DNA of 64,000 nucleotides from Peptococcaceae bacterium. Lineage in GTDB: Bacteria; Bacillota; Desulfotomaculia; Desulfotomaculales; JACDOK01. The notes beneath the pieces are model-generated. The model was not told the DNA's origin. It did not search any database and saw only the letters and a list, made by a program, of their open reading frames with translations. Numbering within the stretch: the stretch's first letter is position 1; every line of letters starts with the position of its first letter. Both the position numbers and the translations under genes were made by a program. Positions 1-64,000 of this stretch are shown here, piece by piece. The stretch lies in the NCBI GenBank assembly GCA_017656185.1, contig JACDOK010000008.1, positions 2,093 to 66,092 of the forward strand, given 5' to 3'.

Positions 1-1013
1 TGGCAGTAGAAGGTCCAGGCAATCTTCATCGGCTGCAGTTCAAGAGCCCCTTCCCACAGTTCATTAAAAATGTTCTGAGCATCAAAGGGACCGTAGTAAT
101 CACCAACACCAGCGTGGTCACGGCCGACAATCAGATACCTGCAACCCCAGTTTTGACGGAAGACAGCGTGCAATAAGGCTTCACGCGGGCCACCGTAGCG
201 CATTTCCATCGGGTATACACCGACAGCAATGCTTTCTTGCGGGAAGTACTTCTCCGCCAAAACTTCGTAACACTTAACGCGAACTTCGCCCGGAATATCA
301 CCTTTTTTAAGTTTACCAACAATGGCGTGAATGAAGCACCCGTCTACAAAACCGCTTTCCAGGGCAAACTTGCAGAGGTACTCGTGGGAGCGGTGCATCG
401 GGTTACGAGTCTGGAAGGCCACTACACTGGACCAACCTTTTTCTTCAAACAGCTTACGGGCTTCCTCAGGATACAGGTAGTATTTAGGATATTTTTCTCT
501 ATATTTACCCTCGTTAATAACCTTAATTGGGCCGCCCATATTATACTCGCCCTGTGCCATAACCTTAGCTACACCAGGGTGTCCTTCAGCGTCTAAAGTT
601 TTAAATACCTCTTTACATTCCGCTTCTTTATCGTACGTGTAAATCTCTTCTACCTTCATTGTGGCATAAAGTTCGCCAGACTCTTTGTCATAAAGGGCAA
701 CTTCAGAACCTTCTTTGATCCCGGCCGCCTTTAGTTCGTTCTCAGTAATCGAAAGCGTTACCGGCATCGGCCACATCGTGCCGTCAGGAAGCTTCAGGTC
801 ATAAACACAACCCTGCCATTCGGCTTTGTTCATAAAGCCTCTCAGCGGGGTAAAAGCGCCAATGCCAAGCATCAAAACATCAGAAGTTTCACGCGAGCTC
901 ATGTACACCTTTGGCAGACTTTCAGCTTTTTTGATTTCAGCTTCTCTCTCCTCACCCTTAAGGAGCAAAGGCATAAGTTTTTTTTCGGGACCATGTGGAT
1001 TTGGTAGCGCCAT
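1..1013 (-). CDS. sat: sulfate adenylyltransferase (ATP sulfurylase), N-terminal ~337 codons; the gene runs off the left edge
   Basis: Absent from the ORF track because it is truncated. Hand translation of the minus strand from ATG at 1013 (AGGAGGGG SD upstream) gives MALPNPHGPEKKLMPLLLKGEE...VVAFQTRNPMHRSHEYL...LIVGRDHAGVGDYYGPFDAQ. These are the QTRNPxHRxHE and GRDHAG ATP-sulfurylase motifs. The frame stays open to position 1. Confidence 0.9.
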   Translation of the reverse strand, partial: MALPNPHGPEKKLMPLLLKGEEREAEIKKAESLPKVYMSSRETSDVLMLGIGAFTPLRGFMNKAEWQGCVYDLKLPDGTMWPMPVTLSITENELKAAGIKEGSEVALYDKESGELYATMKVEEIYTYDKEAECKEVFKTLDAEGHPGVAKVMAQGEYNMGGPIKVINEGKYREKYPKYYLYPEEARKLFEEKGWSSVVAFQTRNPMHRSHEYLCKFALESGFVDGCFIHAIVGKLKKGDIPGEVRVKCYEVLAEKYFPQESIAVGVYPMEMRYGGPREALLHAVFRQNWGCRYLIVGRDHAGVGDYYGPFDAQNIFNELWEGALELQPMKIAWTFYC

Positions 1014-1316
1014 GAAAATTTCCCCTCCTAAAAATAAATAGTTTAGTTATAAATACGGACTTTGTGACTAAGGGAACTAGATATCCTCTGAAAAGGATAT
1101 GTTCCCTTTTTCACACTATACCAAAACTTATCCAACAGCGTCAAGATATTTATCTATTGATCTACAAGTTCCAATATAAAACAGCTGAAGACCTCGTCAC
1201 CCCACCAGTAGTCAGCATGCACTTTAAGTTTATAATGCCCTTACTTACCGCTTATCTCAACCGTTTAAGCATGTTGATAACGTTGAATTGAATAATGTGC
1301 CTAAAGTCACGAAATG

Positions 1317-2537
1317 TTATTTCTCGTTTTCGTCCAACTTAAATTCCTCGTGACATACCTTTACAGCCTTATGTAAGTCCTCGAGCGCCACAACACACGA
1401 AACCTTAATTTCTGACGTGCTGATCATTTCGATATTCACTTGCTCCCTAGCTAACGCCTTAAACATTGCTGCTGCCACCCCGGGATGACTCACCATTCCG
1501 GCGCCAACGATGGAAACCTTGGCCAACCCCTCATCATGGGTATAACCTTTAGCTCCTACCTCGGGCTGAATCGCCGAGACCACCTTTAAAGCTTTGGAGA
1601 GATCATCGCGACTTACAGTAAAAGCAATGTCTTGTTTTCCGTTACGCGTGGCACCTTGAATAATCATGTCAACATTGATGTTCTCTTTTGCTAAAGCTTC
1701 AAAAATAATGGACGCAATGCCTGGGCGATCGTAAACATCAAACAGGCCAATTTTTGCTACATTAGCATCATAAGCTACACCGCTTACCACAGCAGCCCTT
1801 TCCATACTGCCAACCTCCTTGATTTCCGTACCCGGCTCCTTATTAAAACTCGATCTTACCACTAGAGACATATTGTAAAGTTTGGCTAATTCTACCGCCC
1901 TGGGATGCAACACTACAGCTCCCAGGCTTGCCAATTCCAGCATTTCATCATAGGAAACCATATCCAGCTTCCGCGCATCCGGTACTACACGCGGATCGGC
2001 TGTGTACACCCCATCCACATCAGTATATATCTCGCACAGATCCGCCTTCAAAGCCACCGCCAGAGCAACAGCCGTAGTGTCGGAACCCCCACGGCCTAAA
2101 GTATTGATCTCACCTTCTTCAGTTATACCCTGGAAGCCGGCGACAACGACTACCTGATCACGTGCAAGTTCAGCCTTCAAACGACGGGGATCAACGTCCA
2201 CTATTTTTGCCTTACCGTATTTACCGTCGGTTCTGATACCGGCCTGAGCACCTGTCAACCCAACAGCATTACAACCTAAATCCTTTAAAGCTATTACCAG
2301 AAGCGCAACTGAAACTTGTTCCCCGGTAGACAGCAGCATATCCATATCACGTTCCGCAGCGTTACTTGTTAATGTGCGGGCCAACGCGATAAGTTCATCG
2401 GTGGTGTCACCCATAGCCGAGACAACAACTACTACTTCGTGCCCATTTTGTTTGGTTTCGTAAACTCTTTGGGCAACGTTCTTAATCTTTTCCGCGTCAC
2501 CTACGGAACTCCCACCAAACTTTTGAACAACCAGCAT
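1317..2537 (-). CDS. aspartate kinase
   Basis: ORF track 1317..2552. MLVVQKFGGSSVG is the aspartokinase N-terminus and the C-terminus has ACT-like repeats. GGAGG lies 6 nt before the ATG at 2537, so the 5-codon upstream extension is unlikely. The gene is last in a hom-thrB-ask operon. Confidence 0.9.
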   Translation of the reverse strand: MLVVQKFGGSSVGDAEKIKNVAQRVYETKQNGHEVVVVVSAMGDTTDELIALARTLTSNAAERDMDMLLSTGEQVSVALLVIALKDLGCNAVGLTGAQAGIRTDGKYGKAKIVDVDPRRLKAELARDQVVVVAGFQGITEEGEINTLGRGGSDTTAVALAVALKADLCEIYTDVDGVYTADPRVVPDARKLDMVSYDEMLELASLGAVVLHPRAVELAKLYNMSLVVRSSFNKEPGTEIKEVGSMERAAVVSGVAYDANVAKIGLFDVYDRPGIASIIFEALAKENINVDMIIQGATRNGKQDIAFTVSRDDLSKALKVVSAIQPEVGAKGYTHDEGLAKVSIVGAGMVSHPGVAAAMFKALAREQVNIEMISTSEIKVSCVVALEDLHKAVKVCHEEFKLDENEK

Positions 2538-2566
2538 TACTTTCCTCCACATTTCCTCCTAATATT

Positions 2567-3478
2567 TCAAATTACAACAGCACCACTGGTATCCGGGGCT
2601 AAAGTAAAAACCCGTGCTTTAATTCCTTCGGTTTCAAATACCCGGAGCATTACATCTCCTACCCGGTTACTATCATCCCGGTTCCGGCATAACGCGATTA
2701 AAGTCGGACCTGCGCCGCTGAGAGCTACTCCCAAAGCTCCAGCGGCAGTAGCCTCCACCAAAGCTTTATCCATACCGGCGATCAGCCGCCGGCGATACGG
2801 CTGATGCAGTACATCCTGCATAGCGGTGCGTAAAAACTCCGTGCGCCCTGTGGACAACGCACCTACTAGAAGACATGCTCTCCCAATATTGTAAACAGCG
2901 TCCTGAAACGCGACGTGCGAGGGCAGAATCTCTCGCACCATATTTGTAGGCAAATGAAATTCAGGAACCAAAGCCACTACTTGTACCGCGGGTGGAGCAA
3001 ATGGAAAAACCTCCACGCCTGTTTCGGTCGGCACCGAGATAACGACGCCTCCGAAAAGTGCTGCACCTACGTTGTCGGGATGCCCTTCCAGAAAATTAAC
3101 CAGGTTGAGCAACTCCTTACGGGACAAATTGTTCCCGGACAACGCGTTAGCCGCTACTACCCCGCCAACTAAAGCTGCCGCGCTGGATCCTAATCCTCTG
3201 GCCAATGGAATTTGGTTAACCAGCACAATATGCAGACCGGGTGGCTCTACCTGAACTTTATCAAAAACAGCTTTTGCCGCCCGGAATACAAGATTAGTGT
3301 CATCGAGAGGTATTTCGTCCTTCCCCTCGCCGATAACCGTTATTTCCAAGCCGTTAGGCAAATACTCCATATGTACGGTGTTATAGAGACTGAGAGCCAT
3401 CCCCAGGCAATCAAATCCGGGTCCCAAGTTGGCCGTGGAAGCAGGTACGCGTACCTCCACCAAACTGAGCCCCTCCAT
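2567..3478 (-). CDS. thrB: homoserine kinase
   Basis: 303 aa with GHMP-kinase motifs PASTANLGPGFDCLGMAL and PLARGLGSSAAA. Sits between hom and the aspartokinase. Confidence 0.92.
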   Translation of the reverse strand: MEGLSLVEVRVPASTANLGPGFDCLGMALSLYNTVHMEYLPNGLEITVIGEGKDEIPLDDTNLVFRAAKAVFDKVQVEPPGLHIVLVNQIPLARGLGSSAAALVGGVVAANALSGNNLSRKELLNLVNFLEGHPDNVGAALFGGVVISVPTETGVEVFPFAPPAVQVVALVPEFHLPTNMVREILPSHVAFQDAVYNIGRACLLVGALSTGRTEFLRTAMQDVLHQPYRRRLIAGMDKALVEATAAGALGVALSGAGPTLIALCRNRDDSNRVGDVMLRVFETEGIKARVFTLAPDTSGAVVI

Positions 3479-3492
3479 TTATCATAAATACG

Positions 3493-4809
3493 CTAGCTGT
3501 TCCCCTCGCCCTCTACTCTGATAACATTGCATATTTTTTCGACTACGGGAAGCAGCTCCAGCGATGCCAAGGCACTACGCAGGCTTTGCTCAACAACATC
3601 GTGGGTAACCAACACCAACTCTGCCTTTTTATTTACAGTTTCTTTCTGGATAACGGTAGCAAGACTAACGTTATTATCTCCGAATACCTGAGCGATTTGT
3701 GCCAGTACCCCCGGCTTGTCAACTACCTTCAGGCGCAAGTAGTTTTTGTTTACAACCTGAGCCATTGATTTTATTGATCGTGTTTCGTAACAGGTACACC
3801 CGATCATCCCCGGCACGTGATGGCGGAAGTTCCGAGCAGCATCCATTATATCTGCCATTACAGCACTGGCCGTGGGCATTTCACCGGCTCCACGACCGTA
3901 AAACATTGTTTCACCCACAGCGTCCCCTTGAACAAAAACAGCATTAAAAGCATCATTAACAGCTGCCAATGGGTGAGTCACCGGCAACAGGGCGGGATGT
4001 ACCCTTACCTCGATTCCCTGAGAAGTATCCTTGGCAATACCCAAAAGTTTTATCGTGTAGCCCAATTCCCTGGCATAGGTGATATCCTCGGCGGCAATAT
4101 TGCTAATACCTTCGACATAAACATCCTGGAACGATACACGCGTGTTAAAGGCAATAGAGGCCAAAATCGCTATTTTGCGGGCAGCATCATAACCCTCAAT
4201 ATCATTAGTGGGATCAGCCTCAGCATATCCCTGTTCTTGAGCAGCCCTCAAGGCAGTAGCAAAATCTATTCCCTCTTTGCTCATACGTGTCAACATATAG
4301 TTGGTAGTTCCATTTACAATTCCCATAATCTGCAGGATACGATTACCGGCCAAGCTTTGTTTCAAAACTTTAATGATCGGAATGCCACCGGCGACAGAAG
4401 CTTCAAAAAAGAGACCGCAGTTATGAGCTTCCGCCTCGGCAAACAGTTTTTTACCATATTCGGCCATCATATCCTTGTTGGCTGTCACTACGCTTTTGCC
4501 CCGGGATAGGGCCTTTAAAACATAATCCGCAGCAAGACCGGTCCCACCGATTAATTCTACAATAATATCAATCTCGGGATCATTCAATACGGCTTCCGGA
4601 TCATTGGTCAGCAGTCCGGGCTCAACCTGTAAACCTCTATTTTTGGCAAGGTCACGGACCAAAATCTTCTTGATATCAACCGGTCCCCCCACCTTGCGTT
4701 CAATAAGCGATTTATTGGCCTGTAAAAGACGGAAGACACCACGTCCAACTGTCCCCAAACCCAGCAAACCTATATAAATTGGTTTTCCGGACATATTTTC
4801 ATCTCCCAT
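3493..4809 (-). CDS. hom: homoserine dehydrogenase
   Basis: 438 aa with NAD-binding IGLLGLGTVGRGV and a C-terminal ACT-like regulatory domain. Adjacent to thrB. The start could instead be the second ATG (MSGKP). Confidence 0.9.
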   Translation of the reverse strand: MGDENMSGKPIYIGLLGLGTVGRGVFRLLQANKSLIERKVGGPVDIKKILVRDLAKNRGLQVEPGLLTNDPEAVLNDPEIDIIVELIGGTGLAADYVLKALSRGKSVVTANKDMMAEYGKKLFAEAEAHNCGLFFEASVAGGIPIIKVLKQSLAGNRILQIMGIVNGTTNYMLTRMSKEGIDFATALRAAQEQGYAEADPTNDIEGYDAARKIAILASIAFNTRVSFQDVYVEGISNIAAEDITYARELGYTIKLLGIAKDTSQGIEVRVHPALLPVTHPLAAVNDAFNAVFVQGDAVGETMFYGRGAGEMPTASAVMADIMDAARNFRHHVPGMIGCTCYETRSIKSMAQVVNKNYLRLKVVDKPGVLAQIAQVFGDNNVSLATVIQKETVNKKAELVLVTHDVVEQSLRSALASLELLPVVEKICNVIRVEGEGNS

Positions 4810-4989
4810 ATCCTACCTCTGATCCTCCTAGCGGCAATAAATGCACTATTCGCTGGTTTGAAGTCATTCTCCTGCCCTCAACTCAATTTTACCTTTTTAG
4901 TCAGTTCAAATATCCGAAAAGTTCCATTTCGGTCCCAAACGCACCTGTATTGCTTATCGCTACAAAATAAGCATCTAAAGAATAGTAAA

Positions 4990-5022
4990 CCGTGTCCCTA
5001 ACTAGTTTTCCTAAGGACACGG
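4990..5022 (-). terminator. hairpin downstream of the coiled-coil gene (putative intrinsic terminator)
   Basis: Minus strand reads CCGTGTCC-ttaggaaaactagtta-GGACACGG followed by TTTACTATTCTTT, starting 40 nt after the stop at 5062. Confidence 0.5.
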
Positions 5023-5061
5023 ATTTTGGTATTCAGGATTATCAGCGGCTTTTTATCAATC

Positions 5062-6444
5062 CTAACGGTTTACCAAGACACTCAGCTTGGCAACCCATCG
5101 TACCAAAGGATGTCTTAATTTTTTTTCTAACCGGCGGTATTCCTCACGGGTACGCCTTAGTTCATGCTGCAGAAAACGCACCGAACGCTGTAGATCTTCT
5201 CCCGCTTCCAGAGACTCTTTTAGATCTGTTTGCAGGCGATCAATATCTTCTTCCCATACTTTCGCTTTCCGTTCCGCATTCTCCTGACATTTAGTCAGCT
5301 TATTCTTAAGTTCTATAATCTCGCCTTGCAGCTCTGCCACTTTGGTACTGTGGTTTTCTTTTAGTTCGGCCATTTTGGCCTGGCTTACACGATACTTCTC
5401 CTTGTATTCCTGCAGTTTAGTGAACATGGTTTCAAGGTTGCGTTGAGCGGCATCCAACGCTTCACGAAGTCTCTCATTTTCCGCTTCACCATCACGGGCA
5501 CGCTGCACCCAAAGACGGCACTGGTGGAGGATGCTGTTGGCCTTTGATTCAAGTTTTCTTACTTGTTCCTGGTAGTGGAGAATTTCCTTCTTGCGGAGTG
5601 ATAATAATAAGTCTTTTTCAGAAAGCTGAGTGGCCAATTGGTCGTATTGCTGCTTGAATACACTTTGCTGGGCAAGTGCTGCCGCTGCTTCTTTTTGTGC
5701 TGATATTGCTTCATTTACCTGTGTCTTAAGACGCTGGTACTTTTGCTGCCACTGATTTCTTTCCGAGTGCCAACGCTTCTTTTGTTCGCGCAAAATTCCT
5801 AAATATTTCTTCATGATGTCGTCATATACACGGTGTACCTTGTGATTATATGTCCATAAATTATCACTATATTTCTCAAAATAAGGAAAATTATGCAGAA
5901 TGACTTCTACGGAGGCTTCCGTAGTTGGCCGCCAGTTGTTAACCACACTAACGATTTGCGGTAAGGATAACCCTCCCGGGTGCAGTCGAAAAACCTTAAT
6001 AACCAAGTATTTTAACGGATATTGGGCTGCGTCAACATCCCATTCGGTAAGTCCCCACGTGCCATTGTCCAACTGAATAAAGCGCCCATCCGAAATTAAG
6101 TTGCCTTCTTGCGCAATCATGCGCCGTAATCTCTTCTTCTTGCCCTGACTCGATTTATATACATCCCAGAGGCTCATTGGAGCCCCCTTTTTCAGCAACT
6201 GGTGATAAAATTGATTGTTCTCTTTGTTACCCTCCATATTTAAACACCAAAGGCCTTGTTCATTCTGGTAAAAGCATTCGTGCTGCTGCAAACATAAATT
6301 CACCTTTTGTTCAACCTGCTCCAGCGTATAATCTTGCAGCATTTTACGACGTACATAGGGAGCAAGATCCTTGGCCGACATCGCTTCGAAAAAGTAAAGA
6401 GTACGCTTGAGTACATCAGTTAAAGAGTGTAAATTACCGTTCAT
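5062..6444 (-). CDS. hypothetical protein: N-terminal repeated winged-helix (HARE-HTH-like) modules plus a ~250-aa C-terminal coiled coil
   Basis: 460-aa ORF with a GGGGGAAGGTG SD. DGRFIQLDNGTWGLTEW resembles the RpoE-delta/HARE-HTH signature (DGRFxxLGxxxWGLRxW). The C-terminal half is heptad-rich and charged (EKDLLLSLRKKEILHYQEQVRKLESK...). Confidence 0.6.
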   Translation of the reverse strand: MNGNLHSLTDVLKRTLYFFEAMSAKDLAPYVRRKMLQDYTLEQVEQKVNLCLQQHECFYQNEQGLWCLNMEGNKENNQFYHQLLKKGAPMSLWDVYKSSQGKKKRLRRMIAQEGNLISDGRFIQLDNGTWGLTEWDVDAAQYPLKYLVIKVFRLHPGGLSLPQIVSVVNNWRPTTEASVEVILHNFPYFEKYSDNLWTYNHKVHRVYDDIMKKYLGILREQKKRWHSERNQWQQKYQRLKTQVNEAISAQKEAAAALAQQSVFKQQYDQLATQLSEKDLLLSLRKKEILHYQEQVRKLESKANSILHQCRLWVQRARDGEAENERLREALDAAQRNLETMFTKLQEYKEKYRVSQAKMAELKENHSTKVAELQGEIIELKNKLTKCQENAERKAKVWEEDIDRLQTDLKESLEAGEDLQRSVRFLQHELRRTREEYRRLEKKLRHPLVRWVAKLSVLVNR

Positions 6445-6573
6445 CTAGTTGATCACCTTCCCCCTGACAAACAGAACTTACATATAATACCATGTCTATT
6501 CCCTGTTTTTTCCATTTCTCCTGCAGGAAGAAGGTATTTTATTTAACCTTTTTTCTTTCACGCTTCTACATTT

Positions 6574-8143
<1,570 letters not shown>

Positions 8144-8147
8144 TCAT

Positions 8148-8375
8148 TCAATCCTGCCCCATTACAGAGTCAAGGCCGAACCGCATAAAGTGGTCACGCA
8201 AGTGTCCTATAACACTGCTGGGAACACCAAACATCCGGGCCATCTCTTCATCCGAGAGGTCGTTTTTCAGACTCTCAATAAAGGCATCGAAATTAATACC
8301 TACTTCATCTGTTTTCAGTTTTAAACTGGGTTTGGTACTCCAAGGAACTCTGGACCATATTTCTTTATGAGTCAT
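8148..8375 (-). CDS. small hypothetical protein with a putative helix-turn-helix
   Basis: 75-aa ORF. LSDEEMARMFGVPSSVIGHLRDHF looks like an HTH. I recognise no family. Confidence 0.45.
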   Translation of the reverse strand: MTHKEIWSRVPWSTKPSLKLKTDEVGINFDAFIESLKNDLSDEEMARMFGVPSSVIGHLRDHFMRFGLDSVMGQD

Positions 8376-8421
8376 TATGCCATCAACTCCTTGGTTTAAT
8401 AGTGTGGCTGGTACTGAAATT

Positions 8422-8901
8422 TTAATACGGAACTTCGGGTTGTTTTCTTTTGGCTTCGAGGTAAATTACAATATTTTCCCCTAAATATATCACGCGGGTG
8501 TAGAGTTGATATAACTTCCCCTCTACTTCTACAATTCTCTCATTAACAATTTGGTATATCATTTGATGATTAAGGCTGTTTACTTCCTGCCCATACAAGG
8601 GATCCAACCATTGCTTTACCTTCTTTTCCATCTCCAAACGAGCCGTTTGTTTTTCCAACTTCGTCAGGTTATCAGAAAATTTAATATTAACCTTGATACT
8701 AGTAACCGTTTGCTGATGGCGATTGGCAATATTCTTCTCAAGTTCGGCGATTTGCTGTTCGGCAGCACCAATTTCTTCCTTAAGAGTCTGAACCCGAAAT
8801 ATTAACTGATCGATTTGCCCTCCCAAGTATACCGTCATCCCTGTACCCCCCACCAGCAAACCTAAAATAAACGGCGCCAGGAGACGAAGAATTGATTTCA
8901 C
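8422..8901 (-). CDS. ytrI: sporulation membrane protein YtrI-like
   Basis: 159 aa with an N-terminal TM helix then a coiled segment. It overlaps the upstream ytrH-like gene by 4 nt, and size and order match B. subtilis ytrH-ytrI. Confidence 0.55.
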   Translation of the reverse strand: MKSILRLLAPFILGLLVGGTGMTVYLGGQIDQLIFRVQTLKEEIGAAEQQIAELEKNIANRHQQTVTSIKVNIKFSDNLTKLEKQTARLEMEKKVKQWLDPLYGQEVNSLNHQMIYQIVNERIVEVEGKLYQLYTRVIYLGENIVIYLEAKRKQPEVPY

Positions 8902-9224
8902 TTATTACCACCTGTTAACGTCAAAATGACAAAATAACTAAGTTGTGCCCCGGCAAGGCTGCTTAAAACATAACAAAACTGCCTCACTACCGCTTTAATT
9001 TCCCCTTGAAAAAGCCCGGATTCGAAAGCCTCAAAGGTTGAAAAGGTTCCACCGATAGCGGCTACAATGGCCCATATCTTGATTTCCTGTGCCAGCTTTA
9101 ACATCGTAGCAATAGGAGGTTCGCGCACCAAGGCCGCACCCAACGCCCCAATCAATGCCGCTCCCAACAGCGTCCCACAAGCAGTAAAAAAAACCACAAT
9201 TAACTTCTGCGCAAAACCTTCCAT
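8898..9224 (-). CDS. ytrH: sporulation protein YtrH-like (small polytopic membrane protein)
   Basis: 108 aa, Gly/Ala-rich TM helices (FFTACGTLLGAALIGALGAAL), paired with the ytrI-like gene. Confidence 0.55.
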   Translation of the reverse strand: MEGFAQKLIVVFFTACGTLLGAALIGALGAALVREPPIATMLKLAQEIKIWAIVAAIGGTFSTFEAFESGLFQGEIKAVVRQFCYVLSSLAGAQLSYFVILTLTGGNK

Positions 9225-9316
9225 ATTTATAAAACCATCCTCCCGGAAGTCTCTTCCTATTCTATGCCACCCCCTTTGCTAAAAATTACTACCTGCCTTT
9301 CACGTCGGCATACGTA

Positions 9317-9347
9317 AAGAGCTCCGGAATATTCACCCGGAGCTCTT
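9317..9347 (-). terminator. hairpin after kamA (weak U-tract)
   Basis: AAGAGCTCCGG-9 nt-CCGGAGCTCTT, an 11-bp perfect stem 7 nt after the stop. Only two U residues follow. Confidence 0.4.
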
Positions 9348-9353
9348 AAACCG

Positions 9354-10616
9354 CTAGACTTTGTCAGGATAATCTATGACCCTGTTTTCCCATGTCCGTA
9401 AAACAATTTTTCCCGGTTTACGCTTTTTGACGTATTCAGGCGTTACCGGAGTTTTACCATAACCACCTGGCGCGTTAATAATATAGGTAGGAACGGCCAA
9501 CCCTGACGTGTAGCCCCGTAAATGTTCCATAATCTTCAAGCCTTCATCCACCGGCGTAATAAAATGTTTTGTCCCCTTAACTTGTTTGGCATGGAAAATG
9601 TAGTACGGTCGAACACGAATCTTCAACAATTCATGATTTAGCTTTTTCATCACATGCGGGTCATTGTTGACACCCCTTAAAAGTACGGCCTGATTCCCCA
9701 GCACTACTCCGGCCTTAATCAACATGTCACAGGCCCGAGCTGCCTCCTCAGTCACCTCTAACGGGTGATTAAACTGGGTGTTAATATATACCGGTGGATG
9801 TTTAGCCAGTACGGCACACAGTTCCGGAGTAATCCTCTGAGGTAGGGTAACAAGGGTGCGTGTTCCTAAGCGTTTAATCTCAACGTGTTCTATGGCATCA
9901 AGTTCTCCAAGCAGCCAATCGATCTGATCATCTTTTAGCATTAAAGCGTCTCCACCGGTAATAAGCACGTCACGTATTTCCGGGTTGGAACGGATATAAT
10001 CTAGAGCCCCCTCCAAAACTTCTTGGGATTGGTGGGTATCGATTTCGCCAATATTACGGCGTCTCTGGCAGTGCCGGCAGTACATGGCACACTGGTTGGT
10101 AACATTGATAATTAATCGATCAGGATAGCGGCGAGTTATGCCCGGTACCGGTGAAGTCAATTCTTCTTTCATCGGGTCTAAATCACCCTCAGTATCTTCT
10201 AGTTCTTCACCTGCGGGTACAGCCTGTCTCCAAAGTGGACCATCAACCCCACCGACTACAACCAGACAAGTGTAATAAGGAGAAATAGCCCACCGGAATG
10301 ACGCACTTACCTTCTTGATAGCGTCCTTTCGTTCCTCATCCAAATCCACTATCTTCGCTAACAGGTCCACATTTCTAATGCGGTTACGAAGCTGCCATCT
10401 CCAATCATTCCAATCTGCATCTGTTGCCTTTAAAAGACCCATCAAGCGTTTCTTTACCTTATTAATTTCATCGCGGCATTTGAAACCGGTCGGGATCTTT
10501 TCCTTTGCTTCTAAAAAATCACTGATCCTGTCCCGTAGCTCACGGGCCCTTTTTTGGGAAATCCGCCGCTTTTCATCCGGTGTAAGAATTGTCGCATCAA
10601 TATCATTAATGGCCAT
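9354..10616 (-). CDS. kamA: L-lysine 2,3-aminomutase (KamA-family radical SAM enzyme)
   Basis: 420 aa with the radical-SAM cluster motif CAMYCRHCQRRR. The length fits KamA/AblA rather than the shorter EpmB. Confidence 0.88.
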   Translation of the reverse strand: MAINDIDATILTPDEKRRISQKRARELRDRISDFLEAKEKIPTGFKCRDEINKVKKRLMGLLKATDADWNDWRWQLRNRIRNVDLLAKIVDLDEERKDAIKKVSASFRWAISPYYTCLVVVGGVDGPLWRQAVPAGEELEDTEGDLDPMKEELTSPVPGITRRYPDRLIINVTNQCAMYCRHCQRRRNIGEIDTHQSQEVLEGALDYIRSNPEIRDVLITGGDALMLKDDQIDWLLGELDAIEHVEIKRLGTRTLVTLPQRITPELCAVLAKHPPVYINTQFNHPLEVTEEAARACDMLIKAGVVLGNQAVLLRGVNNDPHVMKKLNHELLKIRVRPYYIFHAKQVKGTKHFITPVDEGLKIMEHLRGYTSGLAVPTYIINAPGGYGKTPVTPEYVKKRKPGKIVLRTWENRVIDYPDKV

Positions 10617-10684
10617 TTTTAAACCTTCCCTCCTTTAATTGTAATTTAAACTATAAAACAGCCAGCATATTCATTAGGTTATAC

Positions 10685-10715
10685 ATATTAAAACCCCGAG
10701 TTCTGCTCGGGGTTT
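10685..10715 (-). terminator. intrinsic terminator acting as the expression platform of the c-di-AMP riboswitch
   Basis: Minus strand AAACCCCGAG-cagaa-CTCGGGGTTTT, located between the aptamer and the kamA SD. Confidence 0.8.
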
Positions 10716-10770
10716 AGGAATAAACGAAAAAACACCCTCTCTACTGCCTAGGTAATTACAAGATGGAATG

Positions 10771-10900
10771 CCTTTAACGCTTACGGGGTTAGCTGACGGG
10801 TTCGGATAAAGGCAATTACCCTACCAGCTGCCGAAGCACCTGGATTCACCCCTTTGGTTAATGGGTCCCCCGTTTCTCATGATAAGAGAACTCAGCGAAA
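10771..10900 (-). promoter_or_regulatory. cyclic-di-AMP riboswitch (ydaO/yuaA class)
   Basis: Minus strand reads CGCUGAG...ACGGGGGACCCAUUAACCAAAGGGGUGAAUCCAGG...GGUAGGG...AUCCGAACCCGUCAGCUAACCCCGUAAGCGUUAAAGG. This matches the conserved blocks of the ydaO motif as I remember them (GGGGACCCA, GGGGUGAAUCC, CCGAAnCCGnCAGCUAACCnCGUAAGCGU). Confidence 0.88.
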
Positions 10901-10933
10901 TCTATTTATTTTGCTTATGTAATTATATGTATA

Positions 10934-10963
10934 ATTATAACATATGGTCCGAATCCAAGTCAA
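10934..10963 (-). promoter_or_regulatory. sigma-A-type promoter driving the riboswitch-kamA transcript
   Basis: TTGACT-18 nt-TATAAT with a TGn extended -10 (atgtTATAAT), ~30 nt upstream of the aptamer. Confidence 0.6.
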
Positions 10964-10986
10964 CGACGCGCAATTTCAGCTCTCAT

Positions 10987-11610
10987 TTATATATCATTAT
11001 AATAAAGATGTGCCGTATCATTAAACAGTATTAACATCGCCCGTTCATCGTCAAAAACTTCTAGAATATTCAACGCCACATTATCCTGTCTCAAACGCCA
11101 ATATTCATTTAGATCTAAACCAAGCAGGGCACTGATTGAAGCACGGATGGTCCCCCCATGGGATACCACCAATACCTGCCGATCCTGATGCTGCCTGGCA
11201 ACAGCAAGTAGAAAATTTATAGCCCTAGCTGCCACTTCACCTAACGTCTCGCCTTGTGGCAATCTGGTAGTCAAAGGAGACGACCACCAGCGCTTAGATA
11301 AATCCGGAAAACGCTCCTTAATTTCATCCCGGCTTAAACCTTCCCAAGCACCGAAACAAATTTCCCTAAGAGCGGGACTTGTTTCAATATCTATACCGTG
11401 GGGTTCAGCCAAAATGCGTGCTGTTTCATATGTCCGCTGCAAATCACTTGCATAAATCGCCGCAAACTTTTCGTTACGCAGTCTACGTGCCAATCTCTGG
11501 GCTTGAATAACTCCACGTTCACTAAGAGGAACATCGGTATGGCCTTGGTACTTCATAGCGTGATTCCATAAAGTTTCCCCGTGCCGTACCAGAAACAATT
11601 TACAGCCCAA
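10987..11610 (-). CDS. histidine phosphatase family protein (phosphoglycerate mutase / alpha-ribazole phosphatase-like)
   Basis: 207 aa with the catalytic LVRHGETLWN (RHG) motif and a downstream SHGG. Confidence 0.8.
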   Translation of the reverse strand: MGCKLFLVRHGETLWNHAMKYQGHTDVPLSERGVIQAQRLARRLRNEKFAAIYASDLQRTYETARILAEPHGIDIETSPALREICFGAWEGLSRDEIKERFPDLSKRWWSSPLTTRLPQGETLGEVAARAINFLLAVARQHQDRQVLVVSHGGTIRASISALLGLDLNEYWRLRQDNVALNILEVFDDERAMLILFNDTAHLYYNDI

Positions 11611-11653
11611 AATAATCCTCCTTCATATTGACACAACATTTCCGTACAATGCA

Positions 11654-11680
11654 CAAAAACCCCAGTTGTATAACTGAGGT
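11654..11680 (-). terminator. intrinsic terminator after the DUF3842 gene
   Basis: Minus strand CCUCAGUU-auaca-AACUGGGG followed by UUUUUGUG. Confidence 0.6.
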
Positions 11681-11690
11681 CTTTATCACA

Positions 11691-12104
11691 CTAGCTTAAC
11701 ATTGCCTTGATTTCTGCTACAGCTTCTTCTATCAGATGGGGAAGAGGTTCCGGAATGCCTAATCCTACTAATTTGACATTACCGCGCAACAAGGGTAGCA
11801 ACACTTTACGCCCGGGGCTGCAAGCAATAGCTTCTGCCATCTTGGGGGTTAACTCACCCATCATACTATTGGGAATAATTATTCCTAAAGGCCCGATAAT
11901 AATATCTACCTGTCCGGCGACATAACAAACCGCATTCTCACCACTGGCACCTTCATTAGCCCCGGCTTTTAACATCACAGAAGTAGCCAAAGCATTAGTG
12001 CCTAAAGCAATGATTTCCACTTCTTCAGGTAATTCTTCGCGCAGTCTTTTGGTAATATGTTTGCCGATGCCGCCACCCTGACCGTCAACTACCGCAATGC
12101 GCAT
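11691..12104 (-). CDS. DUF3842-family protein
   Basis: 137 aa. The MRIAVVDGQGGGIGKHI N-terminus is typical of this family as I remember it. Confidence 0.65.
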   Translation of the reverse strand: MRIAVVDGQGGGIGKHITKRLREELPEEVEIIALGTNALATSVMLKAGANEGASGENAVCYVAGQVDIIIGPLGIIIPNSMMGELTPKMAEAIACSPGRKVLLPLLRGNVKLVGLGIPEPLPHLIEEAVAEIKAMLS

Positions 12105-12146
12105 CCCTTGCTCTCCTTTGGTATAATAATACCATAAGGGATAGTC

Positions 12147-12172
12147 AAAAAAAAGAGACCCTTTTACGGGTC
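12147..12172 (-). terminator. intrinsic terminator after the 89-aa coiled-coil ORF
   Basis: Short stem GACCC-gtaaaa-GGGTC followed by an 8-U tract on the minus strand. Confidence 0.5.
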
Positions 12173-12203
12173 GTTTTAAGTACGATGTATTAAAGTACTT
12201 TTA

Positions 12204-12473
12204 TTACCGCTCTGTACTCTCACTATTATATCTCTGCTCTAGTTTATATTTTAACTCCAGTATCTGTCTATTTTTCTGCAACAAACTTTGTGCGTAATGT
12301 TGATTGGCACGATGGAGGCGGCGATTTTCTCTTTCCAATTTTTCCAAAAAGGCGGTTTTTTTCTGCTCCATTCTTTCTAATAAATGTAATAAAACTCTCC
12401 GGCTTAAACGTAACTGCAGTAGTTTATCCTCTAATTCTTTTATTCGTTGTTGGAGTTCCTGCGTGTTTTCCAT
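12204..12473 (-). CDS. hypothetical small coiled-coil protein
   Basis: 89-aa ORF, Leu/Glu/Arg heptad-rich. A GGAGGG SD lies upstream and a terminator downstream. Confidence 0.5.
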   Translation of the reverse strand: MENTQELQQRIKELEDKLLQLRLSRRVLLHLLERMEQKKTAFLEKLERENRRLHRANQHYAQSLLQKNRQILELKYKLEQRYNSESTER

Positions 12474-12537
12474 TTCCAGCCCTCCAAAACGAAGCGTTAT
12501 TATTATTTTATGTAAAAGAGGGCAAAAATAGACTTAA

Positions 12538-13527
12538 TTACCCCAAAACTTCCCTAATTACTCTCAGGAAGTTACCTCCCAAAATCTTACCTATATCAGC
12601 CTCATCATACCCCCTATGCAATAATCCTTCTACCAGTTTTTCGTAACCCGCAGCATCTTCTATACCCGCCGGGCGCCCAGAAAAACCATCGAAATCCGAA
12701 CCCAATCCGACGCACCCGATACCGCCCAGCTGTACCGCATGGTCAATGTGATCCAGTAAAGCATCCAGTGACGGGCAGTCTTTATGCACAAACTCAGGAA
12801 CAAAGGTGATACCCATTACTCCTCCTTGACGACTTAAGGCCCGAATTTGATTATCGCTGAGGTTACGAGGGTGATCACAAATATGACGAGTATTAGCATG
12901 CGAAGCGATTACAGGTGAAACGGAAACATCCATTACTTTCCAAAAACCGGTCTCTGATAGATGTGCCACGTCAACAAGCATGCCTAACCGATTCATTTCC
13001 TGCACCACGGCTACCCCAAAACCAGTTAACGAACCGCCGGTAAATCTTTCATCCACCCCGTCAGCCAACTCATTTCTCCCGTTCCAGGTAAGTCCTAGTC
13101 CCCTTACACCAAGACGGTAGAGAACCCTCAATACACGTATGCTACCTTCCAAGGCCTCACCACCCTCTACCGTCAACAAGGCGGCAATGCAGCCGTTGTT
13201 CACGGCGTGCACAATATCGTCACAATTGCGAACAAGTACAACTTTACCATTCGAATCTTGCTGTACATTTTGATAAAAAGTATCTATAAGTTCTAAGACA
13301 CGGCAAAGGAACCGTCCCCGAAACCTCGGGCTGGCAAAGGCTGCAAAAAATTGCACCTTGACTCCACCACGTACCAATCGAGGCAGGTCAAGGTGCCCTT
13401 TGTCCCGATACTCCCGAAAACGCTCCTTCCCCTCACATAACGGAATTAACGTATCACAATGAGCATCAACAATTATACTGTTTTTAGTAATGATTGCGGC
13501 CCGTCCATCCGGCATTTTTTGAACCAA
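12538..13527 (-). CDS. membrane dipeptidase (peptidase M19 family)
   Basis: 329 aa with IVDAHCDT and the HxD...GLGSDFDG motifs of renal-type dipeptidases. Confidence 0.82.
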   Translation of the reverse strand: MVQKMPDGRAAIITKNSIIVDAHCDTLIPLCEGKERFREYRDKGHLDLPRLVRGGVKVQFFAAFASPRFRGRFLCRVLELIDTFYQNVQQDSNGKVVLVRNCDDIVHAVNNGCIAALLTVEGGEALEGSIRVLRVLYRLGVRGLGLTWNGRNELADGVDERFTGGSLTGFGVAVVQEMNRLGMLVDVAHLSETGFWKVMDVSVSPVIASHANTRHICDHPRNLSDNQIRALSRQGGVMGITFVPEFVHKDCPSLDALLDHIDHAVQLGGIGCVGLGSDFDGFSGRPAGIEDAAGYEKLVEGLLHRGYDEADIGKILGGNFLRVIREVLG

Positions 13528-13545
13528 CGAACTCCCCCTTTTGTA

Positions 13546-13806
13546 TTAGCGCGGTTCAACTATCAGTTTGATAGCAGTTCTTTCCTCGCCATCAATCATG
13601 ATATCGGTAAACGCCGGGATACATATTAAGTCCATACCACTAGGTGCAACGAACCCTCTTGCAATTGCAATAGCCTTTATGGCTTGGTTTATTGCGCCGG
13701 CTCCAATAGCCTGCAATTCTGCACTCCCTCGTTCCCGCAGAACACCAGCCAAAGCCCCTGCTACCGAATTTGGATTAGATTTTGCTGAAACCTTTAAAAC
13801 TTCCAT
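13546..13806 (-). CDS. spoVS: stage V sporulation protein S
   Basis: 86 aa. MEVLKVSAKSNPNSVAGALAGVLRE... is near-identical in pattern to SpoVS. rny-ymdB-spoVS synteny matches B. subtilis. Confidence 0.93.
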   Translation of the reverse strand: MEVLKVSAKSNPNSVAGALAGVLRERGSAELQAIGAGAINQAIKAIAIARGFVAPSGMDLICIPAFTDIMIDGEERTAIKLIVEPR

Positions 13807-13913
13807 CTTGTGACCTCCTTAGATTCTGGTCAAAGTTCTGGCAATTTTTTAAAATTGTATTCGCCAGATTCAACAAAATTCCTTGTGCATATATGGAAAA
13901 TTTTTTAAATGGG

Positions 13914-14705
13914 TTACTTCGCCAAATTTTCCATAAAGTGAATACGTTCAATAGCCAGGGCTTGACCAGTCTCATCGTTGATATCCAGTACTATAGCATT
14001 AAACTGATAAGGGCCTGTGGCAACAGCAAATCTTTGTGGCAACATTGAAATAAACTTGTTAATAACTAACTCCTTTTTAACACCTATTACTGAATCACGG
14101 GGGCCAGTCATTCCGACGTCAGTGATATAAGCAGTACCTCCAGGTAAAATGCGCTCATCTGCCGTCTGAACATGAGTATGCGTCCCTACCACGGCACTTA
14201 CCCGGCCTGCCAGATACCATCCCAGAGCTATCTTTTCTGAAGTTGCTTCCGCGTGAAAATCAAGTAGTGTTACTTGAGTATATTCCTTTATTTCGGCTAG
14301 CATTTCATCGGCTTTTCTAAAGGGGCAATCCAGTTCCGGCATAAAAACACGGCCCGAAAGGTTGCATACCGCAACCTTCGCGCCGCTTTTTACTTCAAAA
14401 ATACCGTAACCTGCTCCTGGAGTCCCGGGAGGGTAATTGGCCGGTCTTACAATTCTGTAATCTGTATCGATAAACGAAAACACTTCTTTTTTGTCCCAGA
14501 CGTGATTACCCATCGTTAAAACATCAATACCGATGCTAAATAACTCCTCAGCTACACTCTGGGTAATACCGTTACCCCCCGCGGCATTTTCGCCGTTGGC
14601 TATAACAAAATCAATATCCCATTCCTGGGTTAAACGTTTGAGGTTTTCACGTACCGCTCTGCGGCCTGGCCTTCCAACAATATCGCCAATCATTAACAGC
14701 CGCAC
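13914..14705 (-). CDS. ymdB: YmdB-family metallophosphoesterase (2',3'-cyclic-nucleotide phosphodiesterase)
   Basis: 263 aa. MRLLMIGDIVGRPGR plus GNH and GTHTH metallophosphoesterase motifs. Lies directly downstream of rny. Confidence 0.9.
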   Translation of the reverse strand: MRLLMIGDIVGRPGRRAVRENLKRLTQEWDIDFVIANGENAAGGNGITQSVAEELFSIGIDVLTMGNHVWDKKEVFSFIDTDYRIVRPANYPPGTPGAGYGIFEVKSGAKVAVCNLSGRVFMPELDCPFRKADEMLAEIKEYTQVTLLDFHAEATSEKIALGWYLAGRVSAVVGTHTHVQTADERILPGGTAYITDVGMTGPRDSVIGVKKELVINKFISMLPQRFAVATGPYQFNAIVLDINDETGQALAIERIHFMENLAK

Positions 14706-14729
14706 CGTATTCCTCCGTCCAAAGGCTTT

Positions 14730-16268
14730 CTATTTCGCGTACTCGACCACCCTGGTTTCTCTAATGATAATGACTTTGATCTGCCCGGGATAATCGAGTT
14801 CATTTTCGACTTTACGTGCAATTTCACGTACCAAGCGAACCGCACCAAGGTCATCTACTTTATCGGGTTTAACCATAATGCGAATTTCGCGCCCCGCCTG
14901 AATGGCATATGCTTTATCAACTCCGCTAAAGGAATTGGCGATTTCCTCAAGCTTGGTCAAACGCTTGATGTATGACTCCAGGGTCTCGCGCCGTGCACCG
15001 GGCCGTGCTGCAGAAATGGCATCGGCTGCCTGAACAAGTACGGCTTCAACAGTCTTTGGTTCTTCGTCACCGTGATGAGCGGCTATAGCGTGCAATACCT
15101 CGGGGCTTTCCCCGTACTTTTTCGCTAAATCCACACCTATGGCCACGTGCGGGCCTTCCACTTCATGGTCAACCGCCTTACCAATATCGTGCAGTAGACC
15201 GGCCCTCCGGGCTAATTTCTGGTCGGCACCCAGCTCAGACGCCATTATACCGGCCAAATAGGCCACCTCAATAGAATGTTTTAAAACATTCTGCCCGTAA
15301 CTCGTCCGGAATTTCAGCCTGCCTAGAAGTTTAATCAGGTCGGAATGCAAGCCGTGCACATTAACCTCAAAAGCAGCCGTTTCACCAGCCTCACGTATTT
15401 GCGCCTCAATTTCCCTTCGCGCCTTTTCCACCATTTCCTCAATACGGGCTGGATGGATACGCCCGTCCGCAATTAGTTTCTCAAGAGCCAGACGTGCCGT
15501 TTCACGACGGATAGGATCAAACGCCGAAAGTATGACAGCCTCAGGGGTATCATCAATAATCAAGTCTACTCCCGTAAGGGTTTCAAAAGAGCGTATATTT
15601 CGACCTTCACGGCCAATAATCCGCCCTTTCATCTCATCATTAGGCAGTGGTATTACCGCCACGGTTGACTCGGCAACGTGATCCGCCGCGCATCGCTGAA
15701 TAGCAAGCGATATGATGTCCCGGGCGCGCCGTTCACCCTCCTCTTTGGCCTTGTTCTCCATATCCTTTATCATCAGGGCTGTTTCTTGCTGTATCTCTTG
15801 TTCGACGTCACGTAATAGTATTTGGCGTGCTTCATCCTTTGTCATTCCGGAGATACGTTCCAGTTCCTGCAACTGTTTTTGATAGAGGCTGTCCAATTCC
15901 TCTTTAAGATGTGCCAACTCTGCGTCTTTCTTATGGAGGTTTTCTTCCTTTTTCTCTAGTGCTTCTAGCTTACGATCAAGGGCCTCCTCTTTCTGGACCA
16001 AACGGCGTTCATGCCTTTGTAACTCCGCCCGGCGTTCCCGATTTTCCCGTTCCATATCATTGCGGAGTTTAAGAGCTTCTTCCTTCGCTTCAACAAGCGC
16101 TTCTCTTTTTTTGGCAACGGCCTCTTTAGCTGCTTCATCAAGGATCATTTTGGCTCTGTCTTCCGCCGCAGCAATTTTCATCTCAGCCAAATATCTACGA
16201 AGCACGTAACCTGCCAAAAAGCCGCCTAATAAAGCGATTATACCAATAACAAAAGTTATTGAGTTCAC
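14730..16268 (-). CDS. rny: ribonuclease Y
   Basis: 512 aa with an N-terminal TM helix, a coiled region, a KH domain and an HD domain ([12 protein letters not shown]). GTG start with an AAGGAGGTG SD. Confidence 0.95.
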
Positions 16269-16316
16269 TTGTATTCACCTCCTTGCTGCCATTAAGTAAA
16301 GTAACTTTTTGCTAAT

Positions 16317-16455
16317 AAAAAAACCGAGGATACCTCGGCAGAAAAATTGAATTGGCATCAAACACACATATAGGGAGTAGTTCCCTACTTTTTAAGTTTA
16401 TTTGGTTTTTATATACCAAAACCCGAAGGGTGTTGATGCCAATTCTATTTTCTCC
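16317..16455 (-). promoter_or_regulatory. structured rny 5' leader: four-way junction (16349-16445) followed by an intrinsic terminator (16317-16339)
   Basis: Minus strand: closing helix GAAUUGGCAUCAACAC / GUGUUUGAUGCCAAUUC (13+3 bp). It encloses three hairpins (CCC-UUCG-GGU; UUUGGU-8 nt-ACCAAA; UAGGGA-acuac-UCCCUA). Then CCGAGG-uau-CCUCGG plus 7 U, ~50 nt before the start codon. Confidence 0.6.
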
Positions 16456-16462
16456 CAAAGCT

Positions 16463-16491
16463 ATTTTATTAAGTATAACTTTAGGTGTCAA
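16463..16491 (-). promoter_or_regulatory. sigma-A-type promoter for rny
   Basis: TTGACA-17 nt-TAAAAT on the minus strand, downstream of the nfu terminator. Confidence 0.65.
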
Positions 16492-16500
16492 GTTGAACGT

Positions 16501-16529
16501 GCAAAACAAAAAACGCCCATCCGGGCGTT
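16501..16529 (-). terminator. intrinsic terminator of the nfu-like gene
   Basis: Minus strand AACGCCC-ggau-GGGCGUU followed by UUUUGUUUUG. Confidence 0.75.
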
Positions 16530-16563
16530 ATATACCTGTTATGACAATTCTATGCAGCCACAC

Positions 16564-16785
16564 TTACGGAACCTGTACAACTTCTTTAACTTCAGGGATA
16601 GCTTGTTTGAGGGTTCTTTCAATACCCTGTCTTAATGTCATGGTGGACATGGGGCAACCAGCACAGGCACCTTTTAAACGAACCTTTACCACACCATCTT
16701 CCACATCTACCAATTCAACGTCGCCCCCGTCACGCTGCAGCGCAGGCCTGACTTCATTAAGTATTTCTGCTACCTTTTCCTTCAT
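16564..16785 (-). CDS. NifU-like (Nfu) Fe-S cluster assembly domain protein
   Basis: RPALQRDGGDVELVDVEDGVVKVRLKGACAGCPMS is the Nfu CxxC domain. GGAGG lies 6 nt before the ATG at 16785, so the track's 16-codon extension is rejected. Confidence 0.85.
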   Translation of the reverse strand: MKEKVAEILNEVRPALQRDGGDVELVDVEDGVVKVRLKGACAGCPMSTMTLRQGIERTLKQAIPEVKEVVQVP

Positions 16786-16890
16786 TACAATCCTCCATTC
16801 CAATTCGCTATATTTTATTAAATAGTCTAACAAAATAACCTTGGATCAACAAGGAAATTAACCCCAACAAAATTTTATAAAATGATATCC

Positions 16891-16926
16891 TTAAAAATAA
16901 ATAAATCCCCGAAGGGATTTATTTAT
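16891..16926 (-). terminator. intrinsic terminator after tRNA-Leu
   Basis: 13-bp stem ATAAATAAATCCC-ttcg-GGGATTTATTTAT followed by TTTTTAAGG on the minus strand. Confidence 0.7.
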
Positions 16927-16938
16927 ATCAATTGATTT

Positions 16939-17024
16939 TGGTGCCGAAGGTGGGAGTCGAACCCACACTCCACGAGGGAACACGATTTTGAGTCGTGCGC
17001 GTCTGCCAGTTCCGCCACTTCGGC
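16939..17024 (-). tRNA. tRNA-Leu (anticodon CAA), class II with a long variable arm and encoded CCA
   Basis: Minus strand GCCGAAGTGGCGGAACTGGCAGACGCGCACGACTCAAAATCGTGTTCCCTCGTGGAGTGTGGGTTCGACTCCCACCTTCGGCACCA. It shows a 7-bp acceptor stem, the T-loop GGTTCGA(C)TCC and the anticodon loop CT-CAA-AA. Confidence 0.93.
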
Positions 17025-17036
17025 ACTGCATGTAAT

Positions 17037-17065
17037 ATTATAACACGTTTATAAAGTCCAAGCAA
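17037..17065 (-). promoter_or_regulatory. sigma-A-type promoter for tRNA-Leu
   Basis: TTGCTT-17 nt-TATAAT with a TGn extended -10, placing the start site a few nt upstream of the tRNA 5' end. Confidence 0.55.
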
Positions 17066-17070
17066 CATGT

Positions 17071-17670
17071 TTACTGATGATGAAATTTACGGCGCTGCTT
17101 AACCGCATAAACGACCACTGCCAGCAAAATCCCTAAAATCCCTATTCCTACCAAACGCGGGCGGATCAAGTTCATTATTACCGGCCAGTTATGGCCGAAA
17201 AACATACCAATGCTAAGATATAAAGCTCCCCAAGCCAAACCAAAGAAGGAATTGTATATGATAAAGTGTCCTGCCTCCAGGTTAGCTAATCCTGCAAGAT
17301 ACGGGGTAATATTACCTATACCTGGTATCAAGCGCCCTAACAGAACTAGAAGCCCCACTGAAGAAGCCGGTAAAACCCGGGCTTGGTGAAAATGTTCCGG
17401 AAGTACGCCCAAATATCTCCCGTAACGGCGAAAAAACGGTTCACCAATATTTTTCCCGATTAAATAGGCACTGGTAGATCCCAATGTATAACCTAAAAAG
17501 GCCGCCGTTAAAGCCGGATAAAATTCTAAACGCCCTTGATTAATAAGAAAACCGGCCAGGATAATCATAATACCGCCGGGAAAAAACGGAACCCCTAACG
17601 CCTCTAATGCCATACCTACAGCTATGCCACCGAGGCCTAAAGTTGATAAAAGATCCAAAACATCATTCAA
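17071..17670 (-). CDS. DedA/VTT-family membrane protein
   Basis: 199 aa, polytopic. FFRRYGRY...LGRLIPGIGNITPYLAGLA matches the DedA signature region. Confidence 0.8.
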   Translation of the reverse strand: MNDVLDLLSTLGLGGIAVGMALEALGVPFFPGGIMIILAGFLINQGRLEFYPALTAAFLGYTLGSTSAYLIGKNIGEPFFRRYGRYLGVLPEHFHQARVLPASSVGLLVLLGRLIPGIGNITPYLAGLANLEAGHFIIYNSFFGLAWGALYLSIGMFFGHNWPVIMNLIRPRLVGIGILGILLAVVVYAVKQRRKFHHQ

Positions 17671-17743
17671 GGGTATCCCTCCCTTACTAGGATACCCCGG
17701 TCAGCTAGTCTTGCATCCTCTTATATAATTACCAGTGGGGCTA

Positions 17744-19492
17744 TTACAGAACTTTGGCAAAGCCGCTGTAGATTAAACCACGTTGCCCGTCAATAGTTAT
17801 CGTTTCCCCTTCAGAAAGAACCTTCGTGGCATCTTCTACACCAACAATAACTGGGAGACCGAACTGTAAGCCAACAATGGCAGCATGAGATGTTAATCCG
17901 CTGACTTCAGTGACAATGCCGCCGGCAATTTTCATTGCTGGTACAAAATCACGGTCGGTGGCGGGAGCCACTAATATGTCACCCGGAGATACTTTTTCCC
18001 GTGCTTCTTCAGCATTATGAGCAATCTTAACCGTGCCCGTAACGGCCTTATCACCTAAACCCATACCCTGAGCCAAAACGGTACCTACGGTATGTACCTT
18101 TAGTAAGTTGGTAGTCCCGTGCATACCAACCGGTACACCCGCAGTAATTACAACCAAATCCCCCCCTTTAATAAGACCGGACTGCAGGGCGGCTTCAATC
18201 GAAGCTGCGATCATACCGTCCGTATCTTTTATGGGTTCTACAAGTAAGGCCTTAACCCCGTACACAAGATTAAGCCTGCGTTGAACCTGAACCTGGGGAG
18301 TAACGGCTATAATCGGGCAGTTTGGACGGTATTTAGCAACCATACGAGCGGTATACCCGGTTTGCGTAGAGGTAATTATAGCTGCCGCCCCTAAGTCAGC
18401 GGCCGTTGAGCACGTGGCATAACTAATGGCATCGGTAACGGTGGTTATATTGAAACCCTCATCATAAAGCCTGGTCTCATATGGCAGCTCTTCTTCTACT
18501 TTTAACGATATCCGGGCCATTGTCGCCACTGCTTCAACGGGATAGTCTCCTACTGCCGTTTCGGCAGACAACATTACAGCATCGGTCCCGTCCAGAATGG
18601 CATTAGCCACATCACTTGCTTCGGCACGAGTGGGCCGGGGATTATGAATCATTGATTCTAACATCTGAGTTGCTGTGATGACAGGCTTTCCATTTCTATT
18701 ACACTTGAAAATAATCCGTTTCTGAACCAGGGGGACTTCCTCCGGAGGGATTTCCAGTCCCAAGTCCCCTCTGGCCACCATTATGCCGTCGGAAACCTGA
18801 ATCACGTCGTCTAAGTTACGCACCGCTTCCCAAGTTTCAATTTTGGCAATGATATGAATATCGACACCTGCATCTTCTAAAACTTTACGGACCGATAATA
18901 TGTCTTCGGCCCGGCGTACAAACGATGCCGCAACAAAATCAACACCTTTGGTAATGCCCAATTCCAGGGAAATAAGATCATGATCCGTTAATATGGGAAT
19001 ATGGGTTTTTACACCCGGCAGGTTTACGCCTTTATGGCTGCTGATTTCCCCATCGTTTTTGACTTCACATATAACTTCTTTCTCGGTAACATCGAGCACC
19101 GTAAGACCTACTAACCCATCGGCCAATAAGATTGTATTGCCGGGCTTAACTTCCTGTGTCAGTTGAGCATAATTAACAGGAATACGCTTGGCGCTACCCT
19201 CCACATTCTCAGTGGTTAAAATGACTTTTTCTCCCTGTTTAAGCTCGACCGGCCCGTTTGGAATTTTTCCTAACCGTATCTTGGGTCCCCTTAAATCTAA
19301 CAATATCGCAACATTGGCTTTTTCTTCACCGGCCACTTCACGAATATCGTCAATACGCCTTTCAATTTCCTCTTTACTGGCGTGAGAGGTGTTGAGCCGG
19401 GCAACATCCATCCCTGCACGTATTAACATTCTCAAACGTTCTTTTGAATCACACGCAGGGCCGATAGTGCACACGATTTTGGTATGGCGCAT
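17744..19492 (-). CDS. pyk: pyruvate kinase (with C-terminal PEP-utilizer mobile domain)
   Basis: 582 aa. MRHTKIVCTIGPA, MVARGDLGLEIP and a C-terminal GGIVTEVSGLTSHAAIV domain as in Bacillus Pyk. pfkA-pyk synteny. Confidence 0.95.
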   Translation of the reverse strand: MRHTKIVCTIGPACDSKERLRMLIRAGMDVARLNTSHASKEEIERRIDDIREVAGEEKANVAILLDLRGPKIRLGKIPNGPVELKQGEKVILTTENVEGSAKRIPVNYAQLTQEVKPGNTILLADGLVGLTVLDVTEKEVICEVKNDGEISSHKGVNLPGVKTHIPILTDHDLISLELGITKGVDFVAASFVRRAEDILSVRKVLEDAGVDIHIIAKIETWEAVRNLDDVIQVSDGIMVARGDLGLEIPPEEVPLVQKRIIFKCNRNGKPVITATQMLESMIHNPRPTRAEASDVANAILDGTDAVMLSAETAVGDYPVEAVATMARISLKVEEELPYETRLYDEGFNITTVTDAISYATCSTAADLGAAAIITSTQTGYTARMVAKYRPNCPIIAVTPQVQVQRRLNLVYGVKALLVEPIKDTDGMIAASIEAALQSGLIKGGDLVVITAGVPVGMHGTTNLLKVHTVGTVLAQGMGLGDKAVTGTVKIAHNAEEAREKVSPGDILVAPATDRDFVPAMKIAGGIVTEVSGLTSHAAIVGLQFGLPVIVGVEDATKVLSEGETITIDGQRGLIYSGFAKVL

Positions 19493-19505
19493 TAAATCCC
19501 CTACC

Positions 19506-20468
19506 TTAAATTGATAAAATTCCGGCCAGGCGAAAGGCTTGCAAATCCACTTCCTTTTGCTCCTTTAAAGTCCGTTCCAGATCCGAGTACGTAAACTTAC
19601 CATCTTTATACCCAACAGTGACTGTCTTTTTGTTATCCATTAAAAGCTCCACGGCCATAGCACCAAACCTGCTTCCCAACACCCTGTCCAGAGCAGTGGG
19701 AGTACCGCCACGCTGGATATGGCCGAGTATGGTGACTTTGGTATCAAGATCGGTACGGGCTTTGATTTCTTTGGCGATTTCCATAGCGCTGCCGGCTCCT
19801 TCAGCGACCACAATAACACTGTGCAGCTTCCCGCGCTTAACACCCCGTAATAATTTTCGACATACTTCCTCGATGTTATAAGGAAGTTCTGGGATAATTA
19901 TGGACTCGGCTCCACCGGCCAACCCGGCCTGTAAAGCTATGAAACCCGTATTTCGTCCCATAACTTCCACAATAAAAGTCCGTTCGTGGGAAGTGGCCGT
20001 GTCCCTGATTTTATTAATAGCATCAACCACGGTATTGACAGCGGTATCAAACCCTAGACACCAATCCGTTCCCGGAATATCGTTGTCAATGGTTGCCGGG
20101 ATACAGGCGACAGGAACACCATACTCTTCATAAAAAACCTTTGCGCCGTTAAATGAGCCGTCCCCGCCAATAATTACTAAACCTTCAATACGGAACCGCT
20201 TAACGTTTTCATAGGCTGTCGCTCTTCCTTCCCTAGTCGTAAATTCTTGGGAGCGTGCAGTCCGTAACACCGTCCCTCCCCGGTGGATAATATCGGCAAC
20301 GGAACCCAAATTCATAGGTCCCATATCTCCTTCAATAAACCCGGCAAACCCACGCTGAATACCGATTACTTCCATTCCGTGATAGATGGCCTTACGTACC
20401 ACGGCCCTGATTGCGGCATTCATACCGGGGGCGTCACCACCGCTGGTTAATAAGGCTATCCGTTGCAA
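19506..20468 (-). CDS. pfkA: ATP-dependent 6-phosphofructokinase
   Basis: 320 aa with IALLTSGGDAPGMNAAIRAVV, GGDGS and TIDNDI motifs. Confidence 0.95.
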   Translation of the reverse strand: MQRIALLTSGGDAPGMNAAIRAVVRKAIYHGMEVIGIQRGFAGFIEGDMGPMNLGSVADIIHRGGTVLRTARSQEFTTREGRATAYENVKRFRIEGLVIIGGDGSFNGAKVFYEEYGVPVACIPATIDNDIPGTDWCLGFDTAVNTVVDAINKIRDTATSHERTFIVEVMGRNTGFIALQAGLAGGAESIIIPELPYNIEEVCRKLLRGVKRGKLHSVIVVAEGAGSAMEIAKEIKARTDLDTKVTILGHIQRGGTPTALDRVLGSRFGAMAVELLMDNKKTVTVGYKDGKFTYSDLERTLKEQKEVDLQAFRLAGILSI

Positions 20469-20483
20469 GAATAAGACTCCTTC

Positions 20484-21431
20484 CTACAGGCATCCAATGC
20501 TACGTATCTTTTGGTATCGCGAAGATACAAGTTCTTCAGGGCTCATGGCCCTGAGTTCCTCCAGGTGGCGCTTTAAGCTTTCTTTCAGTAATGAAAACGC
20601 CTTTTCGTTAGCCCGGTGAGCTCCACCCAAGGGTTCGGGAATTATTTCATCAACAATACAAAAATCCTTTAGATCCTGCGCAGTCAATTTCAGCACTTGC
20701 GCCGCTTCCCGGGCCTTACTGGCATCCTTCCAGATGATACTGGCACAAGCTTCCGGAGAACTTACTGAAAATACAGCGTGTTCCTGCATCAATATTCTAT
20801 TACCGACTCCGATAGCTAGAGCGCCGCCACTGCCACCTTCTCCGATGACTACTACTATTATTGGTATCTTTAACGTACTCATTACCATAATATTTTTGGC
20901 AATTGCTTCGGCCTGACCGCGCTCCTCAGCCCCCAAACCACAGAACGCCCCTGGCGTATCTATGAAACAAATCACGGGGCGTCCAAACTTCTCCGCCTGG
21001 CGCATTAGGCGTAAAGCTTTCCGGCATCCTTCAGGGTGAACCATCCCAAAATTACACGCTATGTTTTGTTTGGTATCTTTACCTTTAACGTGTCCCACCA
21101 CAGTAACTACATGGTTTTCAAACTGGCCAATCCCGCCGACAATAGCCTTATCATCACCAAAATTTCTGTCCCCGTGCAATTCGATAAATTCGCTCATAAT
21201 ACCGTTTATATAATCGCGTGTACCCGGACGTTCCGGGTGTCGTGCTATCAGTATCTTCTGCCAGGGACTTAAGTTACCGTAGATGCTGCGTTTTAATTCT
21301 TCGGCCCGATGCTCCAGCGTTTGAATTTCATTGTCCAGTTGCAGGTTCTTTTCCTCTGCAAATTTCTTCAATTCAGCAATTTTATTCTCTAACTCTACAA
21401 CCGGCTTTTCAAAATCAAATACCGTTGGCAT
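20484..21431 (-). CDS. accA: acetyl-CoA carboxylase carboxyltransferase subunit alpha
   Basis: 315 aa with FIDTPGAFCGLGAEERGQAEAIA. Follows accD. Confidence 0.95.
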   Translation of the reverse strand: MPTVFDFEKPVVELENKIAELKKFAEEKNLQLDNEIQTLEHRAEELKRSIYGNLSPWQKILIARHPERPGTRDYINGIMSEFIELHGDRNFGDDKAIVGGIGQFENHVVTVVGHVKGKDTKQNIACNFGMVHPEGCRKALRLMRQAEKFGRPVICFIDTPGAFCGLGAEERGQAEAIAKNIMVMSTLKIPIIVVVIGEGGSGGALAIGVGNRILMQEHAVFSVSSPEACASIIWKDASKAREAAQVLKLTAQDLKDFCIVDEIIPEPLGGAHRANEKAFSLLKESLKRHLEELRAMSPEELVSSRYQKIRSIGCL

Positions 21432-21435
21432 GTTA

Positions 21436-22278
21436 CTAGGCCCCCTGATGCAATGTCAAAATCTTAGTTAACATATCCTTTAGTGCTGGACGGGGCACTA
21501 CCTTGTCAATAAACCCGTGGTCCAGTAAAAACTCCGCCCGTTGGAAGCCTTCGGGCAGTTTTTGTCGAATCGTTTGTTCGATTACTCTGGGACCTGCAAA
21601 ACCTATTAGTGCTCCCGGTTCCGCTAAAATAATGTCACCCAGAAAACCAAAACTGGCACTAACCCCGCCCATGGTGGGATCCGTTAGTACCGAAACATAC
21701 AAAATCCCCGCTTCGTGTAATTTGGCTAAAGCTGCGGAAGTCTTGGCCATCTGCATAAGAGACAGCATGCCTTCCTGCATTCGTGCTCCCCCTGAAGCAC
21801 AGAAAATAATCAAGGGGATGCGCTTTTCCAACGCCCTCTCGACAGCCCTGGTTATTTTTTCTCCGACTACGGTCCCCATGCTTCCCATTATAAAGTTGGC
21901 ATCCATCACAGCAACAACGGCGGGATAGCCTCCAATGGCGGCTTCACACGTAACCACTGCTTCCTTGAGGCCGGTACTTTCCTGGGCAGCCTTAATTTTC
22001 TCTTGATAATTAGGAAAATTAAGAGGATCTGTTGGGGCCAGTTCAGCATCAAATTCCTGCATACTGCCAGGATCCACCGTAATGTGCAACCGTTCCGAAC
22101 TTGAAAGGCGAAAATGATATCCGCATTTTTCACATACTTTGAAGTTGCGATCGAGATCTTTGGTAAACAAAATCTCGCCGCATTCGGGACATTTCACCCA
22201 AAGCCCTTCCGGAATATCACGCTTGGTATCCTGTTTAACTGTGAAATATTTGGATCTTCTAAACAACTCAAAAACCAA
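21436..22278 (-). CDS. accD: acetyl-CoA carboxylase carboxyltransferase subunit beta
   Basis: 280 aa with the N-terminal zinc ribbon [29 protein letters not shown] start after a GGAGAGGTG SD. Confidence 0.95.
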
Positions 22279-22372
22279 AAGGCACCTCTCCCGGGCTGAG
22301 AAGGTTTACTTCTCAAAATCTCTTCAACCCTCTTAAGATACAATGATTTTACTGCCTAAAACATCCGCGGCG

Positions 22373-22624
22373 TCAACCCCGGATGCTCTCGGTATCATCC
22401 TCACCGGTTCTAATGACACCATGTTTACAATAGATTTCGGCTTTACCCCTTAATTTGATGGCAGCCGTATTTTCCGTAAACTGGGCCACCATTAGTTCAC
22501 CCTTATCAAGTTTTTCGGTATGATGAAATTTGGTATCCCTACCTCGGGTAAGTCCCATTATGGTAACACCGTTTTCTAATGCTTTGATAACGATATAATC
22601 GGAATATACCCAGGGTTCAACCAT
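22373..22624 (-). CDS. mtrB: trp RNA-binding attenuation protein (TRAP)
   Basis: [57 protein letters not shown] aligns almost residue for residue with B. subtilis MtrB ([57 protein letters not shown]) as I remember it. The ATG at 22624 has a GGGGG SD 8 nt upstream; the track start 22633 is GTG. Confidence 0.88.
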
Positions 22625-22655
22625 AATCTGCACCCCCTAGTAAAATTTCAGAGGT

Positions 22656-22684
22656 ATGATAACACACTGCAACTTGGTTGGCAA
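22656..22684 (-). promoter_or_regulatory. sigma-A-type promoter for mtrB
   Basis: TTGCCA-17 nt-TATCAT with a TGn extended -10, lying between the dnaE stop and mtrB. Confidence 0.5.
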
Positions 22685-22710
22685 GATTTCCACAACCAAC
22701 ATATTCTTAG

Positions 22711-25700
22711 CTAAACGCCTATATTTCGGCATTTGATTCGTACGCCTTGGGAACCGATTAACTCCTTAAGCTGCCTCACCACAGTCGAGACCAAATCTAC
22801 TTTAAAATGATCCGTTACTTCGCCGGGGTTTGTACTGTTGATGGAAACTTTCACCGGGATACGTCCCTTGTAACGAGTAAGGATACTCTTAACTTCAGAC
22901 ATAGTATCACTAGTAGAGAGGTAAAGATGTACTTCACTAACTGCGTCCAGGCTTCTTACCTGATCAGCAATAAGTTTGGCTTCATCACCTTCCAAACTTA
23001 TCATACCGTTGACGACAACTGTAGCATCATTATGCAAAATCATCTTGCTTTCGCTATAGACTTTAGGAAAGACCACCACCTCAGTACTTGCTGTAAGGTC
23101 CTCCAGTGACATAAATGCCATCGGATCACCTTTCCGTGTGGTAATTTTTCGTATGCCGGTAATCTGCCCGGCTACTATTACCTGCTTGCCATTAGGCATT
23201 TGAGAAATTTCGGATATATTAGCCGTACTGACAGCCCGGAGCAACTCCCGGTAATCTTCCAAAGGATGCCCGCTGATAAAAAGTCCCAAAGCATCCTTTT
23301 CCATAGCCAATAAATCTTTACGCGCATATTCTTCAATATCAGGTACCGGTAAATCCAGGGTACTCTCCGCCGTTTGATCCCAAACACCGAAAAGAGAAAG
23401 CTGGCCTGAACTACGTTCTTTGGCAGCTTTATGAGCCAGCCTGACAATGTCATCAACAATCGCCAAAAGCTGGGCACGTTTATAGCCAAAACAGTCAAGG
23501 GCCCCCGACCGGATAAGGTTCTCTATTACTCTCCGGTTCAATATCCTGGCATCAACCCGCTCGCAGAAATCAACTAAACTCGAGAACGAACCACCCCGGT
23601 CACGCGCCGTAATAATGGTTTGAACAGCTGAAATACCAACATTCTTAATTGCCGCTAATCCAAAACGAATCTTGTCTCCTACCACGGTAAAGTTCTCACG
23701 GCTTTCGTTAATGTCGGGAGGCAAAACCTCGATTCCGGCGCGCCGGCATTCCTGCACGTACATATTGACTTTGTCGGTATTATCTTTTACTGAGGTCAAT
23801 AAAGCCGCCATATACTCATGGGGGTAGTTGGCTTTCAAATATGCTGTCTGATAGGCAATTAAGGCGTATGCAGCACTGTGAGATTTATTAAATCCGTAAC
23901 CTGCAAAATATGCCATCAAATCAAAAATCTGACCGGCAATACCGGCATCAACGCCATTGTTTTTAGCCCCTTCGATAAACTGGGAACGAAGACCCGCGAT
24001 AATTTCGGGTTTTTTCTTACCCATCGCACGCCTCAACAAATCTGCTTCGCCAAGGGAGAAACCCGCCAAATCACTGGCAATACGCATTACTTGTTCTTGA
24101 TAAAGAATAACCCCATAAGTACTGTTCAAGATAGGCTCAAGCTTGGGATGCAAATAAGCAACTTTGGTCTGCCCGTGTTTACGCTTAATAAAATCTTCGA
24201 CCATACCGCTGCCCAGAGGTCCGGGGCGGTAAAGGGCAACTAAAGCGATAAGGTCTTCAAATACTTCCGGTTTTAGCTCCCGTAAAATATTGCGCATTCC
24301 GCTTGATTCAAGCTGAAAAACCCCCGCTGTTTCCCCGAGGCACAAAAGATTATACGTATTGGGATCGTCCAAGGGAATATTGTCAATATCAACACTTATA
24401 CCCTTTTGTTTTCGGATCATTTCAACGGCATCCCCGATTACGGTAAGGGTACGCAGACCCAACAAATCCATTTTAAGCAAACCCAATTCTTCTACTACAT
24501 CTTTGCTGAATTGGGTAGATACACCACCGTCCGTAGTACGGTATAATGGCAGGTACGATGTTAAGGTCTCTTTACTAATGACAAGGCCCGCCGCGTGTAT
24601 AGAAGCATGCCTGGGCATTCCCTCTAAAGCGATCGCAGTATCCAGTAATTTTTTCACCTGAGGGTCACGGTCATAAATTTGTCTGAGCTCTTCGGTCTCA
24701 AGAGCCTTCTCAATAGTCATTCCCAGTTCAGGTGGAATCAATTTTGCTATCCGGTCAACCTCGGCATAGGACATACCTAGAGCACGTCCCACATCTCGTA
24801 CCGCGGCTCTGGCCGCCATTGTCCCGAAAGTAATGATCTGTGCCACACGGTCCCTACCGTATTTGTTAAATACATAATCGATAACCTCACCGCGGCGCTC
24901 AAAACAAAAGTCAATATCAATATCGGGCATTGATACCCTTTCCGGATTGAGAAACCTTTCAAAAAGCAGGTCATAGCGCAAGGGATCAATATTGGTAATC
25001 CCTAAAGCGTAAGAAACCAAACTGCCCGCCGCTGAACCACGCCCTGGACCGACCAAAATGCCATTTTCCCTGGCATAACGGATAAAATCCCAGACAATCA
25101 AAAAATAGGCACTATAACCCATTTGTTTGATGATTTGAAGTTCATAATCCAGTCTTTTTTTAATGTCTTCACGAATAGTGCCATACCGGCGCTGCAGCCC
25201 CTGGTAACAAAGTTCTCGGAGGTAAGTATGCGCGTCATTATATCCTGGAGGTAACTGGTATTCGGGAAGATGGATGGAATCAAAATCGATTTCGACATTG
25301 CACCGGTCACTGATTGCGACCGTGTTATTTAATGCTTCAGGCAATTCTCGAAAAAGATCATACATTTGCTGATAGCTCTTCAAATACAGCTCCTGCGAAT
25401 CGAATTTCATTCTTTGAGGGTCATCAACCCTTTTGCCGGTTTGAATGCATAATAGAATATCCTGTATTTCGGCATCGGCGCTTCTCACATAGTGAACATC
25501 ATTAGTAGCCACCATTGGCAGTCCCATTTTGTGCGCAATTCGTACGAGCCTGCGGTTAATGACAGTCTGTTCCTTGATGCCGTGATCCTGTAGTTCAATA
25601 AAAAAGTTAGCACCAAAAATATCCCGGTATTCACCGGCAATAACAGAGGCCTGTTTTTCACCGTCCCTCAGTGCTGCGGAGGCAACCTCTCCCGCCATAC

Positions 25701-26112
25701 AACCGCTTAGAGCAATTAGACCTTTACTGTAGCGGGTCAAAAGTTCCTTGTCCACGCGCGGCTTATAATAAAACCCCTTGGTATAAGACAGGGAAACTAA
25801 CTCCATCAAGTTCCGGAAACCGGTCTGATCTTGTGCCAGCAAAACAAGATGATGCAACTTGTCGTCAATGCCGGAAACGCGATCCTTTACAGACCGCGGC
25901 GCAACATATACCTCACAACCAATAACCGGTTTTATTCCTTCCCTGCGGCAGGCACGATAAAAATCAATAATGCCAAACATAGCCCCGTGATCGGTAATTG
26001 CTAAGGCCGGCATTTCAAGTTCCTTCGCACGCCGCACAAGATCATTAATTCTAGCCGCACCGTCCAACAAACTGTACTCGGTATGACAATGAAGGTGCAC
26101 AAAGCTACTCAA
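22711..26112 (-). CDS. dnaE: DNA polymerase III subunit alpha (DnaE type)
   Basis: 1133 aa with the N-terminal PHP domain HLHCHTEYSLLDGA, polymerase core and C-terminal OB fold. Confidence 0.96.
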   Translation of the reverse strand: MSSFVHLHCHTEYSLLDGAARINDLVRRAKELEMPALAITDHGAMFGIIDFYRACRREGIKPVIGCEVYVAPRSVKDRVSGIDDKLHHLVLLAQDQTGFRNLMELVSLSYTKGFYYKPRVDKELLTRYSKGLIALSGCMAGEVASAALRDGEKQASVIAGEYRDIFGANFFIELQDHGIKEQTVINRRLVRIAHKMGLPMVATNDVHYVRSADAEIQDILLCIQTGKRVDDPQRMKFDSQELYLKSYQQMYDLFRELPEALNNTVAISDRCNVEIDFDSIHLPEYQLPPGYNDAHTYLRELCYQGLQRRYGTIREDIKKRLDYELQIIKQMGYSAYFLIVWDFIRYARENGILVGPGRGSAAGSLVSYALGITNIDPLRYDLLFERFLNPERVSMPDIDIDFCFERRGEVIDYVFNKYGRDRVAQIITFGTMAARAAVRDVGRALGMSYAEVDRIAKLIPPELGMTIEKALETEELRQIYDRDPQVKKLLDTAIALEGMPRHASIHAAGLVISKETLTSYLPLYRTTDGGVSTQFSKDVVEELGLLKMDLLGLRTLTVIGDAVEMIRKQKGISVDIDNIPLDDPNTYNLLCLGETAGVFQLESSGMRNILRELKPEVFEDLIALVALYRPGPLGSGMVEDFIKRKHGQTKVAYLHPKLEPILNSTYGVILYQEQVMRIASDLAGFSLGEADLLRRAMGKKKPEIIAGLRSQFIEGAKNNGVDAGIAGQIFDLMAYFAGYGFNKSHSAAYALIAYQTAYLKANYPHEYMAALLTSVKDNTDKVNMYVQECRRAGIEVLPPDINESRENFTVVGDKIRFGLAAIKNVGISAVQTIITARDRGGSFSSLVDFCERVDARILNRRVIENLIRSGALDCFGYKRAQLLAIVDDIVRLAHKAAKERSSGQLSLFGVWDQTAESTLDLPVPDIEEYARKDLLAMEKDALGLFISGHPLEDYRELLRAVSTANISEISQMPNGKQVIVAGQITGIRKITTRKGDPMAFMSLEDLTASTEVVVFPKVYSESKMILHNDATVVVNGMISLEGDEAKLIADQVRSLDAVSEVHLYLSTSDTMSEVKSILTRYKGRIPVKVSINSTNPGEVTDHFKVDLVSTVVRQLKELIGSQGVRIKCRNIGV

Positions 26113-26140
26113 TTACTAAACCCCCAATGCCAAAAGTCAA

Positions 26141-26302
26141 TCAATCGCTGTAAAGATCCAGATACATTTTCAAAGTATCTAACGCGGTTTCCATGCCGTC
26201 GGCATATCCGAGCTTGTAATTATCAGCCTTGTAATTCCTCATCTCTTCGATAATTTCTTTGTTCTCGGCATACCATTTTTCGATAATTTCTTTAATAGTC
26301 AT
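26141..26302 (-). CDS. small hypothetical protein (53 aa), below the ORF-track cutoff
   Basis: Hand translation: GGAGGG SD, 5 nt, then ATG gives MTIKEIIEKWYAENKEIIEEMRNYKADNYKLGYADGMETALDTLKMYLDLYSD*. It fills the otherwise empty trmL-dnaE gap. Confidence 0.45.
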   Translation of the reverse strand: MTIKEIIEKWYAENKEIIEEMRNYKADNYKLGYADGMETALDTLKMYLDLYSD

Positions 26303-26343
26303 AGCAACCCTCCAACGCGACCACTACCTTGGATAATAATCAT

Positions 26344-26802
26344 CTAGACAAGTCCACAGTAACCATGCTGACGTAACGCTTCATATAAAACTATGGCCAC
26401 CGCGTTGCTCAAATTTAATGATCGAGCTTCACGGCGCATCGGTATGCGAATACATTTTTCAGGATAACGGTCCAAAATTTCCTGGGGCAATCCCTGCGTT
26501 TCTTTACCGAAAATCAAAAAGTCATCCAAACCATAACTGACATCACTATAACACCTGGCCGCACGTTTTGTTACCAAATGAAAAGTGCACCCGGCATATT
26601 GACGCCAAAAGTCAGCTAGGGAATCGTGGTAATGAATGGAAACCAGATGCCAGTAATCCAATCCTGCTCTCTTAAGATACTTGTTAGAAGTAGAAAAACC
26701 TAAGGGTTTTACCAAATGAAGAGTTGTTCCGGTAGCAGCGCAAGTCCGGGCAATATTGCCGGTATTTTGGGGGATTTCCGGTTCAACCAGCACTACATGC
26801 AC
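26344..26802 (-). CDS. trmL: tRNA (cytidine/uridine-2'-O-)-methyltransferase TrmL (SpoU family)
   Basis: 152 aa. MHVVLVEPEIPQNTGNIARTCAATG and the SLNLSNAVAIVLYE knot motifs. Confidence 0.88.
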   Translation of the reverse strand: MHVVLVEPEIPQNTGNIARTCAATGTTLHLVKPLGFSTSNKYLKRAGLDYWHLVSIHYHDSLADFWRQYAGCTFHLVTKRAARCYSDVSYGLDDFLIFGKETQGLPQEILDRYPEKCIRIPMRREARSLNLSNAVAIVLYEALRQHGYCGLV

Positions 26803-27218
26803 CTTACATCCCCCAAAAGCCTCTCGTGCTCGATCTTAATACAGCGGTTCATTACAAAAACTATTCCTTTAGATTCAGCCAGCATTGCGGCTTCTTCGTT
26901 AACAATCCCCAGCTGCAACCATATCGCCTTTGGTTTTAGCCGTATTGCCTGTTCCACCACCGGCATAACCTGGTCACTCCGGCGGAAAACATTAACAATG
27001 TCCACTTGACCCGGTATATCGGCAAGTTCCCGAAATACTTTCGCCCCCAAAATTTTTTCTTCCCGCGGGTATACCGGGATTATATCGTAACCATGCTTTT
27101 GGAGATAAGCAGCAACTTTATAACTATCACGCTCCTTTTTGGGTGAAAGCCCCACAACCGCAACTGTTTTACTCTTTTCTAAAATGGCTTTGATAATAGT
27201 GTCATCAGGATTATCCAC
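26793..27218 (-). CDS. CoA-binding protein (YccU/YneT family)
   Basis: 141 aa with KTVAVVGLSPKKERDSYKVAAYL...VDIVNVFRR. Confidence 0.8.
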   Translation of the reverse strand: MDNPDDTIIKAILEKSKTVAVVGLSPKKERDSYKVAAYLQKHGYDIIPVYPREEKILGAKVFRELADIPGQVDIVNVFRRSDQVMPVVEQAIRLKPKAIWLQLGIVNEEAAMLAESKGIVFVMNRCIKIEHERLLGDVRCM

Positions 27219-27253
27219 GGTAACTTCCTCCTGTATATGATTCTCCCCTAATC

Positions 27254-29236
27254 TTACTGTGGAACTACTGCTGCAGGCAAGGAGTTTTGTGCCCTAACCT
27301 TATCCAAGTAATCGAGAGCCACCTGGCAAAAAGTGGCGTGAGACCAGGTAAGAGGTGCTACTGACAGCGGTTCACCGGTATAGGGGTGAATTTGTTCTGG
27401 CAATACCCCCGAGGTCATACGGTAACGCCAGACCCATTGGAGCAATTCATAGCCCCGGTTTAGATCTTCAACGTCAACAGCCTTAGCTATATACCATTGT
27501 GCCAACCAAAGGGTACAAATTACCCAGGGGTTTCCGGGCACACGCTCAACATCATCACTACGTCTAAAATAATAATCGTTAGTATATCTGGCAACTCCGC
27601 CAACTTCGGTTTTTACCCACAGGTCGTTTGCAACGGCCCGCATGGTGCCTATGACTCTGGGATCATTGGGCGGCAACAAACCGAAGGCAAAAACGCCAAA
27701 AACACTGGCGTCAAGAGTATAGTCAGGGGTTAAACGATTGCCATCAGGATATACCCCCCTGAGAAAGCGGCCCACGTCCTCATGATACAAGTAACGTATT
27801 AGGGCTTCCTTAACTTCGGCCGACGCTTGAGCCCAAAGTCTTTTCGATTTTCCATCCCCTACCAGGGATGCGATTTCGGAAGCAGCAGCTAAGCCCGCGC
27901 TGACTGCTGCCGTAGTAAAGGTAAAGATCCCGCGCCGTTCCTCCCATAGATCATAACTTGGCAGTGGCAGGTGCGTCTCAGGATCACGGTATCCGGACAT
28001 AAAGTGTGCCGCCGGTTTCACCAAAGTTTCATACAGGGAAGCCACAAACTCCAAATTTTTATAACGCCGGAAATGATGCCAAAGAGCCCAAAGCACTAAC
28101 GCCGTTTCGTCTTCCTGAATCGGTAAACCGGCGGTTTCATCCTTACTCCATGGATGCCAACTGGAACCCGGCGTCCCATCCGGATGATACTTATGTAAAA
28201 AATATCCTTCACCGGTTATGGTACGGGCACAAAACGTAAAAAAGGAAGCGGTGACCTCCTGATACCCCGCTTTATCCAACGCGTAAACTACCAGCGCACC
28301 GTCCCGGGGCCATACATAGGAATAATGATCACGGTTGGTTTCCATAATATCAGTATCATTTGCCCCTAGAACGCCCCCTCTGTTATCAATTTGGGTACGG
28401 GTTATCAAAAGGCTTAAATCTAAAAATGCCGCTAATTCGTCAGTCAGCCCACCCCGGTATATTTGTTTCGCATCCAGCCAATTACGCCAATAAGTGGCTG
28501 TTTGCTCTAAAAGGAAAGCGGGTGTTTCTTTTTTAACATAATCGTCCTGAGCACGAACATCTTCCAACGAACGCCCGCAGACCACCCATACCCAAAACTC
28601 ATCCTCTCCTTCCGGCTCTAAGACGGCCTTCAAAGAAAATGAACTATCCACCGAACCCTGGTCAATAGGGCGGCCTTCAAGAAAACCGTCCTCTGCATCG
28701 TACTTGCTCCCGCCGTACCCACCAAACCTCTTTTGTACCTGATATTGGAAAATGCCGTTTTCCTGTACCATCCCGTTGATTAAAAAGTAAAAATCCCTTT
28801 TAAAATGACACATACCCCCACTTTTGGGGTCAAATGCCGCCGTATCCCCGATGTCGGTACCACCAATACAAAAATCATTATGTACAATCAAGCGGATTTC
28901 TCTTGTTTCCCGGCGTAGATTGCGCACGACAATCCGCCGGAGATAAACATGGCGTTTAAAATGGACAACGTCTTCGATGGTTAGGGCCAAACCCAAACGC
29001 CCGTTGGTAGCCCAACTATTGCCAACCAGAGTCGAAGACCGGTAACCTGGTTTTTTTTCCCATTCATCGCTGCTTAACCACCCAAACTGGCCCTGAACCC
29101 ATATTCCGATATCGCATCGGCCACCACCCACATGATTTTCCATACCGACATAAGGATAGTAAAAATCCCGTAAAACTAAATCCTCATCAATACTTACCAA
29201 CATATCACCATTACCCAAAGCTATAGCTCTTCCCAA
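27254..29236 (-). CDS. glycoside hydrolase family 15 protein (glucoamylase/glucodextranase-like)
   Basis: 660 aa with (alpha/alpha)6-barrel-type motifs (YSYVWPRDGA, LWEER). Part of the alpha-glucan cluster. Confidence 0.8.
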   Translation of the reverse strand: MGRAIALGNGDMLVSIDEDLVLRDFYYPYVGMENHVGGGRCDIGIWVQGQFGWLSSDEWEKKPGYRSSTLVGNSWATNGRLGLALTIEDVVHFKRHVYLRRIVVRNLRRETREIRLIVHNDFCIGGTDIGDTAAFDPKSGGMCHFKRDFYFLINGMVQENGIFQYQVQKRFGGYGGSKYDAEDGFLEGRPIDQGSVDSSFSLKAVLEPEGEDEFWVWVVCGRSLEDVRAQDDYVKKETPAFLLEQTATYWRNWLDAKQIYRGGLTDELAAFLDLSLLITRTQIDNRGGVLGANDTDIMETNRDHYSYVWPRDGALVVYALDKAGYQEVTASFFTFCARTITGEGYFLHKYHPDGTPGSSWHPWSKDETAGLPIQEDETALVLWALWHHFRRYKNLEFVASLYETLVKPAAHFMSGYRDPETHLPLPSYDLWEERRGIFTFTTAAVSAGLAAASEIASLVGDGKSKRLWAQASAEVKEALIRYLYHEDVGRFLRGVYPDGNRLTPDYTLDASVFGVFAFGLLPPNDPRVIGTMRAVANDLWVKTEVGGVARYTNDYYFRRSDDVERVPGNPWVICTLWLAQWYIAKAVDVEDLNRGYELLQWVWRYRMTSGVLPEQIHPYTGEPLSVAPLTWSHATFCQVALDYLDKVRAQNSLPAAVVPQ

Positions 29237-29380
29237 AATAATCCCCCTAAATGTGTTGCTGTGTTTTTAAATAAAGCTATTTTTGCTGGGAATAATAAAA
29301 AAAGTATTGCGTTTCTTTTATTATTTGTAGCTTATGTGTGAAAATTACCGAAAATTGAGGGAGATAAGGAGGCAAAGGCA

Positions 29381-30118
29381 ATGACTGCTCTTTTATGGGC
29401 CATTGGCGTAATTGTCATTGCCCTCGTGGCTGTTTTTCTTTGGCTGTCACGCCACAAGGCCCAATCACAAAGTATTCCCGTCAAAAATGATCATTTACAT
29501 TTAGATGATTTAAGGGAAGAGATATCAGAAGAGTTAACTCTACTGCCATCAGCGGCGGAGAGTGAAAAGACTTCCCGTCCATTGGAGCTTCCACAAAATT
29601 ATAACCAAAATCGGTTGGTATTGCTGGCACGCGATCCTTATTGGCTTTATGCCTACTGGGAAATTTCAGCAACCCTGGAACAAGAGTTTTATCGTACCTA
29701 TGGCCCGGACGCTTGGCATTCTTCACGTCCGGTCTTACGTCTTTATGATGTAACGGGCATTGAATTCAATGGAGCCAACGCCCATACATATATCGATATT
29801 CCTATTAATGATGACGTAGACAACTGGCATATTGAGGCAAGCTCCCCGGAAAGAACTTTTTGCCTCGACTTGGGACGCATCCTACCGGGAGGGAAATTTG
29901 TTACCCTCCTGCGCTCAAATACCGTTACCACCCCAGCGGCAAAAATTTCTGAACGGGTGGACGAAGAGTGGATGTGGATTGAGGAAATTTACCAATCATT
30001 CGGTCGATTTGAGGCCGGAGTAAGTTCGCCCATGCTTGCTGCAGAGATAAAGGAGCGTATGGGTATTATCCCTCTGGGCATAAGCTCACCGCAAATCCAA
30101 AATCGGAAAGGAAAATAA
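29381..30118 (+). CDS. DUF4912 domain protein (N-terminal TM anchor)
   Basis: 245 aa. LVLLARDPYWLYAYWEI is the DUF4912 signature as I remember it. It is translationally adjacent to the GH57 gene. Confidence 0.7.
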   Translation: MTALLWAIGVIVIALVAVFLWLSRHKAQSQSIPVKNDHLHLDDLREEISEELTLLPSAAESEKTSRPLELPQNYNQNRLVLLARDPYWLYAYWEISATLEQEFYRTYGPDAWHSSRPVLRLYDVTGIEFNGANAHTYIDIPINDDVDNWHIEASSPERTFCLDLGRILPGGKFVTLLRSNTVTTPAAKISERVDEEWMWIEEIYQSFGRFEAGVSSPMLAAEIKERMGIIPLGISSPQIQNRKGK

Positions 30119-30121
30119 GAT

Positions 30122-31696
30122 ATGTCGAAAGGTTACTTAGCTGTTATATTGCACGCTCATCTACCATATGTCCGCCATCCCGAACATGATTTTTCTCTTG
30201 AAGAAAGATGGTATTATGAAGCCGTTACTGAATGCTATATCCCCCTTATTTGGACCCTGGAGAAATTACTTCAGGACGGCGTTCCTTTCCGTTTTACCAT
30301 TTCTCTGTCTCCCACGCTGCTGTCAATGTTTGTGGACCCCTATTTGCAGTGGCGTTATGTTAAACATTTAGACTCACTGCTGGAATTAACCGAAAAGGAA
30401 GTGTATCGCACGCGGGGTACGCCATTTGAAAAGGTAACCCGGATGTATCGTGATCGCTTTTATGGTATCCGGGACACTTTTTGCCGCCGTTATAACGGTA
30501 ATCTACTGAACGCCTTTAAGGCCATTTATGCTTCCGGTTGTGTTGAATTCATAACGTCGGCAGCAACGCATGGATATTTACCACTTATTATTAACCCCAA
30601 GGCCATAAGAGCGCAAATTGCTACCGGAGTCCAGGTTTTTCGGGAAATGTTCGGAATGCCCCCTAAAGGAATATGGCTGCCCGAATGTGGTTATACCGCT
30701 GGGATTGACAAGTACTTAAAAGAACAGGGCATTAAATATTTCTTTACCGATTCGCACGGCATTCTATATGCCTCCCATCGACCGCGATATGGTATTTTCG
30801 CGCCTATTATTTGCCCTACCGGAGTAGCCGCCTTTGGCAGAGATATCGAATCGTCTAAGCAAGTGTGGAGCGCCCAAGAGGGCTATCCCGGCGACTATGA
30901 TTACCGGGAGTATTACCGCGATATTGGATTTGATCTTAATTATGAATATCTGCAACCTTACCTTCACCCGGATGGTATCAGGCATAATACAGGATTAAAA
31001 TATTACCGTATCACTGGAAAAGGATCTCATAAGGAGCCTTACATTCCCGAACGGGCCGCTTATAAGGCAGATCTTCACGCCGGCAATTTCGTTTTTAACC
31101 GTGAACACCAGGTTTTTTACCTGTCCACCTTAATGGATCGTCCACCGTTAATCGTCGCTCCTTACGACGCCGAGTTATTCGGGCACTGGTGGTTTGAAGG
31201 TCCCCAATGGTTGGAAGCTTTAGCACGTAAAGTAGCTTATAGTCAAAAGACAATAAAGATGGTCACTCCTTCCGAATATTTACAAGAGTTTCCTTGCAAC
31301 CAAGTAGCCGTACCCTGCACCTCCAGTTGGGGTAACAAGGGATACCACGAAGTATGGCTGTGTGAAGCCAATCATTGGATCTACCGTCACCTACATTGGG
31401 CCGCCGATGAAATGACGGCATTAGCCCGCCGTTTTCGCCATAGTGAAGGACTGACCAAACGGGCACTAAACCAAGCCGCCCGTGAATTACTCCTGGCGCA
31501 GGCCAGTGATTGGGCTTTTATTATGAGCACAGGAACAATGGTGGATTATGCCGTAAAGCGCACCAAACAGCATCTTCTTAATTTCAAAGGGTTATGGCAT
31601 CAACTGTTAGAAGATCGCCTTGAAGAAGAATGGATCCATAGTCTCGAGCTTCAAAACAACCTGTTTCCAAATATTGATTACCATATTTATGCCTGA
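30122..31696 (+). CDS. GH57-family 1,4-alpha-glucan branching enzyme (DUF1957 C-terminal domain)
   Basis: 524 aa. GYLAVILHAHLPYVRHPE N-terminus, PYDAELFGHWWFEG motif. Confidence 0.85.
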   Translation: MSKGYLAVILHAHLPYVRHPEHDFSLEERWYYEAVTECYIPLIWTLEKLLQDGVPFRFTISLSPTLLSMFVDPYLQWRYVKHLDSLLELTEKEVYRTRGTPFEKVTRMYRDRFYGIRDTFCRRYNGNLLNAFKAIYASGCVEFITSAATHGYLPLIINPKAIRAQIATGVQVFREMFGMPPKGIWLPECGYTAGIDKYLKEQGIKYFFTDSHGILYASHRPRYGIFAPIICPTGVAAFGRDIESSKQVWSAQEGYPGDYDYREYYRDIGFDLNYEYLQPYLHPDGIRHNTGLKYYRITGKGSHKEPYIPERAAYKADLHAGNFVFNREHQVFYLSTLMDRPPLIVAPYDAELFGHWWFEGPQWLEALARKVAYSQKTIKMVTPSEYLQEFPCNQVAVPCTSSWGNKGYHEVWLCEANHWIYRHLHWAADEMTALARRFRHSEGLTKRALNQAARELLLAQASDWAFIMSTGTMVDYAVKRTKQHLLNFKGLWHQLLEDRLEEEWIHSLELQNNLFPNIDYHIYA

Positions 31697-31707
31697 CTAA
31701 AAAACAA

Positions 31708-31740
31708 CTGACGAAGCCGGTTTTATCCGTGCTTCGTCAG
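31708..31740. terminator. convergent (bidirectional) terminator hairpin between the GH57 gene and the nucleotidyltransferase gene
   Basis: CTGACGAAGC-13 nt-GCTTCGTCAG. The minus-strand reading is followed by TTGTTTTTT. The plus-strand U-tract is displaced. Confidence 0.7.
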
Positions 31741-31769
31741 TCCAGTAAAAAAATTTTTTGTTCCCCATC

Positions 31770-34232
31770 TTAATCAGAACTACCTACAATATGGTCAATT
31801 TTATCGGCATACATTGCTGTTAGTTCTTCTGCTATTTCCATAGAACTTCCCTCACTAAAAATACGGCACACAGGCTGTTCAGGGTCCGGCAGTACCAAAG
31901 CCCATCCATTGGGATGTATTACTTTGATGCCATCAAGCAACTCCAGTTCGTAACCGCTTTCATCTTCAATTAGTTTTCTGATCACACGCCCCTTATCGTT
32001 CCAGGACACTGGGATTTCTCTTTTAGCAAGATGGAACGAAGGAATTTCGTCCACCAGACTAGATAAATGTACATCCTCCGCAGCTGTAAAAGCCAAAATG
32101 TTAATTAGAGCAGCCAAAGCATCAAAATGCAGGAAAAATTGCGACACATCTTCACTTAGAATTTTGGCTACAAAGTCTTGGGGAGAAGTTTTGGTTCGAA
32201 TAACTTTTGCTTTATATTTGGCCGCTAAATCTTCAATTGCGCTGGGAGCAGTGACAGGAACCACCACCCGCCCGCTCCCCGCCTTAAGAATGTACAATGC
32301 TATAAGGGCCGTAAGCATATCATCTTTAATAACGCGCCCCTGGTCGTCAACCAAGATGAGATGCTCTGCGTTGCCGTCCAGTATCGCGCAGCCGTAAGCT
32401 TTTGTTTCCTTAATCTTTTGTTGAATCAGGGGCAGTAACTTGCGATACTCCGACCAGCGTCGGGGCCGTTCACTCGGGGACAAATCGTCAAGGTCCAGTG
32501 TTTGCAGCCCTAAGCCTCTGACAACAGCTGGTATTATCTTTTCTAAGTTAGGATGATCGTAAAGTAAATACAGTGTGTAATTCGCCTGCCGTATCGCATT
32601 AGCATTAATATTTCTTAATAAGGTTTGTACATAACGTTCCGCCGTATCCGCAATCAAACTTGCATTCTTTATTTGTTGCATTTCTGCCCGGGCGAAGTCT
32701 TCCTGTGCCATCAGATTTTCAATTTTGCGCTCCATACCTCTGGCAATATTATTTCCCTGGTCATCGGTAAAAATTAACACCGCTTTGTCCGGATCTTGTG
32801 CCGACAGTTTTACGTGTACACCACCTTTACACTGATACGACCTTACTGCGAAACGGTGCATAGGCGTGGTCGTAACCGACTCAAAATTAAGGGCTTCGAC
32901 TCCCGCGCTTTGCAAACCGCTGATTATGGCTTTTTTAAGCATGCGCGTCGCCGGATCGACCGCGCTGCTGATACCCACCTGGTGGGCGCGGCCTATCACA
33001 GAACCAAACGTCGCCGCTACCCGGGCACAAAATTCAGGTGTAAGCTCCACATTAACAAGTCCTGCTATTCCTTCACCACCAAAAATATGTTTGCGTTGAC
33101 GTGTTCCCCAGACCAAACTTTGGCTAACTGTCGTACCCGTTTCCACGAGTTTATGTGGCCATAGTTTCACTTCCGGTTTCAAGATACCGCGTTCTTTAAT
33201 AATAGAGTCATCTCCGACCACTGCTCCTTCATAGATGCCGGCGTTAGCTTGTACCTGTACCCTACTGCCTAAAACGGCCCCCCGTAATGATGCTCCGGTA
33301 CCGATATAAACGTGATCCCAGGTAACGCTGCGCTTTATGGAAGCCCCGCCTTGTACAATGGTCCCGCTCCCGATAATACTAAAAGGCTCGATATGGACTC
33401 GGGGACCAATTTGGACATTATCGCCAATCAGTACGGGACCGGATATGGTACAAGTTCTGTCCATTGATACATTTTCGCCAACCCAAACACCGGGAGCGTA
33501 TTGTTTAGCTGAAATCGAAAGGTGTACCTTGCCCGCAAGAGCATCATATTGCGCTTGCAAATACTGGGATATATTCCCGATATCGCACCAGTACCCTTCC
33601 AAAACAACACCAAACAGGGGTGCGCCTTCACGCAGCAAAAGGGGAAACAGGTCTTTAGAAAAATCAAAAAACTGGCCTGTGGCAAAATACTTTAGTACTT
33701 CTGGTTCCAATACATAAATACCCGTGTTGACGGTATCGCTAAAAACCTCGCTCCAGCTCGGTTTTTCCAGAAAACGCCTAATTCTCCCTCCCGTTTCCGT
33801 AATAACAACCCCGTACTCGAGAGGAGAATTAACCCTTGTTAATACCAGTGTAGCAATAGCGCCCTTTTCCTTGTGAAACCTTATTGCTTTTCCAATGTCC
33901 AGGTCGGTTAATGCATCACCACTTATCACTACAAACGACTCATTAAGAAAAGACTCGGCATTCTTGACACTGCCCGCCGTACCTAAAGGACTTTCTTCAA
34001 TAAAGTAGTACATATGAACACCATACTCGCTGCCGTTCCCGAAGTGATCCTTGATCACATTCGATAAATACTGCAGCGTAACGCCGATATCCCTTATCCC
34101 GTACTTTTTTAAAAGGTCAATAGCATAAGACATCACCGGCCGGTTTAGTATCGGAACCATTGGTTTAGGACGATTACAGGTGAGAGGTCTCAAGCGAGAC
34201 CCTTTCCCACCAGCCATAATTATTGCCTTCAT
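31770..34232 (-). CDS. sugar-1-phosphate nucleotidyltransferase fused to a left-handed beta-helix and a phosphohexomutase-like C-terminal domain
   Basis: MKAIIMAGGKGSRLRPLT start at 34232. The track's 57-codon extension would overlap the upstream GT4 gene. The C-terminal half has the PGM/PMM fold pattern but altered motifs (see findings). Confidence 0.85.
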   Translation of the reverse strand: MKAIIMAGGKGSRLRPLTCNRPKPMVPILNRPVMSYAIDLLKKYGIRDIGVTLQYLSNVIKDHFGNGSEYGVHMYYFIEESPLGTAGSVKNAESFLNESFVVISGDALTDLDIGKAIRFHKEKGAIATLVLTRVNSPLEYGVVITETGGRIRRFLEKPSWSEVFSDTVNTGIYVLEPEVLKYFATGQFFDFSKDLFPLLLREGAPLFGVVLEGYWCDIGNISQYLQAQYDALAGKVHLSISAKQYAPGVWVGENVSMDRTCTISGPVLIGDNVQIGPRVHIEPFSIIGSGTIVQGGASIKRSVTWDHVYIGTGASLRGAVLGSRVQVQANAGIYEGAVVGDDSIIKERGILKPEVKLWPHKLVETGTTVSQSLVWGTRQRKHIFGGEGIAGLVNVELTPEFCARVAATFGSVIGRAHQVGISSAVDPATRMLKKAIISGLQSAGVEALNFESVTTTPMHRFAVRSYQCKGGVHVKLSAQDPDKAVLIFTDDQGNNIARGMERKIENLMAQEDFARAEMQQIKNASLIADTAERYVQTLLRNINANAIRQANYTLYLLYDHPNLEKIIPAVVRGLGLQTLDLDDLSPSERPRRWSEYRKLLPLIQQKIKETKAYGCAILDGNAEHLILVDDQGRVIKDDMLTALIALYILKAGSGRVVVPVTAPSAIEDLAAKYKAKVIRTKTSPQDFVAKILSEDVSQFFLHFDALAALINILAFTAAEDVHLSSLVDEIPSFHLAKREIPVSWNDKGRVIRKLIEDESGYELELLDGIKVIHPNGWALVLPDPEQPVCRIFSEGSSMEIAEELTAMYADKIDHIVGSSD

Positions 34233-34260
34233 AACTAACGCCTCCGGATCCTTGCAAGAT

Positions 34261-35508
34261 CTAATGTCTGGCAAATAATTCATAAACTTTACCGAAGAAA
34301 TGCCCTCTGCGGTTATATTTTGCCGGCCAATCAACTTTTTGGCGTGATTGCCATACTTTGCTATATACCCCCTTGGTCTGCCGGGCAATTCTCTGCCAGT
34401 CAAATTGAGTTACTACTTTACGATAGGCCCTTTCCTGCATTAACCTGGCCGCAGAAGGATTGGTAAGAACAGCGACAATTTTATTGGCTAGATCTTCACT
34501 GTCTCCCGGATGAACCTTTAGACCATCCACCCCGTCATCCACAATTTCCTTGAGGCCACCGGTATCCGATACAATGACCGGCGTTTTGGCGGCCATAGCC
34601 TCCAAGGCCACAATACCAAATGGTTCGTATAAGCTGGGAAATACCGCAACATCAGCCCAATCATAGAGCGAATTCCGAATATCGTCCCCGATATAACCGG
34701 TAAAATATACCCGTTGCGCGATACCCAGCCGAAAAGCTAAATCCTTGAGGTTGTTTTCATAAGGCCCCTTACCGCTTATTATGAACTTGGTATCGGGATG
34801 ACGCTGTAAAACCTTGGGGACAGCTTCAAGAAGCACCTGAACACCCTTTTCACGAACCAACCTGCCGACAAAGAATACTATCTTCTCGTTTGGGGCTGCG
34901 AAAGAATTGCGTTGTGCCTGCTCCGATTTAGCGGTAAAATTGGCCGGATCAACACCGTTATAGATAATTTGCAACTTATCGTCCGGTACTTGAAAAATAT
35001 ACTTTACTTCCCCATGCATATAACGGCTGCACACAATTATCTGCCAAGATTCGTAACAGAGCCACCATTCTACGCTGCTGATATAATTCTGGACGGGATT
35101 ATGGAGACCGTTATGGCGGCCAAATTCAGTCGCGTGAATGGTCGTTACCAATGGCAGCCGGTAAGCGTGTTTCAATACCCGTGCCGCATAAGCTACCAGC
35201 CAGTCGTGGGCATGAACAACCTGAACATCACCAATATCTTTCAGTACCTGAATAGCACTTTCTACTAATGACAGGTTAAACTGTATTACCCATGTCAAAA
35301 AATCCGGTGTTGAAACCGGGCTAGGGGCAACACGATATATGTAAACGCCGTTGTTATCCTCATAATCGGCTGCCCCCCTTGCTCCACTGGTAATAAGATG
35401 AACCTCAACTCCTTCCTTTGCAAGCGCAGCAGTCAGGTCATAAACATGTTGAGCCAGTCCCCCTACGCTCTTCGGAGGGTATTCCCATGAAAGCATCAAG
35501 ACCCGCAA
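34261..35508 (-). CDS. GT4-family glycosyltransferase (glycogen/alpha-glucan synthase-like)
   Basis: (M)RVLMLSWEYPPKSVGGLAQHV N-terminus and the C-terminal EPFGIVALEAMA motif. The likely start is TTG at 35508 after a GAGGGGGA SD; the track ORF extends to 35625. Confidence 0.85.
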   Translation of the reverse strand: MRVLMLSWEYPPKSVGGLAQHVYDLTAALAKEGVEVHLITSGARGAADYEDNNGVYIYRVAPSPVSTPDFLTWVIQFNLSLVESAIQVLKDIGDVQVVHAHDWLVAYAARVLKHAYRLPLVTTIHATEFGRHNGLHNPVQNYISSVEWWLCYESWQIIVCSRYMHGEVKYIFQVPDDKLQIIYNGVDPANFTAKSEQAQRNSFAAPNEKIVFFVGRLVREKGVQVLLEAVPKVLQRHPDTKFIISGKGPYENNLKDLAFRLGIAQRVYFTGYIGDDIRNSLYDWADVAVFPSLYEPFGIVALEAMAAKTPVIVSDTGGLKEIVDDGVDGLKVHPGDSEDLANKIVAVLTNPSAARLMQERAYRKVVTQFDWQRIARQTKGVYSKVWQSRQKVDWPAKYNRRGHFFGKVYELFARH

Positions 35509-35629
35509 GTTCCATCCGTCCCCCTCTATTAATATCCTTAAATTGTTATTATCCCTTGTAAGGTAAGGATTTATGACTTGAAGCAATAAAAAACCCCACC
35601 TTTTTCGTAAAGGTGGAGTTTTCAAAACC

Positions 35630-36010
35630 CTAATGTCCTACAATGGAACCGTGATGGATGGTCCAACTCCAGTTCATACCATTATTATTATCCCAGTTGC
35701 CGGCACTGTCGTGGAAACAGAAGTTCAGACGTTCCTCTTCCATAGGCGCTTCGAAAGTTTTCACCCATCCCCAGCCGGTCCGGGACATTTTCATGCTTTT
35801 AACATTATGCCACCTATCGGAGGGACCAAATCCTAAATGAAGATAGACCTGATCAGCCCCACTGGTAGATAAAAGGCCGTTATAGAATACCGTAATCTCT
35901 TCTCCTGCGGTTATGGGAGTAGGGTCAACCACTACTCCACCGGGATAGTCGGCCTCGTGATAACGACGAAGCCTTTCTGCTCCATAGCCGAAATTGGTAT
36001 GATGTTCCAC
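35630..36010 (-). CDS. starch/glycogen-binding module protein (CBM25/CBM53-like)
   Basis: ITVFYNG...VYLHLGF...W...LNFCFHDSAGNWDNNNGMNW fits the CBM25/53 pattern. The GTG at 36010 follows an AAGGAGGTG SD; the track start 36058 has no SD. Confidence 0.65.
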   Translation of the reverse strand: MEHHTNFGYGAERLRRYHEADYPGGVVVDPTPITAGEEITVFYNGLLSTSGADQVYLHLGFGPSDRWHNVKSMKMSRTGWGWVKTFEAPMEEERLNFCFHDSAGNWDNNNGMNWSWTIHHGSIVGH

Positions 36011-36079
36011 TTCAACACCTCCTTGAGTCTTTATCTCAGAACTAGTATGGTCACCCAAGAAGGTGCTGATGTGAGGAAA

Positions 36080-37081
36080 CTACTTCATCTTTTGGATGAT
36101 GGCATCAGCCATTTCGCTTGTCTTAGCCTTGCCGCCAAGATCGTAAGTAACACTGGAACCCTCCTCCAAAACGGCAATTACAGCCCTCATTATTTTGTCA
36201 GCCGCTTCTGAGGCACCCAAATGGCGCAGCATCATTACGGCGGATAAAATCGTAGCAAGAGGGTTGACCTTATTCTGCCCGGTATACTTCGGCGCACTGC
36301 CGTGCACCGGTTCGAAAACCGCCACTTCATCACCAATGTTAGCTCCCGGTGCCACACCCAAACCACCGACTAATCCGGCAGCAAGATCAGAAAGGATATC
36401 ACCATACAAATTGGGCATTACCAAAACATCGTAATTTTGCGGGGTCTGTACCAGTTTCATCGCCATGGCATCGACAATCATATCTTCAAATTCAATATCC
36501 TGGTTGCGCTCAGCCACACTACGGGCAGTTTCCAGAAAAAGACCGTCGGTATATTTCATAATGTTGGCTTTATGTACTGCCGTTACTTTCTTGCGTCCTT
36601 CGCGCCGGGCCAGGTCAAAGGCAAACTGCACGATTCGTTCGCAGGCCTGACGAGTAATAATTTTAATACTTTCCGCGGCGTCCCTGCCTACTCGATGTTC
36701 AATTCCGGCATATAAATCTTCCGTATTTTCCCGTACGATAATAAGATCCACATCCTTAAAAGGTGTTGCCAAACCCGGTAAACTTTTGGCAGGACGCACA
36801 CAGGCATAAAGGTCAAGCTGCTGGCGCAGGGAGACGTTTACACTACGGAATCCCTTCCCTACGGGGGTTGTGAGGGGACCTTTAAGAGCCGTCTTGTTCT
36901 TACGAATGGATTGCAAAACAGTATCCGGTAACGGAGTGCCGTATTTTTCAATTTGTGATGCGCCCGCTTCAACTACTTCCCACTCGATAGAAACGCTTGT
37001 GGCATCCACTACACGCCGGGCAGCATCGGTAATCTCCGGACCAACCCCGTCCCCGGGAATTAACGTTACCCTGTAAGCCAA
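36080..37081 (-). CDS. isocitrate / homoisocitrate / 3-isopropylmalate dehydrogenase family protein (short NAD-type, 333 aa)
   Basis: [14 protein letters not shown]-terminus, [19 protein letters not shown] motif. Last gene of the nifV-leuC-leuD-like cluster. Confidence 0.85.
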
Positions 37082-37101
37082 TTTTATACCTCCTAAACCC
37101 G

Positions 37102-37605
37102 TTACTTATCGAAACTAAAACCGCCGTGTTTGCGGAAATGACTTGCCAGACCACCATCGGAAAGAATTTTAAGCATTACCTTGGGCAGGGGTTTTACCTG
37201 TAGTTGAATTCCTTTAGTCTTATTGGTTATAAACCCGGCTGCCAAGTCCACGACCAGCTTATCCTGATGATCTATCAAGTCGGTGTCACATTCGACGACC
37301 GGTAGGCCTGTATTGATAGCATTACGGTAGAATATGCGTGCAAAAGACTTTGCCAAGACGGCCGCAATACGGGCATGCTTAATGGCCAGAGGTGCCTGTT
37401 CGCGTGAAGACCCACATCCAAAATTTTTTCCCGCCACAATAAAATCGCCCGGGGTAATCTTGTTATAAAACTCAGGATCAAGGTCTTCCATAACGTGCTT
37501 GGCTAACTCATCCATATTTAAGGTCTTAAATTTATATTTACCGGAAATGATATAATCAGTATTCACGTCATCGCCGAATTTGTGCGCTTTACCATTAAAT
37601 TGCAT
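37102..37605 (-). CDS. aconitase-superfamily small subunit (LeuD/HacB-like)
   Basis: 167 aa with [14 protein letters not shown] and [14 protein letters not shown]. Confidence 0.85.
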
Positions 37606-37613
37606 CCGTTCAC

Positions 37614-38873
37614 CTACTTTATGAATTCTTGTGGATCGGTAATCTTGCCCGTTAAGGCTGCCGCCGCCACAGCCGCCGGTGATGCTAGGTAGATCTCAGC
37701 GGTACTGTTACCCATGCGTCCCTTAAAATTACGATTAGCGGTAGAAATGACCTTCTCACCATCAGAAGGCACTCCATTATGCGTCCCGACACACGGACCG
37801 CACCCGGGAGTAACAACGGCGGCACCTGCACGGACCAATTTTTCAAGGATCCCTTCCTTCAAAGCCTGGAGGTAAATGTTCCTGGAGGCCGGCGCTACAA
37901 TAAACCTGACATCGGGTGATATATGCCGCTCACCAATGATGTCACAGGCAATCCTTAAATCTTCCAGGCGTCCATTCGTACAAGTACCAATAACAGCCTG
38001 GTCAATCGGCATACCGGCCAGTTCCGCTAAAGGAACCACATTGTCAACCCGGTGCGGTTTTGCTACCTGGGGTTCGAGACTGCTAACGTCATACTCCCAA
38101 ACACACTCGTAATCGGCATCGGGATCAGCTTCCACCGGTTCGAAGGATCTGCAGCTCCCGTAACGGTCAATCCAGGCCATTGTCTTTTCATCGGCTTTCA
38201 TAAGACCGGCCTTAGCACCCATTTCAATAGCCATATTGGAAATGGTGAACCGGGCCTCCATCGAAAGAGCATCAATAGCTTCTCCCGTAAACTCCACAGC
38301 ACGGTATGTTGCACCATCAGCAGATACCTGACCTATCAGATAAAGGATTAAATCCTTACTGTAAGTACCTTTAGGTAATCTTCCATGGCAAACAATTTTA
38401 ATGGTTGGAGGCACCTTAAACCACATTTTACCGGAAATCAGTGCCGCCGCTAAGTCGGTCGAACCAACACCTGTAGCAAAGGCATTTAAGGCCCCGTAAG
38501 TACAAGTGTGCGAATCGGCCCCGATAACCAAACACCCGGGCCCGACTCTACCACTTTCCAGCATTACCTGGTGACAGACCCCGTCACCAATATCGTAAAG
38601 GCGGCATCCAGTTTTACGTGCGAACTCACGCATTGCGTGATGTAAATTAGATACACCCTCAGACGGACTTGGAGCACTGTGATCAATAACAAGGGCCACT
38701 TTGGACGGGTCAAAAAGCCGGCTACCTCCCATATCTCTGAACGCTCTTATCGCCAGAGGAGAGGTCCCGTCCTGACCCATAATAAAGTCGACGTCAGCCA
38801 CTACAATACTCCCGGCATATACCTTACATCCACTTTTGTTCGAAAGAATTTTTTCGATAATGGTTTGTCCCAT
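37614..38873 (-). CDS. aconitase-superfamily large subunit (LeuC/HacA-like)
   Basis: MGQTIIEKILS start at 38873, 1 nt after the upstream TAG. Cys ligand motifs GADSHTCTYG and CGPCVG. The track extension to 38927 overlaps the upstream gene. Confidence 0.88.
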   Translation of the reverse strand: MGQTIIEKILSNKSGCKVYAGSIVVADVDFIMGQDGTSPLAIRAFRDMGGSRLFDPSKVALVIDHSAPSPSEGVSNLHHAMREFARKTGCRLYDIGDGVCHQVMLESGRVGPGCLVIGADSHTCTYGALNAFATGVGSTDLAAALISGKMWFKVPPTIKIVCHGRLPKGTYSKDLILYLIGQVSADGATYRAVEFTGEAIDALSMEARFTISNMAIEMGAKAGLMKADEKTMAWIDRYGSCRSFEPVEADPDADYECVWEYDVSSLEPQVAKPHRVDNVVPLAELAGMPIDQAVIGTCTNGRLEDLRIACDIIGERHISPDVRFIVAPASRNIYLQALKEGILEKLVRAGAAVVTPGCGPCVGTHNGVPSDGEKVISTANRNFKGRMGNSTAEIYLASPAAVAAAALTGKITDPQEFIK

Positions 38874-38874
38874 A

Positions 38875-40011
38875 CTAATGCCTCTTTCCGAAATAGTCTT
38901 CGTAAATATAAACCAGCTCTTTATCAAACAGCGACCGCTTCAAGGAAACAGCGGTTGCTCTTACTACCGGTAACAACTCTTGAGCCTGGTGCCGGGTAAG
39001 GTGGATACCGTACTCTGCAAACTTGGCCCTTACAGCAGCGGTACCGGAGTGTTTTCCTATCACCATTTGGCGCTGCAAACCAACCTCTTCCGGTGAAAAA
39101 GCTTCGTAAGTATGGGGGTGTTTCAACATCCCGTCGGCATGGATACCAGATTCATGGGCAAACATATTAGATCCGACGATGGCCTTCCAGGCCGGCAGTT
39201 CCCTACCTGAAGCCCGGGAGACATATTCCGCAATATCACGGAAAATTTCCGTTTTAAAGTGCAAATCATAGTTGAAGATGTATTTTAAGGCCATGACCAC
39301 TTCCTCCAAAGCGGCGTTGCCTGCACGCTCACCCAGGCCGAGAACGGTTACCCCGACATAATTCGCTCCGGCCTTAACCCCCGCCAAGGCATTGGCCGTA
39401 GCCATACCAAAGTCGTTGTGGGTATGCATTTCTACCTCGATACCTACTTGATCTATAATAGCCCTAACCTTTTCATAAGTTGAAAACGGATCCAAAATGC
39501 CTACCGTGTCACAGTAACGCAAACGGTCGGCACCGGCCTCTTTGGCCGCCAAAGCGAAACGAACTAAAAAATCATGATCACTGCGTGAAGCATCCTCCGC
39601 ATTGACGGAAACATACAACCCTTCCTTTTTAGCAAACTCCACAGCTTTGGTCATTTGCTCAATAACCCAATCCCTGCTGGCCTGCAGTTTGTATTTAATA
39701 TGGATATCCGACGTTGAGATGGAGATGGCGACAGCATCACAACCACAGGCTATGGAAGTCTCAATATCCTTAATTACCGGCCGGTTCCAGCCCATAATAC
39801 TGGCCTTGAGTCCCAATTTGCAAATTTCCGTTATGGCCTTTTGCTCGTCTCCACCCATAACCGGGATACCTGCCTCAATCTGGTGGACCCCTAACTCGTC
39901 AAGCAACTTAGCAATTCGCACCTTTTCATAATTGGCAAATACCACACCCGCCGTTTGTTCTCCATCACGAAGTGTGGTATCTACCACCGTAATACGGCGA
40001 TCTTCAGTCAT
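38875..40011 (-). CDS. homocitrate synthase / Re-citrate synthase / short isopropylmalate-synthase-family enzyme (no LeuA regulatory domain)
   Basis: 378 aa with VVDTTLRDGEQTAGV, HTHNDFGMATAN and the DRE-TIM metallolyase fold. Length is typical of NifV/AksA-like enzymes. Confidence 0.8.
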   Translation of the reverse strand: MTEDRRITVVDTTLRDGEQTAGVVFANYEKVRIAKLLDELGVHQIEAGIPVMGGDEQKAITEICKLGLKASIMGWNRPVIKDIETSIACGCDAVAISISTSDIHIKYKLQASRDWVIEQMTKAVEFAKKEGLYVSVNAEDASRSDHDFLVRFALAAKEAGADRLRYCDTVGILDPFSTYEKVRAIIDQVGIEVEMHTHNDFGMATANALAGVKAGANYVGVTVLGLGERAGNAALEEVVMALKYIFNYDLHFKTEIFRDIAEYVSRASGRELPAWKAIVGSNMFAHESGIHADGMLKHPHTYEAFSPEEVGLQRQMVIGKHSGTAAVRAKFAEYGIHLTRHQAQELLPVVRATAVSLKRSLFDKELVYIYEDYFGKRH

Positions 40012-40124
40012 ATATCTCCCTCCTTTTAATGTCGTATTGTACGACTAGTAAAATGTGTTTTTTACCAGTCAATTAATGATAAATAGATATATAGATAATG
40101 GTTTGCAGGTACCTGCGTGGGGAC

Positions 40125-41564
40125 CTAATTCAACTTTTTGCGTAGAAGCTGGTTGACTATGGCGGGGTTGGCCTTGCCCTTAGTGGCCTTCATAACTTGA
40201 CCCACTAAAAATCCCAGGGCCTTTTCTTTACCATTGCGGTAATCGTTTACCGACTTCGGATTATCGGCAATAACTTGATCAATAATCGGTTCAATAGACC
40301 CTTCGTCGGTGATTTGTCTTAAGCCTTTCTCTTCTACGATAACGTCCGGATCTTTCCCAGTTGCAAACATTTCCTCTAATACGGTTTTGCCAATTTTGCC
40401 GCTGATAACATTCTTATCTATCAGTTTAAGCATTGCTACCAACTGCCGCGGTTTTACCGGGCAGTTTTCAATTTCAACGTTATGAGCATTTAGGAGACGG
40501 GCCAGGTCGCCCATAATCCAGTTACTTACCACTTTGGGATAGGGATAGAGATCTACACAGGCCTCAAAATAATCCGCTACCTCACGAGAACTTGTTAAAA
40601 CACCCGCATCATACGGCGGCAAATCAAATTCCTTTACGTAGCGTTCCTTGCGCTCATCCGGCAATTCCGGGAGACTTTTTCGTATACTATCCACCCAGGA
40701 CGAACTAATGACAAGCGGGACTAAGTCCGGCTCCGGGAAATAACGGTAGTCGTGTGCTTCCTCTTTGCTGCGCATTGGTAATGTAATGCCTTTACCTTCA
40801 TCCCAGGTCCTGGTTTCCTGGACGATTTCCCCTCCACTTTCCAATACCTCAATTTGGCGCTCTATTTCATAAGACAAGGCTTTCTGCAGGGCCCTGAAAG
40901 AGTTCATATTCTTTATTTCCGTTTTGGTTCCTAACCTATCGGAACCAACCGGGCGTACCGAAACATTGGCATCACACCGTAAAGAACCCTCTTCCATTTT
41001 ACAGTCCGAAACACCGGTATATTGAATAATTGCTTTAAGCTTATTCAAATAAGACTTGGCCTCTTCCACTGATGATATATCAGGTTCTGATACAATCTCT
41101 AACAAGGGGACGCCGGTCCGGTTATAATCTACCAGAGAGTAAGGTGTGGTAGAAATAGTGCCCTGGTGTACCAATTTACCGGCATCCTCCTCCATATGGA
41201 CGCGGGTAATACCGATTTTTTTCGGGCCATTTTCCCCTTCAATTAAAATGTAACCGTTGAAAGCCAAGGGGAGGTCGTACTGGGAAATCTGGTAATTTTT
41301 CGGTAAATCGGGATAGTAATAGTTTTTACGATCAAACTTGCAAAAATGAGCAATCTCACAGTTAAGGGCCAGAGCTGCTCGTATACCGAACTCGACCACT
41401 TGCTTGTTCAAAACCGGCAATACCCCCGGCAACCCCAAGCACACGGGGCATACATGCGTGTTAGGATCTCCACCGAAAGCCGTAGTAGAGGGGCAAAATA
41501 TTTTGGACTTGCTAGCCAGTTCAACGTGTACTTCCAACCCGATAACTGGTTCATAGGAAGCCAT
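40125..41564 (-). CDS. gatB: Asp-tRNA(Asn)/Glu-tRNA(Gln) amidotransferase subunit B
   Basis: 479 aa. [14 protein letters not shown]-terminus. gatCAB order. Confidence 0.95.
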
Positions 41565-43037
41565 CTACAGCACCTCCTCGACTATGGGCGGACGCTTACC
41601 ACGATAATTAGAACTCTGTTCAAAACTATAAGCAACCCTGAGAAGTGTACCCTCGCCCAAAGGTTTACCAATAAACTGCACCCCGACTGGAAGCCCGTTT
41701 CTAAACCCGCCAGGCACCGAGATGGCCGGTAACCCTGCCAAATTCACAGCCAAAGTATAAATATCAGACATATACATTGTTAGAGGATCGTCAATTTTTT
41801 CCCCTTTGCGAAAAGCCGGTGTAGGTGTAGTAGGGGATATCAAGACGTCACAATTTTCAAAAGCCGCCTCAAAATCACGCTTTATAAGGGTGCGGACTTT
41901 CAGAGCCTTTAAATAATAGGCATCATAATACCCTGCCGATAAGGCATACGAACCGAGCATAATACGCCGTTTAACCTCATCGCCGAAGCCGCGGCTCCGG
42001 CTCTTAATGAACATGTCCACAACATCATCGGCATCGTCAGCACGATAGCCGTAACGTACCCCGTCATAACGGGCCAGATTGGAACTGGCCTCGCCCGGAG
42101 CAATGAGATAATAAGCCGGCAAGGCATAATCGGTATGAGGTAAAGTTGTCTCAACAATATTGGCCCCTAAGGTCTCCAGTGTCGCAATGGCTTTTTCAAT
42201 AATCTCTCGTACTTCCGGACTCAGTCCTTCTGTGAAATACTCTTTGGGAACCCCTACCCGCAAGCCCTTAATATCGTCGACCAAAAAAGTGGTAAAATCG
42301 GGATAATCAGTAGGTATTGATGTTGAATCCCATCTGTCATGGCCGCATATTGCATTTAACATCAGAGCAGCATCGGTAACATCCCTGGTCATCGGTCCGA
42401 TCTGATCGAGGGACGACGCAAAAGCTACTAGGCCGAAGCGTGATACCGCGCCATATGTGGGTTTCATCCCTACTACGCCGCAAAAAGCCGCCGGCTGGCG
42501 GATCGACCCCCCGGTATCAGATCCCAGCGCACAGATAGCTTCCCCCGCCGCTACCGCCGCCGCAGACCCTCCACTTGACCCTCCGGGTACCCTGTCAAGT
42601 GCCCACGGATTAGAGGTAGGGAAAAAGCCTGAGTTTTCGGTGGAAGACCCCATAGCAAATTCATCCATGTTAGTTTTACCTGTAATGATTACTTTTTGGG
42701 AATGCAGTTTGTTTATTACAGTAGCGTTATAGGGAGGAACAAAATTATGCAGTATTTTTGAAGCACACGTTGTACGCAGCCCCTCCGTACAAATGTTATC
42801 TTTAATTGCTACCGGAATGCCGGTTAAAGGCCCCGGCTCAGCACCCTGGCTGATTTCCTGGTCAATGTCACGGGCCCGCATCAGGGCTTCTTCCTCAATC
42901 ACAGTAATGTAGGCCTTAATTTTTTTATCCAACAGTTTTATACGCTTAAAAATGGAACGACATATGTCCTCACAAGAGATCTCACGCCGCACCAGCATAT
43001 CGTGCAGTTCGTGGGCCGTGTAATCACAGAGTTCCAA
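41565..43037 (-). CDS. gatA: Asp-tRNA(Asn)/Glu-tRNA(Gln) amidotransferase subunit A
   Basis: 490 aa with the amidase signature [14 protein letters not shown]. Confidence 0.95.
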
Positions 43038-43051
43038 AATGTGATCACTCC

Positions 43052-43342
43052 TTAAAGAATGCGCGGAACTTTGAAAAAGTTATCTTCCCGGTCGGGAGCA
43101 TTGGCAAGTACTTTTTCCGGAGGCAAATGTTCGCCTACCTCATCCTCGCGAAAAACATTTTGCAGCGGTACCACGTGGGCCGTGGGTGGAATGTTTTCGG
43201 TATCTAGTTCTTGTAGTTTAGCGGCATAATCAAGGATTTTCGCGAGCTGCCTGCGATACATTTCTTTTTCTTCCGGCGTTAATTCCAATCGCGACAAAAG
43301 GGCTACGTGTTCGACATCGGCTATTGTAAGCAACACTGTCAC
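43052..43342 (-). CDS. gatC: Asp-tRNA(Asn)/Glu-tRNA(Gln) amidotransferase subunit C
   Basis: 96 aa. [16 protein letters not shown] is the typical GatC start. Confidence 0.92.
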
Positions 43343-43379
43343 CTACCTGTCAAAACTTATCACATTATACCAAAGCATG

Positions 43380-45086
43380 CTACTGAGTGGCAAGCTTCTC
43401 GGCGGCGCGCCGCCGTAGTTCCCGCGCATGTTGACGTACAGCGGAGGTTATACCGCGTCCGCCCAACATCCTGGTAAGCTCGTCCAACCGTCCCTCATCA
43501 TCAAGTGTTTCAATACGTGTATAGGTACGTTTACCATCATTCTCCTTGGTTATTTTCAGATGCTGGTTGGCAAAACAGGCGATTTGAGGAGCGTGGGTCA
43601 CGCAGATAACCTGACGTTTTTGGCCAATAGCAGCCATCTTTTCGGCCACCGCATTTAGCACACGACCTCCAATACCGGCATCAACCTCGTCAAAAATCAA
43701 GGTCGGCACCTCATCAACGGAAGACAGCAAGTTTTTAAAAGCCAGCATTACCCGGGAAAGCTCGCCACCGGATGCAATCTTAGCCAAAGGCCTGGCGGGT
43801 TCACCGGGATTAGGAGAAAATAGAAAAGCAATGTCCTCCGCGCCCCGCGGGTGGGGACCCTCTACCGGTCGAAAATCCACTTGAAATTGCACGTTTGCAA
43901 CTTCCAAATCGCGCAGTTCCCGTACAACTCCTTTGATTAACGCACGTGCCACCTCGCGGCGTATACGGCTCAGACCGGCAGCCGCCTCCCTCCAGTCCTT
44001 TTCCAACTGGGTTAAGCGTTCTTTGAGTTGGGAAACCTTCTCATCGCTGTACATTAACTCCTCGCGCTCACTGGCTATTTTGTCCCGGTAACGCAGAATA
44101 TCTTCAATGCTGTCGCCGTATTTTTGCTGCAATTTACCGATCAAATCCAATCTTTCCTCAACGTAGTTGAGCCGTGAAGCATCAAAATCGGTTCTTTCAA
44201 CAATATCCGCTATGTCGCGGGCAACTTCCTGTACCTGGTATATTACGGCATCCAGCCGTTCTGTAAGATCACTGCCGCCTTCGATAAAGGAAGCAATTTG
44301 CCTTAAGCTATCCACAGCTTGTCCTAGTAGATCCATTGCCGACATTTGCTCGTGCATGCCGCCGTACAGAACTGCGTAACTCTCCCCGGCATAACGAGCA
44401 ATGTTTTCGGCATTAACTAAAAACAAACGTTCTTTTTCCAGCTCTTCGTCTTCTCCGGGTTGTAACCGGGCGGCATCAATCTCTTCTATTTGAAACTTCA
44501 AAGCATCAAGACGCCTGGCCCTCTCTTTTTCATCTCCTATTAGTTTTTGGTATTCCTTTCTTGCCCGGATCCAGTTCTCATATAACATGGCCGTCTTTTT
44601 AAGATAATCTCCCAACCGGGCTCCACCGAAAGCGTCCAGAAACCGGCAATGGTTTTCTTCCTTTAGAAGAGACTGCTGTTCACCCTGCCCGTGAAAATCA
44701 ACCAGCTTCTGACCTACCTCCCGGTACAAGGCAAGGGTACAGGTACGACCGTTAATACGATAAATGCTTCTTCCGCTGCGGTACAGGTTCCGTCCCAAAA
44801 TTAAAAACCCTTCCTGTAATGGAATGTCATTTTGCTCTAACCAGTTGACTAAGTGGGGATATTGTTCAATATCAAAAACGGCTTCCAATATGGCTTGGTC
44901 AGCACCTGTCCGCACATAATCCGCCGAAGCCCGCCGGCCTAAGACTACCTGTACGGCATCAATCACGAGTGATTTTCCGGTACCCGTCTCTCCCGTTAGC
45001 ACATTAAATCCCTGCGTAAATTCTATAACCAGATCGTCAAGCAAGGCGAAATCTTTCACCGCCAGTCTGCAAAGCATCTCCCTCAC
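43380..45086 (-). CDS. recN: DNA repair protein RecN
   Basis: 568 aa with the Walker A GETGTGKS, a long coiled coil and the C-terminal ASGGELSRVMLA signature. The start is either GTG at 45086 (overlapping the argR stop) or ATG at 45077. Confidence 0.94.
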   Translation of the reverse strand: MREMLCRLAVKDFALLDDLVIEFTQGFNVLTGETGTGKSLVIDAVQVVLGRRASADYVRTGADQAILEAVFDIEQYPHLVNWLEQNDIPLQEGFLILGRNLYRSGRSIYRINGRTCTLALYREVGQKLVDFHGQGEQQSLLKEENHCRFLDAFGGARLGDYLKKTAMLYENWIRARKEYQKLIGDEKERARRLDALKFQIEEIDAARLQPGEDEELEKERLFLVNAENIARYAGESYAVLYGGMHEQMSAMDLLGQAVDSLRQIASFIEGGSDLTERLDAVIYQVQEVARDIADIVERTDFDASRLNYVEERLDLIGKLQQKYGDSIEDILRYRDKIASEREELMYSDEKVSQLKERLTQLEKDWREAAAGLSRIRREVARALIKGVVRELRDLEVANVQFQVDFRPVEGPHPRGAEDIAFLFSPNPGEPARPLAKIASGGELSRVMLAFKNLLSSVDEVPTLIFDEVDAGIGGRVLNAVAEKMAAIGQKRQVICVTHAPQIACFANQHLKITKENDGKRTYTRIETLDDEGRLDELTRMLGGRGITSAVRQHARELRRRAAEKLATQ

Positions 45087-45535
45087 CCTTCGATAAAAGA
45101 TCGGAGTCGTGCCGCAATCTCCCGTGCTTTTTCTTTGGGCTTAATAACAACCAGTATGGTATCGTCACCCGCAACACTACCCAAAATTTGGGGCCACCTA
45201 GCCCCGTCAAGCCCTGAGGCTACCCCCTGAGCCGCACCCGGCAGGGTCTTTACAAGCACTAAATTATCACTGTAATCCACATCCCAGACATAATCCCTGA
45301 AAAGGCGCCGTAATCGATCTTCACCAACACGGGAAACTGACTCGCCCGGTATCAGGTAGCGCACCCTATGACCGTCGGAAGCCTTGACCAATCCCATTTC
45401 TTTAATATCGCGGGACACCGTAGCTTGTGTTACGTTAAATCCCGACCGGCGTAAAGCTTCTGTCAATTCACCCTGGGTGCTAATCACCTGCTCCCTTATT
45501 AACTGGCGTATCATTTGTTGCCTTCTGGCTTTCAA
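45083..45535 (-). CDS. argR: arginine repressor
   Basis: KARRQQMIRQLIREQVISTQGELTEAL parallels the AhrC N-terminus, with the C-terminal GDDTILV motif. The TTG at 45535 follows an AAGGTGG SD and gives 150 aa; the track start is 45559. Confidence 0.88.
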   Translation of the reverse strand: MKARRQQMIRQLIREQVISTQGELTEALRRSGFNVTQATVSRDIKEMGLVKASDGHRVRYLIPGESVSRVGEDRLRRLFRDYVWDVDYSDNLVLVKTLPGAAQGVASGLDGARWPQILGSVAGDDTILVVIKPKEKAREIAARLRSFIEG

Positions 45536-46121
45536 CGGTAGAACCCACCTTTTCCACAATAATCAAAAACGGGGCCGCCGCGGAAGAATTGTGGGCTGTT
45601 AACCTGAGTACAGCATAGTGCTGTCCCGGCAAAACGCGACAGAAATCATCCACTCCTTGGGCCTCAACTTTACCACCCTCGTGCCCGGGGTAATTGAGGA
45701 TACTGAGCCTGCCTCCGTGCCGAAGCAGAGACAGTGCCGCTCTTAACGCTTTTAAGGTGGTTGGAAGGTTTGTAATGATACTTTTATCACTACCCGGGAG
45801 GTATCCCAAGTTAAACATGCATGCATCAACGGGTTCCTTAACGTATCGCGCCATATGTTCATGGCCATCCCAAATAAGTCGTACTTGCTCCAAAGCTTGG
45901 TGTTTTCGCAAAAGATCACTGGTCAACTGCAAAGCCGACTTCTGAACGTCGAAGGCATAAACCGTACCCTGAGACCCTACTCGTTGTGCCAAAAACAAGG
46001 TATCATGACCCTTTCCCGCCGTAGCATCAATGGCTGTGCCACCTATGGAGAGAACATCACCAATGAACCGCTGGGCCAGATCAACCATCCGGGTAATGTT
46101 GCTTTTAACCATCATAAACAT
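45480..46121 (-). CDS. class I SAM-dependent methyltransferase (YtqB-like putative RNA methylase)
   Basis: 213 aa with AIDATAGKGHDTLFLA (SAM-binding motif I) and VYAFDVQ. Confidence 0.7.
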   Translation of the reverse strand: MFMMVKSNITRMVDLAQRFIGDVLSIGGTAIDATAGKGHDTLFLAQRVGSQGTVYAFDVQKSALQLTSDLLRKHQALEQVRLIWDGHEHMARYVKEPVDACMFNLGYLPGSDKSIITNLPTTLKALRAALSLLRHGGRLSILNYPGHEGGKVEAQGVDDFCRVLPGQHYAVLRLTAHNSSAAAPFLIIVEKVGSTVESQKATNDTPVNKGAGD

Positions 46122-46965
46122 TCCGGCTAAGCTTGTTTTGAACCAATTGAAAGAAGTTTCCGTGCTTAAAACGAACTAGTTTGGTATGAAAAGGTGCACT
46201 GGTGATTACCACCTCGTCACCTTCCCTCAAAGGGTAGGTTTTTTGCCCGTCAAGTACTAAGATACCCCCTTGTCGTAATCCCGTAAACGTGATATGAATA
46301 CGACAATCTATGTCAACTAATAAAGGGCGCAAAGACATAGTATGCGGGCAAAGAGGAGTAAGAAGTATAGCCTTAACATTGGGAGTTACCAAAGGTCCAC
46401 CAGCTGATAAAGCATATGCCGTAGAACCTGTAGGCGTAGAGACTACTACCCCGTCACCCAAAAAACGAGCCCAGGTGTTTCCGTCAACATCAACCTTTAA
46501 CCCTACGGGCCTTAACAGAGTCCCTCTGGACAATACGGCATCATTAAGGCAATATGCCTGAAAAACCTTTTTACCGGCCCGTAAAACTTCTGCCGCAAGC
46601 ATTCCCCTTTCGTCAATCATATAGTTTCCATCAATTAGTTTTGGTATCGTGGACGGAAATTCGTGAAATTCCAGCTCACTAAGGAACCCCAACCTGCCAA
46701 ATTTAATACCCAGTATCGGTATCCCCTTTGCCGCCACCAGGCGGGCACTGCTTAAAATGGTACCGTCACCACCCAGGGCGATCACCAGATCAATCCCCTG
46801 CAACTCTTCCTGACAGCAAACATCAAAGTCAAAATTGGCAGGCGCGCAATCAAATAACGACACTGCCAAACCATGATTCCGTAACAGGGATATAATCTCA
46901 TTTAATGCCTGCTGCAACTTACCGTCCGTTATATTATGATTACAAACCAGGGTTACCTTTTTCAT
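46105..46965 (-). CDS. nadK: NAD(+) kinase
   Basis: 286 aa with the GGDGT motif (ALGGDGTILS) and STPTGSTAYALSAGGP. Confidence 0.93.
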   Translation of the reverse strand: MKKVTLVCNHNITDGKLQQALNEIISLLRNHGLAVSLFDCAPANFDFDVCCQEELQGIDLVIALGGDGTILSSARLVAAKGIPILGIKFGRLGFLSELEFHEFPSTIPKLIDGNYMIDERGMLAAEVLRAGKKVFQAYCLNDAVLSRGTLLRPVGLKVDVDGNTWARFLGDGVVVSTPTGSTAYALSAGGPLVTPNVKAILLTPLCPHTMSLRPLLVDIDCRIHITFTGLRQGGILVLDGQKTYPLREGDEVVITSAPFHTKLVRFKHGNFFQLVQNKLSRNVYDG

Positions 46966-47780
46966 CGGGATCCACCTTTACCCAGTTTAGAATGCGCCTC
47001 CCGTACTAAAACCGCAATATTGCCCTGAAAATCTTCTGACTCCTGTTGTTTACTAAAATACACTAAATATTCGATATTTCCTTCAGGTCCTTTAATGGGG
47101 GAATAAGTTATTCCGCAGGTGGTCCATCCCAGTTTTTTAATAAAAGCAAGGATGTTCGATAAAACCTCTATATGAACGCCAGGATCTTTAACAACACCTT
47201 TCCGACCCACTTTTTCCCGTCCGGCTTCAAATTGCGGTTTCACCAGGAGAATACCATGGGCATCTCTGGTAATTAGGCGGTCAATGTTGGGTAGGATTTT
47301 GGTCAGGGAAATAAAGGAAACATCTACCGTCACGAAGTTGGGAGCTTCATCCAGTTGTTCACAAGACATATATCGTATGTTCACTCGTTCCAGGGGTACC
47401 ACGCGCGGGTCTTGCCGAAGTTTCCAAGCCAGTTGGCCGTAACCCACATCTACCGCATAAACTTTGCGTGCCCCATTCTGCAAAACGCAGTCGGTAAAAC
47501 CTCCTGTTGAGGCCCCCACATCCAAAACCGTTTTATCATTTAAATCAATATTAAAAACCTTGAGTGCTTTAGCAAGCTTTAAACCACCGCGGCTAACAAA
47601 CGGCAGATCATTACCTTTTATCACCACTTCCGACTCCATACTGACGGCCTTACCGGGTTTGTCAACACGTTGACCATTAACAAAAACGTGCCCGGCCATA
47701 ATAACCGACCGGGCCCTTTCACGGCTTGGACATAATCCCTTTTTAACAAGCAGGACATCTAACCGTACTTTATCTGCCAT
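46962..47780 (-). CDS. tlyA: TlyA-family rRNA (cytidine-2'-O)-methyltransferase
   Basis: 272 aa with an N-terminal S4 domain (RLDVLLVKKGL) and an FtsJ-type MTase (VLDVGASTGGFTD). Confidence 0.9.
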   Translation of the reverse strand: MADKVRLDVLLVKKGLCPSRERARSVIMAGHVFVNGQRVDKPGKAVSMESEVVIKGNDLPFVSRGGLKLAKALKVFNIDLNDKTVLDVGASTGGFTDCVLQNGARKVYAVDVGYGQLAWKLRQDPRVVPLERVNIRYMSCEQLDEAPNFVTVDVSFISLTKILPNIDRLITRDAHGILLVKPQFEAGREKVGRKGVVKDPGVHIEVLSNILAFIKKLGWTTCGITYSPIKGPEGNIEYLVYFSKQQESEDFQGNIAVLVREAHSKLGKGGSR

Positions 47781-47783
47781 ACG

Positions 47784-49685
47784 CTACCTCTGTTTTAAAG
47801 CCAGCCTGAAATTGGCACGTCGCAATTCAGTCTGAACGGTTTGTGCCACGCCGTCTACGCTCAGTCCATATTTCTCCCGCAGGATATCTGGTGCACCGTG
47901 TTCCACAAAAACATCCGGGATCCCTATCATTTTGATTTTGACATTACTAATTCCCTTAGCGACTAGAAGTTCCAATACGGCACTACCGAAACCTCCGCTT
48001 AATACATTTTCCTCAAGGGTAAATAATTGGCCGGTCTTCTTGATACTATTGATAATAGTTTCAGCATCCAAAGGCTTGACAAAACGCGCATTAATAACGG
48101 TCAGGTCATAGCCTTTTTCGGCTAAATGCTCTGCCACCTTTACTGCAACGGGAACCATGTTGCCGATGGCGAGAAGGGTAGCATCCTTACCACTACGGAG
48201 TACCTCAGCCTGACCAATCGGTAAAGGTTTTAGTTCCTGGTCAAGCGGACATCCCGTACCTGCACCTCTGGGATAACGTATGGCCATCGGCCCTTGGTAC
48301 TCGACGGCTGTCTTAAGCATGTGCTGCAGCTCATTTTCATCTTTAGGAGCAGCTACCACCAGGTTAGGAATCATTCGTAGATATGAATAGTCAAATAGAC
48401 CATGATGGGTTGGACCGTCTTGACCTACAATACCGCCACGATCAAGCGCAAACGTCACGGGCAGTTTTTGCAGGCAGACATCGTGCAAAATCTGGTCAAA
48501 GGCCCGCTGAAGAAACGTTGAATATATCGCTACCACAGGCTTATAACCCTCTGCGGCTAATCCTGCTGCGAAAGTTACCGCGTGCTGCTCAGCTATTCCC
48601 ACATCAAAAAACCGGTCAGGAAATCGTTTTGCAAAACTTGTTAATCCGGTGCCATCGGTCATGGCCGCCGTAATAGCCGCAATGTGATCGTCTTCTTCCG
48701 CCAAATTAACTATAGTCCGTCCGAAAACCTGAGTATAGGATACTCGTGAACTTTTTTTATTTTTACCATTAAAAACATCAAAGGGGCCCACGCCGTGAAA
48801 TTTACCCGGATCTTTCTCCGCTGCTTCATAACCCTTTCCTTTCTGCGTTAAAGCATGCACTAAAACCGGTTCGTCGGCGGCTTTCGCTTGGTTTAAGACC
48901 TCGATTAAATCCTTAATACTATGACCATTAACGGGCCCCAGATAAGTAAATCCCAGTTCTTCAAAAAACATTCCCGGTACCACTAAGTATTTAAAACTGT
49001 CCTTAACCCTTTCAACCCACCTAAGCATCCGCGGCCCAATGCTGGGCACCCGGCGCAGTAAACTCTCAAATTCGTCCTTTCCACGGGTATACATTGGATC
49101 GGTGCGCAGGCGGGACAAATATCCGGAGAGGGCCCCTACATTGGGTGCAATTGACATTTCGTTATCATTGAGGACTACGATCAAGCGTTTTTTGAGGTGG
49201 CCCGCGTGATCTAAGGCTTCAAAAGCCATTCCCCCGGTCATGGCCCCATCGCCTATCACAGCCACTACCGAGTGTTTGTGGCCTGACAGATCACGGGCCA
49301 ACGCCATTCCCAGAGCCGCAGATATGGAGGTACTGCTGTGTCCCGTACCAAAAGGATCAAAAGGACTCTCCCACCGACAGGGAAAGCCGCTCAAACCTCC
49401 AAACTGTCTTAAAGAATCGAAACACTCCCGGCGCCCGGTGATAATCTTATGGGCATAACATTGATGACCAACGTCCCAGATAATGCGATCTGCCGGAGCA
49501 TCAAAGACCCGGTGTAAAGCCAAAGTCAATTCAACAACCCCTAAACTAGGCGCTAGGTGCCCACCGGTATGGCTGACCGTTTGGATAATAAATTCTCTAA
49601 TCTCGCCGGCAAGCTGTTTTAATTCATCCAGTGATAAAGACTTTAGGTCTTTAGGACTATTAATTTTGTTTAAAATGTTTCCCAA
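47784..49685 (-). CDS. dxs: 1-deoxy-D-xylulose-5-phosphate synthase
   Basis: 633 aa with [14 protein letters not shown] and the ThDP motif [14 protein letters not shown]...NDN. Confidence 0.96.
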
Positions 49686-49703
49686 AAGAAATACACCTCT
49701 TAA

Positions 49704-50297
49704 CTATTGTTTTACACGACGCTTTTTATTATGGTTTATTTGTTTCCTGCCCCAGGAAAACATTTTCTCCCAGCCGGCCATCAGTTTACCGACAGCAAAA
49801 ACAATATCGTGTGAACGCTGTACCGCTACCTTCTTCCCCCAGGCTTTACCTGCTACAGTTAAGGCTGCGATAAGAGAAGTAATGGCTATATTTAGCATGA
49901 ATATTTTGAAATTAGGATACATCTTTATCAGCTGTGCGATAAGAGAAATACCTAAGGCACCTGCCACAATACCGGCGATATCGCCGATAACGTCCATGGT
50001 AATATTGGCTACCTTGGGGGTGTTCCGGACTAGATAAACAGCGTGCGAAGCCCCAAACACTCTTTTTGCTGCTAAAGCGTGCAATGGAGCGTGACGTGCC
50101 GCAGTAGTCGCCGTACCTACAATATCAAATACTATTCCCACAGTAATTACTAGTACAAGAAAAATAAGTGATAAGTATAAGTTATCCAACCGGTGTATAA
50201 TTATTTCGGCTAAAAAGGCAAAAACGGCGGTGATAACCAGGGTTAAAACGCCTATAAGTAATACGTGTCCCCTAAAACCACGGGAGTTCCCGTTCAA
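49704..50297 (-). CDS. oapA: OLE-associated membrane protein OapA-like (about four predicted TM helices)
   Basis: 197 aa, ~21 kDa, hydrophobic with a basic tail. TTG start with a GAGGTG SD immediately 3' of the large ncRNA and upstream of dxs. That is the position reported for oapA in OLE loci (from memory). Confidence 0.65.
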   Translation of the reverse strand: MNGNSRGFRGHVLLIGVLTLVITAVFAFLAEIIIHRLDNLYLSLIFLVLVITVGIVFDIVGTATTAARHAPLHALAAKRVFGASHAVYLVRNTPKVANITMDVIGDIAGIVAGALGISLIAQLIKMYPNFKIFMLNIAITSLIAALTVAGKAWGKKVAVQRSHDIVFAVGKLMAGWEKMFSWGRKQINHNKKRRVKQ

Positions 50298-50334
50298 AAG
50301 CTACACCTCACGCCGTTAGGAGGAAAGGCAAGCA

Positions 50335-50918
50335 GGGCAAGTGACAGCAGACCGGATAAACATTGTAGCTTAGGTCCAGCAGGTTTTCCCAAGTAGTCAC
50401 CTGCCGTCGCCGCGCAGGCGGTTTCCCTTTGAGACTACTCCCGGCCCGTTGCCGAAACCGGAGCTGGATTGCCACTTAGACTACACCGTAATCCCCGATC
50501 TGCCTCTTAAGAACAGCCTAGGGGTTTTCCCCGACAGAGCCCTCTTTTCCTAGCCTCTTTTGCAGTAATGGTTTCAACCAGTGTCTCGTAAGAGAGGGCC
50601 CTCTCGTACGAAACACCTTTTATGGTATCCACCATTACCACTCAAGGCAGGCTACACTGCACGCAGCTTTTCCCCACGTACAGGTTTAATCCCAAGCCAT
50701 AGATTGCTTTACGGCATCCACGCACTTGGGTCTCCGCGGTAACAGGGTCAAGCACCCACATGCCTTTGTGGGGTGCCCTATCACCTTAACTCCCAGTACC
50801 AGCCCCCGACTGGGCGTCGACAGCCAGCACCAGGAACTTCATCGATGTGCCCTTAGCGGATTTTTAGGCCCGCTTTCGGAAAAAAGGACTTCTGACTAGG
50901 ATACTGCGTCACTTGCCC
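50335..50918 (-). ncRNA. ole: OLE (ornate, large, extremophilic) RNA
   Basis: The 704-nt gap (50298-51001) has no ORF of 60 codons or more in any frame. A terminal helix, GGGCAAGUGAC(-)GCAG at 50918-50904, pairs with CUGCUGUCACUUGCCC at 50350-50335. Many internal helices are visible, e.g. GUGUUUCGUACGAGAGGG/CCCUCUCUUACGAGACAC and GCACCC(C)ACA/UGUGGGUGC. The ispA-[RNA]-membrane protein-dxs context is canonical for OLE. Confidence 0.75.
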
Positions 50919-51001
50919 AAGTGGTTTACTATGCGTAAATAATCATAGCATATACTACGATCTTAAATCAATTACCGTCAGCTACATCCATCGTTAATAG
51001 T

Positions 51002-51892
51002 TCAAAATTTCCTTGTCTTGCAAAAATACGCTGCGTGTCGCAAAAAATCAGCTTCCGATCCGAAATCAACCAGGGCGGTTATAGCACTGTCCAAGCATTT
51101 GTGAGCACGCACCCTGGATTCATCCACCCCGAAGAGAGAAACATAAGTAGTTTTAGCGTTACGGGCGTCGCTGCCAACTGTCTTCCCGGTCTTTTCAGGA
51201 GATCCTTCCACATCAAGAATGTCGTCAATGATCTGGAAGGCCAGACCGAAGTGCTCAGCAAAGGTCGTTAATTTACGCAGCTTATCCTCATCGGCTCCAC
51301 CTAAAATAGCTCCGGTACGTACACAAGCACGAAACAAGGCACCCGTTTTGGTTCTATGAATATAATCTAGCGTTTTTTCGTCTGCTTCCTTGGGAAGCAA
51401 CGTAAGATCAATGACCTGTCCCCCGATAAGGCCCATTGTTCCGCAAGCGGCAGCGACTTCCTGCACTACTTGAAGGACTTTCGCAGGCGGTATAGAAAAC
51501 TCCGACCCTGCCTGGCTTAACAGGTCAAATCCCAAAGTCAGCAAGGCATCCCCGACCAAAACAGCAATGCCTTCACCGAAAACGCGATGAGTGGTGGCCC
51601 GGCCACGGCGAAGATCACTGTTATCCATCGCCGGTAAATCATCATGGACCAAAGAATAAGTGTGAATCAACTCTATTGCACACGCCGCCGGTAAAACGGC
51701 ATTGCTGTCGCCTTTTACCGCTTCTGCAGCAGCAAGCGTCAAGGCCGGGCGAAGCCTTTTGCCACCGGAAAAGACACTATATCGCATAGCACGATGAATT
51801 AATTGAGGGTAAGTATTTTCTCCAGGTAGGTAACGATCAAGGGCACCATTAACAAGATGCGCTTTTTCAGCCAGGGCTGCCAAAAAATCCAC
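51002..51892 (-). CDS. ispA: farnesyl diphosphate synthase (polyprenyl synthetase)
   Basis: 296 aa with the first Asp-rich motif LVHDDLPAMDNSDLRRG and the second, FQIIDDILD. Confidence 0.93.
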   Translation of the reverse strand: MDFLAALAEKAHLVNGALDRYLPGENTYPQLIHRAMRYSVFSGGKRLRPALTLAAAEAVKGDSNAVLPAACAIELIHTYSLVHDDLPAMDNSDLRRGRATTHRVFGEGIAVLVGDALLTLGFDLLSQAGSEFSIPPAKVLQVVQEVAAACGTMGLIGGQVIDLTLLPKEADEKTLDYIHRTKTGALFRACVRTGAILGGADEDKLRKLTTFAEHFGLAFQIIDDILDVEGSPEKTGKTVGSDARNAKTTYVSLFGVDESRVRAHKCLDSAITALVDFGSEADFLRHAAYFCKTRKF

Positions 51893-51895
51893 GGC

Positions 51896-52087
51896 CTAAC
51901 TTTCCTCCATTTCCAGAACCTGAATCCTTTGCTCCGCCTTTTCCAAGAGGTTGTGGCAGTGTTTGCTTAGTCTAACGCCTTCCGCAAATAAATCAAGAGC
52001 TTCCTCAAGGGGTACTTCCCCTTTTTCCAAAGCATCCACCACTTGTCCCAGACGGGCCAGTGCTTCTTCGAAACTCATCTCGGCCAT
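51896..52087 (-). CDS. xseB: exodeoxyribonuclease VII small subunit
   Basis: 63 aa. [27 protein letters not shown] is the typical XseB sequence. Confidence 0.92.
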
Positions 52088-52110
52088 ATTTACCCTTCTC
52101 CCAATATTCT

Positions 52111-52746
52111 TTATTTTCCCAACCGTTGATTAACAATTTTCAATCCCTCAACTTTTAGCTTGGCCGCCTGTTGCTCTAATTCCTTTTTATCGTAACGTAC
52201 TTGCCGGGCATATGTTTCGTCTTTGACCATAGGGAGATTGATATCAACATTTAGCAAAGCACTACCAAGAGCGGCATCTGCCAGGTATACAGCTACACCG
52301 GCGTCGCTAATGGCATTCTTATTACCGATAGACGCAACTTGACCCGCTAAGCGCAATGCCGTTACACTTGCACGGGCTATAGCCATAGGTACTTCTATGC
52401 AATTTTTAACGGCTTCTTGGACCGCCTTCTGACGCTGTTGTTTTTCTTCCTCAGAGCTCCGGGGCATTTTAAAACATGCCATCAGATTTTCAAAAGCCGC
52501 CATATCAGCCTTCATTAAATTTTCAAATTCTGCGCCAAGGCTGCGGGTTTTTCCCAGGATGTTCCGGCATTGTGACTCTACCCCGGCGTACCTTTCTTTA
52601 CCTATCGTGAGACTGGCAACCATGGATACCATCGACACCGCTAGTGACCCGGTCAGTGCCGCCACACTACCCCCTCCGGGGGTTGCATCGGAAGATGCCG
52701 CTTTATCAAGAACCTGTTTGAGTGTCCACTGCATTATATCTTTCAA
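52111..52746 (-). CDS. fchA: cyclodeaminase/cyclohydrolase family protein (FchA-like methenyl-THF cyclohydrolase)
   Basis: 211 aa. [27 protein letters not shown] matches the FTCD C-terminal domain. Confidence 0.8.
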
Positions 52747-52762
52747 ATCGACCGATCCCCTT

Positions 52763-53614
52763 TTATTTTTTGTTTTGCTGACGTCCTACTGCCCGTAACA
52801 AGTTTTTGAGCAGCAAAACAGTTGTTAAGCTGCCCACACCGCCCGGGACCGGCGTAATGGCAGACGCCAAAGGCTTTACCGAATTAAAATCCACATCGCC
52901 GCAGATTCCATTCGGACCATAATTAATACCGGCATCAATAACCACTACTCCCGGGCGGACCATATCACCCGTTATAAGACCGGCTTTCCCTGCTGCCGTG
53001 ATCAGTATGTCGGCCTGCCGGGTTTGTTTGGCCAGGTCGGCGGTTTTGGTATGACAAACAGTAACGGTAGCATTTTTTTGCAGCAGCATAAATATCAGGG
53101 GTTTACCCACTGTTTCACCACGACCTATCACTACCGCGTGTTTACCACAGATTTCAATACCCCACCGCTCCAGTAACTCAATACAACTGCACGGTGTGGC
53201 CGGGAAAAGGCCCTCTACCCCTGCCATTAAATAACCCCTGTTTAAGGGGTGTATTCCGTCAACATCCTTGTTGGGAGCCAAGCGTTCGAAAACACGGACA
53301 CGATCGATATGCTCGGGTAACGGTAATTCAACGATAATACCGTGCACACTTTGATCGCAGTTCAAGGAATCAATAAGAGACAAAAGTTTAAATTCCTCGG
53401 TGGCCGCCGGTAGTTTCATTATTTCGAAAGCGATGCCGACCGCATCACAAACACGACCCTTGGCTTGGGCGTATGCTTCTGCGCTCTTGTCATCCCCTAC
53501 CAAAATGGCTACCAGTTTGGGAATGACGCCTTTAACACGCCATTCGTCAACCTCCCGCCGTATTTCCTCTTTGATTGTGACTGCTGTCTGTCTGCCGTCA
53601 ATAATAACTGTCAA
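52763..53614 (-). CDS. folD: bifunctional methylene-THF dehydrogenase / methenyl-THF cyclohydrolase
   Basis: 283 aa with GRGETVGKPL, PGGVGSLT. The TTG start overlaps the xseA TGA (TTTTGA). Confidence 0.94.
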   Translation of the reverse strand: MTVIIDGRQTAVTIKEEIRREVDEWRVKGVIPKLVAILVGDDKSAEAYAQAKGRVCDAVGIAFEIMKLPAATEEFKLLSLIDSLNCDQSVHGIIVELPLPEHIDRVRVFERLAPNKDVDGIHPLNRGYLMAGVEGLFPATPCSCIELLERWGIEICGKHAVVIGRGETVGKPLIFMLLQKNATVTVCHTKTADLAKQTRQADILITAAGKAGLITGDMVRPGVVVIDAGINYGPNGICGDVDFNSVKPLASAITPVPGGVGSLTTVLLLKNLLRAVGRQQNKK

Positions 53615-54852
53615 AACCTCCGCCTCCCGTTAGTAAGGATAGACTTTAACGATTGTCTCATTTGTCCCGTCACCTTGCAGTGGAGCCCGCCTTCAGACAA
53701 CCATATCTTGATGTCCTCACCAGGTTTAACATCGTCGGGACTACGTACAACCTCATTTCTAAAAGAGTAACATATACTGTAGCCCCGCGCTAGAGTTGCC
53801 AAAGGGCTCAATGCCTCCAACCTCCCGCTCAGTACAGACAACCGGTAGGCGCGCTGCTGCCAAAATGACCGCATAGCCCTGCGCAGGCGATCATCCAAAC
53901 GCTCCAGTTGCTCACGGCGCCGCGCGATTATAAAATCAGCCGGGCGCTGCAAAACAGAGCTGCGTGCCATACTGCGAAGTTCAGATTTTACCCCTCGCAC
54001 ATAGGCAGACATAGCCCTTTTCAGCCGCCCTTCAAGAATATTGACATAGTTAACCACATCCATCTTGTTTGGCGTCGCTATCTCTGCCGCAACCGACGGG
54101 GTTGCCGCCCTTTTATCCGCCACCAAATCAGTAACGGTGACATCTTTTTCGTGCCCGACTGCGGAAACAACCGGCACCTTGCTGGCATAAACGGCCCTTG
54201 CTACCGCTTCGCTGTTAAAAGCAGCTAGTTCCTCAGGGGAACCTCCCCCACGACCTACTATAATAACGTCCACCAGGCCCGAGTGCGACAGGATGTTAAT
54301 GCCACGGGCAATTTCATAAGCTGCCGTTTCTCCCTGGACGGTTACCGGCGCTATGTACACCCGGGCCTGCGGCCACCTGTTGCCCAATACCGCCAGGATA
54401 TCTTTAACAGCAGCACCTACCGGGGAAGTCACAATACCGATACTCTCGGGAAAACGTGGTAAAGCCTTCTTTCTGGTCTGGTCAAAAAGCCCTTCTCGCT
54501 CAAGCTTAGCCTTCAACTGCTCCAGATTTAAATGGGCTACGCCCACACCCTCGGGTTCCACATATGCAGCGTAAAGCTGGTATTGCCCTTCACGTTCGAA
54601 TAAACTTACATAGCCCTGAGCTACCACCGCCATACCGTCCGCCAAACGGAAATTTAACCGCCTGGCCTTGGAACGGAAAATGACTGTCCTAAGCATGGAA
54701 ACATTATCTTTAAGGGTTAAATATACATGGCCGGAAGGATGATAGTGGCAGTTGGTAACTTCTCCCTTAACCCATACGTTAGCTAAATAGGGATCGGCAT
54801 CTAGTAATTCTTTGATATATTGTGTTACTTCACGAATTGTCAAAATCCGCAT
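53611..54852 (-). CDS. xseA: exodeoxyribonuclease VII large subunit
   Basis: MRILTIREVTQYIKELL start at 54852. OB fold plus the catalytic region GRGGGSPEEL. The track's 23-codon extension overlaps nusB. Confidence 0.93.
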   Translation of the reverse strand: MRILTIREVTQYIKELLDADPYLANVWVKGEVTNCHYHPSGHVYLTLKDNVSMLRTVIFRSKARRLNFRLADGMAVVAQGYVSLFEREGQYQLYAAYVEPEGVGVAHLNLEQLKAKLEREGLFDQTRKKALPRFPESIGIVTSPVGAAVKDILAVLGNRWPQARVYIAPVTVQGETAAYEIARGINILSHSGLVDVIIVGRGGGSPEELAAFNSEAVARAVYASKVPVVSAVGHEKDVTVTDLVADKRAATPSVAAEIATPNKMDVVNYVNILEGRLKRAMSAYVRGVKSELRSMARSSVLQRPADFIIARRREQLERLDDRLRRAMRSFWQQRAYRLSVLSGRLEALSPLATLARGYSICYSFRNEVVRSPDDVKPGEDIKIWLSEGGLHCKVTGQMRQSLKSILTNGRRRF

Positions 54853-54889
54853 AGAGAACTCCTTAAAAGAAACCCAAATAAGTGCAGGG

Positions 54890-55324
54890 CTACCTGTGTA
54901 CGGCAGCCCCTTTATTGACAAACTTCTCTTTATTTTCCATAACCTTACCGAGAATCCCGTTTACAAAGCGCCCCGACCGCCCTGTACCGTATGTTTTTGC
55001 CAGTTCGATAGCCTCATTTACGGCCACACTGTCGGGAATATCATCCCTAAACAATATTTCATATAACGCCAGTAGCATTATATTGCGATCAGTTTTGGCC
55101 ATACGTTCCGGACGCCAATCGTGGCTGACCTTAGCCAGAATGTTTTCCAAGTAGGGAAGATTGGCAGTAACGCCGGAAATCAACTCGGCTGCAAAAGCCG
55201 CATCTTCATCATTGATACTGGTATACTTTCTACTATGTTCTAAAGCTTGGTCCGGAGTTGTTTTAGTAAAATCCATTTGGAAAAGGGATAAAAAAGCTGT
55301 TTCTCTGGCACTTCGTCTACCCAA
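54890..55324 (-). CDS. nusB: transcription antitermination factor NusB
   Basis: 144 aa with RRSARETAFLSLFQ and AINEAIELAKTYG. Confidence 0.94.
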   Translation of the reverse strand: MGRRSARETAFLSLFQMDFTKTTPDQALEHSRKYTSINDEDAAFAAELISGVTANLPYLENILAKVSHDWRPERMAKTDRNIMLLALYEILFRDDIPDSVAVNEAIELAKTYGTGRSGRFVNGILGKVMENKEKFVNKGAAVHR

Positions 55325-55330
55325 TAAAAC

Positions 55331-55549
55331 TCACCTGTGTTTAGAAATTAATTTATTCCATAATTTGCTCCAATCTACCTGCTCATCAATACGCCTACCT
55401 ATAAAATAGCCTATAACTGCTGAAAGAAATACAAAAAGGGCTTTCCAAAAACCGTAGGTAATCGCAAACCACCCGAAAATAAGCCCTACCACAATGCCGC
55501 CAATTTTCCCAGAATGCTGTTCCAAAAATTCCAACCACCATGGATACAT
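55331..55549 (-). CDS. DUF2273 small integral membrane protein
   Basis: 72 aa with two TM helices (GKIGGIVVGLIFGWFAI...). Member of the asp23-amaP-DUF2273 cluster. Confidence 0.7.
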   Translation of the reverse strand: MYPWWLEFLEQHSGKIGGIVVGLIFGWFAITYGFWKALFVFLSAVIGYFIGRRIDEQVDWSKLWNKLISKHR

Positions 55550-55561
55550 GGGTTCACCTCA

Positions 55562-56098
55562 CTACTCGACACGCGGCTTGGTTGTTACGATGTTTTCCAC
55601 CGCTATCTTTATAGTGTCTATCCTAATACCAATCACATCCAATATTTTATCCTGCACTTCTTGTTGAATCTCTTTCGACATTTCCGGAATACTCAAATCG
55701 GGGGCTACCAGCATCTTTATCTCAAGACCGATATTTTCAGCATCATATAATACCTTTGGCTTAACCTCTTTTATCCCGGGTTTCTGCGACACCACTTTGT
55801 GAACCAGGCTCTCAACTGCCTGTAATGAAACCTTTACCTGTCCTAATGCATTTTCCTCCACAATGGCATGCTTGACGGGTTTCTGCTGCTTCCGGTTGAA
55901 AACACTAGCCCAAAGCAGTCTAATACCAACCAAAAACAGAAGGCCTGTCCCAGTCAAGAGCGCTTGTTTTTGTTGTAAAATGTCATCAGCTAAACGTATA
56001 ACCGGATCCCAACCCAGATATACTAACACGGAAAACACCAAAGCAGCTGACACAGCTAAACTATATATTGCCACCAGACCACGGTCAAAGGTCCCCAT
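55562..56098 (-). CDS. amaP: alkaline shock response membrane anchor protein AmaP-like
   Basis: 178 aa with two N-terminal TM helices then a soluble domain. Directly downstream of asp23. Confidence 0.6.
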   Translation of the reverse strand: MGTFDRGLVAIYSLAVSAALVFSVLVYLGWDPVIRLADDILQQKQALLTGTGLLFLVGIRLLWASVFNRKQQKPVKHAIVEENALGQVKVSLQAVESLVHKVVSQKPGIKEVKPKVLYDAENIGLEIKMLVAPDLSIPEMSKEIQQEVQDKILDVIGIRIDTIKIAVENIVTTKPRVE

Positions 56099-56131
56099 GT
56101 GCTGCCTCCTAAGCCCAACGCACCAGTACGC

Positions 56132-56521
56132 CTAATCACCTTTCTTTTCTTCCTTAGGAAAAGCTACTCCCTGCACATGCACATTTACTTCCAGTACCGC
56201 CAAACCGGTCATATCCTCAACAGTCCTCTTCACATTGGATTGGACCTCACCGGCAACATCAGGGATTCTTACTCCATACTCGGTAATAACATAAAGGTCT
56301 ATTCTCGCTTCTTTTTCCCCTACTTCGACCTTAACACCTTTGGACAAGTTTTTTCGTCCCAGTATCTCGGCAATCCCACCGGGTAAACCGCCGCTCATTC
56401 CTACTATTCCAGGAATTTCGGTGGCCGCCAACCCGGCAATGGTGGACACCACTTCATTGGCAATACGAATGGTGCCCAACTTGCCTTGCGTTTCTGATAC
56501 CGCCGTATTCCGGTAATCCAT
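56132..56521 (-). CDS. Asp23/Gls24-family envelope stress protein
   Basis: GTIRIANEVVSTIAGLAATEIPGIVGM is the Asp23 signature. The ATG at 56521 is better spaced from the GGGAGG SD than the track start 56530. Confidence 0.88.
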   Translation of the reverse strand: MDYRNTAVSETQGKLGTIRIANEVVSTIAGLAATEIPGIVGMSGGLPGGIAEILGRKNLSKGVKVEVGEKEARIDLYVITEYGVRIPDVAGEVQSNVKRTVEDMTGLAVLEVNVHVQGVAFPKEEKKGD

Positions 56522-56549
56522 AAATACCATTACCTCCCGGTTTGTTTCG

Positions 56550-56578
56550 ATTATACCTAATGGAAAAAACTAGCGCAA
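56550..56578 (-). promoter_or_regulatory. sigma-A-type promoter for the asp23-amaP-nusB... unit
   Basis: TTGCGC-17 nt-TATAAT on the minus strand between accC and asp23. Confidence 0.55.
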
Positions 56579-56595
56579 CTAATATATGCCTTTAC

Positions 56596-57933
56596 TCATA
56601 GACGCCGCTGTACAAAGTTGGTATATACTTCACCACGTCTGTAGAACGCGTTATTCAACACACGCCGGTGAAAGGGTATGGTTGTAGGAATACCTTCAAT
56701 AACGAATTCCGACAAAGCACGATCCATTCTGGCTATAGCCTGCTCCCTGTCTGGCGCCCAAACAATTACCTTGGCAATAAGAGAGTCATAAAACGGTGGC
56801 ACGACATAGCCGGGATAGACAGCGCTGTCTACCCGCACTCCTGGGCCCCCGGGGGGGATGTAATTTGTAATTTTACCCGGGCGGGGTACAAAATTATGAT
56901 ACGGGTCTTCGGCATTAACACGACATTCAATGGCCCACCCGTTAACCTTAATGTCTTCCTGTTTAAAGGACAGCTTTTCACCGGCAGCGATCTTGATTTG
57001 TTCCTGTACCAGATCGATTCCTGTTACCATTTCGGTCACTGGGTGTTCGACCTGAATGCGAGTATTCATTTCAATAAAAAAATAATTGTTCTGCTTATCA
57101 AGCAGAAACTCAACAGTGCCGGCATTAGTATAACCTACAGCTTGTGCCGCCCGCACCGCCGCCTCTCCCATTTCACGACGGAGTTCCGAATTTAGTGCGC
57201 TCGAAGGGGCTTCTTCCAGTAGTTTTTGATTGCGTCTCTGGATGGAACAATCCCGCTCTCCTAAATAAACCAACTGTCCATAGTTATCCCCTAAAACCTG
57301 TATTTCAATGTGACGCGGTTCCTCAAGATATTTTTCCAGGTAGACCTCCGGACTGCCGAAGGATTTTTCGGCCTCAACACGTGCGGTATCTACTGCCCGC
57401 ACCAAGTCTTCCCTACTGTGGACAATACGCATACCGCGTCCACCACCACCGGCGGATGCCTTGACGATTACCGGGTAACCAATTTCAGAAGCAATTTTTA
57501 AGGCCTGGTCGGAAGTTTCCACGACGCCTTCGGAACCCGGCACCACTGGCACACCGGCATCCATTACAGCTTGACGGGCACTGGCCTTGGCACCCATTTT
57601 CTCCATTGCTTCAAAAGGCGGGCCAATGAACACCAACCCTATGCTCTCACACATCTCCGCAAAGCGACTGTTTTCGGCCAGAAATCCATATCCGGGATGG
57701 ATGGCTTCCGCTCCGGACAGTTCCGCCACACTGATAATGCTGGTGAAGTTCAAATAACTCTTTCCCGGATCTGCAGGACCTATACAGTAAGCCTCATCCG
57801 CCAACCGAACCGGTAAACTATCTTTATCTGCTTCCGAGTAAACTATAACGCTCTGGATACCCAGTTCACGACAAGCACGTATGATACGTAAGGCTATCTC
57901 TCCCCGGTTAGCAATTAGCAATTTATTGAACAT
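56596..57933 (-). CDS. accC: biotin carboxylase (AccC / pyruvate carboxylase subunit A type)
   Basis: 445 aa. [25 protein letters not shown] and the ATP-grasp motifs. Confidence 0.94.
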
Positions 57934-57959
57934 AGACTACTCCTTTACCTATAGTTTAA

Positions 57960-59843
57960 TTACTTCTTTTTAATGGCAAACAACGGCTGCCCATATTCCA
58001 CCGGGCTGCCGTTTTCGACATATATATCGACTATTTCACCGGCAACATCAGCTTCAATTTCGTTCATTAATTTCATGGCTTCAATAATGCATAATACCTG
58101 TCCTTCACTCACTGCACTACCGATTTCCACAAAAGGCGGGGCGTCGGGAGCAGGAGCACGGTAAAAAGTCCCTACCATTGGAGCCAAGACCTTAACCACA
58201 TCTTTATCTAGTTCCTGTGCCGCCTCTTGTTCCGGCCTCTCTTTAGTCAAGGCGTTTGAGCCGGGATTCCCCTCTGCCGTGCCGGCAGCATCCAATGAAA
58301 CGGTCCCGTCTCCACGTCCCTTCTTGATACTAATTTTGATGCCCTGGCTTTCCATAGAAAACTCTGTGATATCCGTTTCACCTAAAAGCTTAATAAGTTC
58401 TCTTATTTCTTCCAGATTCATTTTATTTGCCTCCTTATGCTTAGGCGCCTTTCCGCTCACCGCTTGGACGGTTTTAGCACCAGTATTAGACACTTCTTCC
58501 GCTTCTCCTTTAGCCCGCAGTTCAAAAAATTTACGTGCAACCTGGGGAAATAGTGCATAAGTCAATATATCATCCTCACTAGCCGTTAGATCGGAAATTT
58601 CTTCTTTCATTTTTTCCAGTTTGGGTTCGAGCAAATCGGCGGGGCGACAGGTTATCGGTTCCCGGTCTCCTAATATCTTACGTGCCACTTCCGGGTCTAC
58701 GGGTGCGGGAGGTCTCCCGTACAGACCCTGTACATAGTTCTTAACCTCTGCAGGAACTAATTTATAACGGTTACCGGTAAGCACGTTAAGGACAGCCTGG
58801 GTACCTACAATCTGGCTGGTAGGTGTGACCAGCGGCGGGTAACCTAACTCCTCCCGTACCCGCGGTATTTCGGCTAGAACTTCCGGCAGCTTGTGCACAG
58901 CTTTTTGCTGCTCCAACTGGTTGACCAGATTAGAAATCATACCTCCCGGCACCTGGTGTTCGAATACCCGCATATCGTGAATACGGGTAACGCCGCGCTC
59001 GAAGCCGCGCTCCCGTCTTACTTTTTCAAAGTAGTCCGCAATGTCAAAAAGATTATGCAAATCTAAATCTGTATCATAAGAGGAGTCCTGCAGGCAGCGT
59101 ACTAACGTTTCAACCGGCGGCTGAGAAGCACCAAAAGCCAGGGGTGCAAAAGCTGTATCAATGACATCAACCCCGGCCTCAACCGCTTTAAGGTAAGACC
59201 CCAAGGCCATTCCGCCGATATAGTGACAGTGTAGTTGTACGGGAATTTGTAGTTCTCTTTTGAGAAGCTTCACCAGTTCATACGCCTCATACGGGGCTAA
59301 TAAGCCGGCCATATCCTTAATGCAAATAGAGTCAGCTCCAAGTTCCGCCAAACGGCGGGCCGTATCAATGTAGTGATCGGTGGTATGTACCGGGCTCAAA
59401 GTATATACCACGCTGGCCTGCACATGAGCGCCGGCCTCTTTCGCCGCCCGTATGGGAACCTCCATATTTCTGATATCGTTTAAAGCATCAAAGATGCGTA
59501 TGATATCTATACCATTAGCCACACAACGCTGCACAAAGGCCTCCACAACATCGTCGGGGTAATGGGCGTAGCCTACCAGGGACTGTCCTCGTAACAGCAT
59601 TTGCAGGGGGGTATTTTTGATCATACTCTTTAAAAGCCGCAATCTCTCCCAAGGATCTTCCCGCAGATATCGCAGGCATACGTCAAAGGTTGCCCCTCCC
59701 CATACCTCCAAGGAATGAAATCCCACTCTATCCAATTGTTCCGCTATTGGCAGCATATCCTCGGTAGACATTCTGGTAGCCCATAAACTCTGATGAGCAT
59801 CACGTAGTGTAGTATCGGTAATGGCAACCCTGTGCAAAAACAA
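57960..59843 (-). CDS. 5S-type carboxyltransferase (oxaloacetate decarboxylase alpha / pyruvate carboxylase B-like) fused in frame to a full-length AccB biotin carboxyl carrier protein
   Basis: 627 aa. Residues 1 to ~470 carry VAITDTTLRDAHQS...HCH (DRE-TIM carboxyltransferase). Residues 475-627 (MNLEEIRELIKLLGETDITEF...APMVGTFYRAP...CIIEAMKLMNEIEA) look like a complete AccB. The start may be the second TTG at 59837. Confidence 0.85.
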   Translation of the reverse strand: MFLHRVAITDTTLRDAHQSLWATRMSTEDMLPIAEQLDRVGFHSLEVWGGATFDVCLRYLREDPWERLRLLKSMIKNTPLQMLLRGQSLVGYAHYPDDVVEAFVQRCVANGIDIIRIFDALNDIRNMEVPIRAAKEAGAHVQASVVYTLSPVHTTDHYIDTARRLAELGADSICIKDMAGLLAPYEAYELVKLLKRELQIPVQLHCHYIGGMALGSYLKAVEAGVDVIDTAFAPLAFGASQPPVETLVRCLQDSSYDTDLDLHNLFDIADYFEKVRRERGFERGVTRIHDMRVFEHQVPGGMISNLVNQLEQQKAVHKLPEVLAEIPRVREELGYPPLVTPTSQIVGTQAVLNVLTGNRYKLVPAEVKNYVQGLYGRPPAPVDPEVARKILGDREPITCRPADLLEPKLEKMKEEISDLTASEDDILTYALFPQVARKFFELRAKGEAEEVSNTGAKTVQAVSGKAPKHKEANKMNLEEIRELIKLLGETDITEFSMESQGIKISIKKGRGDGTVSLDAAGTAEGNPGSNALTKERPEQEAAQELDKDVVKVLAPMVGTFYRAPAPDAPPFVEIGSAVSEGQVLCIIEAMKLMNEIEADVAGEIVDIYVENGSPVEYGQPLFAIKKK

Positions 59844-59859
59844 CCCCTCCTAAAACCGA

Positions 59860-59888
59860 AGTTGGGTTGTGCACGCACCAACCCAACT
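59860..59888 (-). terminator. hairpin between spoIIIAH and the carboxylase genes (spoIIIA operon terminator or leader hairpin)
   Basis: AGTTGGGTTG-9 nt-CAACCCAACT (10 bp) followed by TCGGTTTTAGG on the minus strand. The U-tract runs into the SD. Confidence 0.5.
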
Positions 59889-59968
59889 AACTGATAAGAA
59901 ACTATGGTCCTATTATAAATGTGTTTACGGTACTTGGGAACATAGATACGTAAAGTATACAGTAGACA

Positions 59969-60571
59969 TTACTTGTTGCCGATAATTATAATATTTTCAG
60001 GTAATAAATCAGAAACGTGTGCTACTAGATTTATAATAGAAGTTTCCTGCTCCATACTAAGCGTTTCGGGCACCACTACCGTTATCGCGTTATTCTCCAG
60101 AAATACTATTGCATCCTTAAATCCCTTAGCTCGCAAAATATTTTCCAGCTTAACCTCTTTCTCTATTATCTCGCTTATTTCCAATAAACGGTTCTGGGCC
60201 CTAGCCCGGGCATCATCACCGGCCTGGGGGTCTTCGATAATTTCCTGCAGATATTCCACTTGCCTGTCACGTGCACGTTCTCTTTCCATGCGATACTCGA
60301 CAAAAAACTCCGTTTCCCGCTCACTGGGTTTCAGAGATGTTTCCAAAGTTTCGGGTGCGAATACTTCATTATCGGGTAATGGTTCAGTGGAAGATGTTTG
60401 ATCCGGTGACGGACACGGTTTTTGTTCGGATACATCAGGAGTATTTGTTGGTGCAACGCCGGCAGATTGCTCCAAGACCTTCCCGGCTTGCCATACGATA
60501 ACAATAGCTACCGCGACGACTATTAAACAGGAACTCCAAAGTACCTTCCGGTTAACTGTGATACATTTCAT
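59969..60571 (-). CDS. spoIIIAH: stage III sporulation protein AH
   Basis: 200 aa with an N-terminal TM anchor and a C-terminal YscJ/FliF-like domain. Last gene of the spoIIIA operon order. Confidence 0.85.
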   Translation of the reverse strand: MKCITVNRKVLWSSCLIVVAVAIVIVWQAGKVLEQSAGVAPTNTPDVSEQKPCPSPDQTSSTEPLPDNEVFAPETLETSLKPSERETEFFVEYRMERERARDRQVEYLQEIIEDPQAGDDARARAQNRLLEISEIIEKEVKLENILRAKGFKDAIVFLENNAITVVVPETLSMEQETSIINLVAHVSDLLPENIIIIGNK

Positions 60572-60588
60572 ATATCCCTACACCCCCT

Positions 60589-61203
60589 TTAAAATCTTCT
60601 AGGCATTACCACAATTTTATGAGCCTCGACGCCCAACCCAATTTGGATGGCGTTAAATATGCGGCTTTTAATTTTTGGTGACCGGGCACCTTCAGCCACC
60701 ACTAACACACCTTTTACCCGGGGTGCTATTTCTCTTTCCAGTACCGGTACTTCATAACCTTCGCGTGAGATGACTACCATCTCGTTACTGGTACTATTCT
60801 CATTGATCGTCCGCCCGCCGCCTTCCCCGGGGCGCGATTCGTCGGTAAAACGCTGGTCTACATCCTGGTTTCTGGCATACTCCGTAACACTGGAACCTTC
60901 TAATCTTACGGTAACATCGACATCCCCCACACCATCAATCTGCCGCAGCATGTTTTCTAACTGTTCAGAAAGATACTGTTCCTCGGCCTGGATGCGCGAT
61001 AAATCTCCTGAATTTTCCGGCTTATTACCTTTGGTGTTATATGATGCTGTACTTGCCCCATCAATAGGCGGTGGTCCCGAAGAACCGCCCCCGCTGCCAA
61101 AACTACCAAAAACCAAAAGCGCGACCCCGAGCAACCCGATCAGGAGAAGTACCAAATTCTGCTGCTTTTTGCCCTTTAACAAGGGTTCCCACCACGAAGA
61201 CAT
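60589..61203 (-). CDS. spoIIIAG: stage III sporulation protein AG
   Basis: 204 aa with an N-terminal TM helix, a Gly-rich linker and a C-terminal ring-building motif domain (GVLVVAEGA). Position in the operon fits. Confidence 0.88.
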   Translation of the reverse strand: MSSWWEPLLKGKKQQNLVLLLIGLLGVALLVFGSFGSGGGSSGPPPIDGASTASYNTKGNKPENSGDLSRIQAEEQYLSEQLENMLRQIDGVGDVDVTVRLEGSSVTEYARNQDVDQRFTDESRPGEGGGRTINENSTSNEMVVISREGYEVPVLEREIAPRVKGVLVVAEGARSPKIKSRIFNAIQIGLGVEAHKIVVMPRRF

Positions 61204-61215
61204 CCTGTCACTCCC

Positions 61216-61791
61216 CTAACGATATAGGATCTTAACCTGTTCGGCTTGAAGATTATAAAAGTCTGCAACCGTCTCCTTCAGCCTGTCGGCAACTTCAGGT
61301 TGGACCGCCGGTCCCACCTCCCCGCTGACCGCAAGCTCATCCCCTCCTGGTTGAGCACGATCAATATTGATGATAATTTCCTCTATATTTCCGAAAGCAC
61401 CGCCCTGGGAACCCTTAGCGATTTTGACATCTACGTCAGTTACCTCAATCTCAGGGTTGAGCCGGGTCAAAGCCTTGATTTGTTTAGCCAATCCCGTTTT
61501 ATAATGATCCTCTACCAGGGCCTGGTTCTGTTCCCAAAGATTCTTACCGTCGCGCAGAATATCGCTTGAAGTTCGTACAGCTTCGTTTTCAATGGAAAGC
61601 ACTTCAAAATCCATCCCCCAAGGATTACCCCAGTAACCCGTTACGGCCTGCAGTACTGAGACAATTACCAGAAGCCCCAGTACCATCCGTACGTACCTGC
61701 GCATATCGCTTTCCGGGAGCAGCAGTTCCAACAGCACCGCAAGAATTGCCAAAATAACCAGTTCGCGCACCAAGGTCTGAACTGTTTCCAA
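61216..61791 (-). CDS. spoIIIAF: stage III sporulation protein AF
   Basis: 191 aa with two N-terminal TM helices. Position between AE and AG. Confidence 0.85.
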   Translation of the reverse strand: METVQTLVRELVILAILAVLLELLLPESDMRRYVRMVLGLLVIVSVLQAVTGYWGNPWGMDFEVLSIENEAVRTSSDILRDGKNLWEQNQALVEDHYKTGLAKQIKALTRLNPEIEVTDVDVKIAKGSQGGAFGNIEEIIINIDRAQPGGDELAVSGEVGPAVQPEVADRLKETVADFYNLQAEQVKILYR

Positions 61792-61803
61792 GGCCGAACC
61801 TCC

Positions 61804-62979
61804 TCAGCGCAGCATCACAGTTAAATTTCCCATGCCGGATATGATCGCCAGGGCAAAAAAGAATAGAAGCCCGGTGGTAGCCACCACCGCAAAAACAGCT
61901 ACCATACTGTTTCCCAAGGAATTTAGGCAGTTCGACAAGTTGGTCTCACCCACAGGCTGCACCAGTGCTGAGGCCAACTTATAAATAATGACCAGGGCCA
62001 TAATCTTAATCAAAGGGAACAGGGCCATCAGAAAAATGATGAGAAGACCGGCCAAACCCACAGCGTTCTTTACCAGCAGGGAAGATCCAATAACGGCTTC
62101 CATAGAGTCGGAAAACAGCTTACCGACAATCGGCAAAAATGTTTGCGTAGCGAATTTGGCTGTACGAAAGGTAACCCCTTCGGTTACAGCACCTGCCACA
62201 CCCTGAATGGTCAGCAATCCAAGAAAAGCCGTGGAGCAGACGCCCATTATACCAAGCCCCACATTGCGTAGCAGATCTCCAAGTCTTGATATGGAAAAAC
62301 CTGAAGCAAAATGACTGGCCATACCCAGAATGGCCGAAAAGAAAACCAACGGAAAAACGATATTCTTGACGATCAACCCGGAAGCATTAAGAACGGTCAG
62401 AATGACCGGATGGAACAGGCCTGCACTGGCTATGCCTCCCACTGCGCACAAAAGAACCAGCAGAACAGGCAGCATAGCGTGCATAAAGTCCACCATGTTA
62501 TCCACGGCCTCACGACCGGCCTGAAGGGCAACCGTAAAAGAACCGAGGGCCACGGTAATTAAAACCAGATAGACGGCCATTTGGGCCAGTTTTGCGGCAC
62601 TCGCCTTTTCAAACGCGGTTGCCACGTTATTAAGCACGGCACAGATTACAGCCAAAACAACGAGTTTTCCCAACAAATGAGCGTTAGCAACCACCTCTTG
62701 GAAAAGATACTTCAAAAGCGCGTTAACAAAATCACGCGGGTGATAGCCCATTTCGCCCTTGGCTAAAGAAATCACCAGGTCTTTGAAGTTAAGATTAGGT
62801 ATCGCCTGTCCAATTTCTCGATTGAGCAGATCTACATTTTTTTCAACCTGGTTCAGGTCAATTTGATGTAAAGTGTCCTCCGGTTGGATCGCTGGTAAAT
62901 TGGATGCCTCACCAGCGATACACACTTGGGGCAGCAGTATTAACGTAAAAATGATAAGCCCAATAATTCTTCTGCTCAA
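61804..62979 (-). CDS. spoIIIAE: stage III sporulation protein AE
   Basis: 391 aa with a signal peptide plus a polytopic permease-like body. Position in the operon fits. Confidence 0.9.
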   Translation of the reverse strand: MSRRIIGLIIFTLILLPQVCIAGEASNLPAIQPEDTLHQIDLNQVEKNVDLLNREIGQAIPNLNFKDLVISLAKGEMGYHPRDFVNALLKYLFQEVVANAHLLGKLVVLAVICAVLNNVATAFEKASAAKLAQMAVYLVLITVALGSFTVALQAGREAVDNMVDFMHAMLPVLLVLLCAVGGIASAGLFHPVILTVLNASGLIVKNIVFPLVFFSAILGMASHFASGFSISRLGDLLRNVGLGIMGVCSTAFLGLLTIQGVAGAVTEGVTFRTAKFATQTFLPIVGKLFSDSMEAVIGSSLLVKNAVGLAGLLIIFLMALFPLIKIMALVIIYKLASALVQPVGETNLSNCLNSLGNSMVAVFAVVATTGLLFFFALAIISGMGNLTVMLR

Positions 62980-62989
62980 CTTACTCCCC

Positions 62990-63376
62990 CTATGAAAGTA
63001 TTTTCATCAGGGTATCAAGGACGGCCATAACGATAGGTACTGCAAGAACCATGATTAAGATTTTGGCCGCAAACTCGATTTTGGCTCCCAGAGCTCCTTC
63101 CCCGGCATCACGGCATATTTGCGCTCCAAAATCGGCAATATAGGCAATACCAATGATCTTCAAAATCGCCCCCAAGTAAATAACATTGACATTGGCGCGA
63201 GAAGCCAAATCAGTTAAGACATTAATGACGGCGTCAATCTTGTCCAACACCGCCAGGAATATTACTACCCCTGCTACAACACTCAGGAGCAAGGCAATTT
63301 CGGGTTTTTGTTGTCGTAAAATCAACGCTATAACAGTAGCAATGAAAGCAAAACCGACATATTGAAGGATTTCCAC
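62990..63376 (-). CDS. spoIIIAD: stage III sporulation protein AD
   Basis: 128 aa with four TM helices. MEILQYVGFAFIATVIALILRQ is typical of SpoIIIAD. Confidence 0.9.
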   Translation of the reverse strand: MEILQYVGFAFIATVIALILRQQKPEIALLLSVVAGVVIFLAVLDKIDAVINVLTDLASRANVNVIYLGAILKIIGIAYIADFGAQICRDAGEGALGAKIEFAAKILIMVLAVPIVMAVLDTLMKILS

Positions 63377-63391
63377 GCTCCCTTCACCTGC

Positions 63392-63589
63392 CTAAAACAG
63401 TTTAAAAACCGTTTTAATTTCAGTGAACAGATCATTAATAAGCCCGACAACCCAAAAGATGACGACAATAAATCCGACTACAACAGCCCAAAAAGCATAA
63501 TCTTCCTTACCGGCCTGTTTTAACACGGTGTGAATTGCAGCTATGAGCAACCCAACCCCGGCGATCTTGAAAATCAGATCAATATCCAA
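63392..63589 (-). CDS. spoIIIAC: stage III sporulation protein AC
   Basis: TTG at 63589 after an AAGGGGGG SD gives 65 aa, (M)DIDLIFKIAGVGLLIAAIHTVLKQAGKEDYAFW..., parallel to B. subtilis SpoIIIAC. The track's longer ORF overlaps spoIIIAB. Confidence 0.88.
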   Translation of the reverse strand: MDIDLIFKIAGVGLLIAAIHTVLKQAGKEDYAFWAVVVGFIVVIFWVVGLINDLFTEIKTVFKLF

Positions 63590-63603
63590 TGCTGTTGCCC
63601 CCC

Positions 63604-64000
63604 TTAAATTAATAAGAGAACTACGGCCGCCCCGGCAAAAAAACCCAGGTATTGCCACAATTTTACATTCTTGCGTGCCTGTTCCTCGGCCTCGGCAGCC
63701 TGAACCCCTAACCTTTCAATGGCCAGCTTCAGATGCTTGGCCTGGTCATTACGGTCCGAAGCCCCCAGTACCGACCCGAGGTTTGCCAATACCGATATAT
63801 CACTGGATCGTAAATGGGACTTGTCCTGGAGCTGATAAAGGGCTCTCTGCCAGGCCTCGTACACGCTCGTGCCGTCCTGAGACCTCAGATCATCCCCGGC
63901 AGTAACAAATAGCGTGGCAATGATCGGGTTGACTCTTTGTGCTACCTGGTGGAGAGCCTCCGGTAGAGGTGTAGCTCCATAGATGATCTCTGTTTCTAAA
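63604..64000 (-). CDS. spoIIIAB: stage III sporulation protein AB, C-terminal ~131 codons; the gene runs off the right edge
   Basis: The frame stays open beyond the track's GTG at 63864. Hand translation upstream gives ...LETEIIYGATPLPEALHQVAQRVNPIIATLF..., matching SpoIIIAB (EAEIMYGHTPL... in B. subtilis). Confidence 0.85.
   Translation of the reverse strand, partial: LETEIIYGATPLPEALHQVAQRVNPIIATLFVTAGDDLRSQDGTSVYEAWQRALYQLQDKSHLRSSDISVLANLGSVLGASDRNDQAKHLKLAIERLGVQAAEAEEQARKNVKLWQYLGFFAGAAVVLLLI

Follow-up and report, generated by a model that had tools for sequence, protein, structure and literature searches.

The region at positions 50298-51001 of the window, by which we mean the whole 64,000-nucleotide stretch of DNA that was analysed, is with high confidence an ole-oapA locus, and its minus strand carries the gene for a full-length OLE RNA, which is about 600 nt long and runs from about position 50935 to about position 50335. 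When the minus strand was compared with the Rfam model RF01071, a match of 519.5 bits was obtained (gathering threshold 50, E = 1.8e-149). The match gives the extent of the OLE RNA gene as 50325-50928; it covers model positions 1-616 of 616 and is not truncated. In the same test the OLE RNA of Desulfofundulus australicus scored 518.1 bits, and since the two scores are about equal, the RNA in the window is a typical full-length member of the family. Among the strongly conserved (upper-case) consensus positions, 234 of 249 (94%) are identical, and 148 of the 157 base pairs of the model are canonical, with the exceptions at hairpin tips that are shorter in the window RNA than in the consensus. 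The full-length type is recognised by P7, P8 and a long P9, all of which are present in the window RNA; measured between the outer ends of P1, the RNA has 584 nt (50918-50335).

The original prediction had called the region an OLE representative and had named the covariance model as the way to check it; the 519.5-bit match on the minus strand supported this assignment. Three outcomes had been listed as speaking against it, namely no match to the model, helices without covariation and a translated region. Instead, the model matched, the helices covaried, and the ORF on the sense strand was neither conserved nor periodic. OLE RNAs are an already known and well-described class, and a routine Rfam scan would annotate the copy in the window. 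Only the host lineage, as an undescribed one, is new here.

Gene context, transcription and coding potential

As had been noted from the sequence, the gap of 704 nt exceeds every other part of the window that is free of ORFs of at least 60 codons in all frames; the second-longest such part is 348 nt and contains a c-di-AMP riboswitch. Profile searches gave the minus-strand row nusB, xseA, folD, fchA, xseB, ispA, the gap, the 197-aa ORF and dxs, which continues on the same strand with tlyA, nadK, an rRNA methylase gene, argR, recN and gatCAB. The flanking genes from nusB to nadK, which had been named before these searches, were thereby borne out. The upstream neighbor of the gap is ispA (farnesyl diphosphate synthase; 51002-51892, minus strand), which matched NF045485 with 342 bits at a cut-off of 275. 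On the other side, the putative oapA gene (49704-50297, minus strand; 197 aa) has a TTG start and a Shine-Dalgarno sequence GAGGTG at 50308-50303, and its downstream neighbor is dxs (47784-49685, minus strand; TIGR00204, 876 bits). The window therefore shows the typical OLE setting, with ole directly upstream of oapA and amid ispA, dxs, xseA/B, nusB, tlyA, nadK and recN. The minimum free energy of the minus-strand RNA was -278.7 kcal/mol, compared with -215.5 ± 6.7 kcal/mol for dinucleotide shuffles (z = -9.4).

An alignment of homologues of the 197-aa protein served for a scan of GTDB genomes, one for each species, which yielded at least 80 loci. The scan pattern taken from the homologue alignment was [FI][CT][NQ]D..., and the window's own ITMD falls outside it. 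Among the matches listed, an OLE RNA was found directly upstream of the oapA homologue at 77 of 80 loci by nhmmer and Rfam together. A single-sequence nhmmer search with the window RNA found it upstream in 74 of the 80 matches listed, and Rfam added shorter variant OLEs with scores of 211-238 bits at three further loci among them. No OLE was found at the other three of the matches listed, and two of these are truncated at contig edges. Also among the matches listed, ispA was upstream in 59 of 80 and dxs was downstream in 63 of 80.

A promoter-like site was observed close to the 5' end of ole at 50942-50971 on the minus strand. It consists of a -35 element TTGATT (50971-50966), an 18-nt spacer ending in TG and a -10 element TATGAT (50947-50942), so that TTGATT-18-TGcTATGAT has 9 of 12 consensus matches together with a TG extended -10. 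This pair had been pointed out in the original prediction. It is present, but on its own it is at chance level, with three promoter-like sites found in the region and 3.0 expected; its position, however, is conserved. With a homologue defined as a site of at least 9 of 12 matches whose start precedes the conserved GCAGUAU by 45-85 nt, a positional homologue was found in 39 of 70 OLE loci, and 37 of those had the TG extension (TGnTATAAT). A control zone three times as wide gave just 2 promoter-like hits in the 70 loci. Extended -10 promoters thus occur widely at a fixed distance from P1, on its upstream side, and are not a peculiarity of the model species. In B. halodurans the proximal promoter was validated and the 5' ends lie near the start of P1 (PMC3413148). 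For the RNA in the window, a transcription start is predicted near 50935.

No terminator-like site was found on the minus strand between ole and oapA, and read-through into oapA is therefore likely. Since P1 and the oapA start are also separated by just 37 nt, co-transcription of ole and oapA is probable. The missing terminator and the short spacing would equally fit a cis-acting leader, a riboswitch-like 5' UTR that controls oapA-dxs and is not an independent stable RNA. We consider such a leader very improbable, because the OLE RNA that accumulates in B. halodurans is one species of very high stability and acts together with the OapA protein, and the window RNA matched no riboswitch family and its predicted 600-nt dimer architecture is unlike any leader. 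A structured element masking the ribosome-binding site was also sought in the 37-nt ole-oapA spacer and was rejected, as the folding of the spacer was not significant (z = -0.43), a result that also speaks against a leader.

Short ORFs of 53-57 codons occur in the gap, as would be expected if it were a decayed or unannotated protein-coding region. However, the 55-codon ORF on the sense strand (50475-50308) was open in 6 of 70 orthologues, and the column entropies at the three codon positions were 1.066, 1.069 and 1.070, indicating no codon periodicity. Conservation followed base pairing and not reading frames. A coding role of the gap was rejected on the first two of these results, and we give it practically no chance of being correct. 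An independent OLE RNA is the reading followed below.

Covariation and architecture of the OLE RNA

Helix names were assigned by reading the window sequence against the literature, and the positions of all helices and loops in this section refer to the minus strand. The structure tested in a 29-sequence MAFFT alignment was the Rfam structure with P1, P2 and P3 added. Standard pairs amounted to 83.6% in this alignment, compared with 39-49% when the 3' partners were slid by 1-3 columns, and 144 of the 193 pairs changed on both sides. The covariation score of the 29 sequences was 0.438, while that of shuffled alignments was 0.203 ± 0.005, and none of 500 shuffles reached the observed value. In a 70-sequence alignment most helices were 83-100% paired. 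The pairing of P7, P8 and the distal part of P9, which are variable in length, was 51-72% in that alignment, and we attribute these low values to sequence-based misalignment. A lack of covariation of the helices in orthologous loci had been named at the outset as an outcome that would refute the call, and covariation was found in both alignments. The long-range stems P1, P2 and P3, which close the two domains, are left out of the Rfam structure line, yet covariation among the gathered loci clearly supports them.

The 5' strand of P1, GGGCAAGUGAC (50908-50918), pairs with the 3' strand GUCACUUGCCC (50335-50345), forming a stem that is named in the literature (PMC12265935, PMC3413148). Over 70 OLEs the inner 7 bp of P1 were 90% paired, compared with 31-65% when slid, and their covariation score of 0.56 exceeded the highest value among the shuffles, 0.32. 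Of the 11 pairs of the core, 10 change on both sides in the 29-sequence alignment. For example, the stem contains GUGAC/GUCAC in the window, GGUGGU/ACCACC in a Bacillus and GGUGGC/GCCACC in Acetobacterium, and the changes in the window relative to the consensus GUGGU/ACCAC are compensatory. A terminal helix closing the domain had been proposed from the sequence, and its 11-bp core is the P1 of the family and covaries. Its 4-bp GCAG/CUGC extension, on the other hand, was rejected, being 58% paired and having each half in a better-supported helix. GCAG (50907-50904) pairs with CUGU (50516-50513) as part of P2, where pairing is 97%, and CUGC belongs to the helix GGCAGAUCGGG/UCCGGUCUGCU, in which pairing is 95% and 10 of 11 pairs covary over 70 sequences.

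P2 is formed by the 5' strand GCAGUAUCCUAG (50896-50907) and CUAGGCUGU (50521-50513). Its two halves were 97% and 99% paired over 70 OLEs and are mostly invariant. The 5' strand holds the palindrome CUAG. OapA sites were described as palindromes near P2 and P4a (PMC12265935), and by analogy CUAG may be the OapA contact region at P2. The second contact region of that study would correspond to the palindrome AUCGAU in the P4a region (50841-50846), which is near-invariant in the 29-sequence alignment, with four of its six positions invariant and the other two at least 90% conserved. P3 lies between the two palindromes, in the region for which OapA contacts have been mapped in the literature.

According to a proposal in the literature, the P3/P3.1 stem passes through the membrane. 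Its 5' strand (CAG followed by GUCCUUUUUUCCG; 50877-50894) pairs with 50551-50535, and duplex folding gave 16 bp in the window, where the family median is 14 and the range 8-17. In the 29-sequence MAFFT alignment P3 was 48% paired, the stem being misaligned by indels. The support for P3 rests on the 70-sequence alignment, in which the inner 7 bp were 90% paired and covaried, together with duplex folding of each sequence.

The P4 hairpin (50855-50874) is 97% paired, and its A-rich loop CUAAAAAU (50867-50860) matches the consensus. The P5/P5.1 hairpin (50790-50836) has 20 bp, is 94% paired with compensatory changes, and carries the loop GCCCA at 50815-50811. In B. halodurans the flanks of P5/P5.1 form a k-turn that is bound by OapC. 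A helix CCCAGU/ACUGGG in the original prediction turned out not to be a family helix and was contradicted by the covariation of P5. ACUGGG is the 3' strand of P5, and a G to A change at 50792 is matched by a C to U change of its P5 partner 50834, while 50814 stays C. The CCCAGU/ACUGGG pairing appeared 93% paired merely because both strands are nearly invariant, and its pairs break when they vary. The P6/P6.1 hairpin (50738-50785) has the loop AAAGGCAU at 50767-50760. It includes the predicted helix GCACCCCACA/UGUGGGUGC, which was confirmed as P6.1 and carries a local extension beyond it.

The P7 and P8 hairpins lie at 50657-50730 (P7, 50730-50691; P8, 50683-50657) and mark the full-length type; variants 1 and 2 of OLE shorten or lack these stems (PMC11332333). 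They are followed by the long arm of P9 (50553-50648) with the palindromic loop GGGCCC at 50601-50596, a kissing-loop contact of the dimer in the literature. An 18-bp hairpin had been proposed at 50616-50581. It is the tip of P9, but as written it had no loop, and in the family model the tip has 15 pairs, including one C-U mismatch, around the GGGCCC loop.

The helices of the 3' domain (50346-50504) were 83-100% paired over 70 sequences. In a P13-type hairpin at 50461-50441, a GCAA tetraloop is combined with a single bulged U, the features by which the OapB site is recognised in PMC7936274, and a P14.1-type hairpin at 50419-50399 has a GCGA tetraloop. The OapB and OapC sites on OLE were described in PMC7936274 and PMC9723947. 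In cryo-EM the contacts of the OLE dimer are the A-rich P4 loop, the P5.1 and P6.1 loops and the palindromic P9 loop. All of these loop sequences are present in the window RNA (the A-rich P4 loop, GCCCA, a GGC-containing loop and GGCC), and dimerisation itself is suggested by analogy only.

The OapA protein and the host lineage

The 197-aa ORF has four hydrophobic segments (residues 12-30, 42-60, 103-121 and 132-150), and long helices were observed in its AlphaFold2 model (pLDDT 79.5). The C-terminal tail is basic, with 12 K/R and 2 D/E in the last 45 residues. A DxxxD motif is located at D102-D106, and both Asp residues are invariant in 14 homologues. The residue preceding this motif is Met in the window protein and Asn or Gln in 13 aligned homologues. 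The 197-aa protein had no NCBIfam match, and its Pfam score for CNNM/DUF21 was 23.6 bits, below the cut-off of 28.4. MtCorB (7M1T, 7M1U) and CorC (7CFG, 7CFF) made up the six best PDB matches of this model, with TM-scores of 0.45-0.56 and E-values that were marginal, from 0.008 to 1.1. A relation of OapA to CorB, MpfA and CNNM has been published (PMC11332333), and these matches reproduce the likeness to CorB. The nearest relative of the 197-aa protein in a database of 5.8 billion proteins was 50% identical.

OapA proteins have been characterized in the literature by their size, four helices, the DxxxD motif, a cluster of positive charge, a distant likeness to CNNM and co-occurrence with OLE. 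As judged from sequence, the 197-aa ORF shares all of these, and its identification as OapA is supported. In the literature, OapA is further described as binding OLE RNA, as having its positive charges on the cytoplasmic face and as lacking a proline that is conserved in CNNM domains. The four-TM protein next to the RNA had been called OapA before, and the helices, the DxxxD motif, the basic tail, the predicted CorB-like fold and the position beside OLE all agree with that call. Genes for OapB, a small protein with a KOW motif, and for OapC, which is YbxF of the L7Ae family, were not found among the window ORFs scanned, with a few ORFs of at least 70 aa at the window ends outside the scan, and three small window ORFs without Pfam hits had no resemblance to OapB. 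Among OLE hosts, about 60% have OapB and about 45% have OapC (PMC11332333).

An exact copy of the window's OapA protein occurs on a Logan assembly of run SRR13776093. The nearest Dxs proteins in the database of 5.8 billion, with at most 73% identity, are from Desulforudis, Desulfotomaculales MAGs, Pelotomaculum, Desulfotomaculum and Ammonifex. These relatives include sulfate reducers (Desulforudis and Desulfotomaculum) as well as Pelotomaculum, which is not a sulfate reducer. Sporulation genes are found in the window, namely spoIIIA genes, spoVS and ytrH. Going by these relationships and genes, the host represents an undescribed spore-forming lineage close to Desulforudis and the Desulfotomaculales and is a member of the Bacillota, to which OLE hosts, usually anaerobes or extremophiles, belong. 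It had been described as a sulfate-reducing spore former. The sporulation genes support the second part of that description, but for the first part no dsr, apr or sat was present among the window ORFs scanned; sulfate reduction by the host is plausible.

The window protein is divergent, with Met before DxxxD, and the P3/P3.1 stem is longer than usual and almost uninterrupted. It is conceivable, and in our view distinctly unlikely, that these are co-adapted changes in the part of the particle that is proposed to cross the membrane. If they were, the transmembrane-RNA model could usefully be tested on this pair of OapA and OLE RNA as a natural variant.

Proposed function and comparison with known systems

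Among bacterial RNAs that have no known biochemical function, OLE ranks with the largest and the best conserved, and it has recently been proposed to span the membrane. An alcohol phenotype and the stability of the RNA were reported for B. halodurans (PMC3413148), and the dimer, the OapA sites and the membrane model were described in PMC12265935. By analogy with the record from Halalkalibacterium halodurans and the Clostridium cryo-EM work, the OLE RNA of the window would be abundant and stable, and it would dimerise through its P4, P5.1/P6.1 and P9 loops. Dimers of the four-helix OapA would keep it at the cell membrane, where the particle may aid tolerance of short-chain alcohols, cold, excess Mg2+ and poor carbon sources. 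We tentatively propose, as a possibility somewhat short of probable, that OapA is a CNNM/CorB-like core of a divalent-cation transporter and that the OLE RNA replaces the absent cytoplasmic CBS and CorC regulatory domains. In the model species, too, transport regulation by OLE and OapA is a hypothesis.

The main rival to transport regulation is that the OLE RNA is a ribozyme acting at the membrane and that OapA is only its anchor; one published speculation is the synthesis of c-di-AMP. In size, in complexity and in having about 25% near-invariant nucleotides, OLE resembles known large ribozymes (PMC11332333, PMC12265935), and the window RNA retains 94% of the conserved positions. However, the literature surveyed contains no report of catalysis by an OLE RNA, and a structural role, in the contacts of the dimer, is now assigned to the conserved loops. 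In addition, the homology of OapA to CNNM transporters and its anticorrelation with MpfA indicate transport. A ribozyme is therefore unlikely, and regulation of cation transport is the reading that we prefer. The locus in the window leaves the functional question of OLE where it stood. What it adds is a typical full-length OLE with OapA from an uncultured spore-forming lineage, to which the standard gene context and the proximal promoter extend.

Like the full-length OLE RNAs of Desulfofundulus australicus and Halalkalibacterium halodurans, the window RNA has P1-P9, the 3' domain, the loops, the palindromes and the GNRA tetraloops, and it shares with them the context ispA-ole-oapA-dxs and the proximal extended -10 promoter. 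It differs from the OLE consensus in the compensatory GUGAC/GUCAC of P1 (instead of GUGGU/ACCAC), in a P3/P3.1 of 16 bp where the median is 14, in 15 of the 249 conserved positions and in shorter P7, P8 and distal P9. These differences are only those expected at the species level. The window protein resembles other OapA proteins in its length of about 200 aa, four helices, DxxxD motif, basic C-terminal tail, sub-threshold CNNM score and gene position immediately after ole, whereas it is set apart from them by its divergence (the nearest being 50% identical) and by the Met before DxxxD.

The predicted fold of the OapA membrane domain is similar to that of MpfA, CorB and CorC, which are Mg2+ transporters of the CNNM family, and related Mg2+ phenotypes have been reported in the literature. 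Unlike these transporters, OapA is without the CBS pair and the CorC domain, has four and not three membrane helices and contains the DxxxD motif, and the window OapA stays below the Pfam threshold of the CNNM family (23.6 compared with 28.4 bits). Among large RNAs, no Rfam matches to GOLLD, ROOL, raiA or HEARO were found in the window. OLE is like these four classes in being large, highly structured and non-coding, with a function that is unknown or partly known, and GOLLD and ROOL also form homo-oligomers (PMC12286853). It is unlike them in its gene context and in having OapA as a partner.

Genes neighbouring ole

The OLE RNA gene ole (RF01071; window 50325-50928, minus strand) lies in a row of minus-strand genes, and the gene located five positions downstream of it is argR (45083-45559, minus strand). 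ArgR was named as a candidate OLE-binding protein in a 2025 review, which cited unpublished data. On the other side, an Asp23-like/DUF2273 group occupies 55331-56530 (minus strand) and consists of a yqhY-like gene of the Asp23 family (56132-56530, minus strand), another ORF that is weakly Asp23-like, and the gene of a DUF2273 membrane protein. All three are immediately upstream of nusB. In the literature, yqhY is listed among the commonest neighbours of ole.

Sporulation genes and the c-di-AMP riboswitch

Sporulation genes have been reported to correlate with the presence of OLE. In the window, spoIIIAC/AD, AE, AF and AH were found at 59969-63658, and the spoIIIAG position is taken by a 204-aa ORF with no Pfam match (60589-61203); spoVS (13546-13806) and ytrH (8898-9224) lie elsewhere, all on the minus strand.

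A c-di-AMP riboswitch (RF00379, 93.4 bits) was found at 10763-10907 on the minus strand, 40 kb from ole. About 147 nt downstream of it is an ORF for a 420-aa radical-SAM protein (9354-10616, minus strand), the C-terminal domain of which is that of lysine-2,3-aminomutase. The riboswitch and the aminomutase-domain gene may together represent a link to an osmolyte, beta-lysine. Connections to c-di-AMP are speculation in the OLE literature.

Other contents of the window

The gene for TRAP, the tryptophan RNA-binding attenuator protein (mtrB; 22373-22633, minus strand), is between dnaE and accD, and its host is a Desulfotomaculales-like organism. A glycogen or starch metabolism cluster at 27254-36058 contains, on the plus strand, a DUF4912 protein with a GH57 branching enzyme, together with proteins resembling a GH15 glucoamylase and a GT4/GT5 glycogen synthase, a 142-aa CBM53 protein and an 877-aa protein in which a nucleotidyl-transferase domain is fused to phosphoglucomutase domains. 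A single tRNA gene, tRNA-Leu (CAA) (16939-17024, minus strand), lies between the genes for RNase Y and for a membrane protein with a VTT domain.

Five further ORFs had no match in Pfam: four on the minus strand, of 460 aa (5062-6444), 75 aa (8148-8375), 159 aa (8422-8901) and 89 aa (12204-12473; Glu/Leu/Arg-rich and coiled-coil-like), and one of 157 aa on the plus strand (16352-16825).

OLE genes at related loci

In Peptococcaceae bacterium UBA2264, neither nhmmer nor Rfam gave an OLE match in the 3 kb upstream of the OapA homologue, which may mean that this is one of the rare oapA genes lacking ole, that ole has moved, or that the assembly is at fault. The 33,667-nt Logan contig of run SRR13776093 stops within the OLE gene, at a point 368 nt upstream of oapA, so that the gene is split at a contig end in that assembly, whereas the window spans it whole. 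Three other OapA loci (L053, L068 and L071) carry short OLE variants of ~480-500 nt, which were missed by the single-sequence nhmmer search and picked up by Rfam at 211-238 bits. These short OLEs agree with variants 1 and 2, forms published from gut-associated lineages.
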